Source of the DNA: Candidatus Bathyarchaeota archaeon
GTDB lineage: Archaea; Thermoproteota; Bathyarchaeia; TCS64
Length of the DNA: 64,000 nucleotides
Direction: 5' to 3'
Assembly: GCA_963771885.1 (NCBI GenBank)
Contig: CAVYVF010000022.1
Coordinates: 1 to 64,000, forward strand
Shown: piece by piece, positions 1 through 64,000 of the stretch
How positions within the stretch are numbered: the first letter of the stretch is position 1
Layout: every line of letters starts with the position of its first letter
Made by a program: the position numbers and the translations under genes
The notes under the pieces: generated by a model
The model's database searches: none
Seen by the model: only the letters and a program-made list of their open reading frames with translations
What the model was told of the DNA's origin: nothing

Positions 1-1
1 T

Positions 2-349
2 TATACAAAAGGCGATTATAGCGAGCAAAATTATGAAATAATGCAGGAGTTTAATAAGGGTATTTCCGGCAATATTTCTTATGATAAAATTGATTATACT
101 CCATTTTGCATGAAAACAAAACCGGATGAATTTTTTCCCGTTTATTATGAATTAAGTTTGGTTTCCGGGTTTTTGGCGGCTATTTCAGTTTTCGTTATTG
201 CTCCTTTTATTATTATAAAAAGAAAAATGTTTTCGCGGCGATATAAGCTGGCAGCCGCGGTAATTTCGTTTATTATGTTTGTTTTTTGGCTTAAGTCCGC
301 TTTGATAGAAGTAAGCTATGATTTTATCGGATGCGGAAAATATTGGTAA
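2..349 (+). CDS. Hypothetical membrane protein, 5'-partial
   Basis: Frame is open from base 2 (YTKGDYSEQNYEIMQ...) to the stop at 349; two hydrophobic C-terminal segments. Confidence 0.6.
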   Translation, partial: YTKGDYSEQNYEIMQEFNKGISGNISYDKIDYTPFCMKTKPDEFFPVYYELSLVSGFLAAISVFVIAPFIIIKRKMFSRRYKLAAAVISFIMFVFWLKSALIEVSYDFIGCGKYW

Positions 350-358
350 TTATAAAAT

Positions 359-882
359 ATGATATTCAATAAAATATTAAAATTATTTTAGGCGCAATAT
401 TTGCTTTAAGATTGGGAGTGGATTTTTATTCGCGTATATAAATGGCGTTTTTGCTCCTTTTGTCGAAAAAATAACCAATGAAACTCCCGAAGCGAAAATT
501 AGCGCCTACTTGCAGGCGGTCAGCAGAGGCGATAAAGAAACAGCATTCAGTTTTTGGGAACGCCCTGTATCAGGGGTCAAGCGAATATAAAACTTTAGTT
601 GAAGAGAGGAAGCAGAAAGCAATCAATGAATTTATTGATGCGAAGATAAGCTCTGATTTTAAAATTATCAATACTGAATGGTGGACGACCTGTTGCGTGC
701 CAAGCATTTTAAAAGATTCCAACGGCGCAGGCAGGGCGGTAATCACGGCAGAATTACAAATTAATAATGAAAAAAAAGTTTATGTTTTTAATGTTTTTGC
801 CGAGGGCTATGAGCCTCCAATTCCGAATTCTTTAGGGCGGCATTGGGCAATAAGCGATGTTAATTTTTCAAGCAGCCGGTAA
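359..882 (+). CDS. Hypothetical exported/membrane-anchored protein, two apparent frameshifts
   Basis: ATG 359 gives a signal-like N-terminus (MIFNKILKLFLGAIFAL); a second frame gives GFLFAYINGVFAPFVEKITNETPEAKISAYLQAVSRGDKETAFSFWE; the 478-882 frame supplies the C-terminus. Confidence 0.55.
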
Positions 883-1003
883 TTTTTTGTTTTTTTTAAA
901 TTTGAATAAATAGGGAAAGAGCTATGTGTTTAAATATCAAGCAAGTGCTGACATCTCGCGGCATTTCCCTGGAAGAAAAGAAAGAGGATTGATTTTAAGA
1001 GGA

Positions 1004-1075
1004 GGAAAAGGGGTAGGATTTGACGGAAAACTTTTTAGTTATTTGTGGAAAATTGGGGATAGAGATATTCTCATT
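1004..1075 (+). repeat. Dispersed ~70 bp intergenic repeat, copy 1
   Basis: GGTAGGATTTGAC..AAAA.TTTTTAGTTATTT.TG.AAAATT.GGGATAGA.ATAT is shared with 3944-4016. Confidence 0.8.
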
Positions 1076-1088
1076 TTTTTTTGCACAA

Positions 1089-1115
1089 TTGACTTTTTTA
1101 TTTAAATGGTATAAT
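1089..1115 (+). promoter_or_regulatory. Sigma70-type promoter with extended -10
   Basis: TTGACT 1089-1094, TGnTATAAT 1107-1115, upstream of ORF 1144. Confidence 0.6.
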
Positions 1116-1143
1116 CTTTCATTAGTTCTTTATATAAACAAAG

Positions 1144-1698
1144 GTGATAACAATGAACGATGAAGGAAATAAAGCGTTTTATGTAGATTTGAAAAAAATC
1201 GCGAAAGAAATAGAAAAACATAAAATAGGAAAGCGCGGTTTAAGATGTATCGTGGCGGATAATCCTTTTAGAGGGCGGAACAATGGCGACAGTGGTCATT
1301 GCTTCATAATTACTCAGCCTGTCTCCGGAAGAAGATTGTCCAAGGAAGAATTTGAAGAATTGTCAAAAAAAGCGTGGAATTGTTGCAATGAAAAAACAAG
1401 AAAAGCCGGCTTTTTGTTTGGCGTTGGGCCTGTAGTGATTATAGAATCCGTAAAAAGCTGGTTTGCTTTTTTGGATAAACAAAAAAAACACCCGATTCTT
1501 TGCGGGGCTATATACGGCACAACCGATATTTTTCTTTCTGATGTTATATACGGGAAGAAATTACATAAAAAAATCATTCGCGCCTTTGAATATAGATATG
1601 GGAAAAAATTTATCCAAAAATGTCGTTCAGTCTGGATGGAAGAACAAAAAAGACGGCAGAAGATTTTGGATGATTCCAGCAGAGGCCTTATAAGATAA
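1144..1698 (+). CDS. Hypothetical protein
   Basis: 184-aa ORF with promoter upstream and terminator-like hairpin downstream; no motif recognised. Confidence 0.65.
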   Translation: MITMNDEGNKAFYVDLKKIAKEIEKHKIGKRGLRCIVADNPFRGRNNGDSGHCFIITQPVSGRRLSKEEFEELSKKAWNCCNEKTRKAGFLFGVGPVVIIESVKSWFAFLDKQKKHPILCGAIYGTTDIFLSDVIYGKKLHKKIIRAFEYRYGKKFIQKCRSVWMEEQKRRQKILDDSSRGLIR

Positions 1699-1736
1699 TT
1701 TGAAGAAAGAAAAATCTTCAAAAAGAAAATTGTTTG

Positions 1737-1771
1737 GCGGCGCTATGATGTTTATCAGCCCGCTTTTTTTT
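1737..1771 (+). terminator. Probable Rho-independent terminator
   Basis: Imperfect stem GCGG-CGCT-ATGAT/ATCA-GC-CCGC followed by T8. Confidence 0.5.
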
Positions 1772-1790
1772 AATTTAAAATGTGAGTATT

Positions 1791-3168
1791 TTCCAGTCAA
1801 CATATGAGCCCCAAATGTAATTCGTAATTGATTCTACTTTGTAAAAGATTTAAACAATTTAGCTTTCTCTTTTTGCATTAATTCGGCATATTCATTATCA
1901 CTTTTTTCTTGGGCGATTTCTTTGAGCATTTCCTGAGTAACTCCTTCTCTTAAATATTGCTCGGGATTTTTCAAGGATAATAATTTTTCATAAGGTGTCA
2001 GATATTGATCATATTTCTTTTTGATTTTTCCTTTAGCGTCAATTGTGTTGGTTGAAAATCCGCAAGGCCGATGATAATTCAAATAAACATTAAAATATTT
2101 TTTGTAAAAATCATTGATGGTTTCGGCATGCTTTGATTGGATATGCACATACCCCATATGCTTTCTAATCACGCTGCCATTTTTGCTTTCCGCCAATGCA
2201 TTATCATTGGAATGCCTGGAGCGTGATTTGGTTTGCTTGATCAAAAGTCGATTTAAAAGTTCAGCCACTCTTCCGTTGATATATTCACTGCCATTGTCAG
2301 AATGAAAATTAATAATCTTAGACGGAAATTGTTTGATCAGATCTTCCAAGAGCGGCAGCAAAAATCTCTCTGAAATTCCCTCGACTCAACCGATAATTTC
2401 CCATTGTAATACTTCATCCGTTAGATTGATATGATAAACCCCTTTAACCTTGTCAGAATCTCCTTGATGTACGCTATCTACGCGAATATAGCCGGGTTTG
2501 CCCTCGGGGTTGGGCTTTCTTCTTTCTCCGATAGAAGCTTGAGTGGCTTGAGTTTTAGTGTAAGTTAAAGAATTGGAAACATACTGCTTTTGGCTCTTAA
2601 ATTGTAAATATGGGAAATTGATATTTTGCTTAAATTTTCATATTCTTTTTTCTTAAAATATTCATATTCTCTCGAGTCAATATTTTTTTAGTGGCCTGCC
2701 CCGATAATCTTTCGTGAGCGTTGTCGGTTTCAATCAATCGCGCAAAATCATGTCGTCGTAGACGACAGGAAATGTATGGCGCCTCGTACTGCTTAAAAAT
2801 ATTTTCCCGATTTCTTTTTTCTTGGCAATCAATCTGGTTAGTTGCGCATCGGAAAATCCGGACATAGATCGAATATATTTTTTAATCACAACTTTATCTT
2901 TTTTCCGAAGTTGAAATACCCGAAACGATTTAGTATATTTTCAACCCATACATATTTTTCTTTTTTAGAAGTACTTTCAAATTTAATGATTTGCGAGCTT
3001 TGTAAAAATTCTTTGATTTGCCCAAGGCTCATCACAAGCGAGTCATTCATATTATTAGTCATAAATTCAATTTATGAACTCAAACGCCATTCTAACACAT
3101 TAAGCCTAATTTGGGGCTCATGTTGCGTTGGAATAGGATCTCATTTGGGGCTCATGTTGTATTGTACA
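1791..3168 (-). mobile_element. Insertion sequence encoding an rve-type DDE transposase (IS481/ISNCY-like), with imperfect terminal inverted repeats
   Basis: Left end TTCCAGTCAACATATGAGCCCCAAAT (1791-1816) is the inverse of ATTTGGGGCTCATGTTG...GGAA (3109-3133) and ATTTGGGGCTCATGTTGTATTGTACA (3143-3168). Confidence 0.75.
1834..3062 (-). pseudogene. Integrase-core (rve) DDE transposase, frameshifted (true pseudogene or sequencing indels)
   Basis: Start MTNNMNDSLVMSLGQIKEFL at 3062; motifs PGYIRVDSVHQG, FHSDNGSEY, SNDNALAESKNG, YLNYHRP spread over several frames. Confidence 0.85.
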
Positions 3169-3174
3169 AGACTG

Positions 3175-3203
3175 TTGACAAAATTATTTTTATCATATAT
3201 TAT
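3175..3203 (+). promoter_or_regulatory. Sigma70-type promoter
   Basis: TTGACA-17 bp-TATTAT just outside the IS end, upstream of ORF 3264. Confidence 0.6.
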
Positions 3204-3263
3204 TGAAGTTAATAAAGGTGGCTTAAAGCCACTAATATTATAAGAAAATTGGAGGATAAAATA

Positions 3264-3749
3264 ATGGAAAATTTAGCTGGAAATCCGACCTGCGACATGT
3301 TCATTGAAAGAGAACTGCAAAACGCGGGAATAAGACTGGTTAAGGGAAAGAAGCAAAGAGGGGAAGTGCCTGCCACTGTTACTGGTGCGCTTGGAGCATT
3401 CAGGTTTATGCGGGCATGGCGTTACTGGATCGCTGAAGGAGATATGCCTCTTGAAGCTGCTAAAGCGTTATATGCTGATTCAATTGGTAAAATAGATGTA
3501 AGAGTTGCAGGACATGCTGGTTGTCCGCCGCCAGAAAGTCCTTGGGTTGAATGGAGGGACAATAAAGGACGAAGAATATTTCCGATGTCCAAGAAGCCGA
3601 AATATTATTCGGAAAAAGACGATGGTTATCAGATTTACTTCGATGATCCATCAAAAGTTGGAATGGGCTTTATACCCTTATACCACATTGATACCGACGA
3701 AGGATTGAAACTCTTTGCAAGCATAATTCGTAAATATCAACTATTTTAA
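3264..3749 (+). CDS. Hypothetical protein
   Basis: GGAGG RBS at 3251-3255 before ATG 3264; terminator follows. Confidence 0.75.
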   Translation: MENLAGNPTCDMFIERELQNAGIRLVKGKKQRGEVPATVTGALGAFRFMRAWRYWIAEGDMPLEAAKALYADSIGKIDVRVAGHAGCPPPESPWVEWRDNKGRRIFPMSKKPKYYSEKDDGYQIYFDDPSKVGMGFIPLYHIDTDEGLKLFASIIRKYQLF

Positions 3750-3766
3750 GACTATTTTTATAGTCT

Positions 3767-3794
3767 GCCTGAGTTAATTTACTCAGGCTTTTTT
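3767..3794 (+). terminator. Rho-independent terminator
   Basis: GCCTGAGT-taattt-ACTCAGGC perfect 8-bp stem plus T6. Confidence 0.85.
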
Positions 3795-3801
3795 ATTACG
3801 G

Positions 3802-3935
3802 CGCCGTAATACCCCAGAGCTTCGCATCGGGGATGTAAGGCGAAATCAAAGGTTTCGGCGGAGCCGAAACATCTCGTAAAATACCCGCCCTGATATCTCG
3901 CCCTGAGCATAGTCGAAGGGCGGGGTCGGGTTCAT
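3802..3935. repeat. GC-rich multi-hairpin REP/MITE-like element
   Basis: GC-rich island in AT-rich DNA; perfect stem GTTTCGGC-gga-GCCGAAAC (3852-3870); CGCCCT-gagcatagtcga-AGGGCG (3899-3922). Confidence 0.65.
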
Positions 3936-3943
3936 TTTGAAGT

Positions 3944-4016
3944 GAAAAAGCGGTAGGATTTGACAAGAAAATTTTTTAGTTATTTATGAAAAATTTGGGA
4001 TAGAAATATCTTTATC
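3944..4016 (+). repeat. Dispersed ~70 bp intergenic repeat, copy 2
   Basis: Near-identical to 1004-1075; followed by TTGACA at 4041. Confidence 0.8.
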
Positions 4017-4115
4017 TTTTTAAAATAAGCATAACTACTCTTGACATTTGCAGTCATTAAACCATTATTCATATAAATAGCGAACAGTTATAATGTACAT
4101 TATAGAAGTGAAAAT

Positions 4116-4647
4116 ATGATAAGTTCTGAGTTAACAAGAGCGACAAGCCTTGCAATAGTATTGAGCGGCAGGATCTTTAACGACACAGGGGATGATTTTT
4201 TAAGAGAATCGATAAAAGATCAGCTTTTAGGCTTTATTGGGTATTTGACCCCGGATGAAGTCGAGCGAGCTTTTAGAAGATTTTCAGAAAATATTGGTTA
4301 TTACCTACTGGGAAACAAACATCAATATCTCTTTTGATATCAAAGTCAGAAATTTTTACTTTCATAGGTATTATCTATGAAAAACTAAATTTGTATGATC
4401 TGGCAATTGAATATCTGGAAGAAGCAGGAGATATTGAAAAAATGCCAGCGCTTTTATTAGCGCAAAAACCGATTGGCATCTTTTACGGGCTCAGTTGAAT
4501 GCAAATATCAATCCATCCTTGGATGTTATTGAAAGGCTAAAAATAAATTTGCCGGTGCTTCTTAACTATTACAAGGAAATAGGCAACGAAGAAGCGCAAA
4601 TTGGAATCCGCAATGAACTTGAAAAAGTAAATTCTTTGAAAATCTAG
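4116..4647 (+). CDS. Hypothetical protein with a TPR-like helix pair, two apparent frameshifts
   Basis: The 4116-4337 ORF continues after a T-run as LISKSEIFTFIGIIYEKLNLYDLAIEYLEEAG, then after an A-run in a frame open to TAG 4645-4647. Confidence 0.5.
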
Positions 4648-4846
4648 GCGAAATAATTTTGCCGAAAGCTTGGGTGCAATAATGTGATTGTACCTATTTT
4701 TTTTATCATTTTTTTTGCTCAAAAAGCGGAAAATTTGATTTTTGCGGCAGGGGAATTAGGTTTTAGGGATTTGCCTTGTTAACTAAATATTAGGGGTGTA
4801 TAATTTGAGCAAAAGAAAGGTTTTTTTAAATAACTTTTATTGTATT

Positions 4847-5602
4847 ATGAAAATAACAATTTTGTGCGAAAATACGGCAGGACGCGAAAACAATAAAATT
4901 TGTTTGGCAGAGTGGGGCTTTTCCGTTTTTATTGAAACAAAAGATATAAATATTCTTTTCGATACCGGACATACGGATGTTTATAGAGTTAATGCAAAAA
5001 GGTTAGGCATAGATTTAGAAAAAAGTAATTTTGTGATTTTGTCCCATCGCCATTGGGATCATACCGGCGGAATAAAATTTAATGATTTTAAAGCAAAGAA
5101 GAAACTTATTTTTCATCCGGGGTTGCTCAATGCATTGCCAGAAAATGAGGCGAAGAAAATAAAGGATGATTTTGAAATTGTCGTATCTGAAAAATCTTTA
5201 GAATTTTCAGAAGGTATTTATTTTTTAGGCGAAATTCCAAGGGTAAATAATTTTGAAAAAGGAGAATATAAAGGCGATAAAATATTTGAAGATTCCGCTA
5301 TAGTTTTTAAAACTTTAAAAGGCATGATCGTAATTGCGGGGTGTTCTCATTCAGGTATAGTCAATATTTGTGAATATGCCAAGCAGGTAACCGATCAAAA
5401 ACTTTATGCGGTTGTCGGGGGATTTCATTTATTTGAAGAAGATGAAAAAGCCGTGAACGGTGCGATTGAATATTTCAAGAAAGAAAAACCAAATTTTATC
5501 TATCCGATGCATTGTGTTGATTTTCCGACATTAGCAAAATTTCATACGGTTTTCGGAATTAAAAAATTATCAACAGGGGATAAAATAGAGTTTGACATTT
5601 GA
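4847..5602 (+). CDS. MBL-fold metallo-hydrolase (dihydropterin/methanopterin-synthase-like subfamily)
   Basis: MKITILCEN, EWGFS, FDTG, SHRHWDHTGG, GCSHSG, GGFHL, PMHC motifs. Confidence 0.9.
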   Translation: MKITILCENTAGRENNKICLAEWGFSVFIETKDINILFDTGHTDVYRVNAKRLGIDLEKSNFVILSHRHWDHTGGIKFNDFKAKKKLIFHPGLLNALPENEAKKIKDDFEIVVSEKSLEFSEGIYFLGEIPRVNNFEKGEYKGDKIFEDSAIVFKTLKGMIVIAGCSHSGIVNICEYAKQVTDQKLYAVVGGFHLFEEDEKAVNGAIEYFKKEKPNFIYPMHCVDFPTLAKFHTVFGIKKLSTGDKIEFDI

Positions 5603-5777
5603 TTAAAATGTATGGAAGAAAATATCCCGCATGGTTTACATTGTTTCATGAAATCTTCGATTTTGGGTATGAAAAAAGTGCAGGTGAGGAAAGTGTCGAG
5701 AGAGTTGATCGCGAAAATTGTGAAATAACGCCTGATGTTTTTTGGTTTTACACGTTCTTTTTTTAATTTGTCATTTA

Positions 5778-5786
5778 TGGTATAAT
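5778..5786 (+). promoter_or_regulatory. Extended -10 promoter for the 5816-8167 operon
   Basis: TGGTATAAT ~30 bp upstream of ATG 5816. Confidence 0.55.
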
Positions 5787-5815
5787 AGAATCATTGGTAA
5801 AAACTCTAATATAAT

Positions 5816-6411
5816 ATGAACAACGAAAAAAAAGAAGAAAAAAAGAAATTAAAATCAGGAGATTGGCTTCTTTTAATATTATATTCAAGTGGTATCAATG
5901 AGGATATTAATGAACCAATAACAGGAAAAACTAGGCTGGTAAAATTGATATTTGTTTTTGAGAAAGAATGTCTTCCTCTTTTTAAAAAGGGTGATTGTGC
6001 AATTGATGAAAATAGTTTACCAGAATTTTTTGCCTGGAAATTTGGTCCAATGTCAAAAGACGTTTTAGAAGATTTAGATTTTTTTATTAAAATTAAGTTT
6101 ATCCAGCAAACAGAAGTAAAAAATTCTTTTGCGTTTGAGGAAGCAGAAGAAATATCTTCATTTGCTGCTGATAACTCTCTAGAAACTAATTTTGAGCGTG
6201 ATTATATAGATTATACATACGTATTATCTCCAATTGGCAAAAGTATGTGGAGGAAAAAATACTTTTTTGTTTTAATGCAGATGAAATTAAGCTTATAAGA
6301 GAGTTAAAGAGCAGGTTTAATAAAGCAACGCTTAAGGAGGTGCTGAGATATGTTTATGAAAAATATGAAGATTACACCGATAAAAGTATCATTAAAGATA
6401 ATATTTTGTAA
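5816..6411 (+). CDS. YwgA/DUF4065 (Panacea/SocA-like) winged-helix protein, one apparent frameshift near 6241
   Basis: ITGKTRLVKLIF, FFAWKFGPMSKDVLEDLD, YVLSPIG; shifted frame gives KYVEEK...LKEVLRYVYEKYEDYTDKSII to TAA 6409-6411. Confidence 0.65.
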
Positions 6412-6419
6412 TATTTGCT

Positions 6420-6956
6420 ATGGAAACAGATCTTTTTAATTCAATTATTATTAGTGTGATTCCTATAGTCTTTGGTATTATTATACCTTTTGTGGATTTT
6501 TTTAACATTGGATATAAGGAATCTGACGTTTATTTTAAAAAAAAGACGAAATCTGTAAAAAAAGAAAAGTTAGATATTTTAGATCGAATTGTTATGATCA
6601 ATGGAAATAATTATATAGATCAATTGTCGCAGAACGCTGTTGGATTAGGGGGTGACTATATGGAAGGTTTGTTAGAAAAAATTGAAAAAGTATTATTGTT
6701 TGAAAAAAAATTGAATCATTGTGTAAAAATATTTAATATATACTATTGTTCATTTATAATAATTTTTGCCTTTGGGGTAATTTCTTCTTCCTTGTTGTAT
6801 ATTTATGATTATAATTTTTTTAATTATTTTACTTCATATGGAATTGATTCTAGAAAGGTTTTAATATTAGTAATTGTTTATTTTTTAATTGCCTCGCTGT
6901 ATTTTTTTATAATTAAAAAAAAATTAGAAAATAAATATGGAGAACCTAGTATATAG
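6420..6956 (+). CDS. Hypothetical membrane protein (about 3 TM segments)
   Basis: One N-terminal and two C-terminal hydrophobic stretches; overlaps the next ORF by 20 bp. Confidence 0.75.
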   Translation: METDLFNSIIISVIPIVFGIIIPFVDFFNIGYKESDVYFKKKTKSVKKEKLDILDRIVMINGNNYIDQLSQNAVGLGGDYMEGLLEKIEKVLLFEKKLNHCVKIFNIYYCSFIIIFAFGVISSSLLYIYDYNFFNYFTSYGIDSRKVLILVIVYFLIASLYFFIIKKKLENKYGEPSI

Positions 6957-7381
6957 TGAAAAAGAAATGGTTATTAAGTTCTGCGAAGTTCTTCAGAGAG
7001 AAAATAAAAATTTTTCTGTTGAAGTGCCATTTTTTAATAGAAGTATAGATGTTGTATACCACGACGATGATAATAATTTTTACTGTTTGGAGTTTAAATT
7101 AAAAGACTGGAAGAAAGGAATGATTCAAGCAAGAAATTGTTCTCACGGAGCCGAATTTGTTTTTATATGTTTGCCTAAAGATAAATATAGTCGAAATATA
7201 AGAAAAGAACTTAAAAAAAATAAGTGTGGGTTAATATTGTTTGATATTAAAAAAAAGAAAATAGAGAAAAAGTTAATTCCTTTAAAAAATAATGTTTGGG
7301 GAAAAAGGTAAATCTATACTGAAATCAGGATTTGAATATTCGGTCAAAAACGAGAATTTTAAACTACTTTTATCTGTATAA
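6937..7381 (+). CDS. Small PD-(D/E)XK-fold nuclease-like protein
   Basis: SEKEM...EVPFFNRSIDVV...CLEFKLKDWKKGMIQA; ORF stops at 7311 but removing one G of a G-run extends it to TAA 7379-7381. Confidence 0.7.
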
Positions 7382-7390
7382 TATATATTT

Positions 7391-8167
7391 ATGACACATT
7401 GTTTGAGATTTGGTACACATGCAGATCAAAAATATTTTTGGGAGAATGGTTTTGATAATCTTTATGATAATATTGCCATTAATGCTAATATGATTGCATT
7501 TTCACCAGAAGCGTTAGCTGCTTTTATTGTTAAGAAAACACCTCGGAAAAGTTTTTTTATTGATCCTATTACTCATGCTTTTCAACATGATCAATCTTTT
7601 ATATGTGATGTAAGTGGAGAAAATAGAATTAAAAAGTCGATTGGAAATTTAATAGAAGAGTATGGAAAAGATTTAAAAGATATAATTTCTGAAGAAAAAG
7701 TTGGTGAAAATAATAAAACTCGGCTTTATGCAAAGAAAAAATTAGTGCCTGAAGACTTTACGAAGTTGTTTATTGAGTCTTTTTCTAAAAAAGTTATTAG
7801 TTTCCAAAAAAATATTATATTAAAGAAAAAGGCAGAAAGTTATATTGATTATATTACTTTTGCTAAAAAAGAAGATCCGAAATTGGATTTTGTTCCACAT
7901 TTAAATCCAAAGTTTCTTGTTGCTCCGTATTTTTATTTAGACGACATAGGGTGGTTAGACGTTAATATTCGCCTTATAGATGAATCCAAGAGAGATGGAA
8001 ACGAAATAGTTTATGCACAAATTGTTTTGAGTAAAAAATGGATTGAAAGAGCGATCGCAGGGGGGTATGCAAATAGTGAATTAGCAAAAAACATTATTAA
8101 TAGATATAAGACAAGTAATGCCGATGGATTTTTGGTATGGATTGATAATTATTCAGAACATGAGGAA
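7391..8167 (+). CDS. Probable TIM-barrel protein (TGT-like / sce7725-beta-protein-like), 3'-truncated at the junction
   Basis: Alternating strand/helix motifs IAINAN, FFIDPITHAFQ, FLVAPYFYL, VYAQIVLS, DGFLVWIDNYSEH; natural sequence ends at SEHEE. Confidence 0.45.
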
Positions 8168-8175
8168 AGACCCAG
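8160..8175. other. Junction between AT-rich bacterial DNA and GC-rich archaeal DNA
   Basis: Abrupt composition change; genes on both sides are truncated at this point. Confidence 0.9.
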
Positions 8176-8837
8176 CGTAGGCTATCGAAGACGTTTTTGT
8201 AACCCTCAATGAATATCTTTGGCACGTCCCTACCGATGCCCTCCTTATTCACAATCGTCTCCTTCAGATACCTCAAACGTATGTAGGCGACGACAATGCC
8301 GATAAGGAAACTCATCGTGTAACCTATCCTCATTGCAGGGTCGAGTGTGTACACGGCTATGAGCCAACCACCGATGTACGGGGTCATGATCCTGACCGCT
8401 TCGGGCACCGCGATGGTAAGGGCATATATCCTCCCCCTACCACCAGCAGGGATACTGTCGGCCATTATCGCATTCAGAGCCGGCATATAGAACAGCACAA
8501 TCTGTTGATATGCGTAGGCGACGGCAAGCCAACCCCAGCTGGGTGCAGTGGCGAAGATGAGAAAGCTCGAGACGTATAGCAGCGTCGCCAACCCGATGAA
8601 CTTTGCACGCCCAGCCTTATCGGCAACGTAGCCACCGATGGGATAGAGCACACATGCAGCCAGGCTCCCCCAGAAATAGACGTCACCGATCGTGTTCTTG
8701 TCACCGCCAAGGAACAGAATGAAGAGGCTGAGATACGGGTAGACGATCGTGTCAGACATGCTCCAGAGGACGCGGCTGACAGTGAGAACGAGGACATTAC
8801 CCTTCATCATAGACCGAAAAGAAAGCTGCTCACCCAA
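8167..8837 (-). CDS. MFS transporter, 3'-truncated (N-terminal half only)
   Basis: GGYVADKAGR motif A, six TM helices, ends at DSLRWVF at the junction. Confidence 0.85.
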
Positions 8838-8920
8838 GTATTCCCGCCTCTAAGGCTGAATGAAGCCGTCCCACTACTCATTTAAAGATTCTCATGCCGA
8901 AAAAGCGTCAAACCACGGAT

Positions 8921-10561
8921 TTACGAGGCGGAGTAGACGATGCTTCCGCCAACGATCGTCGTCAGGACCTTGACATCCTTAATCTCCTCCGGAGGAATCG
9001 TGAGAACGTCCCTGTCCAACACTATCATGTCGGCGAGTTTACCTGCCTCGATGCTCCCCTTAATCGCCTCCTCCTTCGAGAGGTAGGCGCCGTTTACCGT
9101 GTAGACCCTGATAGCGTCCATGACGCTTAACGCCTCCTCGGGGCAGACAACCTGCCCGCTACTACTCTTACGAGTTACAGCCGTATACATCTGCACCCAG
9201 GGACTGTAGAAGGTCACGGGACAGTCACTGTTCCCGCCGGCGATAATACCCATCTCCTTCATCGTCTTATGAGGGTGAAGCCACCGAACTCTCTCAACAC
9301 CAAAGTTCTCCGCGTACTGGTCGCCGAGTCCGAACATGTAACCTATACTGCTCGACGGGACGACGCCCAGCTTCTTCATCCTCTTAAGCTGCTTCGGGGT
9401 ACAGCAGCTATTGTGCTCGATGCGGTGGCGCATGTCCTTCACAGGCTTCGCCTTCTGCGCCTTCTCGATGCAGTTGAGCGCGATATCGACCCCCCTGTCC
9501 CCAATGCTGTGGATGCTGACCCTGAGACCAGCCAAATGGGCGCGCATCACAATCTTCTCCATCTCCTCCTCCGGCGTCGCCATCAGACCGAGACCTTTTG
9601 GCCCCCTGTGCTGGGGGGTATAGACACCGCTCGTCCCACCCGCGCCCGACCCGTCCCCCATGATCTTGAGAGACATCACACGAAGCCACTCGTCTCCGAA
9701 GCCACTCTCAATGCCCAGCGAAACCATCGAGTCTAGCAAATTCTCGTCGCCAGCGCGCCAGGGCTTTATACTCACCATGAGGCTAACCCTAACCCGCTTA
9801 ACACCCTCAGCAAGAAGCTGCTGATAACCGTGTATCCCAAGCATCTGAGCACTAGCATCGTGCGTCGAGGTTATACCCCACTCAGAGAACTGCCCCCAGA
9901 GCTGCCTGAGACCCTCCCGGACCTGCTCAACTGTGTACTGGGGCACCTTATCGGCGACAAGCTTCGAAGCAGTCTCATAAAGGAGACCTGTTAGCTCACC
10001 CTTCGCGTCCCTGTCGATCTGCCCACCAGCGGGATCGGCGGTAGACTTCGTTATCCCCGCGATCTCCAAAGCCTTCGAGTTGGCGATCGCCTGGTGCCCA
10101 GTATCCGAAACGATGTAGACAGGGTTCTTAGGCGCCGCTTCGTCGAGCTCCCATCGCGTTATCTGGCGCCTCTCAGCGAGCTTCGAGTCGTTGTAACCGC
10201 TCCCCCGAATCCACTCACTTGGCCCGACCCCCTTCGCCTTCTTGGCTACCGCAGCTTGAATATCCTTGATCCCCTTGATCCCTTTGCCCCTGCAGTCGAT
10301 CTCGAGAAAGTTCATCGCAGCATTATGCGGGTGGGTATGAGAGTCGATGATACCTGGGAGAACCGTCTGCCCCTTAAGGTCGATTACCTTCGCGCCCTTG
10401 CCGGCGAACTTTTTAACATTGACGCTTGAACCCGTCGTCACAATACGGTCACCCCTAACAGCTACCGCTTCGACAATCGAGTCACTCGCGTCCATTGTCA
10501 CAATCTTACCGTTGAGGAGCAGAAGATCCGCCCCACAAACATCCTTCAAATCAGAACTCAC
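8921..10561 (-). CDS. Amidohydrolase 3 family (YtcJ-like) metal-dependent hydrolase
   Basis: PGIIDSHTH, KIMGDG, HSIGDRG, RHRIEH, GNSDCP, GSIEAGKLAD. Confidence 0.92.
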   Translation of the reverse strand: MSSDLKDVCGADLLLLNGKIVTMDASDSIVEAVAVRGDRIVTTGSSVNVKKFAGKGAKVIDLKGQTVLPGIIDSHTHPHNAAMNFLEIDCRGKGIKGIKDIQAAVAKKAKGVGPSEWIRGSGYNDSKLAERRQITRWELDEAAPKNPVYIVSDTGHQAIANSKALEIAGITKSTADPAGGQIDRDAKGELTGLLYETASKLVADKVPQYTVEQVREGLRQLWGQFSEWGITSTHDASAQMLGIHGYQQLLAEGVKRVRVSLMVSIKPWRAGDENLLDSMVSLGIESGFGDEWLRVMSLKIMGDGSGAGGTSGVYTPQHRGPKGLGLMATPEEEMEKIVMRAHLAGLRVSIHSIGDRGVDIALNCIEKAQKAKPVKDMRHRIEHNSCCTPKQLKRMKKLGVVPSSSIGYMFGLGDQYAENFGVERVRWLHPHKTMKEMGIIAGGNSDCPVTFYSPWVQMYTAVTRKSSSGQVVCPEEALSVMDAIRVYTVNGAYLSKEEAIKGSIEAGKLADMIVLDRDVLTIPPEEIKDVKVLTTIVGGSIVYSAS

Positions 10562-10650
10562 GGCAGAAAGGAGCCACGACGGGATAAAAGACCATCCGCC
10601 CCGCCGAGAAGACTATATAACCGACGTTTACTGACTCACAACCGATTGAC

Positions 10651-10794
10651 ATGGCCAAGGACCCAATCTGTGGAATGATGGTGGATGAGAAGACGGCGAA
10701 GTGGACCAGCGACTTCAACGGCAAAAAATACTACTTCTGCAACGAAAAGTGCAAGCTCACCTTTGAGAAAAATCCAAAGCGGTTCGCCAAGTAA
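10651..10794 (+). CDS. YHS/TRASH-domain small protein (47 aa, not in the ORF track)
   Basis: MAKDPICGMMVDEKTAKWTSDFNGKKYYFCNEKCKLTFEKNPKRFAK. Confidence 0.9.
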   Translation: MAKDPICGMMVDEKTAKWTSDFNGKKYYFCNEKCKLTFEKNPKRFAK

Positions 10795-10797
10795 TAG

Positions 10798-12000
10798 CTA
10801 CGGCTTAGCGATCTCCTCAACCGCTGACACAAGTTTTTCGATCTCATCCAAAGTGTTGTAGAGGTAGGACGAGGCACGTACATTCCCCTCATTCAAGTCA
10901 AATAGCTCCTTCATCAGGGGTAAGGCACAATGATGCCCAGAGCGAACCGCGATTGAGTACTCAGTATCAAGCGTCAACGCCACATCAACGGGATTCAAGT
11001 CCCTAACGTTGAACGTGACAAGCCCGACGCGCTTCTTCGGGTCATTAGGACCGTAGATTGTGACACCATCGATCTCAGAGAGCCCCTCAACGAGCTTCTC
11101 CGCGAGCTTGTGGTCCCATTGAGTCACTTCATCCATACCGATGTGATTAAGATACTTGCAGGCTTCTCCGAGTCCTATCACCTGAGCGATCGCGGGAGTT
11201 CCAGCCTCGAACCTTAGCGGCGGCACCGTCAGCGTATAGCTGTCAACGTTGACGTCAGCTATCGTGCCACCGCCGATGCAGAGAGGCTCGGTTGTGTAGA
11301 GGTCCTCGTTACCGACGTAAAGCCCACCGACGCCCGTGGGACCGAGCATCTTATGCCCGGAGAAGGCGAGAAAGTCGATTCCATCCCTCTTCACATCCGT
11401 TTTCAAGTGAGGGACACTTTGAGCGCCATCGACTAGCATCTTCGCACCATGCTCGTGGGCTATCTCCGCAATCTCCTTCACGGGCACGATGACGCCGAGC
11501 ACGTTACTGACAGCGGTCACCGCGACGATGCGAGTCTTATCATCGATCGCCTTCTCAAAGTCGCCGAGGTCGAATACCCCCTGGGGATTAGACCTCACGA
11601 CATCGACTGTGCACCCATGCCTGTTCCCAACGCGCAGCCACGTGATATAATTCGAGTGATGCTCGATGATTGTGGTAACGATCTTGTCACCCCTCTTCCA
11701 ATCGAGGCTGCTGGCGACGAGGTTGATACCCTCAGTCGTGTTCCTGAGCATCGCGACGTTCTCAGGACCCGAGGCACCTATGAAGCGCGCCACTTCCTCG
11801 TGTGCCCCCTCGTACTCGGCGCTCGCCTGCTGACTCCACCTATGTACGCCCCGCTCCACGTTGGCACGGTAACCTCGGTAGAACTCCATCTCCTTCAGTA
11901 CGACCTGCTCGGGTGTGAGGCTGCTCGCAGCGCTGTCAAGGTAAGTCACACCCTGATTCAATATGGGAAAGTCACGGCGGATGGAGTCGACATCTATCAA
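10798..12000 (-). CDS. sufS: Cysteine desulfurase, SufS type
   Basis: YLDSAAS, DGAQSVPH, FSGHKMLGPTG, EAGTP, RSGHHCA. Confidence 0.92.
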   Translation of the reverse strand: MIDVDSIRRDFPILNQGVTYLDSAASSLTPEQVVLKEMEFYRGYRANVERGVHRWSQQASAEYEGAHEEVARFIGASGPENVAMLRNTTEGINLVASSLDWKRGDKIVTTIIEHHSNYITWLRVGNRHGCTVDVVRSNPQGVFDLGDFEKAIDDKTRIVAVTAVSNVLGVIVPVKEIAEIAHEHGAKMLVDGAQSVPHLKTDVKRDGIDFLAFSGHKMLGPTGVGGLYVGNEDLYTTEPLCIGGGTIADVNVDSYTLTVPPLRFEAGTPAIAQVIGLGEACKYLNHIGMDEVTQWDHKLAEKLVEGLSEIDGVTIYGPNDPKKRVGLVTFNVRDLNPVDVALTLDTEYSIAVRSGHHCALPLMKELFDLNEGNVRASSYLYNTLDEIEKLVSAVEEIAKP

Positions 12001-12051
12001 GGTCGGGTCTGGGGATAGTGTGAAAGCGACCCGTTTAAAACATTTCAGTGA

Positions 12052-13875
12052 CTAGGGGACCGTGACACTTTTCGCCAGGTTCCTAGGCATATCCGGGTCG
12101 AGGCCCTTGAGAACCGCAATCTCGTAAGCAAGTAGCTGCAATGGCACAACATAGGGTATAGGCGATAATAGCTCGGGTATACCCTTGGGCATCTCGATGA
12201 AGTCGTCGGAAAGCTCCTTAACGTGCGTGTCCCCCTCCTCGCATATGGAAATGATCTTCGCACCCCTTGCCTTCATCTCCATAATGCTCCCAATTACATC
12301 GGCGTGGGTCCTACCACGGGGACATACGAAGACGCAGGAGGTGTCCTGCTCAACTATACTGATGGGGCCATGTTTGCTCTCCCCCGCCGGATAGGCGAGT
12401 GAGGGAATATAGGTTATCTCCAACAGTTTGAGCCTCCCCTCCATAGCCGTCGCGGAACTGATACCCCGCCCCAGGAAGAGGAATAGACGGGAATCCACCT
12501 CCCGCCCAGCGATCTCCTTCACCTTATCGATTGTGTTCTTCAACACGCTTTCGACCAAACCGGGTATCTTGTGGAGGTTCTCATCGTACTCGTCGAGCTC
12601 GTCCTGAGATAACTTGCCTCTGAGCTTAGCCAGACGCATCGCCATCTGTGTGAGCACGAGCACCTGACTCGTAAAGGTCTTCGTAGCAGCGACACCGATC
12701 TCGGGGCCAGACTGCTGTATGACATATGCTCGTGCGACTCGCGTCAGTGTTGAACCGACGGTATTCGTCAACCCGAGGACGGTGGCAGCCCTCATACGGG
12801 CGTGGTCAACAGCATTCAGCGTATCATAGGTCTCACCCGACTGACTCACCGCAAGGACAATAGAGTCAATCCCAACGGTTGAGCCATAACGCTCTACGAA
12901 CTCTGAGGAAACAACGGGATAAGTCGTGAGGCGTGCTATCTGACTAAAAATGTAGGAACCGGCAATGCATGAGTGCTGTGAAGTCCCCGCGCTGACGAGG
13001 AAGACCTCCTTACCCCTGTCGAGGAACATCGTGAGAAGGTCGACGTACTTATCCTGAAGCCTGAGTCCATTCGCGAGGCTCGTCGGCTGCTCGTATATCT
13101 CCTTGAGCATAAAGTGGGGGTAATCCTGCTTCTGCGCCATCTCTAACGTCCACGTGATCTCCTCAGGCATCCTCTCGATAGCTGAGCCGTCTGATACCTT
13201 CTGTATCTTGTAGCCGTCGACATCTAAAGTCGCCATCTCCCCGTTATGGAGGTAGACGACCTGGTTCGTGTATGGTCTGATGGCGGGGGCGTCGGAGGCA
13301 CAGAATGTGCCATCTTTAGAAACACCGAGGACAAGAGGGCTCTCCTGGCGGGCACAAACTATCTTGTCAGGCTCGATGCTTGACAGAACGACGACCGCGT
13401 AAGATCCATTGAGTCGCCTGAGGGACCTAATCGTCGCCTCAGCAAGTCCAACGTCGTTCTTCATCTCCTCGTCGATAAGGTGAGGGATAACCTCTGTGTC
13501 CGTCTTGGACACGAAGCTATGCCCCTTGTCGAGGAGCTCCTGCTTGAGCTCCATGAAGTTCTCGATGACGCCGTTATGGATGACGGCGATCCTGCCCTTT
13601 GAGTCGGTGTGGGGGTGCGCATTTATCATGTTTGGGGCGCCGTGTGTCGCCCAGCGCGTATGCCCCATACCGACTTTACCCTTCATCTCCGAGATATGGA
13701 GGCGATCAGCTACCTCCTTGATCTTACCGGCGTCCTTTCGGACCTGTAGAACTCCATTATCGATCGTAGCGACGCCTGTTGAGTCGTATCCCCTGTACTC
13801 AAGCCTGCCTAACCCGTCGAGTATCATGGGAGCAACATTACCCTTGCGAAGCACTGTACCGAAAATTCCGCACAT
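12052..13875 (-). CDS. glmS: Glutamine--fructose-6-phosphate aminotransferase
   Basis: MCGIFG, EYRGYDS, GHTRWATHG, SQSGET, PRNLAKSVT. Confidence 0.97.
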   Translation of the reverse strand: MCGIFGTVLRKGNVAPMILDGLGRLEYRGYDSTGVATIDNGVLQVRKDAGKIKEVADRLHISEMKGKVGMGHTRWATHGAPNMINAHPHTDSKGRIAVIHNGVIENFMELKQELLDKGHSFVSKTDTEVIPHLIDEEMKNDVGLAEATIRSLRRLNGSYAVVVLSSIEPDKIVCARQESPLVLGVSKDGTFCASDAPAIRPYTNQVVYLHNGEMATLDVDGYKIQKVSDGSAIERMPEEITWTLEMAQKQDYPHFMLKEIYEQPTSLANGLRLQDKYVDLLTMFLDRGKEVFLVSAGTSQHSCIAGSYIFSQIARLTTYPVVSSEFVERYGSTVGIDSIVLAVSQSGETYDTLNAVDHARMRAATVLGLTNTVGSTLTRVARAYVIQQSGPEIGVAATKTFTSQVLVLTQMAMRLAKLRGKLSQDELDEYDENLHKIPGLVESVLKNTIDKVKEIAGREVDSRLFLFLGRGISSATAMEGRLKLLEITYIPSLAYPAGESKHGPISIVEQDTSCVFVCPRGRTHADVIGSIMEMKARGAKIISICEEGDTHVKELSDDFIEMPKGIPELLSPIPYVVPLQLLAYEIAVLKGLDPDMPRNLAKSVTVP

Positions 13876-14021
13876 TATGTATTATTGATAAACGGGGGCT
13901 TTTATCTTATGATGCTTGAATTGGCATATATTCGGGGTATAACTCCATAAATTTTCGCATCGTTGTGTTTTGGGTCAAAACCTTTTAGTAAATATCCGAG
14001 GCTCAGACAACTAGGCTAAAT

Positions 14022-14211
14022 TTGGTTAGGTTCTCCGTCATGATGCCAGTTCATTACTAGCAGGATAACCTAAGATACAGCCTATCGGGGCGTGACGGTT
14101 TACCAGATAACACACAAGTCGCTGCCCTCTGTGTTCATCTCGAGCGTCATCTACCTCATTCCGATGATGCTCAAGGGATACTTGAACGCCTATGAAGAAG
14201 CGAGGCGCTAG
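14022..14211 (+). pseudogene. Collapsed remnant of a GT2 glycosyltransferase gene
   Basis: MVRFSVMMPVHY*QDNLRYSL resembles a GT2 N-terminus (SVxxPxxNE); a second frame gives a hydrophobic C-terminal tail ending at TAG 14209-14211. Confidence 0.45.
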
Positions 14212-15170
14212 ATCTGCAGGATCGCCTCAGCGGCATTCTTACGACCATTCTCAAATTGGGGGCGCTTCTGCAGCCCTGCGCTAGATATTAGTGTGGCTAG
14301 AGTGTGTGAATCAACGTGATCGATGAAAGGCGCGCCGACCTTGGCGGCGAGCACGAGCATATCTCCCATATCAGCCGTCCGAGTAAGCTCAGAGTTAAAG
14401 ACGATTATAACCGGCTTCCCATATAGGACCGCCTCGAAGATAGTGCCTCCGCCCTGGTGGGTGATGACTAGGGAGGATTCAGCTACGAGCTTCTCAAACT
14501 CTGTTGAGTAGTCGATGACCGTCCACCCGGGATGCCTCTCCCGGTAAGACTCCTGGCTGACCTTACCCGTCTGGAGAACAACCTTAGCTAGGTCAATTTC
14601 GGCAACGGCATCGAAGAGACCTTTATGCCCCTCCGTACCACCCGTAACGAGGATATAGCCCAGGTCTTTCGCCTCGTATCGTTTCTCGGGAAAAATGGGA
14701 CCCGTCACAACCCCCTTCAGGTTCTTCGCCTGCTCCTCCCACTGCAGTAGAGTCTTCTCCGAAAAGTGGGTGAGCAAGCGCGCGGTCTTCGAGGGCTTCG
14801 TTATCGCGACTCGGCTCTCGATGTTCACGACTGGGATCCCTTTCAGCCACGCGACAACCGCAGGAGGTATGCAGAAGTTGCTCCCCGTGGACACGACGAC
14901 GTTGTATTCCCGGCGGATGAGCGGCAGAGTATGCCAGAACGCCGAGAGGAAGCGGAAGGGGAAGAGAAGATTGGAAGTCTTCGGGTACCTCCCCTTGATC
15001 AGCTCCTCGACGGAGCCGAATGGCGAGAGCAGCTCCCTGCTCAGCTCGTCCCCCTCCGGAATAAGGAAGAAGGTCTCAGCCTTACCCTTCAGCGCCTGGC
15101 TGAGGGCAAGAGCAATACTCGTGTGCCCTCCGCCGCCCGCGAGTATGAGGACCTTCTTCATCACAGGCAC
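14208..15170 (-). CDS. GT28 Alg14/Alg13-like fused UDP-GlcNAc transferase (Agl24-like)
   Basis: AGGGGH, VSTGSN, NIESR, LLQWEEQ, LVTGGTEG, VLQTG, ITHQGGGT. Confidence 0.85.
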   Translation of the reverse strand: MPVMKKVLILAGGGGHTSIALALSQALKGKAETFFLIPEGDELSRELLSPFGSVEELIKGRYPKTSNLLFPFRFLSAFWHTLPLIRREYNVVVSTGSNFCIPPAVVAWLKGIPVVNIESRVAITKPSKTARLLTHFSEKTLLQWEEQAKNLKGVVTGPIFPEKRYEAKDLGYILVTGGTEGHKGLFDAVAEIDLAKVVLQTGKVSQESYRERHPGWTVIDYSTEFEKLVAESSLVITHQGGGTIFEAVLYGKPVIIVFNSELTRTADMGDMLVLAAKVGAPFIDHVDSHTLATLISSAGLQKRPQFENGRKNAAEAILQI

Positions 15171-16217
15171 CTAGATGAAACGAATCAACGCGAAGGCGAC
15201 GCCGCAGACGACGACCTCTAGGATAATGAGGATCGTCGTCACCTGTTTCTCTGTGAACCTACCCGACCTCATAACCACGTGAGTGAGTGACCTCACCTTC
15301 TCCTCGCGTGGCTTCACCGCGCCGTCCTCTTGAAGGATACCATAATTCTCCGCCTTGAAGCCTGAGAACGCCTTGAGAACAGCCTCGATAATCCAGGGCA
15401 TGAAGCAAAGTATAGCGAACTTCTCCATGTTACCCAGTACTGTGACACAGGCGGCGACGGCACCAATTGTGTAGTTGAGATCACCGGGGAAGACCTTAGC
15501 GGGGTACCAATTATATCTAAGGAAAGATACGAGGGCGGCGGCGAAAGCGAGGGCGATGACGGCAGCAGCTAAATGGTTGGTCGCGAGGGCGAAGACGCCG
15601 AGCGACGCATGCAAAACAATCCCCATCCCAGCCTCCAACCCGTTGAACCCCGCGAAGAAGTTCGTAGCGTTCGAGCAGCATAGGACGGCAAGTGGGACGA
15701 GAATGAGCGGGTATATCATGCCCAGCTGAACCCGCCCAACGAAGGGAAACACCATCGAAGTGATACCCGCGTTGACTGCCATAAGCGGTACCGCCGCGGG
15801 AAGGGGTATGAAGAAGTATAACCAGGGGGGTATACCCTTCCTCTTCATACTTTCAAATATCCCCTTCCCCTCCCTCCTCTTCATCAGGGAAGTAAGAACA
15901 TCGAATATCCCGATTATCGTGATTAAGAGTATAGTATTAAGGGAGGCGAGAATGTTGACGAGGTCGCCTGTGTTATTAAGGGCGAAGACCTCGAAGCCAA
16001 TGAAGAAAAAGACGCCGAGGACGAACCCAATTATCACGCCGGGTCCCCCCATGTCCGCTATCGGTTTACCAGACTTCTTCATTATGTCCCTCCCGACTAT
16101 GCCGGCGGCGACCATAAAGCGGTTGAAGACAGGTATGACGAGATACGAGGCGGCAAAGGAGAGCGCGACAGCGGCGACTAGTGGGAGAGGGACGTCCACC
16201 ATAACTAAGGGTATCAT
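15171..16217 (-). CDS. aglH: UDP-GlcNAc:dolichyl-phosphate GlcNAc-1-P transferase (AglH/DPAGT1 family)
   Basis: GRDIMK, MGG, NATNFFAGFNGLEAG, YNWYPAKVFPGD, GNMEK, SLTH; polytopic membrane protein. Confidence 0.8.
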   Translation of the reverse strand: MIPLVMVDVPLPLVAAVALSFAASYLVIPVFNRFMVAAGIVGRDIMKKSGKPIADMGGPGVIIGFVLGVFFFIGFEVFALNNTGDLVNILASLNTILLITIIGIFDVLTSLMKRREGKGIFESMKRKGIPPWLYFFIPLPAAVPLMAVNAGITSMVFPFVGRVQLGMIYPLILVPLAVLCCSNATNFFAGFNGLEAGMGIVLHASLGVFALATNHLAAAVIALAFAAALVSFLRYNWYPAKVFPGDLNYTIGAVAACVTVLGNMEKFAILCFMPWIIEAVLKAFSGFKAENYGILQEDGAVKPREEKVRSLTHVVMRSGRFTEKQVTTILIILEVVVCGVAFALIRFI

Positions 16218-16283
16218 GACGCGTCGATTTATCACTATCCTGCACAGGATACGTTTATCACGCATCGGCGGTGTGCCTCATAC

Positions 16284-17870
16284 GTGAAGGCTCTGATTGT
16301 GGACGCCCTCGCCTCGGGCAAAGGGGAAAGGAAGGCAACGAGGGATGCAATAGGCGCGGGTCCAAGAGCCATCGCAAGCATCCTCGAATCGAAGGGGGTC
16401 GAAGCCGTGATCACGGAGGCTGAGACCATCCTGACGGAGGGCTACCCAGCTAGTTTCGATATCCTCCTACTTAGCGGAATGACCGGCGACATACCGGCGA
16501 TCCGCAAACTCGCTTCACACTGGAAGGGCGGTGTCAAGCTGATCGGCGGCCCCGTAACCTCAGACCCCAAGCAGGCTCTCACAAAGACCGGCTGCGACGT
16601 CGCAGTCGTCGGTGAGGGTGAGGAAACTCTCACGGAGCTTCTCGAAGCGGGACTTTCAAATGGCAAGTTACCAAATTTCGATGCGCTAGAGGCAATCAGA
16701 GGGCTAGCCTTCAGGCGAGGAGACGAAGTTGTGATGACGCCTCTACGCAGGGTGATGCCCAGGAGTGTATTCGACGGATACAAGCCATCAACATCGACAA
16801 TCAAAGGATACAAGCTCTTCCGATCCGCCAGGGTCTACGTCGAGGTACTCAGAGGCTGCAGCAACTATCACAGGGCGCTCGTCGGAGGGAGCTGCGAATC
16901 CTGCGGAGTCTGCAGAAAAGGGAGCCTCATAGATAGATATGACTGCCCCCTAGGCACTCCACCAGGCTGCGGCTACTGCTCTGTACCGAGTCTCTATGGA
17001 CCGCCGAAGAGCCGCTCGGCGAAGGCGATTGTCGAAGAGGTAATCGCCCTACTCGGGCAGGGCGTGAGCAGGATGGTACTCAGCGCCCCATGCTTCCTCG
17101 ACTACGGACGGGACCTGCTCGTCGAGCCTGAGCCACTTACGGACCCGAGAAGCCCTGAGCCTAACTATAAAGAGATCGAGAAGCTACTCTCATCGCTCGC
17201 CGAAATACCCCGAATACTTGATGGAACAGCGGCGGTCATGCTCGAGAACTTAAAGGCGTCACTAGTCACAGAGAAGGCGGCGACACTCCTAGGCAAGTAT
17301 CTATCTGGCACACCAGTGAGCATTGGTTTCGAGACAGGCTCAGCGTCTCACAGCGAGTTGATGGGGCGACCCTCTACTCCAAAGGAAACACTCAGGGCTG
17401 TTGGTCGGCTACATAAGGCGGGCTTGAAACCCTATGTCTACTTCATCCACGGGCTACCCGGCCAGAGTGATGAGACAGTCGAGGAAACGGTTACAGCGAT
17501 TGACGCAAGCATGAGAGAGGGTGCCGAGAGGGTGATCCTCTACAGGTTCCAGTCCCTACCAATGTCCGCCTTCAGCGATTACCCCTCGGCACCCCCGAAC
17601 ATAAGCGATCCAGGGAGCCGCAAGATACACCACGCCGCAGCAAGGGCAAATACGAAGGCAAAAGAGAACCTGCTCGGCAAGAAGCTGCGAGTCGTCGTCG
17701 CTGAGAGGTACGACAGGGACCGGCGGATGCTCGTCGCCTACCCCCTTAAGCATGGGCCAGTCGTGCTAATCGAGTCTCCGGAGCCCTGGGAGGGCAGGAT
17801 TCTTGATGTAGAGGTGAGTGGAGTCGCCTCGGAGAGGATTATCCGTGGAGTGCCAGTCGCTATGTTTTAA
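16284..17870 (+). CDS. B12-binding-domain radical SAM protein with TRAM-like C-terminus
   Basis: IGGP, VVGEGEETL, EVLRGC...GCGYC, IGFETGS, FIHGLPGQ. Confidence 0.85.
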   Translation: MKALIVDALASGKGERKATRDAIGAGPRAIASILESKGVEAVITEAETILTEGYPASFDILLLSGMTGDIPAIRKLASHWKGGVKLIGGPVTSDPKQALTKTGCDVAVVGEGEETLTELLEAGLSNGKLPNFDALEAIRGLAFRRGDEVVMTPLRRVMPRSVFDGYKPSTSTIKGYKLFRSARVYVEVLRGCSNYHRALVGGSCESCGVCRKGSLIDRYDCPLGTPPGCGYCSVPSLYGPPKSRSAKAIVEEVIALLGQGVSRMVLSAPCFLDYGRDLLVEPEPLTDPRSPEPNYKEIEKLLSSLAEIPRILDGTAAVMLENLKASLVTEKAATLLGKYLSGTPVSIGFETGSASHSELMGRPSTPKETLRAVGRLHKAGLKPYVYFIHGLPGQSDETVEETVTAIDASMREGAERVILYRFQSLPMSAFSDYPSAPPNISDPGSRKIHHAAARANTKAKENLLGKKLRVVVAERYDRDRRMLVAYPLKHGPVVLIESPEPWEGRILDVEVSGVASERIIRGVPVAMF

Positions 17871-17898
17871 TGGGACCTGATCGAGTGCTTAATGCTGG

Positions 17899-18099
17899 TT
17901 GAACCTCTTGTCCGTCGATGAGCCCAAGAAGGAGCAGAAGGCGCCCGCAGAGGGACCCGTCTACGAGTGCGTCCAATGCGGCAGGCGCGTCAGTTACGAG
18001 GACCTGGAGAAGTACATCAGCTTCAGGTGCCCATACTGCGGCTACAGGATCTTCAGAAAGGTCCGCGCCCCGATAGTGAAGAGGGTCAAGGCGAGGTAG
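17899..18099 (+). CDS. rpo12: RNA polymerase subunit Rpo12 (P)
   Basis: YECVQCG...RCPYCGYRIFRKVR...KRVKAR. Confidence 0.92.
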   Translation: MNLLSVDEPKKEQKAPAEGPVYECVQCGRRVSYEDLEKYISFRCPYCGYRIFRKVRAPIVKRVKAR

Positions 18100-18104
18100 A
18101 CACT

Positions 18105-18653
18105 TTGAGTAAGAATCTATCCCTCGAAGAAAAGCGGGCGAAGCTCATAATCAAATACAGGAACCTCGAGCCGAACAATGAGAAACCCATCAGCGAGGAG
18201 GACAGGCTCGTTTACAGGCTCCACGACAAGAAGGGTCAAGCGATAGTCATGCATGCGATCCTCGGGCAGAAGACTATCGGCATCAGCTACGTGCGTGAGC
18301 TGAAGGAGATGGTGGAAAAGGAGGGCGCCGCGAAGGGCATCCTCGTCGGGGACGGCAAGTACACATACTCTGCGAGGAGTAGCGCAGAAGAACTCGGGAT
18401 AGAACTCATCCCACCCACACTCCCGACCTTCGACATCTTCGAGCACGCCTTAGTACCCCGCCACGAGATCGTGGGGGAAGAGGAGCTCGCAGAAGTTACG
18501 AAAAAGTACCACGCTGAGCCCTTCCAGTTCCCCTGGATCAAAGTGAACGACCCTATCGCCATCATTCTCGGCGCGAAACGTGGAGAAGTGGTAAGGATCA
18601 CGCAGAAGAGCGAGACGGCAGGTACTGCAATCTCGTATAGGTACGTCGTCTAA
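18105..18653 (+). CDS. rpo5: RNA polymerase subunit Rpo5 (H) with N-terminal RPB5-jaw-like domain
   Basis: C-terminal FDIFEHALVPRHEI, PWIKVNDP, GEVVRITQKSETAG, YRYVV; TTG start after GAGGT. Confidence 0.9.
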   Translation: MSKNLSLEEKRAKLIIKYRNLEPNNEKPISEEDRLVYRLHDKKGQAIVMHAILGQKTIGISYVRELKEMVEKEGAAKGILVGDGKYTYSARSSAEELGIELIPPTLPTFDIFEHALVPRHEIVGEEELAEVTKKYHAEPFQFPWIKVNDPIAIILGAKRGEVVRITQKSETAGTAISYRYVV

Positions 18654-18874
18654 TCTCTATTAGCCGAGTTCTCACGGCCCAACTCTTCTAGAATAACCAT
18701 CGCTTCACCTAAAGGCATCCCCAGCCTTTCGGATAGTTCCTCAGGTTGTACATTGGGCTTCTCGGGCAGGATTAACTCTTTGATGTAATTCTTGTGGCTT
18801 CTGTAAAGGGGTAGGCTATGAACCACCTCAACAAGGACTCCCCAGAGGGAATTCTTGTCGAGGTTGCTGCTCAC
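18650..18874 (-). CDS. Small hypothetical protein with HTH-like C-terminus
   Basis: PEELSERLGMPLGEAMVILEEL; 4 bp from the upstream gene. Confidence 0.7.
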   Translation of the reverse strand: MSSNLDKNSLWGVLVEVVHSLPLYRSHKNYIKELILPEKPNVQPEELSERLGMPLGEAMVILEELGRENSANRD

Positions 18875-18878
18875 TTAT

Positions 18879-19491
18879 CTATCCCCGCCTCATCTTGTCG
18901 TACATTTTGTCGAGGCTCCAGCGAAGGCTGCTCTGTATCTCGCGTAGTCTACGCTCGCCGCCGTAGTTACGAATGGTGAGCCCCCTGATGACCTCGCCGT
19001 CAGCCACGATGCCATAAGCTGAGGACCTGCTCGGGGGTTATCTCTCCAGTCGCTGCCCTCGCTTCGTCGGTTGTCTTCATGTTAGCGAGGACCCTTTCGA
19101 GGAGGAAGGACTGGAACGGCGGAGTGGAGGTCGTGAAGTTTAGCCCCTCCCTCGGCGTGAAGACGATGGCGTCATCCGTGAGGTGAACCCTTCCGAGGAT
19201 AGTACCATCCTTTGCCTGAATAGAAGAGCCGTCGGTTACAGGCTCAACGGAAACAGATTCCATTAGATCTACAATAGGCTTCTCAACCTGCTTCACCTCA
19301 GGCATCTTCATCGCCTGGAAGCCAGAGGCAGAACTCTGCCCAGGCTGGCGGAAACCCTGCGTGACAATTGCCTTATCAAGTTCAGACATTGCCATCTTAA
19401 GGTCCTCTAACTCAGTCTGGAGCTGCTGCACCCGATCCTCTAGGTCAGCGCGCATCTTCAGCAGTTTACGTATATCTGATTCCGTGCTCAT
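18879..19491 (-). CDS. Hypothetical protein with N-terminal coiled coil, one apparent frameshift near 19015
   Basis: ORF 19000-19491 continues in another frame as YGIVADGEVIRGLTIRNYGGERRLREIQSSLRWSLDKMYDK to the stop at 18879. Confidence 0.7.
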
Positions 19492-19608
19492 CTAGCCTCA
19501 ACTTGTGGCGGCTTCTGAAATCAAAGTGTGGACACCGCCGTTAAAAGGAATGCCCCCGAAAGGAACCCAGTTTTTATTCTCGGGAAGCCCCTTCCCACCG
19601 GTGGTTTG

Positions 19609-20481
19609 ATGCTCGGGAGAAGGTTCGTCGAGAGGTTCAACGAGCTTAGCAGGGAGAAGAAGAGCTTCCTATGCGTGGGTCTCGACCCGGCTACGAGGGC
19701 TATCAGGGACAAGTATGTTGTTCCACAGCCCCTCATCGAAAAGTACGGAGTAGCAGGGGGACTAGAAAGATTCTGCATCGATTTCATAAAGGCAGTGGCA
19801 CCGTACACGCCCATTATAAAACCGAATGCCCAGTTCCTCGTCTACGCCCTCGGCTTCGACGGCCTGAAGGCTATTGCGGATGCCATCCACAAAGGCAATT
19901 GCCTCGCCCTCCTCGACTGCAAGCTCACAGATATCGGCTCGACGATGGACGCGGGGCTGCACTGGATAAAGGAGCTAGGCTTCGACGCGATCACCTTCAG
20001 CCCATTCCCCGGCTACGAGAACGGCGTCGACTCCGTCTACAGATGGTCGGAGAAGGAGCAGAAGGGGATATTCGCCCTCTGCAGGATGTCCAACCCGGGT
20101 ACCCACGATTACCAATCAAGGATCATGGACGGCGTGCCCTTCTACCAACGCCTCGCAAGGGACGCGACCGAGCATGGGGCGAACGGCTTCGTCGTAGGCT
20201 CCACAGCTAACGATGAGATGGGAATAGTGAGGGAGATAATCGGCGAGGAGAGGCTCATACTGTCACCTGGACTAGGCGCACAGGGCGGGGATGCCGCCGC
20301 CACGATCAGACTAGGCTCAAACAAGGACGGTGAGGGGCTCCTAGTATCATCAAGCCGCTCCGTCAACTACGCCTATGAGGTAATGAAGTGGGACTGGGAG
20401 AAATATGCAGAGGCTTCCGTCATACAGGCGAAGAAGAGCAGGGACGAGCTAAACGAACTGAGGCAGAAGGCACGACATTAA
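19609..20481 (+). CDS. pyrF: Orotidine-5'-phosphate decarboxylase
   Basis: LCVGLDP, IKPN, DCKLTDIGST, MSNP, PGLGAQGG, SSSRS. Confidence 0.93.
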   Translation: MLGRRFVERFNELSREKKSFLCVGLDPATRAIRDKYVVPQPLIEKYGVAGGLERFCIDFIKAVAPYTPIIKPNAQFLVYALGFDGLKAIADAIHKGNCLALLDCKLTDIGSTMDAGLHWIKELGFDAITFSPFPGYENGVDSVYRWSEKEQKGIFALCRMSNPGTHDYQSRIMDGVPFYQRLARDATEHGANGFVVGSTANDEMGIVREIIGEERLILSPGLGAQGGDAAATIRLGSNKDGEGLLVSSSRSVNYAYEVMKWDWEKYAEASVIQAKKSRDELNELRQKARH

Positions 20482-20660
20482 GCGGATTGTAGATTAGCGG
20501 AAAAGATATTCTTTAGTCATTGCTGCATCGTTTATTTATTGAAGTATTTACGGGTCATAGGGATGTTCAACCAAAGAGGAGACACTTTTTTACCCGCTTA
20601 GCACCCGAAAAGCATTACACTTAAACCGTTGAATACTAAGTCAAGGAGAGAGTAGTCGAT

Positions 20661-21215
20661 TTGGACAGGCTCTACGAGATCAGGTTCCATGGCCGGGGCG
20701 GCCAGGGAGCTTGGACAGCATCGCTCCTTCTCGCTCAGGCCGGACTAATGGAGGGGAAGCAGATTCAGAGCTTCCCAGCCTTCGGCCCAGAGAGGGCAGG
20801 GGCGCCTATGACGGCTTACACTCGCATCAGCGAGAAGCCCATTCAGATACACTCCAGCGTCTATGAGCCAGATATGGTTGTCGTGCTGGACCCTACACTT
20901 CTAGGCCCGGCTGTAGCTGAAGGCCTGAAACCCTCCAGCAAAGTCGTAGTTAACACGACGGAGACCGCCGATGCTGTGAAGAAGAAGCTGGGGGTTAAGA
21001 ACGAGACCTGGGTGGTCGACGCGACTGGGATGGCGATGAGGATAATGGGCGTGAACATCACGAACACAGTCCTGCTAGGCGCGATCGTAAAGGCCTCGGG
21101 TCAGGTGAAACTCGAGTCGGTCCTCGCCGTTGTCAAGGAGAGGTTCCAAGGGAAGGTCCGTGATCAGAACCTCGAGGTCGTTGAAGTTGCCTATAAGGAG
21201 GCTGTCATGGGTTGA
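20661..21215 (+). CDS. porC: Pyruvate/2-oxoacid:ferredoxin oxidoreductase gamma subunit
   Basis: EIRFHGRGGQG, FGPERAGAP. Confidence 0.92.
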   Translation: MDRLYEIRFHGRGGQGAWTASLLLAQAGLMEGKQIQSFPAFGPERAGAPMTAYTRISEKPIQIHSSVYEPDMVVVLDPTLLGPAVAEGLKPSSKVVVNTTETADAVKKKLGVKNETWVVDATGMAMRIMGVNITNTVLLGAIVKASGQVKLESVLAVVKERFQGKVRDQNLEVVEVAYKEAVMG

Positions 21216-21490
21216 GTGAACAGAAGAGAGGATGGAAGACGCTCCCAAAGGGCGCGGTCCCATACAAGTCCAGCAAGGACTACAAAACAGGCGATTGGGG
21301 CGTCGCCAAGCCAGTCATCGATCACACCAAGTGTACCAAGTGTACGCTCTGTCACTTCTTCTGCCCGGAGGGGGCGATCACGGTGAGGGCGGATGGCTAC
21401 ACCGAGGTGAACGAAGAATACTGCAAGGGCTGCGGCGTCTGCGCCAACGAGTGCCCGGTCAAGTGCATAAAGATGGAGATGAAGAAGTGA
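21212..21490 (+). CDS. porD: 2-oxoacid:ferredoxin oxidoreductase delta subunit
   Basis: KTGDW and two CxxCxxCxxxCP motifs. Confidence 0.92.
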   Translation: MSEQKRGWKTLPKGAVPYKSSKDYKTGDWGVAKPVIDHTKCTKCTLCHFFCPEGAITVRADGYTEVNEEYCKGCGVCANECPVKCIKMEMKK

Positions 21491-22707
21491 TGGTTGTAAA
21501 GCAGAAGATGACAGGACTCAACGGCGACGAGGCATCCGCGTTCGCTACGAAGCAGGTTGACCCAGACGTTGTCGCCGCATATCCTATCACACCTCAAACA
21601 ATTATCGTTGAGAAGTATAGCGAGTATGTGGCGGACGGTTTGGTCGGCTCCGAGTTCGTCGCGGTGGAGTCGGAGCACAGTGCGTTGAGCGCCTGTGTAG
21701 GTGCATCAGCAGCTGGTGCGCGTGCCTTCACGGCGACTGCGGCAAATGGCCTCGCCCTTATGTGGGAGATTCTATTCATTGCGGCGGGTCTGCGCCTCCC
21801 CATCGTAATGGCGGTCGCGAACAGGTGCTTAGGCGGCCCCATCAACATCCACAACGACCACAGCGACGCCATGGGCGCACGTGACACGGGCTGGATTCAG
21901 ATATTCTGCGAGAACAACCAAGAGGTCTACGACACAAGCGTCGAGGCTTGGAGGATCGCGGAGCACCCAGACATCCAGATGCCAGTAATGGTCAACTTCG
22001 ACGGCTTTACGATCAGCCACACGATGGAAAACGTCTACATCATGGAGGACGCCGACGTTAAGAAGTTCGTCGGCAAGAGGGTCTTCATGATGACGGAGGG
22101 GCACAAGGGTGAGGGCGAGTATAGACTCAACCCCGACTGCCCGATGACCATCGGCCCCCTCGACCTGCAGGACTTCTACTTTGAACACAAGGTGCAGCAG
22201 ATGGAGGCCATGAACGCAAGCATCACAGCGATCAAAGCGGTCGACAAGGAGTTCGAGATGGTCACCGGCAGGAAGCTGGAATACGTCTACCCGTACAAGA
22301 TGGAGGACGCCGAGGTCGCCGTAATCGGCATGGGTTCGATGATGGGCACCATCCGCGAGGTCGTTGACGAGCTCCGCGCAGAGGGCGTCAAGGCGGGCAT
22401 GATCAAACTCAGGCTCTACCGTCCATTCCCGACGGAGGAGATTGTGAAGGCGATCGGTAAGGTCCCCGTGCTAGGCATCATGGAGAAGGCGTACAGCATC
22501 GGTGGACCAGGTGCCCCCCTCTACATGGAGGTAAAAACGGCGCTCTACGACGAGAAGAATAAGCCACTTATCGCCGACTACATCACGGGTCTCGGCGGAA
22601 AGGACACGAGTCCCGAGATGATCAGAGACGTCTTCGCGAGGCTCCAAAAGATCAAGGAGAAGGGTGCAGTGACCGACCCAGTCAACTACATTGGAGTGAG
22701 GGAGTAG
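21490..22707 (+). CDS. porA: 2-oxoacid:ferredoxin oxidoreductase alpha subunit
   Basis: AAYPITPQT, ESEHSA, INIHNDHSD, LYRPFP, GLGGKD. Confidence 0.93.
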   Translation: MVVKQKMTGLNGDEASAFATKQVDPDVVAAYPITPQTIIVEKYSEYVADGLVGSEFVAVESEHSALSACVGASAAGARAFTATAANGLALMWEILFIAAGLRLPIVMAVANRCLGGPINIHNDHSDAMGARDTGWIQIFCENNQEVYDTSVEAWRIAEHPDIQMPVMVNFDGFTISHTMENVYIMEDADVKKFVGKRVFMMTEGHKGEGEYRLNPDCPMTIGPLDLQDFYFEHKVQQMEAMNASITAIKAVDKEFEMVTGRKLEYVYPYKMEDAEVAVIGMGSMMGTIREVVDELRAEGVKAGMIKLRLYRPFPTEEIVKAIGKVPVLGIMEKAYSIGGPGAPLYMEVKTALYDEKNKPLIADYITGLGGKDTSPEMIRDVFARLQKIKEKGAVTDPVNYIGVRE

Positions 22708-22709
22708 AA

Positions 22710-23684
22710 ATGAGCGACATAACACTGAAGGACATGGCGAGGAAGCCAGACGCACTCATCTGCGGTGCACGCCTATGCGCAGGCTGCGACGAGACAATAG
22801 TCGCGAGGCAGGTGCTCAAGGCGACCCGCGGCCCGACGATCGTGACAAACGCGACGGGGTGCTTCGAGGTTTCAACAACCATCTTCCCTTACACGTCTTG
22901 GGAGGTCCCGTGGATTCACTGCGCCTTCGAGAACGTCGCGGCCGTCGCGAGCGGTGTCGAGGCGACGATCAGAGCGATGCAGAAAAAGAAGGAAGGACCA
23001 CTTGCTAAATACCCACACATCGATGTGATCAGCTTCGCCGGCGACGGCGGAACATACGACATCGGCTTCCAGGCACTATCAGGCGCCATCGAGCGTGGGC
23101 ACGACTTCACATACGTCCTGCTCGACAACGAGGCATACATGAACACAGGCATCCAGAGGAGCGGCGGCACGCCCTTCGGCGCGTCCACGACCACCTCACC
23201 CGCAGGAAAGGCGATCAGGGGAAAGACGGAGACTAAGAAACCCATCGATGAGATCATCATCGCCCACGGAACCCCGTACGTGGCGACGATCAACAGCGCA
23301 TGGCCCCTCGACGTCATGAAGAAGGCGAGGAAGGCGATAGAGATCGATGGTCCCACGTTCCTGCACAGCCTCGCGCCATGCAGCAGGGGTTGGAGGTTCC
23401 CCCCCGAGAAGACAGTCGAGATCGGCAGACTCGCGACTCAGACGTGCGTCTTCCCCCTCTTCGAGTGCGTCCAGGAAAAGGGGCGGCCAGTCTACACGCT
23501 TTCGGCTCCGAGCCTAGCGATCGCGAAGAAACCCGAATCCAAGAAACCCATCGAGATCTACCTTGAGCAGCAGGGCAGATTCAGACACTTCTTTAAACCG
23601 AACAGGGATGAGGCGCTTCTGAAGGAGCTTCAGGAGAGCATCGACACCCGCTGGCAGATCCTCTGCGAGAAAGCGGGCGTCTAA
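22710..23684 (+). CDS. porB: 2-oxoacid:ferredoxin oxidoreductase beta subunit
   Basis: CAGC, NATGC, GDGGTYDIG, DNEAYMNTGIQRS. Confidence 0.93.
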   Translation: MSDITLKDMARKPDALICGARLCAGCDETIVARQVLKATRGPTIVTNATGCFEVSTTIFPYTSWEVPWIHCAFENVAAVASGVEATIRAMQKKKEGPLAKYPHIDVISFAGDGGTYDIGFQALSGAIERGHDFTYVLLDNEAYMNTGIQRSGGTPFGASTTTSPAGKAIRGKTETKKPIDEIIIAHGTPYVATINSAWPLDVMKKARKAIEIDGPTFLHSLAPCSRGWRFPPEKTVEIGRLATQTCVFPLFECVQEKGRPVYTLSAPSLAIAKKPESKKPIEIYLEQQGRFRHFFKPNRDEALLKELQESIDTRWQILCEKAGV

Positions 23685-23727
23685 CCGCCTCCACACTTTT
23701 CTACTAGATACGTGTCTAACGTTTCTG

Positions 23728-24453
23728 ATGTCCACCTTCAGCCCAGTGAGGGACACCCTCGCGAAAAGGATCGCGGGTGAGATCGTTTTGAGTAGCAACC
23801 CGGGTCAGACAATGAGGAAGTGGAGGGGGCTGCTGAACGTGAACCAAATGGAGCTAGCGGACAAGCTGGAACTCTCTCCCTCGGTCATCAGCGACTACGA
23901 GACTGGGCGGCGCCAGTCGCCTGGGAGCGGCTTCATAAAGAGGTACGTCGAGGCGCTCCTAGACATCGACCAGGCGCGGGGCGGAGACTACATCAGGCAG
24001 ATGGCGAGAATCACCATCGACCCAAGCGACGTTTTCACCGACATCCGTGAGTTCACACAGCCAGTGACTGTGGAACATCTCTGCAGGGCAGTCGACGCCG
24101 AGGTGCTGACGGGGAAGGAGAAACTCGACCAGCAAGTGCTCGGATACACGATCATCGACAGTGTGAAAGCGATTACTACGCTCTCCGGACTCGACTTCTA
24201 CAGGATATTCGGGGCTACGAGTGAGCGGGCACTAGTGTTCACGCATGTTACACAGGGGAGGAGCCCAATGATAGCGGTGAAGATCAGCCCATTCAAGCCG
24301 AGGGTCGTCATCCTACATGGGAAGATCAGGAAGATCGACCCGCTGGCGGTGAGCCTCGCGGAGCACGAGGGAATACCACTCGGCTACTCTCACCTACCCT
24401 CGGAGGATGAGCTCGTTGACGCCCTAATAGACCTCTACAAGAAAAAAAGCTAA
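23728..24453 (+). CDS. Archaeal Xre-HTH transcriptional regulator
   Basis: IAGEIVLS, SPSVISDYETGRR, GYTIIDS, RALVFTHVTQGRSPMIA. Confidence 0.85.
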   Translation: MSTFSPVRDTLAKRIAGEIVLSSNPGQTMRKWRGLLNVNQMELADKLELSPSVISDYETGRRQSPGSGFIKRYVEALLDIDQARGGDYIRQMARITIDPSDVFTDIREFTQPVTVEHLCRAVDAEVLTGKEKLDQQVLGYTIIDSVKAITTLSGLDFYRIFGATSERALVFTHVTQGRSPMIAVKISPFKPRVVILHGKIRKIDPLAVSLAEHEGIPLGYSHLPSEDELVDALIDLYKKKS

Positions 24454-24658
24454 CTCAGTTTGCACCCGCCTCTCCCCCTTACCCCATATCAACGAGTTGC
24501 GCCGCGGCGTAAAGAAACGATGAGTCAAGCCGTTTCTGCGCCATATTTTTAACTGGTTGAAATCAAGTCGACGAGCGACCACCAAATCGCTGCAGTCTCG
24601 CCCCCATAAATGTTATAGCCATAGGGGATTGTACTTGGCTATGCTCTATGAGGGCGAT

Positions 24659-25309
24659 ATGATGAGGGTCGTGCTTCTCGGTCCACCTGGCTCTGGTAAG
24701 GGTACCTGCGCGAAGATCATCGGCGAACTCTACGGCGTCCCCGTAATTACAACGGGGGACATGCTGCGAGCTGCTGTCTCGAAGATGACGCCTCTCGGTG
24801 TCACAGCGAAGGGCTACATGGATCGGGGTGAGCTAGTGCCCGACGACCTCGTCAACGACCTCGTCGCGGAGAGGCTCAAAGAGCCCGACGCTGCGGACGG
24901 CTTCATACTCGACGGCTACCCCAGGAGCCCCAAGCAGGCGGAGGCGCTGGAGAAGGTGCTCAGAGCGACCGGAAAGAGGCTCAACCACGTCCTACACGTC
25001 ACCCTCGAGGACCAGACGATAATTGACAGGCTGAGCAATAGGCGCAGCTGCCCCAAGTGCGGCGCCGTCTTCCACCTCGAGAACAAACCGCCGAGAAACA
25101 CGGGCAGGTGCGACGTCTGTGCAACAGCCCTCGTGCAAAGAAACGACGACAAGCCCGAGGTAATCAAGCGAAGACTCGAAGTCTACCGAGAGAAGACCCA
25201 ACCCCTCCTCGACTTCTACGAGAAAAAGGGCAAGATCAAGCTAATCAGAGGCGACATCGACCTCAGAGAGCTGCCCGCCGCGCTGAAGATTGTTCTCGGT
25301 CACGACTAG
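24659..25309 (+). CDS. adk: Adenylate kinase (bacterial type, Zn-lid)
   Basis: GPPGSGKGT, TGDMLR, GELVPD, LDGYPR, CPKC...CDVC, QRNDD. Confidence 0.93.
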   Translation: MMRVVLLGPPGSGKGTCAKIIGELYGVPVITTGDMLRAAVSKMTPLGVTAKGYMDRGELVPDDLVNDLVAERLKEPDAADGFILDGYPRSPKQAEALEKVLRATGKRLNHVLHVTLEDQTIIDRLSNRRSCPKCGAVFHLENKPPRNTGRCDVCATALVQRNDDKPEVIKRRLEVYREKTQPLLDFYEKKGKIKLIRGDIDLRELPAALKIVLGHD

Positions 25310-25358
25310 CGACGCGCACGCGCAGGGTATATGAGGCGGATGCGGAGAGTTTTCAAGC

Positions 25359-25996
25359 ATGGTCGATGAGCGCCCCGACGAGAAAGACAGAAAGGTGCCT
25401 GACTGGGTAAGGGCTACTTTCTGGGGCGACCACCCTGATAGCCTCGCCCCCTACGTTCCAAGCCCCCTCAGTATAGTAAGGGAGATGCTCAGCATCGCCG
25501 GCGCGGGGCCTGGTGACGTTGTCTACGACCTCGGCTGCGGCGATGGACGCGTCCTCTTTACCGCGGTCAAGGAGTTCAACGTCTCACGCGCCGTAGGCTA
25601 CGACCTCGACCAGGAGATGGTCGACATGGTGGAGAAGAAAGTGAGGGAAGAAGGGTGATCGGGCGCATCTCCGCCATACAAGCGAATTTCATGGAGGCAG
25701 ACATGAGCGAGGCGACGATCGTCACCCTCTACCTTACGACGAGCGGCAACGCGAAGCTGCGCCCAAAACTGGAAGCCGATCTCAAGCCAGGGGCGAGAGT
25801 CATAAGCCACGACTTCCCCGTCCAGAGCTGGGTCACTGAACTCCCTGACAACGCACCGCACATAATGGGGAGTCACAAGGTGTACCTCTACCGCATCCCC
25901 GACGCTTACAGGAAGGAGGCGCTGCATCCTAAGGAAGACAACGAGGATAGGTGGAGGCGCGTCCGTGACATGTTCACGAGGATTGACCAGGGCTGA
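25359..25996 (+). CDS. Class I SAM-dependent methyltransferase, split by an apparent frameshift at ~25655
   Basis: APYVPSP, YDLGCGDGR in the first ORF; ATIVTLYL, LKPGARVISHDF in the second. Confidence 0.85.
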
Positions 25997-26057
25997 CCCC
26001 GCATTCATACGCGCGCACCCTTTTAGGCGCGCCTGCACGAAAAGAAATTGATACTGT

Positions 26058-26993
26058 TTACTTGACGACACCGAGGGCGAGGGCTATGAGAGCCATCCTC
26101 GTGTAGACGCCATGCTTAACCTGCTTGAAGTACCAGGCGTTCGGCATCGAGTCAACATCCGTCGTGATCTCGTTCACGCGTGGCAACGGGTGCATGAGGA
26201 CCAGGTCCTTCTTCCCCCTCTTCACCATAGCTGGGTCAATTACGTAGGCGTTCTTCAGCTCCTCATACTTCGCCGGGTCGGTGAACCTCTCCTTCTGGAT
26301 GCGGGTATCGTAGAGGACGTCGAGCTTGGGGATGACCTTAGCGAGGTCGCTGCCCTCATTGACCTTCATCTTGAGGTCCTTCCGGATGTCATCCTTCATC
26401 ATGAGCTCCTTGGGGCTGATTAGGTAAAGCTCGACGTCGAAGTGGTTGAGGGCGAGCGCAAGGCTGTGCGTCGTACGCCCATATAGAAGGTCGCCGCATA
26501 GACCGATCTTGAGCCCGTCGATGTTACCCTTCGCGTACTTCATCGTGTGAAGATCAAGGAGCGCCTGGGTTGGATGTTCGCCGGAGCCAGCGCCGCCATT
26601 AAGGATCGGAATCTTGGCAGCAGCCGCGGCGCGCACTGCAGAGTCGATCTCAGGGTGACGCATCGCGATTATGTCAGCGTAACACTCAACAGTCTTTATA
26701 GTATCCTCCAAGGTCTCCCCCTTCTTCACCGAGCTTGCACTTGGGTCGCTGAACCCCGTGACGCCTCCGCCGAGGCGGAGCATAGCGGTCTCGAAACTAA
26801 GGCGCGTACGTGTACTCGGCTCCCAGAATAGCGCCGCAAGCACCTTACCTGCGCACAGGCTACTCGGCTTCTCCGCCACCTTTACCATATCGGTCGCCTG
26901 GTCGAGGATGAAGTCTATCTCCTTGCGACCATAATCTCGCATGGAGAGGACGTCCTTGCCCTTGAAGTCAGATGCCTTTACCAAAGTGATCAC
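26058..26993 (-). CDS. pyrB: Aspartate carbamoyltransferase catalytic subunit
   Basis: EPSTRTRLSF, KGETL, HPTQALLD, GRTTHSL, RIQKER, HPLPR. Confidence 0.96.
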   Translation of the reverse strand: MITLVKASDFKGKDVLSMRDYGRKEIDFILDQATDMVKVAEKPSSLCAGKVLAALFWEPSTRTRLSFETAMLRLGGGVTGFSDPSASSVKKGETLEDTIKTVECYADIIAMRHPEIDSAVRAAAAAKIPILNGGAGSGEHPTQALLDLHTMKYAKGNIDGLKIGLCGDLLYGRTTHSLALALNHFDVELYLISPKELMMKDDIRKDLKMKVNEGSDLAKVIPKLDVLYDTRIQKERFTDPAKYEELKNAYVIDPAMVKRGKKDLVLMHPLPRVNEITTDVDSMPNAWYFKQVKHGVYTRMALIALALGVVK

Positions 26994-27036
26994 TAACGCC
27001 TCACTCTGGGGTTTCTCCCCTTAAAAGTTTGAGGGA

Positions 27037-27474
27037 CTAGAACTCTGGATATAGATCCATCCGCTTCAACAGGTCCACGAGAGTCGGCGACATCTCATAC
27101 CTGTGGAAGTCACGGGGGTGTACCCAGCAAGCCTCAAGAGCATCATCCATAGCATGCATCTCCCCCGACGCGGGCTCAGCCAAGTAGTCAACTATTACGA
27201 AGTGATACTTGACCTTCCCCACCTCGTCGTTGACTATCTTATCTACAACACCGAGGTCCTCAACAAGCTCAACATCAAGCCCCGTTTCCTCCTTAGCCTC
27301 CCTGACGGCAGCGTCGCAGACCTTCTCACCTATCTCCACCATACCACCGGGGATGGACCACATCCCCTTATCGGGTTCAGAGGCCCTCTTAATCAAGAGG
27401 TATTCCTCGCCGACCCTGATGAGGACGCCGACGCCCACCATAGGGCGATCTGGGTAAAGGCGGCCGGGGCTCAT
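27037..27474 (-). CDS. NUDIX hydrolase
   Basis: PGGMVEIGEKVCDAAVREAKEETGL Nudix box. Confidence 0.92.
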   Translation of the reverse strand: MSPGRLYPDRPMVGVGVLIRVGEEYLLIKRASEPDKGMWSIPGGMVEIGEKVCDAAVREAKEETGLDVELVEDLGVVDKIVNDEVGKVKYHFVIVDYLAEPASGEMHAMDDALEACWVHPRDFHRYEMSPTLVDLLKRMDLYPEF

Positions 27475-27524
27475 ATGACACCGATTGAAGGTTGGGAGAC
27501 GCCCCCGTTTAAGGATTCACTGGA

Positions 27525-28511
27525 CTACTTTACCTCGACGACGAACTGCCGAGTGTTGCAGGCACGGTTCTCATCATCACCGATGAAGCGTATGTAGAGT
27601 TCAGCCGCGTCGTCGAAAAAGTCGACCCTTTTCGCCGTCCACTCAATTGCATAATTGCCTTCGGAATCTGTCACACTCTCGACGAGTAGATCGTCTTTGC
27701 CTATGTCCCTCTCGTAGAGGTTGACGGGTGAATTGGGGAGAGGCTTACCTGTAGCGACCACCTTCAGCTTCCCCCTGAAAACCAGCTTCTCACCGACCCT
27801 CACCTTCGTCGGCGGTAAATCGAGTGAACACATAGTCGGCGTCGGCCCCATCCTTATGCCTGGCCTCTTTTTCTGGATAATCTGGCTCAACACCAGGCTA
27901 TTCGGAATGAGTATATCCAATGAGCCATCGAGCGACTCGAGAATGAGATGCATAATATGTAACTCCTTAACCTTCCCCGTGTTTGTAGCGATCGTGATCG
28001 TATCACCGAACGTGAAAGGGCGGGTGATGAGAACAAATATACCCGCAATTACGTTCGAGATGAAAGTCTGTGTGGCAAAACCCACAACGAGGCCACCGAA
28101 GCTCCCGAGCGTAAGCGCCGCAGCCGGGTCCAAGCTGAACACCGAGGCGAGCACCGCCAACAACACGCCGTAGCCGACTATCCTCGTCACGTTCTGAACA
28201 GTCGCCGCAGAGGAGTGGTCAGAGAAGCCCCTCATGTAAGCATAGACTAAACGCCCAGCTTCACCTACTATGAAGTGACCCAGAACCAGAATTAACGCCG
28301 CATTAATGTAACGCAGGTAAGGGTTGACGAACAGAAGCACAGAGGCATAAGGCACCAGAACGGGGGGGACATGTGCTATGTCCGTCCACTGGAACAGAAA
28401 CGTCAAGCCCGTGAGGCAGAGGCTCGCCAGGACTAGGAGTACAAATATCTTGAGTAGGCTCTTACCGTAGTTGATTCGCCTTCTCTTGATCGGCGTGGGA
28501 GCGGCTTCCAT
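27525..28511 (-). CDS. MscS-family membrane protein with C-terminal Ig-like domain
   Basis: GLVVGFATQTFISNVIAGIFVLITRPFTFGD, IPNS; beta-rich tail GKPLPNSPVNLY...TDSEGNY. Confidence 0.8.
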   Translation of the reverse strand: MEAAPTPIKRRRINYGKSLLKIFVLLVLASLCLTGLTFLFQWTDIAHVPPVLVPYASVLLFVNPYLRYINAALILVLGHFIVGEAGRLVYAYMRGFSDHSSAATVQNVTRIVGYGVLLAVLASVFSLDPAAALTLGSFGGLVVGFATQTFISNVIAGIFVLITRPFTFGDTITIATNTGKVKELHIMHLILESLDGSLDILIPNSLVLSQIIQKKRPGIRMGPTPTMCSLDLPPTKVRVGEKLVFRGKLKVVATGKPLPNSPVNLYERDIGKDDLLVESVTDSEGNYAIEWTAKRVDFFDDAAELYIRFIGDDENRACNTRQFVVEVK

Positions 28512-28542
28512 GTACTCCGGAGTAGCGTATTTTGTTAAAAAA

Positions 28543-30058
28543 TTATTGGGCGACGGTGCTTGCCTCGAGCGCCATGTGGACGAATCTGCTCATCGGTGAG
28601 CTCAAGCTAGAGGCAGGGTAGACCTCCGCGAGCACCTTAACCCAGATGGGGAACCTGCACTTGAGCGCCGTGCCCTTTACAATCGCCTCCCCGGGTGGGA
28701 GGTCGCCTATGAGCTGCGAGAACTTGTCCCCCATTATCTCAGCCAGACGCTGCTTGTCAAGGTCCTCAAGACCATGACAGATGATGTTGTTTGCGCATTG
28801 GGTGATAACGGTCTTCTCCACCGTAGCGAGGCGCTGTGTAACGCACCAGAGGCCAACACCGTTGCGCCCCCCGTTCGTCGCTATTTCCTTGATGACCCCT
28901 AGAAGCTTGCCGCGGCTCTCCTTCTCACCTATCTCGAAGACGCCGTGCTGCGGTGCATAGTACATAGCCTCCTCGAGGACTACTATACAACCGAACTTCC
29001 TGTTCTCCAGCGCCTCCCCGAATATCTTCCGGAGGACCTGTGCGACGACTAGATGCTTCTGTTCCCACGTGTCCTTACCGTCGCTGAGGTCCATGATGAT
29101 AATCTTACGCTCCTTGAGGAGTTGGACGGGATCGAGCACGGTGGCTTCACCCTCAGGGATAAGCCGGCTCGTGACTATAGCGTTCTCGACCTGCGCACGA
29201 TATAGTTCCCACTCGTCTAACTTCTTGTTAAAACCCAGATTCTCAGGACTGACTATAGTGACGGCACGGCGGAGGTTCATCTTTGTCACCGTTGCCCCCT
29301 GCGCGTACAGTACCTTAAGCGCCTGTGTCAGTATCTTTGCGTTCCACCACGTCTTCTGCCAACCGAACTCGGCGACGTAGTCGTCCCACGGGATGTCTCC
29401 GGGTTGAAAGAAGCTGCTCCACGGCACCTTAAGCACCGCGCCTGAGCCAAGGCGGTCTGTTAGACTGCTGTACTCACCATCCTTATCGACTATGAAGAAA
29501 CGTACAGGGGGGCTGGCATTGGCAGCGCGCGCCACCATGCTAACGGCGGTCGTCGTCTTACCCGTCCCAACTGCTCCACAGATAAGACAACTCTGCCTGA
29601 TTAGAGGATAGAGCCCCAACTCAACATCCAAATCCGTGGTCGGGTCTGTACCAAGGAGGAGCTTCCAACTCCCCATTCGGCTTCGTGAACTTGCCGATTA
29701 TCTCGCGCTCGGCCACATAGACAGGCGTGTTCGGGGCGAGCGGGTAGCGAAGCGGGCGTAGGCTACCGTCGCCATCCATCCAGCCCCACTGATACGCCTC
29801 AGCGTGAAGACTAGAGTCCTCGGCGTCGTCTATGACGCGTCCCTCGGTGAGTAGCGCCTCCTCATACTCGCGGACACGCTTATGCGGATAGACCCTTATG
29901 ACTTGGTATACGACGGGAGAGCCATTCTTTGGGTGCTTTACGTAGACGAGCTCACCCTTGGCAAGCTCTCTACCCCTCATCATAAGCACAGTGACCTTGT
30001 CGATGCCGTACTCGCCGGTCATACTATACGTGTGTCCTACCTTCAGGCTCCCATCCAC
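28543..30058 (-). CDS. herA: HerA/FtsK-family ATPase (HAS barrel plus ATPase), split by an apparent frameshift at ~29672
   Basis: HAS-like N-terminus (GELVYVKH); Walker A GAVGTGKT, VDKDGEY, Walker B VVLEEA, TQR, LPPGEAIV. Confidence 0.85.
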
Positions 30059-31110
30059 TTACCCTCACCCCAGTAAGGCGCAAGTCCCCGGATCTCGCCG
30101 GTGCGCCTACTAACCCTGCTCAACGCCTCACCATAGACATCAGCCATGAAGCGACGCGTAATCTTGACCTCCTCATCCGCCTTCACGATGGGTAGAGGTA
30201 TACCGTTACCAAGAGTAGAACCGTAACAATAGTCGGCGACATCATCAAGAGCCCCGAGGCAGTAAGCGGGCAGATCAACCCTGATCGGTGGTAGACTCCA
30301 CTCCCTCGTCATCCGACCGTAGAAGCTGTAAACGGGGACGTCGAGGCACCCCATGAACTCGGCAGGTCTACTCGCCTGCGCCAGCGCCGCCTTCGGCGAA
30401 AAGATGTCCGTCCGCTCCCCCGGCTTTAACGCGTGGAGAAGGAGGAAACTGTCCGACAGCTGTGTCTCACCCTGCAGTCCGAGATGATAGATGAGATAGC
30501 GGGCGCTCGGTCTCTTCACTATCCCTGCAACGGTGACGCCCACCTCCCTGCAGAAGCGGAGTAAGTGGTTAACTGCATCAAGCAGCCTCTTCTGATCCTT
30601 GTGGCATCCAGCCAAACGCCACCAGTCGCTGAACGCAAGAGGCCCGTCTATGAGCATTAACTCAGTGTCGGGATGAGCCTCGAGATATATGGCGGCAGTC
30701 TCGTATAGCTTCGCCTCTCGCCTCGCGTTCACCATCCCCTCAAACCTATTTCCCGCGACACCGTACGGCAGGGACATCGCCTCTGGGGACATCCAAAATT
30801 TCAAGGAGTGGGGAAGACTGTACGCGAGTGCACTTATAACGCCGTACCTCCTTGACGCGAGAGGCAGTATCTGACTCCCCGCGTCAACACCCACGACCCG
30901 CTTATACGACTCATGCTTCGTCATCGGATAGAGGCACATCCCCTCCCTGATCCTCGCAGCAAGCGCCGCCACCGTCGGCTGCTCTAATGAAACATCCCTC
31001 GAAATTTCGCCTAAAAGAAGATCCCGTATAGACAGGCTCAAGCCGCCGCTCGGCTTCACAACTTCAACAGCGCCGCCCGCCCGCCTTTCAAGACTCAGCA
31101 CTCGCCACAT
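30043..31110 (-). CDS. nurA: NurA-family nuclease
   Basis: VVGVDAGS, LMLIDGPL, AGIVKRP, SDSFLL...LKPGERT, PIRVD, GIPLPIVKADEEVKIT; overlaps the herA start. Confidence 0.82.
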   Translation of the reverse strand: MWRVLSLERRAGGAVEVVKPSGGLSLSIRDLLLGEISRDVSLEQPTVAALAARIREGMCLYPMTKHESYKRVVGVDAGSQILPLASRRYGVISALAYSLPHSLKFWMSPEAMSLPYGVAGNRFEGMVNARREAKLYETAAIYLEAHPDTELMLIDGPLAFSDWWRLAGCHKDQKRLLDAVNHLLRFCREVGVTVAGIVKRPSARYLIYHLGLQGETQLSDSFLLLHALKPGERTDIFSPKAALAQASRPAEFMGCLDVPVYSFYGRMTREWSLPPIRVDLPAYCLGALDDVADYCYGSTLGNGIPLPIVKADEEVKITRRFMADVYGEALSRVSRRTGEIRGLAPYWGEGKWMGA

Positions 31111-31140
31111 TGCCCCCAGATAAGCATCTACACAACACAT

Positions 31141-31300
31141 TTTTTCCAGAATATATAAAGTGATCGGATAGACTGAGCAACATTTGGCTTATATGCCATT
31201 TTATATATAAAGCGAGAAATTATAACGCTCATAAATCATACTTCACGAGCGCTTAGGTCAAAAACAAAGTTAATAAGATGTTTAGCCCAGTTCTAAACAA
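31141..31300. promoter_or_regulatory. AT-rich divergent promoter region with palindromes
   Basis: TATA-like ATATATAAA and TTATATATAA; TGTTTAG-N7-CTAAACA at 31279-31299. Confidence 0.6.
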
Positions 31301-31546
31301 ATGTCCGAGGAATTTAGTCTAAAGGACAAGGTTTTCCGCAGCTTCCTACAGGACCCAACGTTGGGCCCGGAGGAGATGGCGACGAAGCTCGGGGCGAAAT
31401 ATAACAGCGTCAAAGACGCCTTCGCCAAGTTGGCCAAAGAGGGACTCCTCCAGAGGAGTGGCCGTGGCAACTATGAGCCTAACTACGCAGGCATCATCAT
31501 CCACCTCATGGACAGAGTCGATGAACTTGAGAAGAAGGCGAAGTGA
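31301..31546 (+). CDS. Small winged-helix protein 1
   Basis: EEMATKLGAKYNSVKDAFAKLAKEGLLQRSGRGNY. Confidence 0.85.
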   Translation: MSEEFSLKDKVFRSFLQDPTLGPEEMATKLGAKYNSVKDAFAKLAKEGLLQRSGRGNYEPNYAGIIIHLMDRVDELEKKAK

Positions 31547-31803
31547 TGGTAGAACAGATCGAGAAAGCGACTCAGGAGCTTAAACCGGACACGGCGCAGT
31601 TCAAGGTCCTCGCCTACCTCGCGTTCCGTGGACCTAGTCCCCCGAGCGCGATCAGCTCGGAGACGGGCATCGCCCCAGGTACCGTGCGCCCCGCCCTTCG
31701 CAGCCTGTTGGACAAAAAATACGTCCAGCAGCAGGAGGACGGCACGTACAGGTCGAGCATCCCTTTCACAGATTTCGTCTCCCACATATTCGCAAAGAAG
31801 TGA
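31543..31803 (+). CDS. Small winged-helix protein 2 (TrmB/MarR-like fold)
   Basis: KVLAYLAFRGP, AISSETGIAPGTVRPALRSLLDKKYV, DGTY. Confidence 0.85.
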   Translation: MMVEQIEKATQELKPDTAQFKVLAYLAFRGPSPPSAISSETGIAPGTVRPALRSLLDKKYVQQQEDGTYRSSIPFTDFVSHIFAKK

Positions 31804-32066
31804 AAACGATGGTGGGTGTCGAGGAGCTTGAGGGGCTAAGGCGGGCGGAGAGCCAACAGCAGGTCTTCCTCTGCCTCGTCGAGAGCGGTGAGGCGATGAG
31901 CAGCCAAGAGATCGCCGAGAAACTCAAGCTAACAGTCAACGCAGTCAACATCGCACTCTTCAACCTCAAGAACAAGGGACTCGTCGACCCTGTCAGCCGA
32001 GGCGTCTACAGGTACAAACTCGGCCCAATACTCGTGACACTAATGAAGGAGTACTTCACGAAATGA
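31800..32066 (+). CDS. Small winged-helix protein 3
   Basis: MSSQEIAEKLKLTVNAVNIALFNLKNKGLVDPVSRGVY. Confidence 0.85.
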   Translation: MKTMVGVEELEGLRRAESQQQVFLCLVESGEAMSSQEIAEKLKLTVNAVNIALFNLKNKGLVDPVSRGVYRYKLGPILVTLMKEYFTK

Positions 32067-32317
32067 TCGCCAAGAAGCTCGACGAACTAGAGCCAGCGAC
32101 GAGCGCCTACAAGATACTCTGCCACCTCGCCTTCAGGGGCAGCGTGTTGAAACCACAGGAGATCGCGCACGAACTAGGCGAGAACGGCTCCACGGTTCGA
32201 GCACGTCTAGCAGAACTAAAGAAGCAGGGCCTCGTCGAGTCCAAGCCAGAGGGATACTACTCCATCGTGTCGCCTTATGACATCATCATGAAGCTGTACC
32301 GGGACCTCGGCAAGTAG
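32063..32317 (+). CDS. Small winged-helix protein 4 (paralog of protein 2)
   Basis: KILCHLAFRG, EIAHELGENGSTVRARLAELKKQGLV, EGYY. Confidence 0.85.
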   Translation: MIAKKLDELEPATSAYKILCHLAFRGSVLKPQEIAHELGENGSTVRARLAELKKQGLVESKPEGYYSIVSPYDIIMKLYRDLGK

Positions 32318-32395
32318 CCACTTTCAGGCGCCTCTCTCCTCGCATCAGCTAAGTATCGTTTAAAAGTACATGGGAGAAAGTGCACACCGTTAGAA

Positions 32396-32770
32396 ATGTC
32401 AGAGAAGCAGCTCGCCGACCTAAGGGATAGGACGGACACACTCCTCAAGCTCCGCAAAGCCCCGAGCCAATTCCAAATACTATTCCACCTCCTCAGTAAT
32501 GCCAGAACCATGGCAGTAAAGGAACTCTCTACGGAGCTAAGCCTCACCCCAAAGGCGACCGAGAGAGCCGTCGCGAAGCTACTTGAGAAGAACCTCATAC
32601 AACGTAGCCCATTCAAGGAAGGCTGCTACGCCTGCGACGCCAAGCAGATCGTGTTAAGTCTACTCGTCACCGTCTCGGATATGTACGAAGACTATGAGAG
32701 GACGCATCCTAGACTAGCGCAGCCTGCTTCTCCCGAATCGGTGGCAGAACCTCCCGCTCTACCCAATTGA
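32396..32770 (+). CDS. Winged-helix protein 5 (paralog of protein 3)
   Basis: LRKAPSQFQILFHL, KELSTELSLTPKATERAVAKLLEKNLI, EGCY. Confidence 0.82.
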   Translation: MSEKQLADLRDRTDTLLKLRKAPSQFQILFHLLSNARTMAVKELSTELSLTPKATERAVAKLLEKNLIQRSPFKEGCYACDAKQIVLSLLVTVSDMYEDYERTHPRLAQPASPESVAEPPALPN

Positions 32771-33191
32771 CGCCCTTAGCCGTCAACTTGTAGATGCTCC
32801 CCCGCCCCTCGGGGCGGAAGAGGACGCCCTTCTTAACCATCTCGTGCAACCGAGCCGGCACAATTACTTTACGCCCGCTCTCGTTGAGGCACGTCTTCAG
32901 CTCCTTCCCCGTAGCCTGATAACCCTTCATCGCGTAGAGCAGGAGACCTATCGCCTCGTAGTGGCTTATCTCCTCCTTACAGACAAGAATAGGGCCGTCC
33001 CTCCTCATATCGACGATGTCCTTAAGATGATCCAGCGCCTGCTTGGTGACCAAGCTGGACACCTTTTCGTTGAGTGTCGTCACATACTCCTGTGTGAGCC
33101 ACTCGAGGCCGCTGAGAAGCTCCTGGGGACTCTCCCCGGTAACCTGTATGTCACCGAACTGAGTCTTCACCGTCAGCGTGATCCTAGGCAA
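32709..33191 (-). CDS. Two-domain protein: N-terminal beta-beta-alpha module plus C-terminal winged helix
   Basis: ITLTVKTQFGDIQVTG; ARLHEMVKKGVL...YKLTAKG. Confidence 0.75.
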   Translation of the reverse strand: MPRITLTVKTQFGDIQVTGESPQELLSGLEWLTQEYVTTLNEKVSSLVTKQALDHLKDIVDMRRDGPILVCKEEISHYEAIGLLLYAMKGYQATGKELKTCLNESGRKVIVPARLHEMVKKGVLFRPEGRGSIYKLTAKGVNWVEREVLPPIREKQAALV

Positions 33192-33192
33192 C

Positions 33193-33636
33193 TCACTTGG
33201 CCTCCTGAGTGTTCATAGTGTACATGTATCCCCTCTTTTTGTCCTTGTATCTTCGGACGGTCCCCTTCTTCACCAACCAGACAAGGACTCCGGAGAGTGT
33301 CGTCTTAGGGAAGAAAACCGCGTTCGCTTCCATCGCCTCCCTGAGCTCAGCTATCGTGCGAGGGGTCTTCCCCCAAGACTCGGAGAGTAGCGAGGTCACC
33401 GCCTCGCTGCACTGCGTCGTCCGAGGGATCTGAGGCAGCGACTCGACCTCGTGATTTTCCACTGACTTCTTCGGGCGCTGCCTTGTGGCAGATGTCTCAG
33501 CGGGGAATGACGCCGAGACCTTCTCGATAATCTTAGGGAGCTCATCGAGCGTCGCGAGAACCTCCGATTTCTCCCCTCCGAGCTCCACCTCCATCTCCCC
33601 TATCCGAACCTTAAGGTGGAAAGGGGGGCGGCTCAT
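33193..33636 (-). CDS. Two-domain protein: N-terminal beta-beta-alpha module plus C-terminal winged helix
   Basis: LKVRIGEMEVELGG; RTIAELREAM...LSGVLVWLVKKGTVRR...GYMY. Confidence 0.78.
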   Translation of the reverse strand: MSRPPFHLKVRIGEMEVELGGEKSEVLATLDELPKIIEKVSASFPAETSATRQRPKKSVENHEVESLPQIPRTTQCSEAVTSLLSESWGKTPRTIAELREAMEANAVFFPKTTLSGVLVWLVKKGTVRRYKDKKRGYMYTMNTQEAK

Positions 33637-33639
33637 TGT

Positions 33640-33878
33640 CTCACAACTCGTATTAGAATAATATTATAGGGCTTATAACTCTTATCGAATAGGGAATCGG
33701 TGTTTCTACGATTTCGTTGAGTTCATTTATAATGAAAAATTAGCTTAATTTAACGCGTTTCGAGGGTCATTATGCCCCATAATAACAGCTATTGTCCCAT
33801 AAATAATGAATGATGGGGATGATAAGTTCATAATACGTTTTCTAATGTACTAATATTAGGAAAATAGAGAGGGGTTAC
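33640..33878. promoter_or_regulatory. Long AT-rich intergenic region with clustered palindromes
   Basis: TTCATT-tat-AATGAA, AAATTA-gct-TAATTT, AACGCGTT, ATTATG-ccc-CATAAT within 33722-33783. Confidence 0.55.
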
Positions 33879-35781
33879 TTAGCTGAGGGTAGCCCTGAGC
33901 TTAGCCGCGATCATCGCCTGTACATCAGCTGCTTTCGCCCTACCCCTGACTTCCCCCATAACCATCCCCATGATTGGCCCCGCCGCCTTCTCACCCATCT
34001 TGGCGACGATGTCCCTGCTCGCCTTTATCTTGGCCTCGACGATCGAGGCGAGTTGAGCCTCGGAGAGGAGACCGATCCCGAGGGCGGAGATAGCCGCCTT
34101 CGCCGGGTTCGCAGGGTTCTTGGCGAGCCACGTCAGCACGGCGGGAACGGACTCTTTCACGAGCTCTCCCGAGGCTACGAGTGCGAACACGTCCCTGAAC
34201 GCGTCGTCACTCAGCGCCTCGATGGGGACGCCATCTCTCTGCAACTTCTTCATCTCCTCAGTCAGCGTCACAGCCACGAGCGTGGTCAACGGATTGTAGT
34301 CTCGTGTGAGCTCTTCGAATAGGCTCATGTACTCCGAGTCAACTATCTGCCTGGCGAGTTTCTCGTTAAGACCGTAGTCTTTCTGGAACCGTTTGAGCTT
34401 GGTCTCAGGCATCTCGGGGAGACGCATCCTCAGTTCTTTGAGGTACTCCTGTGTGATAGTTATCGCCTTGACGTCGGTCTCGGGGTACATCCTAGCCGCC
34501 CCGGGGCGGGGGCGAGTGAAGCGCGTAGTGCCGTCGGGGTTTGCCGAGCGGGTCTCGAGAGGTATGCCAGTTGAAGACGTCCCTTGCCCGCTCCACGACG
34601 GCGGTGAGCGCCCTCTTCGCCTTCCCCGCCTCGTCTGCGACTATGACAACGGCGTCACCCTCGACGGCGCCTACTAGGCTGCGGAGCGCATCGACCTCGG
34701 TTTGCGTGATACTGTAGCCGGGCAGCTCGTCTGTGTGAAAGATGCCCTTGACGCCGCCGCGGAACTTTGCGTGGTCGCTCATCTCGGTGCCGAGGCGCCT
34801 GTTTGGGCAGAGCTCCCTGCCGGTGAGACCGGCGAAGCCTTGTAGCTTAATCGCCTTGACGACTCCGCCCGACTTCAGGGCGGATTTCAGTATCTTGGAC
34901 TCAGTCGCCTTGAATACGGCTGAGACATCTAGCTGCTCGTCGACGATATCGGCGGGCTTGATGCCTCGCTTGACCAGCTCATCCTTGATTTCAAGGAGAC
35001 TCATCTGGCGAATCGCCTCGTACTCGACGATGGTCGGCATCAGGGGCAGGTCTTGAACGCCCTTGATCTCTACGACTTTACCGTTCATTACAGAGACGTT
35101 AACATCTTGGCGGATCGTTCCGAGCCCCCGGCGTACCTTACCCGTTGCACGGAGGATACCGCCGATACGGAGCGCAACCGCCTGCACCTCTGCTGGGTCG
35201 TGCATATCCGGCGCCGTAGCGATCTCCATCAGAGGGATACCGAGGCGATCGAGGCGGTAGCGGACGATGCTCCCCTCCTCTCCAACGTTCCTCGCCGCGT
35301 CCTCCTCGAGGCTGATCTGCTGGATGCCATAGCTCTTGCCATCCACCTCGACAGCTCCGCCGAGGCTGACGACGCATGTACGCTGGAAGCCGCCAGTGTT
35401 GCTGCCGTCGACGACCGTCTTACGCATGACATGAACCTCATCCACGACGCGGCTGCCCACCATCAATGCGAAGCTGAGGGTGAGATCGAGAGTCTCTGGG
35501 TCGAGCGGCCCCGGGGGCTCCTCATCCATCTCGACGAGACAGCTCGTCGCGTGGTCCCCCTCATATTGGATCGTCTTCCCCTTCAGGAACTCGAAGAGTG
35601 CCGCGGGGTCGAACTCACCGAGCTCGCTCTGACTCGGGCGTAGTCTGCGTAAGAACTTGAACTCGGGCTCCGCTTCGCTGAGCATCGGCGGACAGCCGCA
35701 GAAGAGCTTGTGCTGGGTGGCGAGCTCTTGGTGGACCTCGATGCCCACCTTGAGGCCTATCTTCTTGTAGTCGACCATCAA
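33879..35781 (-). CDS. gatE: Glu-tRNA(Gln) amidotransferase subunit E, apparent frameshift near 34550
   Basis: GLKVGIEVHQEL, DGSNTGGFQRT, LDRLGIPL, GTIRQDVN, MYPETD. Confidence 0.95.
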
Positions 35782-37111
35782 GGCTCCCTCCTAGCGTACG
35801 GCGTCCGGGGGTTATACTCGCCCACGACGTTCGTAAGCAACAGTTTCCTCGCCTCCTCGGTGGTCTTCGTATTGCCGAGACTCCACATCATCTTGACTAA
35901 CGCCGTCTCGGGCAGCATGTCCTCGAGTGGCTCGACGCCACGGCGGGTCAGCTCTCGCCCCATGCTGTAGACGTTCATGTTTACGCGCCCCCAGATGCAC
36001 TGACTGGTCATCCCCATGAGAACGCCTGCCTTGCCGGCGCGCCCTATCGACGTCGTAGAGCATCTCGGAGACGTGACCGAGGCCCGTCCCCTCGAAGACT
36101 ATGCCCCTTGAACCCGGCGTCTATTAGGGAGTCGATTATCAGCGGGTTGAAGCCGGGGTGGAACTTGAGTAAGGCGACCTTCTTCTCGAACTTGTTCATG
36201 ATTACGGGTTCAGAGTCTTGACGCTGGCCTGTAGTGCTCCGCGAGCATCTCGAATTTACCGTCCCTATATCGGGCGATTGGGCTAGCGTTGACAGTCTGG
36301 AAGGCATAGCGGGCGCTGCTGTGGCACTTGCGCACCTTTGCGCCGGGGTGGAAAATGATGGAGTCGTCGCTCGTGCCCTCGTGCATACCGAGCGACGACC
36401 TCAGCGAAGGGCGCGTGCGCCGCCGCGTTCACGACCGCGACGAGGTTGGTCGCCGAGTCGCTGCTGGGGCGATCGCTGCTCCTTGGCTGCCGACGAAAAT
36501 GACGGGTACGGGCAGATTCTGAATAGCGAGGCTCAGTGCCGCAGTGCTGTACCCCATCGTGTCCGTGCCATGGGTGAGACGATGCCATCTAGCGCCCTGC
36601 TTGATCTTCTCCGCGACCCTTTTTGCCATCCCCTCCCAGTGATCCGAGTTGATGTTCTCGCTGAAGACACTGTAGAGGATATCCGCCTCGATCTGGGCTA
36701 TGTCGGCGAGCTCGGGGACGATGCTAAGAGGTCCCGGCTGGACATGGCGGCGTAGACCCCACCGGTGACATAGTCGACTCGGCTCGCGATGGTGCCACCA
36801 GTGCTTATGATGCTGACTTTCGGCAGCCCCTCCTTGACAGGGGGGAGTGGCGGCGGGCGGAACTCGGGTTTTTTCGCCTCGCCGATCTTCTCGACATGCA
36901 GATCATCCGTCTGCGCGATGCCGATGTTATAGCCAGTCTTCTGCTTTATGACGAGGTGCCAGTCGTCTGCGTTCTCGACGCGGGGCAGGAGAGTGCCCTC
37001 GTAGGCGTGTCCTCCCGTGTGGACCCGCACGACATCCCCGACCCCAATCTTCGCCTCTGTGAGGAGCTCCCTGAGCTTCCCCCTGTAGCCGGGTAGAGTC
37101 TCGGCGGTCAT
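35778..37111 (-). CDS. gatD: Glu-tRNA(Gln) amidotransferase subunit D, several apparent frameshifts
   Basis: TGYNIGI, STGGTIASRVDY, THGTDTMGY, SSDRPSSD, SQCIWGRVNMNVYS, DMLPETA across ORF fragments. Confidence 0.92.
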
Positions 37112-37158
37112 TTAGAATCAGGATTTCTACCGCCTCTCTCCGTATTAAGAGATGCGGG

Positions 37159-38734
37159 TCATAGGTGCTTTGAGACGTAGACGCCATCCTTCTCGTAGCC
37201 GAAGCGGGCGTAGTACCGCTTGGTGCCGAGGGCACTCATCACAACCATCTTGCGCATATCGTAGCGCTCGCGTGCGGTCTTCTCCGCCTCAGCCATAAGC
37301 GCCTCACCCCAGCCCCTGTGTTGCCACGCGTCGTTGCGGCGCTCACCCACGGGCACCATACGGCCGTAAACATGTAGCTCACGGATCAATCCTGTATATG
37401 TATCCAGCTCGGGGCGGAACGGGGTATATGGGAATCCTGAGCCTTACGAAGCCGATGAGGGCATCCGACTCCCTGTCCTCAGCCTGTATGAAGTCCTCCG
37501 TACCCCCGGATGCCTCGTAGACTGTGTGGGTGATTTCGACCCTCTTCGGGTCCGCCTTCTTGACCGAGTGACCCGCCTCACTGCACCTTATGCACCTGCA
37601 CTTGCCCCCACACGCCACCAGGCGGTCCTCAGCTAGCTGGCGAAGATTGCTCATGTCGACACCCGCTTCGATCCTGGGGAGGGGGATGTCGCGCTGGACG
37701 CGCATGATGCGAACCCAGGGCGGGGTAATCTCCATGACCTTTGACACAAGCTCCGCCGCGTCCTCAGTGGTCAGCGGGGTGTACTCGCCCCGCTTCCACC
37801 AGTCGTAGAGGCGCGTCCCCTTCACGACGAGAGTCGGGTATATCTTGAGCATGTCTGGCTTGAAGCGCGGGTCCTCGAAGATGGCGTGGAAGCCCTCGAG
37901 GTCTCTCTCGGGGTTTGATCCGGGTAGCCCCGGCATCATGTGGTAGCATATCTTGAGGGCGGAGTCCTTGAGGCGCCTCGTGGCGTCGACAACGGTCTGC
38001 ACTGAGTGACCGCGGTCAACCACGTTGTAGATGTCGTCGTAGACGTTCTGGACGCCCAGCTCGACTCGTGTGACGCCGAGGTCGAGCATCCCGCTGACGT
38101 CCTTCTCCTCGACGCAGTCGGGGCGAGTCTCGACGGTGATGCCGACGTTCCTTAACTTTGACTCCTCGGCGTTGAGCTTCGCCTCCGCGAGGTCTGCCGA
38201 GTGCTTGTCTGTGAGGGCGTCGAGACATCCCTTGACGAAGCCCTCCTGGTACGGACGGGGCGAGGCGGGGAATGTGCCGCCCATCACAATGAGGTCGACC
38301 TTGTCGACGACATGCCCGATGCTCTGGAGCTGCTTGACGCGCGCCTTAACCTGCCTGTAGGGGTCGTACTCATTCTGGGCACCCCGCATGGCGGCGGGCT
38401 CGTACCCAGTGTAGCTTTGTGGGCTGTCCTCGTCAGGTCCCCCGGGGCAGTAGGCGCAGCGCCCGTGCGGGCAAGGATATGGCGCCGTCATCACAGCGAC
38501 GATGCTGACACCGCTGAGGGCACGCGCCTCCTTACGGCGGAGAATAGGGAGGAGCAACTCGGCCTCCTCCTCGGTGAGCGTCGCCAGAACCTCGGAGTTC
38601 CGCGGAATCTGAGGCAGCTCATATGCACGTGCTACCTCTATCTTGACACGGTCAAGGTCAACCCTCGAGGGCTCGTCAATAGTTAGAAGCTTCTCTACGA
38701 TCTCCCTGAGGGCGCGATCCAAAACCGAGTCCAA
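37159..38734 (-). CDS. elp3: Elp3 tRNA U34 carboxymethyl radical SAM/KAT enzyme, apparent frameshift near 37400
   Basis: CPHGRCAYCPGG, MGGTF, ETRPD, ELGVQ, KIYPTLV; IRELHVYG, WQHRGWG. Confidence 0.95.
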
Positions 38735-38750
38735 CTAAGGGATGAGGGGC

Positions 38751-38930
38751 TTAAAAGTTTGGCCTACGGCCACCGCCACGGCGTTCGTCGCGCGGAGCGT
38801 GGACGACTCTCTTCGTGTAGTTGCTCCTCGTCTTCCTCTTGGGGGCGAGGCGGGTCTTGGGCGTTGGCTCGATCTTGGGTGTCTGTGCCCTGACCTTGCC
38901 GGCCTTTGTGAGTGAACCGTGTGTCGGCAT
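38751..38930 (-). CDS. rps30e: 30S ribosomal protein eS30 (59 aa, not in the ORF track)
   Basis: MPTHGSLTKAGKVRAQTPKI...RSNYTKRVV. Confidence 0.95.
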   Translation of the reverse strand: MPTHGSLTKAGKVRAQTPKIEPTPKTRLAPKRKTRSNYTKRVVHAPRDERRGGGRRPNF

Positions 38931-38974
38931 ACTATTACCGCGTCTTCTGGGAGGGTATTTATCTATAAACCTTT

Positions 38975-39704
38975 CTAGGGTTTGAAAGCGGTGTCATGCC
39001 CAGGTATTACAAGCACGGGTTTGTACCCCGCGATCTTCTTCAGACTATCAACAGCAGTGGCGCCGCTGATGTTCTTCGTCACCACTGAGGGCATCCTCAA
39101 CTCAAGATAGTCCTCCTTCACGATCGCAGCGTCCCCGATACAGGCGACGAGACCCTCAGTCGTCTCGACGAGCGCCGAAATACTTCCCTGCGTGTGTCCA
39201 AAGGTCTCAATCAGTCGCACATTCTTCGTGATCTTCTTCTCACCCCTAAATTTTTGCACATCGAGGATATCGATGAAAGCTTTACGCCATTCGGGCCAGT
39301 ATAGCTCAGCGGCGTAGTCATACTCTGCCTCATGTATGAGGAGGGGTTTACCACGCCACATGTAGTTAGATTCCGTGTGATCGTAGTGGCAGTGCGTGTT
39401 GATGACGATGTCGATATCTGCGGGCTTTAAGCCGAACTCCGCCAAGCGTTTTGGGTAGACACCCGTAACGCCCCAACTGGATGATGCCCGGGTCGATGAG
39501 GATATTCTTACCATCGTCCCTGATCAGGATAGTATTCGTGGAGCCGAGGTTGAACGTGACACCGTTGTACGTCTGCCCGATCGCGGGAGGAGGCATCGGC
39601 GTCAGCGGCCACCTGAAAGTCAGCATCGGGTGCCCCTCACGGACACCGAGACTCATGTAAAAACACTCGAAGAGAACGTCCACCTTCGCCTTCTCGCTGG
39701 ACAT
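38975..39704 (-). CDS. MBL-fold hydrolase, apparent frameshift near 39465
   Basis: ILIDPG in one frame; THCHYDH, GHTQG, GDA, IPGHD in the other. Confidence 0.85.
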
Positions 39705-39740
39705 AGGATGAGGGTGCACTAGGGGTTGAAAACGGTTTCC

Positions 39741-40520
39741 TCAGTGGTCGACGCGTATCATTCTCCCCGAGGCGTCCATGCGCCTCTTCCCGAAGTCGGA
39801 AGCGACCTCGCGCAACTTCGCCGAGTCGAAGATCGGGCCGTCCTTGCAGACCCTGTAAGGGCCGATGGCACAGCTACCGCAAAGCCCCACGGCGCACTTA
39901 CATAGGCGTTCTAGGCTCACCTGAACTGGGATCCCCAGCCTATCGGCATCCGCCCATACTTTCAAAGCCATCAACTCTGGACCGCAGATGTAGACATGAT
40001 CGTAACTATTCTTCGCCAAGAGTTCGCCAGCGTAGTTCGACGCATAGCCATGGTAACCCTCCGAGCCGTCGTCAGTCGAGACCAGCAGGTTCTCCCCGAG
40101 GAGCTTGGTGAGCCTACCCTTGAAGAAAAGTTGATCTTTACTACGTGCCCCGATTAGGAAAGTGGGCTTCACCCCCATCGCTACCAGCTGATCCGCGAGA
40201 GGGGCCAGTGATGCTATTCCGCTCCCGCCCCCGATGAGAAGCGGGCGCTTTCCTAATGCCGTATATCCATTGCCGAATGGGCCACGTACACCCATCTTAT
40301 CACCTGCCTTCAGCTGAGAGAGGATGCGCGTCATATCCCCAACGACCCTGACGGTGATGCTCGACTGGTCGCCTATGGTTGAGAGGCTCATCGGTATCTC
40401 ATCGACGCCGGGGAGCCAAACCATGAGGTACTGCCCCGGTTTTGCACCGGCCACCCCCGAAAAGTATAACGTGGTGACATCAAAGGTCTCCTTGACGACA
40501 CGATCTATCATAATGGTCAT
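39741..40520 (-). CDS. pyrK: Dihydroorotate dehydrogenase electron transfer subunit
   Basis: PGQYLMVW, RGPFGNG, CGPE, CAVGLCGSC, VCKDGP. Confidence 0.93.
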   Translation of the reverse strand: MTIMIDRVVKETFDVTTLYFSGVAGAKPGQYLMVWLPGVDEIPMSLSTIGDQSSITVRVVGDMTRILSQLKAGDKMGVRGPFGNGYTALGKRPLLIGGGSGIASLAPLADQLVAMGVKPTFLIGARSKDQLFFKGRLTKLLGENLLVSTDDGSEGYHGYASNYAGELLAKNSYDHVYICGPELMALKVWADADRLGIPVQVSLERLCKCAVGLCGSCAIGPYRVCKDGPIFDSAKLREVASDFGKRRMDASGRMIRVDH

Positions 40521-40524
40521 ATTC

Positions 40525-41451
40525 TCAATTCCTATGCGCGAGGCCGACGACCTCCTTGACCGCTGCGAAATCGTTCTCCATCAAATATTTTTCTATGCCC
40601 TCATTTACTTTGCCGTAGACCTCGAAACCCTCGTACATGACGCCTGTACCGATCTCGACGGCCGACGCCCCAGCTAGCATATACTCGATGGCATCTCGCC
40701 AATTTGTCACCCCCCCACAGCCGATTATCGGTATCTTCACCACCTCGGCTATCTCCCAGACGCATCGTAAGGCGACGGACTTTATGGCAGGACCGGATAG
40801 ACCACCCGTCACGTTCATCAATATGGGACACCTAAAGTCCGCGTCTATCGCCATAGCCTTCAGCGTGTTCACAGCGGTGATGGCGTCCGCACCGCCGCGT
40901 TCCGCAGAGACCGCTATGCCCGCAATATCCGTGACGTTCGGGGACAGCTTCACGAATACAGGCGTGGTCGCAACCTCCTTCACAGCCGCAGTGACCCTCT
41001 CGACGCTGACCGCGTCCGCCGCACACATCCCCGGCTCGCCGCCGACGTTAGGGCAGCTCAAGTTTAGCTCAAGCGCGTCCACCCCCGAATTACATAGGGT
41101 CTTGGCGCTGGACTGGAACTCTGCTATTGTTGAGGCGAAAAAGCTCGCAATGACGGGGATGCCCTCGTGCTTAAGCTCGCGCAGCTCGTCGACATATCCA
41201 TCCACCCCAGGGTTAGGGAGTCCCATCGCGTTAAGCACGCCGCCCTCCACCTCGATGAGTGTGGGGTTGATGTGCCCGTTACGGGGGGCGGGTCCGAGGC
41301 TCTTCGTCACAACGGCTCCAGCGCCGGAGTCGTAAACCCGTTTGAGGAGCGACGCAGACATGCCGAGGACGCCCGATGCATTGAGTGTTGGAGAACGAAG
41401 CCGGAGCCCAGCCACTTCTACGGCTAAACTCTTGCCAGCCAAGCCGACCAC
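40525..41451 (-). CDS. pyrD: Dihydroorotate dehydrogenase family 1B catalytic subunit
   Basis: NAMGLPNPG, ELNLSCPN, KLSPNV, GGLSGPAIK. Confidence 0.95.
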   Translation of the reverse strand: MVGLAGKSLAVEVAGLRLRSPTLNASGVLGMSASLLKRVYDSGAGAVVTKSLGPAPRNGHINPTLIEVEGGVLNAMGLPNPGVDGYVDELRELKHEGIPVIASFFASTIAEFQSSAKTLCNSGVDALELNLSCPNVGGEPGMCAADAVSVERVTAAVKEVATTPVFVKLSPNVTDIAGIAVSAERGGADAITAVNTLKAMAIDADFRCPILMNVTGGLSGPAIKSVALRCVWEIAEVVKIPIIGCGGVTNWRDAIEYMLAGASAVEIGTGVMYEGFEVYGKVNEGIEKYLMENDFAAVKEVVGLAHRN

Positions 41452-41694
41452 TGTAACTTGCCCTTCTCGCAGTTAAAGGTGTCCATAGTAGACACGGTCT
41501 CGAAAGCGCCGTTCCCCCATTTGGACCGATGAGAACGGGCAGACTCGTACTAGTCCATGCGCGCGCGGCGTATACCACGAGATCGTTGTTACAAAACCAG
41601 GTGAGAACATGACGATCTAGATAAACATCAATACCAGCATACGCTGAAGGCCGATAACGTTTAGAAACAAGACGCCGATCACTTCTCCGACAAG

Positions 41695-42858
41695 GTGACT
41701 GGCGTGACAAGAGCCCACATCGAAGAGACTCTCATCGGCGTCTTTGCCCTAGCGGAGAACGGCAGGGTCTTAGAGAAGGCGCTATACCCTAAGGAGCCCG
41801 AGAAGATAACACGCGCCATAATCAGACAGAGAAACGGTGAGATCACTAAGGAAGTCCTCAAGGTTGCAGAGGGCCTAATGAAGAGGGGTTTCGACGCAGT
41901 CACCACCACGAACCCCGAGCTCGCCGAGACGCTACGCACCGAATACACATTCGAGGTCGATGTCATCGACTCCGGCCCCAGTGACGAGCTAAGAGAGGAG
42001 CTCCCCGCCATTGCACAGCAGAACCACCTAGTAAAGGACGAGGACGCCTACTACGAACTCGGCAGGCAGGTCTCGACGCTCCTCACTCGAGGCGCCGTAC
42101 AGGACGCACTCGGTGGCAAGGAAGCCCAGATCACGCAGACGGTACAACTCCTAGGTGAACTCGACACGAGCCTGAATGGACTCAGCAGCCGCGTCAGGGA
42201 GTGGTACGGGCTCCACTACCCCGAGCTCAGCAGGATAATACGCGACCACGAGAAGTACCTCAGGTTCATCGTCGAGGTGGGGGACAGAACGTCCGTTACA
42301 GCAGAGAAGGTAGAGTCTCTCGGTCTCCAGCGCCGCGAGTCAACGGGTATAATCAAGGGCGCCGAGGGCTCCATGGGTGCCCAGCTAAGCCCCGGAGACC
42401 TCGCAGAGCTACAGCGCCTCGCCGGGCAGGTCCTTAGCCTATACATTTACAGGATAAAGCTCACCGAGTACATCTCCGCCATCGCACTGGAGGCGGCGCC
42501 AAACGTCAGCGCACTCGCTGGACCTACCCTCGCCGCTAAGCTCATCGAGAAGGCAGGGGGAATCAGGAGGCTCGCCATGATGCCGTCGAGCAGCCTACAG
42601 ATACTCGGCGCCGAGAAGGCGCTCTTCCGGGCGATTAAAACACATGCTAAGCCTCCGAAACATGGCCTCATCTTCCAGCACCCCTACGTCAACGCCGCGC
42701 CTCGGGGGCTGCGTGGGCTACGCGCCCGCCACCTCGCTGCCAAGCTCAGCATAGCCGCACGCGCCGATGCATTCAGCGGGAACCTCATCGCAGACCAGCT
42801 GAAGAAGGATCTCGACGAGGCAGCCGCCTCCGCTGCCGAGTCAAGGCGTGCTGATTAG
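41695..42858 (+). CDS. nop5: C/D box sRNP core protein Nop5 (Nop56/58)
   Basis: REWYGLHYPEL, APNVSALAG, QILGAEKALF, PPKHGLIFQHP, KLSIAARAD. Confidence 0.95.
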   Translation: MTGVTRAHIEETLIGVFALAENGRVLEKALYPKEPEKITRAIIRQRNGEITKEVLKVAEGLMKRGFDAVTTTNPELAETLRTEYTFEVDVIDSGPSDELREELPAIAQQNHLVKDEDAYYELGRQVSTLLTRGAVQDALGGKEAQITQTVQLLGELDTSLNGLSSRVREWYGLHYPELSRIIRDHEKYLRFIVEVGDRTSVTAEKVESLGLQRRESTGIIKGAEGSMGAQLSPGDLAELQRLAGQVLSLYIYRIKLTEYISAIALEAAPNVSALAGPTLAAKLIEKAGGIRRLAMMPSSSLQILGAEKALFRAIKTHAKPPKHGLIFQHPYVNAAPRGLRGLRARHLAAKLSIAARADAFSGNLIADQLKKDLDEAAASAAESRRAD

Positions 42859-42910
42859 TCCTGAAAGGTTTAAACATCGGGGCATCTGCGTATTCTTCCG
42901 AGGGGCAAAG

Positions 42911-43174
42911 GTGTCTACGTTCTCTGAAGCGTTCCAGGAGAAGTTCGGGCGGCGTGACTGCCCATTCATCTTCGACTGCAACGTAGAGATCACCAAGGAC
43001 TTCTTCAGCAGGGTCTGCAAGACACCAGCCTACCCCAATTGCCACCACTTTGCCAAGAGGGTGAATGAGCTCCATGTCCCAATGACTTGGCTACAGAGAC
43101 TAGCCGTAGACCAGGCTAAGGTAGTAGATGCGGCGGGGCCTGACGCCGAGATCGCCGACCCGGCGCAGAGGTAG
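42911..43174 (+). CDS. Small Cys/His-rich hypothetical protein
   Basis: GTG start; CPFIFDC...C...CHH; fills the gap between nop5 and fibrillarin. Confidence 0.65.
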   Translation: MSTFSEAFQEKFGRRDCPFIFDCNVEITKDFFSRVCKTPAYPNCHHFAKRVNELHVPMTWLQRLAVDQAKVVDAAGPDAEIADPAQR

Positions 43175-43180
43175 CCCCAG

Positions 43181-43864
43181 TTGGGGCGCGTCTTAGAACA
43201 CACCCCAGGCGTTTACTTCATAGAAGAAGGACCACAGAGGTTTCTAGCCACTAAAAATTTTGCCCCGGGGAGAAAGGTCTACGGCGAGGAGCTAGTCACA
43301 GTCGACGGGGTCGAGTACCGCCTCTGGAACCCGACACGTAGCAAGCTCGGCGCCGCTATAGTGCGTGGGCTCATCAAGAACCCGATAAAGCCCGGTGTCA
43401 AGGTGCTCTACCTCGGCGTCGCCTCGGGCACAACCTGTAGTCACGTCTCCGACATCATCGGCGACTCGGGACACGTCTGGGGGGTCGACTTCGCCCCGCG
43501 CCCCATCCGTGACCTAATCGACCACGTTGCGCGTTATCGGAAGAATATTACACCCATCCTCGGTGACGCCCGCCAACCGCAGGGCTACTCGCTGCAGGTC
43601 CCAAAGGTCGACACCATCTTCGCCGACGTCGCTCAGCCTGACCAGGCGGAGATTGTTGTCAAGAATGCCAAGCTCTACCTCAAGAAGGGTGGCTACGCCA
43701 TGCTCTCGATAAAGTCGAGGAGCGTCGACGTGGGCAGGCCACCCACAGAGATCTACAGAGAGCAGGTTGAGATATTGAAACGAGGGGGCTTCAACGTCGA
43801 GGAGCTTTTATCTCTCGACCCCTTCGAAGTCGATCACGCGCTGGCGCTCGCCAGCTTCGTCTGA
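43181..43864 (+). CDS. flpA: Fibrillarin-like rRNA/tRNA 2'-O-methyltransferase
   Basis: [32 protein letters not shown]. Confidence 0.96.
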
Positions 43865-44502
43865 CTGACGATTAGGCGCGCCTTCTTCACGGGCTCCCAG
43901 CTACGCCGCACTATGTCGGGCCAACTCCTGTGCTCCCGGTACCAATCGTAGAGCCACTCCTGTGCTCTGTCGTCACTCGGATAGCCGGAATTGAAGTCAC
44001 CGTACTCCTCTCGGTACGAGGCGACGATGGAGTCTCTCCTTACCTTTGCGAGGATGGACGCGGCGGAGACGACTGGGTAGTTGAAGTCGGCCTTGTGCTC
44101 GCAAACAATACAGGGCTTCGAACGGAGGAGCCGCAGTATCGTCTCGCCATATCGTTCGTCGTCCACGTCGGAGGCGTCGACGTACGCCTTGTCGGGTGCA
44201 AGTCGCCTTAGAACATTCGCCATCGCCGCAGCCTCTAGGTAGTTCAGTCTCCTAAGCCTGACGCCCCTGTTCACGACGAGGTCTATGGCACGTGGCGGGA
44301 GCTCGAAGTAAGTGATCCCTGAAGCAAGTGCCTCTATTTCGGGGACTAACACCTCACGCTTACGGGCGGTGAGCTTCTTGGAGTCCTTCACGCCGAGGTC
44401 GACGAGTGCGGGTATTTTCTCCTCGTCGAAAGACGCGCCCGCGACGACGAGTGGGCCTATGAAGCAGCCCCTGCCCGCCTCGTCGATGCCGGCGACACGC
44501 AT
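43834..44502 (-). CDS. rnhB: Ribonuclease HII
   Basis: [34 protein letters not shown]. Confidence 0.95.
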
Positions 44503-44605
44503 GGTCCAATGCATACGCGCGGCGCGATTAAAATGCTAGCCGGTTGTAGAGCTCGGCACGCGCAAATGATAAAAATGAATATAGAAGCCTACGAGTCTGC
44601 GCTGG

Positions 44606-46115
44606 CTACTCCTCATCCATCTTCTTGAGCTCGGTTATACCAAGCATCTCGAAGTCGAGGGGGAAGATTGGGCGCCTAATCTTCCTAAATTTGAACCCGG
44701 CGAGACGCGGCGACGTGAGGCCTGGCGTATCAAGTTCAATGATCTCCTTGGCGATAGGCTCGTGGCTGGCGCGGTAGTGGACACTCGACTTCACGACGAT
44801 GAACTTGGCGTCCGTCGGCTCGATGCCCTGGCTCCTGTATAGCTCGAGGTCAAGGGGCTGAAGCCGCTTCGTGGTGACTATGAGGTCGTTGCCCGCGACG
44901 CGTAGGATGGCGGTGAGTCCCATGTCGGTCTCCGAGCCGGTGCCCATAGGGCCCTTCACTAGCCAGAAACCGTCGCTGACGCGCTTAACGAGCGCCTTGA
45001 CCTTTAGTGGCTTGCCGTGCAGCTTATCCGTGTGCCCTCCGAGGCTGACCTCAATCTCCTTCCCAGGGCCTGCCTTCGCCGCCTTAGTTGCGGCGGCGGG
45101 GTCCCAGATGACGCCGAAGACGCCGCCCGTCAGCCCCTCATCGAGCACCGCTTTGAGGACGAATGTGCCGTCACAAGGCGTGCCGCCGCCAGGGTTGTCA
45201 CCAATGTCAGCGAGGACGATCGGTTTCTCCTTTGCAGCCTTTACGCGCCTGAGGGCGTCCCTAACGGGCATCGGCTTGACGAGGAAGTCTCTCCTGATGC
45301 TCCAAGCGAGGTCGCTCAACTCCCCAGCGAGGGCGTCGGCTAGCTTCTGATCATTATTCGTGATGGCGATGAAGCTCATGCCCGCCTCCTTTATGTCGCT
45401 CCAGGGGAAACCTGCGGCAACTGTTACTGCCTCAACGCCGGGCATCTGCTCCATTATATGCGCCTCCTCGAGGAGCCTCGTCATAGGGTACTTCCCCGTG
45501 AACTGGGCCTGGAGCGCGGGGAGCATGGGCGGCTGGCGGAGAGCGCGCGTTGGCTTTAACTTGCCGTCGAGCATCTTGGCGAGAAGGTCGACGGACTCGA
45601 CGGCACGCTCATACTCGTCGATGTGGGGGTAGGTGTCGTATCCGACGAGGATGTCGGCCTCTCTCACCATTTTTTCCGTATAGTTGGCGTGGAGGTCGAA
45701 GCTGGCGACAAGCGGTTTCTTGCCGATGAGTTTACGGATTGCATCCCAGGACATCGCCCTCAACGTCGTCGTGCCCCTCGGCGACTGCTGCGCCGTGTAG
45801 GTGGACGGCGACCGCGTCGTAGTTCTTCGCGGCCTTGATGCCGTCAAGCATGCCACCGAGGATGTGCTCGTAAGCCTCCTTTGTAATCATCCCGCTAGGC
45901 GTCGCTGAGGCGTGGACCGTCTCGACGAACTCGAAGCCATACTTTTCGCAGCCGTCGATCAGGCCGCCAGCCGCAGTCTTCGTCCCCCTGAAGTGTGTAG
46001 GAATCTCGTCGCCGGTGAAAAGGTGCCTCTTCCTAAACTCGGAGAGGTCCGTCTTAATATTAGATAACACGTTGGTCTCGTGGCTGAAAGTCCCGAGGAC
46101 TATCCTCTTTGTCAT
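44606..46115 (-). CDS. M81 family (MlrC-like) metallopeptidase, apparent frameshift near 45740
   Basis: HETN, LHGA, DLHAN, YPHID, DNPGGG, VKSSVHYRA. Confidence 0.88.
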
Positions 46116-46145
46116 GATTGAGGAATGCGGTACGCGGTGAAAATA

Positions 46146-46715
46146 CTAGCGGTCCTTGAAGAAATTACGGAGGTCGATGCCTACCTCGGATTTGTCCTTC
46201 GCCGATGGAAGGATGCCCTCTTGTAGGAGCAGCTTCCTCTTCCACTCAAGGCCGCCACTGAATCCACCGATGCCGCCGTTCCCCCAGACGACCCTATGGC
46301 AGGGAACGATGAGACCCATGGGGTTGTCCCCGACGGCGTTTCCGACGGCGCGCACCGCCTTTGGGCGCCCGATCTGCTCAGCTATGCCGCCATAACTCGT
46401 CAGCTTCCCATAAGGGATGCTGTAGATAGCCTTCCAGACGTCGACCTGGAAGGGTGTGCCACGCATGTCGAAGGGGCCTTTGAACACGAACTTTTCGCCA
46501 CGGAAGTACCTGTCGAGCTCAGCCTTGAGCGCCTTGAACCTGCTCGGGTCCTCGACGTACTCGGCCTTGATGCGTGCCTTGAGCTCCTTCATGAAGCCCT
46601 CCTTGTTGTTGGACATGTTGAACTGCACGATGCCCTTCTCGGAGGCGGCCGCCCACATGACGCCGAGGGGCGTCTCCAAGCCTGCGTAGTATATCTTCTC
46701 CAACCAACTCACCAT
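46146..46715 (-). CDS. ogt: Methylated-DNA--protein-cysteine methyltransferase
   Basis: TPFQ, IPYG, RAVGNA, PCHRV. Confidence 0.93.
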   Translation of the reverse strand: MVSWLEKIYYAGLETPLGVMWAAASEKGIVQFNMSNNKEGFMKELKARIKAEYVEDPSRFKALKAELDRYFRGEKFVFKGPFDMRGTPFQVDVWKAIYSIPYGKLTSYGGIAEQIGRPKAVRAVGNAVGDNPMGLIVPCHRVVWGNGGIGGFSGGLEWKRKLLLQEGILPSAKDKSEVGIDLRNFFKDR

Positions 46716-46781
46716 CCTTATACCCGGGTTCCCCTACAGTTGTCTAAACCCCTATACTCCGATAAAACCATAGGTGTAAAA

Positions 46782-47370
46782 GTGTTGACCCGTCAAACGC
46801 TGGTTCTCGCCTCGACTTCGCCCCGGAGGATTAGCCTGCTTAGGGATCTGGGGATAACCTTTGAGGCAGTGGACCCGGGCAATGCGGAGAACAGCACATC
46901 GAGCGACCCTACGACCCACGTCAAGGATCACGCCTTATCAAAGGCAAAGGCAGTCGCAGAAAAACACCAGGACAGGCTAGTTCTTGCCGCCGACACGATC
47001 GTGGTCCTAGACGGAAGAATAATCGAGAAGCCTAGAGAGCGTAGACGAGGCGAAGCAAATGCTACACACTCTCTGTGGGAGGACACACACGGTGATCTCT
47101 GCCGTAGCGCTCGTCGAGAAGGGAAGAGGCTACACCGACCTCCGCACCGAGGAGACGAGGGTGACTATGAAGCGACTGAGCGACGTGGAAATCGACGCCT
47201 ACGTCGCTACGGGCGAGCCAATGGATAAAGCGGGAGCCTACGCGGCACAGGGCGTCGGAGCATTCATAATCGAGAGGGTTGAGGGGGACTTCTATAACGT
47301 CGTAGGTCTGCCGCTGAGCCTCCTCTATGACATGCTCAGGGACGCTGGCTTCCCGGTATTGTCTATATAA
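46782..47370 (+). CDS. maf: Maf family nucleotide pyrophosphatase, apparent frameshift near 47040
   Basis: LVLASTSPRR, AADTIV, EKP; EPMDKAGAY, NVVGLPL. Confidence 0.9.
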
Positions 47371-47430
47371 CCACCATATTCTATATAGATTATCCTTAAA
47401 TTATATACCGAAATCCGCTTTAGGAGGAAC

Positions 47431-48511
47431 TTGGGCTCCAAAGTCGGGAACGTGGCGGGCTCACTCGTCTCCCTATACTTCTTCATCTCGGCCATAATGC
47501 TGATCAAGGATTCGGCCGGCCTGATGACAGAGTTCCTCGCGGAGAACATCGTCCTCGTGATAAGGGATACGACGAGCGGCGTCTTCGCAGGCTGGATAGG
47601 CACGGCGCTCCTCCACAGCAGCGGCGCCTTCGACTCCATAGTAGTCGCCTTCGTCTCATCGGGCGCCATGCCACTCTCCCTCGCCGTCGCCACCCTAATA
47701 GGGGCGGAGCTGGGCACTACTGTGACCCCCTTCCTAATCTCCGTCCTCAATCAGGTCAGGAAGAGGAAGCACCAGGATGCGGCGTTCAACGTGACGCTGA
47801 CTCACGTCCTCTACAATCTCTGTGCACTCGCCATATTCTACCCGCTTGAGCTATTCTTCGGGTCACTCACATGGGTTGCGACCCAGGGTGAGAAACATCT
47901 TCGTCAAGGCGCCCTGGCTCGATGCGGTCCCAGATATACTTGATGTCATTACACCGTGGGTTCCAGTCGTCCTCGGCGCCATCCCTCCGTGGGCGGGCAT
48001 CATCATCGGGGCGGTCATGCTAATTGTTGCCCTCAACGGCGTCGAGAGGTACATGACTGAGATATTCAACATGCCCCGAAGCTGGAACCTGATTCGAGCC
48101 ACTTTTCAGAAGCCATACCGCGCTTTTCTCGCCGGATTCATATTCACACTGTTGATACCCAGCACGACCGTTATGGTCTCACTGCTCGTGCCACTGGCGA
48201 CGAGCGGCGTAATCGGGGCGGAGTTCTACATTCTACCCTACATTCTGGGGGCTAACATCGGCACTGTCTTCGACGTCATGATAGCAGCCATGGCGACCGG
48301 CGACCCACTTGCGCTCGGAGTCTGGCTCGTACACCTGACCGTCAACTTAGTCGGGGCACTAATCTTCCTCCCACTGATGAAGCCGTTCAGCAAGGTTGTG
48401 AAGGCCACAGCGGACAAGGTTGCCGCCTCACCTAGGCTGACACTCGTAGTCACCGCGATATTCCACATTATACCGGCGATAATAATTGCGTTCTACGTTC
48501 TAACTGGGTAG
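47431..48511 (+). CDS. Na/Pi cotransporter family membrane protein, apparent frameshift near 47890
   Basis: Repeated TALLHSS...IGAELGTT and IPSTT...LGANIGT motifs. Confidence 0.82.
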
Positions 48512-48561
48512 AAAATGATGAAAGATTGATAAACTGAACGATGAAAGGATAGTGGGATAGG

Positions 48562-49233
48562 TTGTCAAGAAAGCTCTTCGGATGGTTTGCCCCGAGCCGC
48601 GGGGAAGATGTACTAGGGATGGCTGAGAAGCACCTCGAGCTGACGAAGAACGCGGTCAGGGAGCTCTACAGCATGGTGGACTCCGCCGCCAAGTGCGACC
48701 GCGAGGGATGCGTGAAGCACTACATGAGCGTCAGCAGGATGGAGATGGAGGCAGACGACCTCAGGAGGAAGATGGTAGACGCCCTCACGAAGAGCGAGAT
48801 GTTCCCCGAGGAGCGCGATGACCTCATGGAGCTAGTACGCGCCGTAGACTGGATCGCCGACTGGAGCAAGGAGGCGGGGCGCATCCTGAACGTCATCCAA
48901 CTTGATAAGGCTCCGCCGGAGATGAGGGAAGCGGCCCTCAACATGGTCAAGGCAGACGCAGACTGCGTCGCCGTTCTAGAGGAGTGCCTCAAGAAGGCTT
49001 ACGAGGATCCCAAGGAGGCAGTCAACCTCGCCAACAAGGTCGAAATGCTCGAGGAGGATACAGACGAGCTTTACAGCCAGGCAAGGAAGCACCTCGCCAC
49101 ACTGGAATTCAAGGGGTGGACAGTAGGCTCAATGATCCTGCTGAACGAGTTCCTCGACGCCCTTGAGACGATTGCGGATTGGTGCGAGAACACCGCCGAC
49201 ATAGTCAGAGCTATCTCGGTTCGTAGTCGCTAA
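48562..49233 (+). CDS. DUF47 (PhoU-like) phosphate transport regulator
   Basis: EMEADDLRR, ERDDLMELV, DWIAD, EEDTD, LETIADWCEN. Confidence 0.88.
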   Translation: MSRKLFGWFAPSRGEDVLGMAEKHLELTKNAVRELYSMVDSAAKCDREGCVKHYMSVSRMEMEADDLRRKMVDALTKSEMFPEERDDLMELVRAVDWIADWSKEAGRILNVIQLDKAPPEMREAALNMVKADADCVAVLEECLKKAYEDPKEAVNLANKVEMLEEDTDELYSQARKHLATLEFKGWTVGSMILLNEFLDALETIADWCENTADIVRAISVRSR

Positions 49234-49275
49234 AAACGAAGGATTCTACGGGTTTTACCGGTTAGACCGGTTGTC

Positions 49276-49458
49276 TTACGGCTCTACCGTGATGGCCTGT
49301 GTTGGGCAGCTGTTCACGCATGCCATGCATGCAATGCAGTCGGACGCCCGAGTGGGCTCCGACTTTTTGTCTACCATATCGTAGACGTTCATTGGGCAGA
49401 CGTCGACGCATGTGCCCTCTCCATCACACTTGGCCTTGTCCACTGTGACTGTAGGCAT
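49276..49458 (-). CDS. Dicluster ferredoxin
   Basis: CDGEGTCVDVCP and CIACMACVNSCP. Confidence 0.9.
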   Translation of the reverse strand: MPTVTVDKAKCDGEGTCVDVCPMNVYDMVDKKSEPTRASDCIACMACVNSCPTQAITVEP

Positions 49459-49521
49459 ATTCACACCTCTCCTAACCGAGGGGTCGAGGCTTTAAAACCA
49501 TTTCCTTGAGTGCTCGAGACG

Positions 49522-50484
49522 CTACGTGACTCTGTTCCTAGGTTCACGCCCCTCTAAGACGTCGATGACGCCCTGCGCTACCTGGGTGGCCATCCTCCGC
49601 ATCGCCTCGAGACTACTCGCCCCAAGATGAGGCGTTAAAACAACGTTGTCAATGCCGAGGAGCGGATTATCTGGCTTTAAAGGCTCGACCTCGAAGACGT
49701 CGAGTGCCGCGGCGGAGATATGTCCACTTCTCAGCGCCTCTATCAGTGCGGCCTCATCTATTATGCGACCCCTCGCAGTATTGACTATCATTGACCCACG
49801 TTTCATCAGGGACAGCTCCTTTGCACCAATAGTGTGGTGGGTCTCAGCCGTGCCGGGTAAGTGCAGGCTTATGATATCGCTCCGGGTGAGGAGGGAGGGG
49901 AGTTCAGCCCACTCTACGCCAATTTCTCTTTCGATATCCGGGTGTCGGCTCCGACTCCAGTAGAGGAGCCTAAGGTCGAAAGGCTTCAGCCGTCTAGCTG
50001 TCGCAGCGGCTATCCGCCCCATACCGACGAGACCCACTGTCTTCCCAGCCAGCTCCACGCCAATGAGGTCGCTATACTTACGTGCCCATGCCCCTGCGCG
50101 AACCGCCTTGTCGGCGGAGGCTACCCTTCGCGTCATCGAGAGCATCATCGCGACCGCCATCTCGGAGACCGTCACCGTTAAGGCGTCAGGTGTGTTGAGG
50201 ACTACCTTGCCCAAATCGCGAGCGGCTGCTAGGTCAACGTGGTCACAGCCTATGCCGTGGACGCCTACTACACGCAATCGGGGACTAGCCGTCATGATCT
50301 CGCGTGTGACTTTAACGCCGCCACGGGTGATCAGACCATCGGCCTCAGGCGCCACTCGAAAAAGCTCGCCCTCACCCACCCCCGGGAGGAGGGAAACAAC
50401 CTTGACGCCTCGACTCGCGAGGAGGCTAACTCCGGCTTCGTTTATAGGCTCCGTGACGACTACCGTCCACGGTGGTTTAGACAT
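49522..50484 (-). CDS. D-2-hydroxyacid dehydrogenase (SerA-like, no ACT domain)
   Basis: GIGCDHVD, GMGRI, NTARG, LDVFEVEP, TPHLGA. Confidence 0.9.
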   Translation of the reverse strand: MSKPPWTVVVTEPINEAGVSLLASRGVKVVSLLPGVGEGELFRVAPEADGLITRGGVKVTREIMTASPRLRVVGVHGIGCDHVDLAAARDLGKVVLNTPDALTVTVSEMAVAMMLSMTRRVASADKAVRAGAWARKYSDLIGVELAGKTVGLVGMGRIAAATARRLKPFDLRLLYWSRSRHPDIEREIGVEWAELPSLLTRSDIISLHLPGTAETHHTIGAKELSLMKRGSMIVNTARGRIIDEAALIEALRSGHISAAALDVFEVEPLKPDNPLLGIDNVVLTPHLGASSLEAMRRMATQVAQGVIDVLEGREPRNRVT

Positions 50485-50514
50485 CGATGAAAAGTAGGCG
50501 ATTGTGGTTAAGAA

Positions 50515-51675
50515 TTAGTCGCGTCCACGTCCCCTGCGGGAGACCTTGAAGGGCTCGTGCTTCGCCTGCTTCAGCATCTTTTCCAATGCCGCGACGAGTC
50601 CGTCGAAGGTCTTCACGAGGTCGTACCCCTCGTTCGAGGTCTGGAATTGCTCACGCGGTGTATGGACACGCACCGTCATCTCGTACCGCCCCTTCTCACC
50701 GCCCTTCTCTGCCTTCTTTACCACCACTTGTACGTTGTCAATGTCGGGGTGCAGCTTCAGGCCAAGACTGACCGCCTTCTTCACCTTCTCTTCGGCGAGG
50801 CTCTTCTCGAGGAACTCCTCATTGGTGAGCCCGACGATGGAAATGGGTAGCTCGGGCTCGCCTTCGGGCTCGGCTATTAGCTGGAGCAGTTCCTTAGGGG
50901 TTATTATGCCGTATACGCCTCCCTTCTCGTCGATGATCAACGCGGCGCTCTTCTCATGGTCGCGAAGGCCCTTAGCGACGTCGAGGGCGGTCGCGTCGGG
51001 GCTGAATGTCAGTGGGTGCTCATCCATAAGCCCCTCCACGGTTCCGGGGTACTTTGATATCTTCTGACCCGCCCTCTCGCCGGTCTTAGCCCTGCCGATC
51101 CCCGCTGAGAAGTGCTTAACGATGTCCTGAGCAGTTACTATGCCGACGAGCTTCTCTTCCTTCACAATTGGTACGTGGCTGAAACCTCTATCCAGCATCA
51201 GCTTCCTCGCCTCGGCGACCTTTGCGAAGACGCCCAACACAACAGGCGGTATTTTGGCGATGTCCCTCGCAGGCGTCTTCTTCAGCTCGTTGCAGTCGGC
51301 TAGGGCTCCAACGATGTCGACCTGAGAGATTATTCCTATGGGCTTCATACTCTCGACGACGGGGAGCGCCCTTGCGTTAATCCTCACGAGCTCGGTCGCG
51401 ACGCCTCCGACCCAGCTGTCCGAAGTGACTGGCGTCCAGTGGCTCTTCCAGAGTTTCTCGACCTTCGTCTGCTCAAGTTGCTCGGCATTCAGGAGATCGC
51501 GTATAGTTACCATGCCGATCTTGCCGCCGCCCACGACAAGGGCCTCGTAGCGGCCAGTCTTCTCTAGCTCCCCCTTGACCTTGCTCGCGGAGTCCTCGGG
51601 AGTGAAGACGCTGAAACGCCTCTCTATGAGCTCAGATATCTCGGTCTGTGACAGTTCGTCGATGGTGTTCGCCAT
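50515..51675 (-). CDS. Four-CBS-domain protein with C-terminal HPF/RaiA-like domain
   Basis: Repeated CBS motifs (GMVTIRDLL, GIISQVDI, GIVTAQDI, GIITPKELL); C-terminus PISIVG...RYEMTVRV...GYDLVKTFD...LEKML. Confidence 0.8.
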   Translation of the reverse strand: MANTIDELSQTEISELIERRFSVFTPEDSASKVKGELEKTGRYEALVVGGGKIGMVTIRDLLNAEQLEQTKVEKLWKSHWTPVTSDSWVGGVATELVRINARALPVVESMKPIGIISQVDIVGALADCNELKKTPARDIAKIPPVVLGVFAKVAEARKLMLDRGFSHVPIVKEEKLVGIVTAQDIVKHFSAGIGRAKTGERAGQKISKYPGTVEGLMDEHPLTFSPDATALDVAKGLRDHEKSAALIIDEKGGVYGIITPKELLQLIAEPEGEPELPISIVGLTNEEFLEKSLAEEKVKKAVSLGLKLHPDIDNVQVVVKKAEKGGEKGRYEMTVRVHTPREQFQTSNEGYDLVKTFDGLVAALEKMLKQAKHEPFKVSRRGRGRD

Positions 51676-51774
51676 GTATAGAACCTCATTAATCGATCAT
51701 GATTTGTTGGTATAAATAGTCTCACCCGCTGGAAACCTTATAGGAGGGCTTGGGAACCCTAAACGGAGCATTCC

Positions 51775-52554
51775 GTGTGCACGTTGATAGCCCTCCTCGG
51801 GTTCCTTGAGGACTACCCGGTGATGGTTCTACACAACAGGTATCTGAACCGGGGCACACTGGAGGAAGCGCCGCGGTTCTTCCGTGGGGCGCGCAGAATC
51901 TACGCGCCTTATGACGTCGCCTCCAAGGGGACGTGGATAGGTTTCAACGATTCAGGTCTACTCGTCGCTGTGACGAACCAGGAGACCGAGATGCTTGAGA
52001 AGCCAGCGCGGAGCAGGGGGCTGCTCGCCATGGATCTGCTCGACGGCTGCGACTCCGCCGACGAAGCGAAGGGGCTGCTCACCGATCCCGATGCCCGATT
52101 GGACTACCGGCGGGGGAACTTCCTCGTCGCGGACGCGGACTCCGCATGGCACATCGTCTGGGACAGAGAGACGGACGTCCACCGCCTCGACTATGGCGGT
52201 CATACAATAACGACGCTCACCCTCTTCCACAGTATGGACTGGAGTGAAAGGGCGGAGAAGATGTGGGAGAACGCTGAGAGGCGGAGGATAAGGGCGCTTC
52301 AGTTCCTGGACAACCAACAGCCCGGGGACATCGAAGGACTGACGGCAATGCTAAAGGAGATGGGTGCTGACCACGGCGCGGAGAAAGGGCCGGGCTCCAT
52401 CTGCTACCACTATCCTACCGGGGAGTACGTGCAGACGAGCTCGACGATAATTTCTATAGGTGCGGACGTCTCTGAGTCGAGGATTCAATACTGCCCGGGT
52501 AATCCCTGCGAAAACAACTACGTTGATTACTCGGGGATAGTTGAAAAAGTTTAG
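51775..52554 (+). CDS. NRDE/TANGO2 family Ntn-hydrolase-like protein
   Basis: MCT start, HNR, GTWIGFN, AVTN, SRGLL, NFLVAD, TSST. Confidence 0.85.
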   Translation: MCTLIALLGFLEDYPVMVLHNRYLNRGTLEEAPRFFRGARRIYAPYDVASKGTWIGFNDSGLLVAVTNQETEMLEKPARSRGLLAMDLLDGCDSADEAKGLLTDPDARLDYRRGNFLVADADSAWHIVWDRETDVHRLDYGGHTITTLTLFHSMDWSERAEKMWENAERRRIRALQFLDNQQPGDIEGLTAMLKEMGADHGAEKGPGSICYHYPTGEYVQTSSTIISIGADVSESRIQYCPGNPCENNYVDYSGIVEKV

Positions 52555-53534
52555 TTGGGGAGTTCTGTGCCGATCTTCTTCTTGACGGCGAGTTCGTAGA
52601 CCTTTGCACCGGTGCCGACGTCTTCTATGGCGAGGCCGGTCGCCTTGAAGAGGGTGATCTCGTCGGGGGATGTGCGCCCCTTCTTCTGCCCGGAGACTAT
52701 CTCACCCATCTCGGCGTAGATGTCCTTCTCCGTGATCGCGCCTTCCTCCTTCGGCTTTGCGAAGTCGCCTACGACGAATGCCTGCGGGGTAAAGTCGACG
52801 ACTAGCTTGTTCGCCTTCTTGATCACGCTGGTTTCTAACTCCCTCTTCGCCGCGACATCCGCGCCTATAGCGGAGACGTGGGCGCCTTTCTTCAGCCACT
52901 CACCCTTGATGAAGGGGGTGGTGCTAGGCGTGCAGGTGATAACGATGTCGCTACCCTTCGTCGCCTCCTCAGCCGACTTAGCGGCGACGAAGTCAACGCC
53001 CGGGTACATAGCCTTCATGTCCTTGATGAATGGCGGTACCGCCTCGGGAAGGATGTCAAATATCTTGACCTTAGTTATCTTAGGGCGGACGAGCATGAGT
53101 CCCATTATCTGGCTCCTACCCTGGACGCCGAGGCCGCAGAGACCGACCTCCTTGGCGTCCTCGCGTGAGAGGTACTTTATCCCAACTGCGCCAGCGGCGC
53201 CGGTGCGGACGGCTGTGACGTATGTCCCGTCCATGATGGCAAGTGGCGTGCCGTTCTCGACGCTGTTGATGACGATCTTCGCCTGCACTGCGGGGAGGTT
53301 GTAGTCCTTCTTGTTGCCGGGGTGGACGGTGACGAGCTTCGTGCCCGCTGCGTTGAGGTTGGGCATGTAGGCAGGCATAGCGATGAGGACGCCCTTTGGG
53401 AAGTGTAGATAGACCCTCGGAGGCATCTCGATCGCCTTGTTACCCATCTCCCGGAAGCCGTCCTCGACGGCCTCTAGGGCGCTTTTCATGTCAAGAACCT
53501 TCTTGACCTCGTCCTGTGTGAGGTAAAGAACCAT
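52551..53534 (-). CDS. Ornithine cyclodeaminase/mu-crystallin family (archaeal alanine dehydrogenase-like)
   Basis: MPAY, KLVTVHPGN, TAVRTGAAG, AIGAD, FKATGLAIED. Confidence 0.9.
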   Translation of the reverse strand: MVLYLTQDEVKKVLDMKSALEAVEDGFREMGNKAIEMPPRVYLHFPKGVLIAMPAYMPNLNAAGTKLVTVHPGNKKDYNLPAVQAKIVINSVENGTPLAIMDGTYVTAVRTGAAGAVGIKYLSREDAKEVGLCGLGVQGRSQIMGLMLVRPKITKVKIFDILPEAVPPFIKDMKAMYPGVDFVAAKSAEEATKGSDIVITCTPSTTPFIKGEWLKKGAHVSAIGADVAAKRELETSVIKKANKLVVDFTPQAFVVGDFAKPKEEGAITEKDIYAEMGEIVSGQKKGRTSPDEITLFKATGLAIEDVGTGAKVYELAVKKKIGTELPN

Positions 53535-53590
53535 GGTTATCTCCTAGGGGATAGGGAACCGGATGCCGTATTAACGATTTTCCACGGCGC

Positions 53591-54352
53591 CTAGGGAGTG
53601 AACTTCTCCCCGCCGGTGAAGACGCGCTGTAGCTCTGAGTAGAGTACTTGGAAGCCGTCCTGCGTCTTCGAGGAGACGGCGATGGGGCTGAACTCGACGC
53701 CCATCCTCTCGATGATTTCGAGCATGTCCGCGCTCATCTCCCTGTTCATACCGCTAAGCTTGGCGTCAACCGCCTCGCGGAGCACCTCGGAGTCGTCTGC
53801 CCAACTCATCATGCCTTCGAGCTCGTTCGCCTTGAGTAAGTCGACCTTGCTGAATACCTGGAACTGGGGGAGCTGGAAACGGACGTTTATGGCGGATGCT
53901 AGGAACATGTTCATGACGTAGTTTAGTGGGTCGCGGCAGAAGCCCGCGTCGAAGAGGTAGACTAGGCCTTTGTCGGCGTCTGTGAGCTTCTCCGCCACTT
54001 CAGCGCCTATATTGCGGAAGGCGAATAGCTCCATCTGCCCCGGGGTATCGACTATGCAGATGTCTGGTGTGAAGTCCTCGATGTCCTGGCTGACTTGGTC
54101 CACGACATCTTTGATCGCGTCCGTGGCGGCGACGAGGCCGCCATTTGGACCGAGGCCGTACTCCTCCATGATGTCCTCGACTTTTATGTAGTCGCGGATG
54201 TCTACGTTTGCTGAGTATGGGAGGCTTGGGGCGCCTGGGTCGAGGTTTATCGCCATGACGTCCTCGCGCTGCATCTCGAGGAAGCGGGTGAACGTGGCTG
54301 TGAGGCTTGACTTGCCGCTACCGGCAGTCCCAACCATGAATATCATGTGCAT
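53591..54352 (-). CDS. GPN-loop GTPase
   Basis: GTAGSGKS, NLDPG, LGPNG, DTPGQME. Confidence 0.93.
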   Translation of the reverse strand: MHMIFMVGTAGSGKSSLTATFTRFLEMQREDVMAINLDPGAPSLPYSANVDIRDYIKVEDIMEEYGLGPNGGLVAATDAIKDVVDQVSQDIEDFTPDICIVDTPGQMELFAFRNIGAEVAEKLTDADKGLVYLFDAGFCRDPLNYVMNMFLASAINVRFQLPQFQVFSKVDLLKANELEGMMSWADDSEVLREAVDAKLSGMNREMSADMLEIIERMGVEFSPIAVSSKTQDGFQVLYSELQRVFTGGEKFTP

Positions 54353-54357
54353 TGCGG

Positions 54358-55398
54358 TTAACCTGTGAGTTCCCTGAAAGATTCGTATGCCTTGACTAGA
54401 CTCGTGCGGTCTGCCCTCTTAAAGGCGTAGCCACAGACGGATGAGACTAGACCCTTTTCGCCCTTGTCCTTGGCGACCTTCATCCCCCTTATGGCGTCAA
54501 GGAGGATCGAACCACCGTTCGGAGCGTCCTCGCTGCTCAGCTTCAGATCCATCGTGAATGGGACGCCTCCGAAGTAGCGGCCCTTGACCCAAAAGAAGCT
54601 GTCACGCCCATTGCCGAGGAAGTCGACGAAGTCGGTCGAGCCGGAGACGAGCGGGAACTTGTACGGCACGTGACCAGTGACGGCAGCCGTCTTTATGCTC
54701 CTCTTCGTGTCTTTAGTCTTCTCCAGCGTGCTGATGGACTCTGCGCCGCCTCCGACATCGAGCTGATAGCTCTCGTCGATATGCGCGCCACGGCTGTGTA
54801 GGAACTCGAGGATGCCGATGTGGATGGCTGTCGCGCCGACCTGGTCGAGGAGATCATCACCCGAAAGGGGCAGCTTCGCTGCAACGAATTTTTTCACAAA
54901 CACGTCGTCGCTTGCGATACTCGAAGGCGTTGCGTTGATGTAGGCGCACCCCGCGTCGAGCGCCGCCTTCGCGTAGAGGGCGGAGGCCTTGTCGCTGCCT
55001 CCAGAGACCATATTTATGAGGATGTCTGCCTTCGCCTTCTTGAGCTCCGCTGCGACGTCGACGGGCTCCTCCTTGGCCCGCTTGATGCTACTGAGGGTAC
55101 CCTCTTCAACTAGGTCGGGGGCAGGCCCCATCTTGACAGTGACGCCGATCTTTGGCACATCGACTATCTTCGGTGCATTATTGGGTTTCGCGAATATGGC
55201 CTCGGAGAGGTCCTTGCCCACCTTCGCCTCCGAGATGTCGAATGCGGCGACGAACTTGATGTCGCTGGGCTTGTAGCCACCAAGCGTGGGGTGGAGGAGC
55301 CCCATAGGCTCCTTTGCCTTGGAGTAGTAGCGCACACCCTGCACTGTGCTTGAGCAGAGGTTCCCAATACCTGCGAAGGCGACCCGTATCTCACCCAT
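54358..55398 (-). CDS. Myo-inositol-1-phosphate synthase family protein, divergent
   Basis: GIGNLCSS, FVAAFDI, KVGKDLSEAI, GDDLLDQVGAT, EDAPNGG. Confidence 0.8.
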   Translation of the reverse strand: MGEIRVAFAGIGNLCSSTVQGVRYYSKAKEPMGLLHPTLGGYKPSDIKFVAAFDISEAKVGKDLSEAIFAKPNNAPKIVDVPKIGVTVKMGPAPDLVEEGTLSSIKRAKEEPVDVAAELKKAKADILINMVSGGSDKASALYAKAALDAGCAYINATPSSIASDDVFVKKFVAAKLPLSGDDLLDQVGATAIHIGILEFLHSRGAHIDESYQLDVGGGAESISTLEKTKDTKRSIKTAAVTGHVPYKFPLVSGSTDFVDFLGNGRDSFFWVKGRYFGGVPFTMDLKLSSEDAPNGGSILLDAIRGMKVAKDKGEKGLVSSVCGYAFKRADRTSLVKAYESFRELTG

Positions 55399-55448
55399 GG
55401 TTCCACCTACGGAGTGAGGGGCAGGTACGGGTATGAAAGCGTAACGTT

Positions 55449-55898
55449 TCAGCCTAGAGGCTTCTCCATCGCGATGCCGTCCTCATCACGGTAGTAATTG
55501 GGGAGGTGTCCGGTCTCGACATAGCCGCGCTTCAGGTAGAGTATCTTAGCGGGGATGTTCGAGGCACGCACCTCAAGGTATGAGGCAACTGCGCCTCTCT
55601 CCGAGAACCGACGTTCCAGCTCGTCGAGCAGCCTCCCCGCAAGCCCCTTGCGCCTCCAATCCAGCGCGACGGCAATGTTCATCACGTGTCCCACCCTCTC
55701 TGCCCCGCGCTTTTCAACCTCCCCTATAGCGTAGCCTATAACCGCGCCCTCGGCCTCGGCGACGAGAAAAAGTTCAGGTGCCCTGCCCCGCATTAGGAAG
55801 AAAATCGACCTCGGCCAAGGGTCCGTGTAGCTGCCCACTTCTATCCTGTGAACCGTGGCGATGTCAGCCGCCGTTACTGACTTTATTGTGGGCTCCAA
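55449..55898 (-). CDS. rimI: RimI/Ard1-like GNAT N-acetyltransferase
   Basis: GHVMNIAV, RRKGLA, LEVRASN, YYRDEDG. Confidence 0.85.
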   Translation of the reverse strand: MEPTIKSVTAADIATVHRIEVGSYTDPWPRSIFFLMRGRAPELFLVAEAEGAVIGYAIGEVEKRGAERVGHVMNIAVALDWRRKGLAGRLLDELERRFSERGAVASYLEVRASNIPAKILYLKRGYVETGHLPNYYRDEDGIAMEKPLG

Positions 55899-55944
55899 CT
55901 CGGTCTCGGAGTGGGCGCATCGTTATTTATGGGTTAGGCTGAGT

Positions 55945-56988
55945 ATGCAGAGTGGCACCCCATTGAACAAGAGGGCGCTCGCTTTCACTATCGTAGGAGT
56001 CGTCTTCTTCGTCGCGTACCTCGTCTGGTCGAATCCCCTCGAAGCATTTGCCCAGGTTGGCACCTTCAATGTTCCCATATACTTGGTCGCCGTCGCCGTC
56101 GACTTCCTCGGGCTCATGTTCTGGGCTACCTCGTGGTACCTCATACTCAGGGCGATGAAGGTCGAAATAGGCCTATGGACTACTACGCAGCTAAGCTTCA
56201 CGAGTCTCTTCATAGGATGGATCGCGCCGTTGCCGTTAATGACCGAGATGGTGCGCGCCTACCTCATCAAGGATAGGTCCACTTCGAACCTTGGGAAGGG
56301 GCTGAGCAGCGTGCTGGTTCACAGAGCCTACTATAACATCGCCTTCGGTTTGATAATCGGAGGGACCACGTTCATCACGCTGGTGAGTGGCGGACAGATT
56401 CCCATCAACCCCGCAGTGTCCTGGTTCCTAACAGTCTTCGCCCTCGTTAGCGTCGCCGTTTTCATTCTCACCCTAAACAAGCGCGCATTGACCTATGTTT
56501 ACTCGAAAAGCCCACAGTTTGTAAGGCGCAAGGTGTTCGACAGATACCGCAACTCCGAGACAGGGGAGAATGGGTTCAACCATGTGATCGAGGACATAGC
56601 CGACGCGATCTGTGCCTTGAAGGCGGAGATGGGCTTGAACCTCGCAGCTTTCGCCATGCTCGTCTTCCACTGGAGTGCCGGCGTTGTGACCACATACCTC
56701 TCCGCCATGGCCCTCGGCGTCCAGCTAGACATCTCTACGGCGATATTCGCTTTCGCCTTCGTCGAGTTCCTACAGCAGATAAACTTCTTCATACCCAGCG
56801 GGATAGGTATACTAGACGCGGGGCTCGCGGGTGCTCTCGTCCTCGCCGGGATTCCCCTTTCGATGGCAGCCGCGATAAGTCTTCTCACGCGACTCGCCAC
56901 ATACTGGCTCGAGATAGCCCTCTGCACACCTATAGCCTTCCGCTTAGGCTACAAGGAGTTTCTTGCCAAGTACTTCGGCGGCGGGTAG
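55945..56988 (+). CDS. Lysylphosphatidylglycerol-synthase-TM / flippase-like membrane protein
   Basis: About 8 TM helices; EMVRAYL, PSGIGILD, LLTRLATYW. Confidence 0.8.
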   Translation: MQSGTPLNKRALAFTIVGVVFFVAYLVWSNPLEAFAQVGTFNVPIYLVAVAVDFLGLMFWATSWYLILRAMKVEIGLWTTTQLSFTSLFIGWIAPLPLMTEMVRAYLIKDRSTSNLGKGLSSVLVHRAYYNIAFGLIIGGTTFITLVSGGQIPINPAVSWFLTVFALVSVAVFILTLNKRALTYVYSKSPQFVRRKVFDRYRNSETGENGFNHVIEDIADAICALKAEMGLNLAAFAMLVFHWSAGVVTTYLSAMALGVQLDISTAIFAFAFVEFLQQINFFIPSGIGILDAGLAGALVLAGIPLSMAAAISLLTRLATYWLEIALCTPIAFRLGYKEFLAKYFGGG

Positions 56989-57024
56989 CAACTATTTATC
57001 GGAGGCGCTGACTATCTGTGGCGT

Positions 57025-58014
57025 ATGCTCCGCCTCGGTATAATAGGCTGCGGTAGGGTTACCACGATGTTCCATCTGAAGGCGATTGAGGCCTCGGGCG
57101 TCGTGGAACTGGTTAGCATCTCTGATAAAGGTGAGGGGCAACTCGCTGAGGTCAAGGGAGCAACAGGCGTCGGTCATGCCTGCGGAGACTACCACGAGCT
57201 CCTTGCTAGATCAGACGTGGAGGCGGTCGCCATAAACACGCCCCCACGGTTCCACGAGGAGATGACCCTCGAGGCGCTAAAGATGGGAAAGCATGTCCTC
57301 TGCGAGAAGCCGCTGGCGCAGACCGTCGAAGGCTGCGAGAGAATAAAGAAGGCGATGGGAAGCCTCATCGTCTTACCCGCCCACAACTACGTCTACACCC
57401 CCGCCCTCTACAAGATGGAGGAGATAATCAAGCAGGGCACGATAGGCAAAGTTGAGTCGGTCAAACTCAACTTCGAGAACAACCTCGGCTTCTACGGGTC
57501 GAAGACGGACTTCCGCACGAAGGACCCGAAGGGGATAGTCGAGGACGTTATGCCCCACATACTGAGCGTCGCAGGCGTCGTCGCCGGTAGACCTAGCAAA
57601 GTACTCAACGTCTCAGGTAAATGCAGAAAGTATGATGTCTGTGACAACCTCCACGCTGACATAGAGACCGTGAGCGGCGCTAAACTCGACTGCACTGCGA
57701 GCTGGACCCGCACAATCCCAACCTTCGCGGTTGCTATCAAGGGCGAGAAGGGCGGCATAACCAGCGACTTCGCCATAAATCCCTATAGCTACACTGTCGA
57801 ATCCGAAGGCGCGAAGAAGAAGACGAGCGAGAGGGGCATCGATTGGTACCTCGACCTCGCACAGTTCAAGCACCCTAGCTTCCCAGAGCAGTACAGACAC
57901 CTCGACAAACTCGTCCACGAGGGAGGGGAGCCGAGGATAACGGTTGACGACGAGATAGCGATGCTCGCCGTAATGAAGGAGATGGGGGATAGAATAGCCC
58001 CCGGGGTGAAGTAG
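57025..58014 (+). CDS. Gfo/Idh/MocA family oxidoreductase
   Basis: GIIGCG, INTPPRFH, GKHVLCEKP. Confidence 0.9.
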   Translation: MLRLGIIGCGRVTTMFHLKAIEASGVVELVSISDKGEGQLAEVKGATGVGHACGDYHELLARSDVEAVAINTPPRFHEEMTLEALKMGKHVLCEKPLAQTVEGCERIKKAMGSLIVLPAHNYVYTPALYKMEEIIKQGTIGKVESVKLNFENNLGFYGSKTDFRTKDPKGIVEDVMPHILSVAGVVAGRPSKVLNVSGKCRKYDVCDNLHADIETVSGAKLDCTASWTRTIPTFAVAIKGEKGGITSDFAINPYSYTVESEGAKKKTSERGIDWYLDLAQFKHPSFPEQYRHLDKLVHEGGEPRITVDDEIAMLAVMKEMGDRIAPGVK

Positions 58015-58881
58015 TTGGCAAAGGTCGCGCTAGTAAAGGCGGGGGATATAGAAGCATCAGTAAGAAGGGCTGTAGAACTCGCAGGGGGCTTTCAGATCAA
58101 GCCTGGGATGAAGGTCGTCATCAAGCCCAACGTCTGTAACTCCAAGAACCCACAGGGTATGGTCCTCACCGACTTCAAAATCGTCGAGGCCGCAGTCAAG
58201 ATGATTAGGGAGAAGGGCTGCGAACCACTCATAGTCGAGTCAGACAACATCGCCGATACGGGAGACAACCGCGTCAGAGACTCCGGCCTCAGGGCGAAGC
58301 TCGACGAATGGGGCGTCAAGTTCCTAAACCTCAGCGGCGACCAGTGTGTCCCCCATAGAGTCGCGGACACTGAGATCATGATCCCAAAGACCATGCTGGA
58401 AGCCGACTACGTCGTTAATCTCGCCAAAATGAAGACCTGCGCCCACACCACAGTCACCCTCGGTATCAAGAACCTCTACGGCTGCTTCCAAGAAGCGAAG
58501 AAGAGTAGACTCCATAAAAAGCTCGACGAGGTCCTACCCTACCTGGCGAAGATAATAAGGACTGACATGACGGTCATCGACGGGCTGACCTGTATGGAGG
58601 GCAACGGCCCAGTCGTGGGTAACCCCCGCAGGATGGGCGTCGTCGTTGCTGGCACCGACGTCGTTGCCGTAGACAGCTTCTGTGTTGGGCTGATGGGCTT
58701 CAAGCCCGAGGAGATAAGGCACGTCGCCAACACGGCGTTCCTCGGAGTCGGGCAGATGGACGGTTACGAGGTCGTCGGCGATCCATGGAAGGGATTCGTC
58801 TGCCAGTTCGAGCGCCCCTACTCACTAAAGGCAACGTTCAAGTCGTTAGGCGCCGTCAGGGACGTCTACCTCAAGCGTTAA
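58015..58881 (+). CDS. DUF362 domain protein
   Basis: VVIKPN, NLAKMKT, TLGIKNLYG, IDG..CMEGNGP, DVVAVD. Confidence 0.88.
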   Translation: MAKVALVKAGDIEASVRRAVELAGGFQIKPGMKVVIKPNVCNSKNPQGMVLTDFKIVEAAVKMIREKGCEPLIVESDNIADTGDNRVRDSGLRAKLDEWGVKFLNLSGDQCVPHRVADTEIMIPKTMLEADYVVNLAKMKTCAHTTVTLGIKNLYGCFQEAKKSRLHKKLDEVLPYLAKIIRTDMTVIDGLTCMEGNGPVVGNPRRMGVVVAGTDVVAVDSFCVGLMGFKPEEIRHVANTAFLGVGQMDGYEVVGDPWKGFVCQFERPYSLKATFKSLGAVRDVYLKR

Positions 58882-58975
58882 TCGTCTCCCGTCGAAGACT
58901 CTATCGATCCCTGTCGATTCGCTTATATAGAAAACACCCAACCTATCCTTCAAGTTTCCGGAGAGGTTGCATCAT

Positions 58976-60010
58976 TTGAAGACTCTCATCAGGGTCGGCA
59001 TAGTGGGCTATGGCGCCTATGTGCCGATGTTCAGGCTCAAGGCAGCCGAGGTCAACCGCATGTGGGGGACCTCAGGGGAGCCCGTCGAGGAGAAGGCGGT
59101 CGTGGCTCTCGATGAGGACACCGTCACAATAGCGGTCGAGTGCGCGAGGCAGGCTGTGAAGCGCTCAGGTGTTGATCCGTCGCTCATCGGGGCGGTCTAC
59201 GTCGGCACCGAGTCCAAGCCATACGCTGTCAAGCCCTCGGGCACAATCGTCGCCGAGGTCATCGGTGCGACGCCCAGCGTCTCAACCGCCGACTACGAGT
59301 TCGCCTGCAAAGCGGGCACCGAGGCGATGCAGACCTGCATCGGTCTAGTCGGCAGTGGGATGCAGAAGTACGCTATGGGCATAGGCGCCGATACGGCGCA
59401 GGGTAAACCAATGGACGCGTTGGAGTACACCGCCGCTTGTGGAGGCGCCGCCTACCTCTTCGGCCCAGCCGAGGAGAGCGTCGCCGAACTCGAAGCCTCT
59501 TACAGCTTCGTCACCGATACCCCAGACTTCTGGCGCAGGCCCAAGGAGATGTACCCGCGCCACGGCAACCGATTCACTGGAGAGCCAGCCTATTTCAAGC
59601 ATATCACAGGCGCGGGCAAAGCGCTCCTCGCCGAGACGGGATATAAGCCAACGGACTTCAAGTGGGCGGTATTCCATCAGCCTAATGCAAAGTTCCCGAT
59701 CAACGTCGCCAAGATGCTCGGGTTCAGCATGGACCAGATCAACCCCGGGCTTGTCAGTCCCGTCGTGGGCAACACCTACGCCGGCTCGAGCCCGCTGGGA
59801 CTAGCAGCGACCCTGGATGTCGCCGAGCCGGGTGACAAGATATTCATGGTCAGCTACGGCAGCGGCTCGGGAAGCGACGCTTTCGTCTGGAAGGTGCGCG
59901 ACCCGATAAAGCAGCGTCGCGGCGGACCCAAGGTTAAGAGCTACATAGACAGGAAGAAGTACGTCGACTACGCGACGTACCTGCGCCACAGGGGGCAGAT
60001 TATAGCATGA
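58976..60010 (+). CDS. Hydroxymethylglutaryl-CoA synthase, archaeal type
   Basis: DEDTVT, GTESKPYAVKP, EFACKAGT, TDTPDFWRR, FHQPN, GNTYAG, SYGSG. Confidence 0.95.
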   Translation: MKTLIRVGIVGYGAYVPMFRLKAAEVNRMWGTSGEPVEEKAVVALDEDTVTIAVECARQAVKRSGVDPSLIGAVYVGTESKPYAVKPSGTIVAEVIGATPSVSTADYEFACKAGTEAMQTCIGLVGSGMQKYAMGIGADTAQGKPMDALEYTAACGGAAYLFGPAEESVAELEASYSFVTDTPDFWRRPKEMYPRHGNRFTGEPAYFKHITGAGKALLAETGYKPTDFKWAVFHQPNAKFPINVAKMLGFSMDQINPGLVSPVVGNTYAGSSPLGLAATLDVAEPGDKIFMVSYGSGSGSDAFVWKVRDPIKQRRGGPKVKSYIDRKKYVDYATYLRHRGQIIA

Positions 60011-61149
60011 GGAAGGTAGCGGTTGCCGGAATCGGGTTTACCAAGGTCGGCGAGCCCTGGGAGAGGAACGTCAAGGAACTCTTCGCCGAGGCGGCGTTAG
60101 GTGCCATGAGGGATGCGTCGCAAACCGAAGTCGAACATCTTTACGTCGCCAACATGATGGGTGCACACCTACAGGGACAGATAGGCATGGGCGCTATGAT
60201 GGCGGAGGCCATCGGCAGACCCGGCCTCCCCGCTGTCAGGATCGAGGCGGGGCAGGCAAGCGGTGGAGTCGCCTTCCATGAGGGAGTCAAGGCGGTCGCA
60301 TCCGGTATGAGTGACTGGGTTCTCGTCGGCGGAGTCGAGAAGATGAGCGACCTCCTACCCGAGGCTGTCACCAGCGCTATAGTTGGCGTGGAGGATCAGG
60401 AATACACATCATACACTGGCGTAACTAAGACGGGACTCTCAGCGATACTTCACAGGCTCTACAGCCATGAGTACGGTGCGACACCCGAGGAGATCGGGTG
60501 GTTCGCTGCCCGGAGCCACGACAACGCAGTAGGCGTCGCACACGCCCAGTACCCCTTCAAGCTCAGTATCGAGCGCGTCATGACGAGCCCCATGGAGGCC
60601 GATCCAATCAGGATGATGGAGTGTGCTGCGGTTGCTGATGGCGCAGCCGCTGTGCTCCTCGGGCCAGTCGATAAGGTCGCCAATGGAATCGAGGTTGTGG
60701 CTTCAACTGTCGCCACCGACCACCTCTTATTAGCCGCACGCAAGAACCCACTCACACTCGAGGCTGTAAAAAAGGCGGCGGAGAAAGCGTACTCGGTCGC
60801 CAGGCTCCAGCCGAGGGACATCGATGTCTTAGAGGTAACCGACGACACGACTATCGATGGTGTCCTCAGCCTTGAGGACCTCGGCTTCGCTGAGAAGGGT
60901 AAGGGGGCTAAGATGGTGGCAAAGGGTGCTACGACGAGGACCGGCGAGATACCGACGAACAACTTCGGCGGACTTAAGGCGAGGGGCAACCCAATCGCCG
61001 CGACGGGCCTCTACCAGATCGCTGAGACGGTCATACAACTACGCGGTAAAGCAGGGACAAACCAGGTTCCCGACGCTAAGGTAGGGATGGCGCAGAGCAT
61101 GGCGGGCGTAGGCTCCACCTGCTCCGTCGCCATACTAAGGAGGGGTTAA
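60007..61149 (+). CDS. Thiolase-fold protein with substituted catalytic motifs
   Basis: VGGVEKM, DGAAAV, GGLKARG; EAGQASG, EVTDDT and GNP replace EAACASG, EVHDCF and GHP. Confidence 0.88.
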   Translation: MRKVAVAGIGFTKVGEPWERNVKELFAEAALGAMRDASQTEVEHLYVANMMGAHLQGQIGMGAMMAEAIGRPGLPAVRIEAGQASGGVAFHEGVKAVASGMSDWVLVGGVEKMSDLLPEAVTSAIVGVEDQEYTSYTGVTKTGLSAILHRLYSHEYGATPEEIGWFAARSHDNAVGVAHAQYPFKLSIERVMTSPMEADPIRMMECAAVADGAAAVLLGPVDKVANGIEVVASTVATDHLLLAARKNPLTLEAVKKAAEKAYSVARLQPRDIDVLEVTDDTTIDGVLSLEDLGFAEKGKGAKMVAKGATTRTGEIPTNNFGGLKARGNPIAATGLYQIAETVIQLRGKAGTNQVPDAKVGMAQSMAGVGSTCSVAILRRG

Positions 61150-61150
61150 G

Positions 61151-61544
61151 ATGAGTGTTCCAAGATATTGGCGCGAGGAGAAGCCCCGTTATAGGCTCAT
61201 GGGAGAGGAATGCGCCAAGTGCGGTGCCAAGCACTATCCAAAAACACCCGTCTGCATCTGCGGCTCTAACGAATTCAAGCCATACAAACTCGCTGAGGTG
61301 GGCAAGGTAAAGAGCTGGACAGATCATCAGGAACGCCCCAGTTGGCTATGAGAAATACACGCCGTATTTAGTTGCCCTGATTGAGCTCGACGATGGCGTC
61401 CAGATACTGAGCCAAGTGGTCGATGTTGAGCCTGAAGCGGTCAAGGTGGGCATGAAGGTTGAATACGCCTTCCGCAAGGTCACTGAGGATGGGCAGGCGG
61501 GGCTACTCCAGTACGGGTACAAGTTCCGTCCAGTCGTCGAGTAA
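61151..61544 (+). CDS. DUF35 Zn-ribbon/OB-fold protein, apparent frameshift near 61320
   Basis: VPRYWRE, CAKCG, CICG; second frame PYLVALIELDDG...FRKV...YGYKFRP to TAA 61542-61544. Confidence 0.9.
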
Positions 61545-61603
61545 TCACCTATTTTTACTATCTTTATATTTCTCACCCCCAACAAGTGGTTGGGCTGTCG
61601 AAG

Positions 61604-63148
61604 ATGTCCACGGGCAACATATACGAGACAATCACTGAGATCGCGAAGAGGCGCGGCTTCTTCTGGCCGAGCTTCGAGATATACGGGAACATAGCTGGCT
61701 TCACGACATACGGCGACGTGGGCGTCAAGCTCAAGCGCAACATAGAGGCCCAGTGGCGCGAGTCGTTCGTCCGCCGCCAGGGATTCTTCGAGATCGAGGA
61801 CCCAATAGTCAACAGCAGCAAGGTCTTCGAGGCTAGCGGCCACCTCGCCAACTTCAAGGAGTACGCCGCGTCCTGCAGCCAATGCGGACGTGGCTTCCGC
61901 GCAGATCACCTCATCGAGGAGAAGACGGGTATGGAGCACGTCGAGGCACTTGGCGGTGACGCCATCAAGAAGCTCCTAGTGGATAACAACATCAAGTGCC
62001 CGGTCTGCGGCGGCGCATTAAAGGAGCCTACGCTCGTCCTCACAATGTTCCAGACTCAGATCGGCGCCACTGGCGGTGAGGTTGGCTACATGCGTCCCGA
62101 GGCGGCGCAGGGCATGTTCACAAACTTCAAGCGATGTTATCAGGCGAATAGGGAGCGGATACCATTTGCCATCAGCCAGCAGGGCAAGGTGTTGCGCAAC
62201 GAAGTCAGCCCACGCAGAGGCATGCACAGGCTCCGCGAGTTCACGATCATGGAGCTGGAGCTGTTCTTTGACCCTCAGAACCCCGCCTGCCCTTGGCTTA
62301 AGGAGGTGGAGGATGAGAAGGTTCGCCTCTACACTGAGGAGATGGAGGAGAAAGGCGCAAAGGAGCCGCTTGAGATCACGATCAAGGAGGCAGTGGCGAG
62401 CGGGCTCGTACTCACAGAGTGGCAGGGCTACTTCATGGGCGTGGGCAAGCGCTTCATGCAGAGCCTAGGGGTACCCACGGAGAGCCAGCAATTCCGCGCG
62501 CACCTCCCACAGGAGCGCAGCCACTACAGCAGCCAGACCTTCGACCACGAGGTCTACACGAAGAGCTGGGGCTGGATAGAGGTCGCGGGCCACGCCAACA
62601 GGACCGACTACGACCTCAAGGCCCATCAGAAGGGTAGCGGCGTCGATATGTCGGTGCTCCGTAAGGACGGGACACGATTCGTCCCCCACGTCATCGAGCC
62701 CAGCTACGGGCTGGATAGGCTCACATTCGTTGCCATGGAGACCGCCTACGAGCTCAGGGAGACGGCGAAGGAGAAGAGGACCATCTTCAGGTTCCCGAGA
62801 AACCTTGCCCCATATCAGGTCTCGGTCCAGCCGCTCGTCACAAAGGACGGTCTGCCCGAGAAGGCGATGACCGTCTACGACACTGTGCTCGCCGAGGGCT
62901 TCAGGGCCGTCTTCGACGACGGAGGAAGCATCGGGCGCCGCTACGCGAGGCAGGACGAGGTCGGTACGCCACTAGCCGTCACAGTCGACTACACAACTAT
63001 GGAGAAGGGCATCCTAACAATCCGCGAGAGGGATAGCTGGCAGCAGGTGACGCTACACGTCGATGATTTGCCGGCGAAGCTCCACGCCTACTTCAGGGGC
63101 GCCGAGTTCACTGGCCTCGGTCAGCTTGTCGTGCGCGGCGCAGAGTGA
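61604..63148 (+). CDS. glyS: Glycine--tRNA ligase (alpha2 type)
   Basis: KRRGFFW, ASGH, MRPEAAQG, RNEVSPR, REFTIME, PHVIEPSYG, SIGRRYARQDEVGTP. Confidence 0.95.
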   Translation: MSTGNIYETITEIAKRRGFFWPSFEIYGNIAGFTTYGDVGVKLKRNIEAQWRESFVRRQGFFEIEDPIVNSSKVFEASGHLANFKEYAASCSQCGRGFRADHLIEEKTGMEHVEALGGDAIKKLLVDNNIKCPVCGGALKEPTLVLTMFQTQIGATGGEVGYMRPEAAQGMFTNFKRCYQANRERIPFAISQQGKVLRNEVSPRRGMHRLREFTIMELELFFDPQNPACPWLKEVEDEKVRLYTEEMEEKGAKEPLEITIKEAVASGLVLTEWQGYFMGVGKRFMQSLGVPTESQQFRAHLPQERSHYSSQTFDHEVYTKSWGWIEVAGHANRTDYDLKAHQKGSGVDMSVLRKDGTRFVPHVIEPSYGLDRLTFVAMETAYELRETAKEKRTIFRFPRNLAPYQVSVQPLVTKDGLPEKAMTVYDTVLAEGFRAVFDDGGSIGRRYARQDEVGTPLAVTVDYTTMEKGILTIRERDSWQQVTLHVDDLPAKLHAYFRGAEFTGLGQLVVRGAE

Positions 63149-63305
63149 CGTAGCCTGCGACGCCCTCGACCTCGGCGACGTAGACGCCGTCGAGAACCTT
63201 GGATACTCCCTTATCATCCTTTAATGCTACCCCCTCAGGGGTCCCCTTAACGAGCCTCACCTTCTCCATTAGCAGCTCCTTATCGAGGTAGACGCGGAAC
63301 AGCAT
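63108..63305 (-). CDS. Small beta-rich protein, possibly CooT-like
   Basis: RVYLDKELLMEKV...LKDDKG pattern; lacks the Cys2 typical of CooT. Confidence 0.45.
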   Translation of the reverse strand: MLFRVYLDKELLMEKVRLVKGTPEGVALKDDKGVSKVLDGVYVAEVEGVAGYVTLRRARQADRGQ

Positions 63306-63351
63306 GCCGACTCGACTGAAAAAGAGCGCACGGTGTGTAAAACGTTTCGGG

Positions 63352-64000
63352 CTAGATGCGCCTGATTGTGCCGCCACCAGCTTCTTCCATTCGGCGCTGG
63401 TACTCGGCCATGAAGGCGGTCATCTTCTCCTCCGCCTCCCCCATCGTTGCGCCTTGCACGACTATGTCTACCTTTATCTCCTTGACCTTGCTGCGCTCCT
63501 CCTCCGCCTCGGGGGGAGTCGCGGCATTCTTGATGTAGATGTAGGGGTAGTCCTTCTGGAGCTGCGTGTAGAGGGGGAAGAAGTCCTTCCACACCATGGC
63601 GACGCCGTAGGTATGGCCGAGGAGCTTGTGCTTCGCCTCCGCCTCTAGCACGGGGGCGATGTGCTCGTTGAACATGCCCTGCATCTCCGGGGGGACGCCG
63701 GGTAGGGTGAAGATGAGCTTCCCCATGTGGAGGAGCTTCATGCCTACGCTCATGCCAACGTGGTTCTGGATCGCCTCGGAGTCCTCGAGGATGCGCGTCA
63801 TTCGTGCGCCGCGCTTGAGGTCGCTGCCGCGCCGCTCGTAGATTTCCTTGATCTTCAGGAAGCCAACGGGGTCGTTCACGACGGCCTTGCTCAGGGCGCG
63901 CCCTATGGCGTCGACTGTGAAGTCGTCCTCGCTGGGGCCGAGGCCGCCGGTGAATATGATGATCTCCGCGTCCCTGTCGAGGGCGCCGATGAGGGCGTCC
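63352..64000 (-). CDS. CinA-like molybdopterin-binding-domain protein, 5'-partial
   Basis: IIFTGGLGPSEDDFT near the window end; NHVGMSVG, TLPGVPPEM. Confidence 0.85.
   Translation of the reverse strand, partial: DALIGALDRDAEIIIFTGGLGPSEDDFTVDAIGRALSKAVVNDPVGFLKIKEIYERRGSDLKRGARMTRILEDSEAIQNHVGMSVGMKLLHMGKLIFTLPGVPPEMQGMFNEHIAPVLEAEAKHKLLGHTYGVAMVWKDFFPLYTQLQKDYPYIYIKNAATPPEAEEERSKVKEIKVDIVVQGATMGEAEEKMTAFMAEYQRRMEEAGGGTIRRI

What the first reader, a model, noticed from the sequence alone, without database searches (positions are those of the whole stretch)
28543..33878. Candidate new system: orphan NurA-HerA facing seven winged-helix genes
Seen: nurA-herA (16-bp overlap, - strand) is divergent from five tandem small wHTH genes, which meet two convergent two-domain wHTH genes. 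Both promoter regions are unusually long and AT-rich. No mre11, rad50, integrase or tRNA is nearby, and coding GC resembles the host. Known: canonical archaeal NurA-HerA is usually encoded with Mre11-Rad50 for end resection, while stand-alone HerA-nuclease pairs often act in defence or DNA transactions. Inference: a dedicated module in which heteromeric wHTH proteins coat or mark DNA and license or block a translocase-nuclease (chromatin, segregation, anti-MGE defence or a developmental switch). I know of no described system with this layout.
Basis: partly seen in the sequence, partly recalled or inferred. Interest (0 to 1): 0.85.

Follow-up and report, generated by a model that had tools for sequence, protein, structure and literature searches.

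The report
Regulated second HerA-NurA DNA machine
This archaeon keeps a second, non-standard DNA motor and nuclease pair (HerA-NurA) head-to-head with small DNA-binding genes across a conserved control site, an old chromosomal arrangement that looks like a regulated DNA-end-processing unit rather than an antiviral island, and whose job is not known.

Summary
The layout is real. herA is split by one extra base, probably an assembly error. The genome (Bathyarchaeia) has a separate nurA-herA-mre11-rad50 operon. The nine-gene block is complete in 29 of 33 order-level loci, at one fixed core position. HerA is better conserved than the housekeeping neighbours, keeps its ATPase motifs and groups apart from mre11-linked HerAs.

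It is the local form of a wider arrangement. In 81 of 83 sampled phylum genomes with a strong match, a c1-related winged-helix gene (wX) faces nurA head-to-head. TTGNNCAA palindromes lie in 28 of 30 such spacers. In this order wX and its palindrome are replaced by w1-w5 and a 56-bp element, whose core recurs once in this genome, before an unknown 78-aa gene.

Best reading (0.5): a transcriptionally controlled, chromosomal DNA-end-processing module; the pair is not always orphan, since rad50-mre11 adjoin it in five other genomes. Bolder reading (0.2): the winged-helix proteins are DNA-reading subunits of the motor, as wX-type domains are fused to HerA-like ATPases elsewhere. Defence is unlikely.

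I found no paper on it in seven searches. This scan noted the same locus before on other genomes. Function is untested.

The parts
28543..30058 (-). herA2: HerA ATPase/translocase of a non-canonical lineage (about 504 aa when intact; split here by one extra base at 29667, probably an assembly error)
   Evidence: PF01935 39.3 bits over cut-off; profile's best PDB match is Sulfolobus-type HerA 4d2i, E 3.8e-41; Walker A, Walker B and QR motif kept; break analysed
30043..31140 (-). nurA2: NurA nuclease; likely true start GTG at 31101; overlaps herA2 by 16 bp
   Evidence: PF09376 45.1 bits over cut-off; D86, D165, K209 invariant, E142 in at least 90% of 28 rows
31149..31159 (-). TATA-like box of the nurA2-herA2 promoter (inferred)
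   Evidence: conserved block in the alignment of 34 spacers
31175..31230 (.). 56-bp control element: GAGC-N2-AATTT ... central TATA-like tract ... GAAATT-N4-GCTC
   Evidence: strict pattern in 28 of 33 and 49 of 68 overlapping locus sets, always 56 bp; core found once more in this genome
31259..31277 (+). BRE/TATA-like block about 25 bp before the w1 start (leaderless promoter, inferred)
   Evidence: conserved block in the spacer alignment
31301..31546 (+). w1, 81-aa single-domain winged helix with C-terminal helix
   Evidence: weak Crp/GntR/TrmB HTH matches below cut-off; alignment
31543..31803 (+). w2, 86-aa winged helix, paralogue of w4 (34% identity)
   Evidence: PF09339 over cut-off
31800..32066 (+). 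w3, 88-aa TrmB/Lrs14-like winged helix, the best conserved of the five
   Evidence: PF01978 27.0 bits over cut-off; 64-85% identity across the order; not found at E<=1e-8 in 300 phylum genomes outside the order
32063..32317 (+). w4, 84-aa winged helix
   Evidence: PF03444, PF09339, PF01022 at or over cut-off
32396..32770 (+). w5, 124-aa MarR-like winged helix; 3' end overlaps c2 by 62 bp
   Evidence: PF01047 28.3 bits over cut-off
32709..33191 (-). c2, 160-aa two-domain protein: N-terminal beta-hairpin plus helices, C-terminal PadR/MarR-like winged helix; no Pfam family
   Evidence: AlphaFold2 model pLDDT 83.7; best structural matches cover residues 70-160 only, Z 11.5 rmsd 2.5 over 84 residues
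33193..33636 (-). c1, 147-aa two-domain protein of the same family as wX, the gene that faces nurA in other lineages
   Evidence: model pLDDT 75.9; c1 vs wX profiles probability 99.0, E 2.9e-18 over 130 columns; PF03965 21.8 bits, below cut-off 22.6

Best explanation
A vertically inherited, chromosomal DNA-end-processing module under dedicated transcriptional control. HerA2 forms an ATP-driven ring that feeds DNA ends to a NurA2 nuclease dimer (inferred from homology and intact motifs). The winged-helix genes that face nurA2-herA2 bind the 56-bp element between the two divergent promoters and set expression of the pair, of themselves and of at least one more gene (a 78-aa protein); five different paralogues suggest mixed dimers or a multi-input switch (inferred). 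c1 and c2 are the surviving members of an older paralogue family (wX, c1, c2, c2b) that sits at this locus across several lineages of the phylum and probably acts in the same circuit or as local DNA-structuring proteins (inferred, weakest step). The likely purpose is resection of broken or stalled chromosome DNA for recombination, working with Mre11-Rad50 encoded beside it in some lineages and elsewhere in this one. Shown: gene content, linkage, motifs, conservation, tree position, the two operator-like elements. Inferred: enzyme activity, DNA binding, regulation, pathway.
For: Pair present in 36 of 36 family and 8 of 8 other order genomes; block complete in 29 of 33 loci, beside gatE-gatD-elp3. 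HerA2 is 64-83% identical across eight relatives, above pyrB, gatE, gatD and elp3 in each genome where these were measured. wX faces nurA at 90-369 bp in 81 of 83 genomes with a strong wX match; the 2 misses are at contig ends. TTGNNCAA lies in 28 of 30 wX spacers, 38 sites against a shuffle mean of 3.2 and maximum 7, but in only 1 of 34 spacers of this order. No wX-grade match in 45 order genomes (best E 5e-15, at the c1 gene) and no w3 in 300 genomes outside the order: regulator and site changed together. The element core recurs 66-68 bp before one small gene in 23 of 24 loci, 21 of 24 scoring at least 15 bits against a genome background maximum of 11.1. rad50-mre11 adjoin the wHTH-linked pair in five genomes, in all three HerA clades.
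Against: No activity or binding was tested. The wHTH-linked HerAs are three deep clades, none inside the mre11-linked clades (FastTree only), so the pathway may differ from canonical repair. The element is not found before radA (two copies), cdc6 (two copies) or the mre11 operon of this genome, so it is not a general damage regulon. The c1-c2 cassette is more loosely tied: within about 5 kb of herA in 12 of 20 class loci chosen through c1 or wX matches, apart in 8; c1 lies on another contig in G038; c1 homologues in L197-L200 and short wX-like genes in L217-L220 have no nurA-herA nearby. Genomes where one search showed a single NurA can hold more, so the pair is not shown to be the sole resection machine anywhere. 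Seven regulators for one operon is more than simple repression needs.
Confidence: 0.5

Rival explanations
1. The winged-helix proteins (chiefly the wX/c1/c2 family) are DNA-reading subunits of the motor in trans, like the winged-helix gamma domain of FtsK: they load, orient or stop HerA-NurA at marked DNA, serving chromosome segregation, dimer resolution or controlled resection. Not exclusive of autoregulation.
For: wX-type domains are fused through a coiled coil to the C-terminus of HerA-like (DUF87) ATPases: P0056, P0090, P0095 in a search of 1.84 billion representatives; 69 of 122 proteins examined carry a wX- or c1-like C-terminal domain, five at 71-113 bits. Linkage survives across three HerA clades. 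The FtsK gamma-domain comparison is recalled, not from a call.
Against: The fused ATPases are another subfamily: Walker A lies near the N-terminus, so no HAS barrel, and their ATPase part was not found at E<=1e-20 in 151 class genomes. The cassette stays while HerA-NurA is exchanged between clades about 20-35% identical, which a DNA-level link tolerates better than a protein interface. The element occurs twice in the genome, not as many polar sites.
Confidence: 0.2
2. A regulated programme outside ordinary repair, such as preparing DNA for transfer between cells or a developmental or dormancy switch, with the seven winged-helix proteins as a multi-state switch.
For: Separate canonical operon in the same genome; small private regulon with an unknown 78-aa gene; passages of PMC9905601 propose that HerA-NurA makes the ssDNA substrate for archaeal DNA transfer.
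Against: No transport, pilus or membrane gene is a conserved neighbour; mscS is beside herA2 in only 5 of 33 loci. Neighbours of unlinked relatives of these HerAs were unrelated housekeeping genes.
Confidence: 0.12
3. Conserved neighbourhood without shared function: a repair-type pair and unrelated regulators are held together next to gatE-gatD-elp3.
For: The c1-c2 cassette often stays with gatE when herA-nurA is elsewhere (L187, L189, L190).
Against: wX stays head-to-head with nurA in 81 of 83 genomes whatever the flanks; palindrome and regulator change together.
Confidence: 0.1
4. Anti-virus or anti-plasmid defence system of the HerA-plus-nuclease kind.
For: Weak PADLOC HerA matches, best E 3.1e-20; best NCBIfam match is anti-phage HerA NF042943 at 48.4 bits; the genome has another pair for repair.
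Against: 48.4 bits is far below the cut-off of 800 (377-aa piece only); present in 44 of 44 relatives of the order at one core position with host GC; slower evolution than housekeeping genes; no defence gene seen as a conserved neighbour; the mre11-linked operon is the variable one in this order, with at least three HerA lineages.
Confidence: 0.08

Closest known systems
Canonical archaeal HerA-NurA end-resection complex (herA-mre11-rad50-nurA operon; HerA PDB 4d2i; PMC3326311, PMC7690668, passages seen)
   Same: Overlapping nurA-herA genes, HAS barrel plus ATPase, Walker A/B and QR motifs, NurA acidic residues and lysine; orthologous or sister pairs adjoin rad50-mre11 in five other genomes.
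   Different: Separate HerA lineage; no mre11-rad50 beside it in this order, where a second operon exists; faces dedicated winged-helix genes across a conserved element.
HerA-based anti-phage systems (NCBIfam NF042943, NF042944; PADLOC HerA models)
   Same: HerA ATPase paired with an effector enzyme, away from mre11-rad50.
   Different: Far below the model cut-offs; partner is NurA; core, universal, slowly evolving locus.
FtsK/SpoIIIE translocase with winged-helix gamma domain (recalled)
   Same: Same ATPase superfamily; the wX-type winged helix is fused C-terminally to HerA-like ATPases in a separate protein family.
   Different: At this locus motor and winged helix are separate genes; a nuclease partner is present; no repeated polar sites found.
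BlaI/MecI/CopY repressors (PF03965) and Lrs14/TrmB/MarR-type archaeal regulators
   Same: Winged-helix fold; divergent layout with palindromic sites next to TATA boxes.
   Different: c1, c2 and wX have an N-terminal beta-hairpin domain and a C-terminal winged helix, the reverse of BlaI (recalled); scores are at or below cut-off; w1-w5 are far below the Lrs14 cut-off.
Orc1-2 DNA-damage-responsive element ANTTTC of Sulfolobus (PMC6061795, passages seen)
   Same: Both arms of the 56-bp element resemble the hexamer: 28 of 52 left arms and 41 of 52 right arms match; nurA and herA are damage-induced in Sulfolobus.
   Different: The window's own left arm does not match; the element is absent before radA, cdc6 and the mre11 operon; two arms flank a TATA-like tract.

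Membership tests
Canonical HerA-NurA resection operon | HerA with HAS barrel, Walker A, Walker B and QR motif | tested here: met
   G166, K167, E363 invariant, Q408 and R409 in at least 90% of 29 rows; profile covers positions 7-477 against 4d2i, E 3.8e-41. Tested on the intact relatives; the window copy is split.
Canonical HerA-NurA resection operon | NurA catalytic Asp, Glu, Asp and Lys (D58, E116, D133, K202 in PMC3326311) | tested here: met
   D86, D165, K209 invariant and E142 nearly so; PF09376 over cut-off. Equivalence is by motif order, as no solved NurA was reached by sequence.
Canonical HerA-NurA resection operon | Encoded with mre11 and rad50 | tested here: not met
   0 of 33 order loci; met for the orthologue in G047 and for sister clades in G049, G054, G059, G194.
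Canonical HerA-NurA resection operon | HerA groups with mre11-linked HerAs and reaches the equivalog cut-off | tested here: not met
   Own clade, support 100, sister to another wHTH-linked clade, 99 and 96 (FastTree, midpoint root); NF040937 35.7 of 800 and NF040819 30.5 of 970 bits on the 377-aa piece.
Canonical HerA-NurA resection operon | ATP-dependent 5'-3' DNA-end resection | not testable with these tools
   needs purified proteins
HerA anti-phage systems | HerA equivalog score and a known effector partner | tested here: not met
   NF042943 48.4 of 800, NF042944 32.1 of 850 bits on the 377-aa piece; nurA2 and c1, c2 have no PADLOC match.
HerA anti-phage systems | Patchy spread, variable position, fast evolution | tested here: not met
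   44 of 44 order relatives; fixed site; HerA2 above housekeeping identity.
FtsK-type motor with gamma domain | Winged helix in the same chain as the motor | tested here: not met
   Separate genes here; met in the fusion family.
FtsK-type motor with gamma domain | Many polar binding sites along the chromosome | tested here: inconclusive
   The 56-bp element occurs twice; the sites of c1 and c2 are unknown, so they could not be scanned.
BlaI/MecI/CopY (PF03965) | Pfam cut-off and N-terminal winged helix | tested here: not met
   c1 21.8 of 22.6 bits, match at residues 88-145, the C-terminal half; one distant homologue reaches 23.5.
Lrs14 family (NF040939) | Equivalog cut-off 90 bits | tested here: not met
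   best 27.2 (w3) and 26.3 (w5)
Orc1-2 damage regulon | ANTTTC element before many repair genes | tested here: not met
   Hexamer in many element arms, but no element before radA x2, cdc6 x2 or the mre11 operon.

The most novel reading that the evidence does not exclude
Bathyarchaeia and several related lineages carry an undescribed chromosome machine in which a family of beta-hairpin winged-helix proteins reads DNA sites and both controls and physically steers a HerA-NurA motor-nuclease, a split counterpart of FtsK and its gamma domain; mobile elements would have fused the same winged helix to their own HerA-like motors.
Probability: 0.2. Interest if true: 0.85.

Novelty: new variant of a known kind. 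Interest (0 to 1): 0.62.

Why it matters
How HerA-NurA is switched on or aimed is described as open in the review passages seen (PMC7690668). This locus supplies named candidate regulators with two predicted operators (the 56-bp element and TTGNNCAA) that can be tested in vitro without culturing the host. It also points to an unannotated winged-helix family tied to nurA-herA over much of a phylum, in one of the most abundant uncultured sediment archaeal groups (abundance recalled). If the proteins steer the motor, it would give archaea a sequence-guided DNA translocase and bear on the old idea (Iyer et al. 2004; title seen in a reference list, content recalled) that HerA pumps chromosomes.

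Tried and rejected
Complex prediction of c1 with c2 gave no answer, score 0.01 against a mark of 0.32; it is evidence neither way. Fold searches of c1 and c2 gave only generic winged-helix matches; the N-terminal domain was not folded alone, so its fold is untested. ESM Atlas gave only hypothetical-protein clusters, commonest taxa Bathyarchaeota and Nitrososphaerota. A word-index search for longer wX proteins found none, whereas the full HMM search did. Two exact-peptide scans of IMG/VR for P0151 and wX found nothing; weak evidence. A sequence search of PDB with the NurA alignment reached no NurA. A general damage regulon was tested and not found. 'Only NurA in the genome' for other Bathyarchaeia was considered and dropped: one search showed one match in many genomes, but one search found further matches in G056 and G131. 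An IQ-TREE run did not finish; both trees are FastTree, the second without five long rows and with 51 of 87 rows; no one-clade test was run and no NurA tree was built. Contigs of two RNA runs cover parts of nurA, w1-w5 and c2; they do not show transcription. Programmed frameshifting in herA2 was rejected: 32 of 33 order loci show HerA as one frame of 500 aa or more, G002 is split elsewhere. Literature searches: searches gave 0 papers; one search gave one whose only mentions are in a legend; some searches were seen as listings, with passages read for PMC9905601, PMC5797428, PMC6563490, PMC7690668; led to PMC6061795. PMC4376295 was not held. No supplements were read; arCOG neighbourhood tables in supplements or subscription papers may list this cluster.


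Full report
Observation. Pfam confirms NurA (45.1 bits) and the HerA central domain (39.3 bits), both over cut-off, and winged-helix matches for w1-w5; c2 has no Pfam match and c1 a sub-threshold BlaI-type match. AlphaFold2 models show c1 and c2 as an N-terminal beta-hairpin plus helices followed by a winged helix; structural searches match only the winged helix, to generic PadR/MarR/Fur-type folds. herA is split by one extra base at 29667; a 96%-identical relative and a short-read contig lack it, and the window has 21 single-base indels against that relative, so it is probably an assembly error. The names pyrB, nudix, gatD, elp3 and adk for neighbours are read from the sequences by eye; mscS and the GatB domain of gatE come.

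Host and second operon. Record titles of relatives name Bathyarchaeia. The genome holds two NurA genes and a second HerA; the second pair lies in nurA-herA-mre11-rad50 on contig C23 and is about 25% identical to the window's HerA over the part that aligns.

Conservation in the order. NurA2 was found in 36 of 36 family and 8 of 8 other order genomes. Of 33 loci fetched with wide flanks (33 of those 44 genomes), 29 hold all nine genes in order; two misses are contig ends, G038 lacks c1-c2 at the site and G024 lacks c2. HerA2 is 64-83% identical to the G003 copy in eight relatives, above pyrB, gatE, gatD and elp3 in each. Walker A, Walker B, the QR motif and the NurA acidic residues and lysine are kept (reference residues from passages of PMC3326311). 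By contrast the mre11-linked operon of this order comes in at least three HerA lineages. This is the pattern of a core gene block, not of a defence island.

The wider arrangement. Searching 301 phylum genomes with c1 (68 matches) and reading 40 neighbourhoods showed a recurring layout: herA-nurA facing one gene, wX, then c2b-c2-c1, often before gatE. wX is homologous to c1 over its whole length. Five of eight tested genes between herA and wX match Pfam NurA, four over cut-off, and all 14 aligned share the NurA Asp, Asp and Lys. Of 83 genomes with a wX match at E<=2.1e-38 (23 in the class, 60 outside it), 81 have a NurA gene head-to-head at 90-369 bp; the two misses lie at contig ends. The seed alignments came from some of these genomes, and kin are not independent. 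wX-grade matches were not found in several large families of the phylum. The classes are not named by the tools; Atlas clusters suggest Nitrososphaerota among them. The c cassette is more loosely tied: near herA in 12 of 20 class loci, apart in 8; c1 homologues in L197-L200 and short wX-like genes in L217-L220 have no nurA-herA nearby.

Tree. FastTree on 87 and on 51 HerA rows places wHTH-linked HerAs in three clades, each with support 100: X (most lineages), Y (window type, with G047 and G108) and Z; Y and Z are sisters (99, 96). None lies within the two mre11-linked clades, one of which holds the C23 copy. Each of X, Y and Z has members directly behind rad50-mre11 (G049, G059, G194; G047; G054), and Y and Z also have members with no wHTH nearby. 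G054 carries Z and X pairs in tandem. So the pair is a separate lineage but not always orphan. Whether X, Y and Z are old tandem paralogues or replacements is not resolved.

Control sites. A strict pattern finds it in 28 of 33 and 49 of 68 overlapping locus sets, always 56 bp long, between the two promoters. Its core occurs once more in this genome (C2:354568-354606; scores 43.2 and 39.6 against a background maximum of 11.1). There it lies 66-68 bp before a 78-aa gene without Pfam match in 23 of 24 loci, 21 scoring at least 15 bits; the gene is found in 25 of 36 family genomes and not outside the family. Its C-terminus resembles a PCNA-binding peptide, Q-x-x-L-x-x-Y (motif recalled; untested; weaker in distant members). 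The arms resemble the Sulfolobus ANTTTC damage element, but the element is absent before radA, cdc6 and the mre11 operon. In wX lineages the spacer instead holds TTGNNCAA palindromes, many just behind a TATA-like box: 28 of 30 loci, 38 sites, shuffle mean 3.2 and maximum 7; only 1 of 34 spacers of this order has one. wX-grade matches are missing from all 45 order genomes searched and w3 from 300 genomes outside the order. Regulator and site were therefore exchanged together, which is the strongest argument that the facing genes control nurA-herA transcription.

Fusion family. A profile search of 1.84 billion proteins returned three ATPases of 479-550 aa with a wX-type winged helix at the C-terminus; two match DUF87, one over cut-off. 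Among 122 proteins examined (these three and 119 relatives of P0056), 69 carry a wX- or c1-like C-terminal domain, five at 71-113 bits, most at 11-37 bits; 53 show none. They lack the HAS barrel, and the ATPase part was not found at E<=1e-20 in 151 class genomes; mobile elements are a guess. This supports cooperation between this winged-helix family and HerA-like motors, in another subfamily.

Mechanism. Most likely (0.5) a regulated chromosomal end-processing module: motor and nuclease act as in the canonical complex (inferred), w1-w5 bind the 56-bp element and govern both divergent promoters and the 78-aa gene (inferred from position, co-replacement and recurrence), c1 and c2 belong to the same circuit (weakly inferred). 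Rivals: physical steering of the motor (0.2), a transfer or developmental programme (0.12), linkage without shared function (0.1), defence (0.08).

Relation to what is known. It works like HerA-NurA but is not a member of the canonical operon (operon context, tree position and equivalog scores not met), nor of HerA anti-phage systems. Seven searches of the paper library showed no description of this cluster; I saw listings and passages only, no whole texts or supplements, and most subscription papers are not held. This scan noted the nine-gene block on three other genomes and related trios on two; those notes are not independent support.

Verdict. Real, conserved, apparently undescribed; a new variant of a known kind. 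Interest 0.62; the steering reading has probability 0.2 and would deserve 0.85.

Noticed in passing
window 1-8000: GC of 23-42% against 55-60% for the rest of the window, with strong positive GC skew: probably a foreign island.
   Followed up: no
window 24478-37547: 21 single-base indels against the close relative G003, several inside gatE, gatD, elp3 and a methyltransferase gene: the assembly is error-prone, so other split genes in this genome are suspect.
   Followed up: partly
G000:C2:354304-354606 (L215, L352): Family-specific 78-aa gene of no known family, between an endonuclease IV-like gene (name by eye) and tRNA-Thr, behind a second copy of the element core; C-terminus resembles a PCNA-binding peptide; its start is frameshifted in this genome.
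   Followed up: partly
P0056, P0090, P0095, P0151, P0152 and relatives: Large unannotated family of HerA-like ATPase + coiled coil + C-terminal winged helix, some records named Bathyarchaeota or Thermoproteota; partial relatives of P0095 lie in G000 at C23:538876 and C17:484.
   Followed up: partly
G000:C2:254661-255371 and C22:127497-128210: Two strong RadA-family genes (E 1e-91 and 2e-86) in one genome.
   Followed up: no
L208:5562-8156: 864-aa HerA with a roughly 340-aa insert inside Walker A that ends in a His-Asn motif, like an intein (motif recalled).
   Followed up: no
L077 / L216 (G054): rad50-mre11 followed by two different herA-nurA pairs in tandem, then four c-type genes and gatE.
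   Followed up: partly
G032 contigs C4 and C39; G023 contigs C79 and C130: Two c1 copies in G032 and two nurA-plus-element copies in G023: duplication or bin contamination.
   Followed up: no
window 27525-28511: MscS-family channel with a C-terminal transthyretin-like domain beside herA2; found at this site in only 5 of 33 loci.
   Followed up: no
P0070: 245-aa protein with a wX-type winged helix behind an N-terminal domain without Pfam match.
   Followed up: no
L292-L297, L301, L303: mre11-rad50 with no herA or nurA seen beside it in eight Bathyarchaeia loci.
   Followed up: partly
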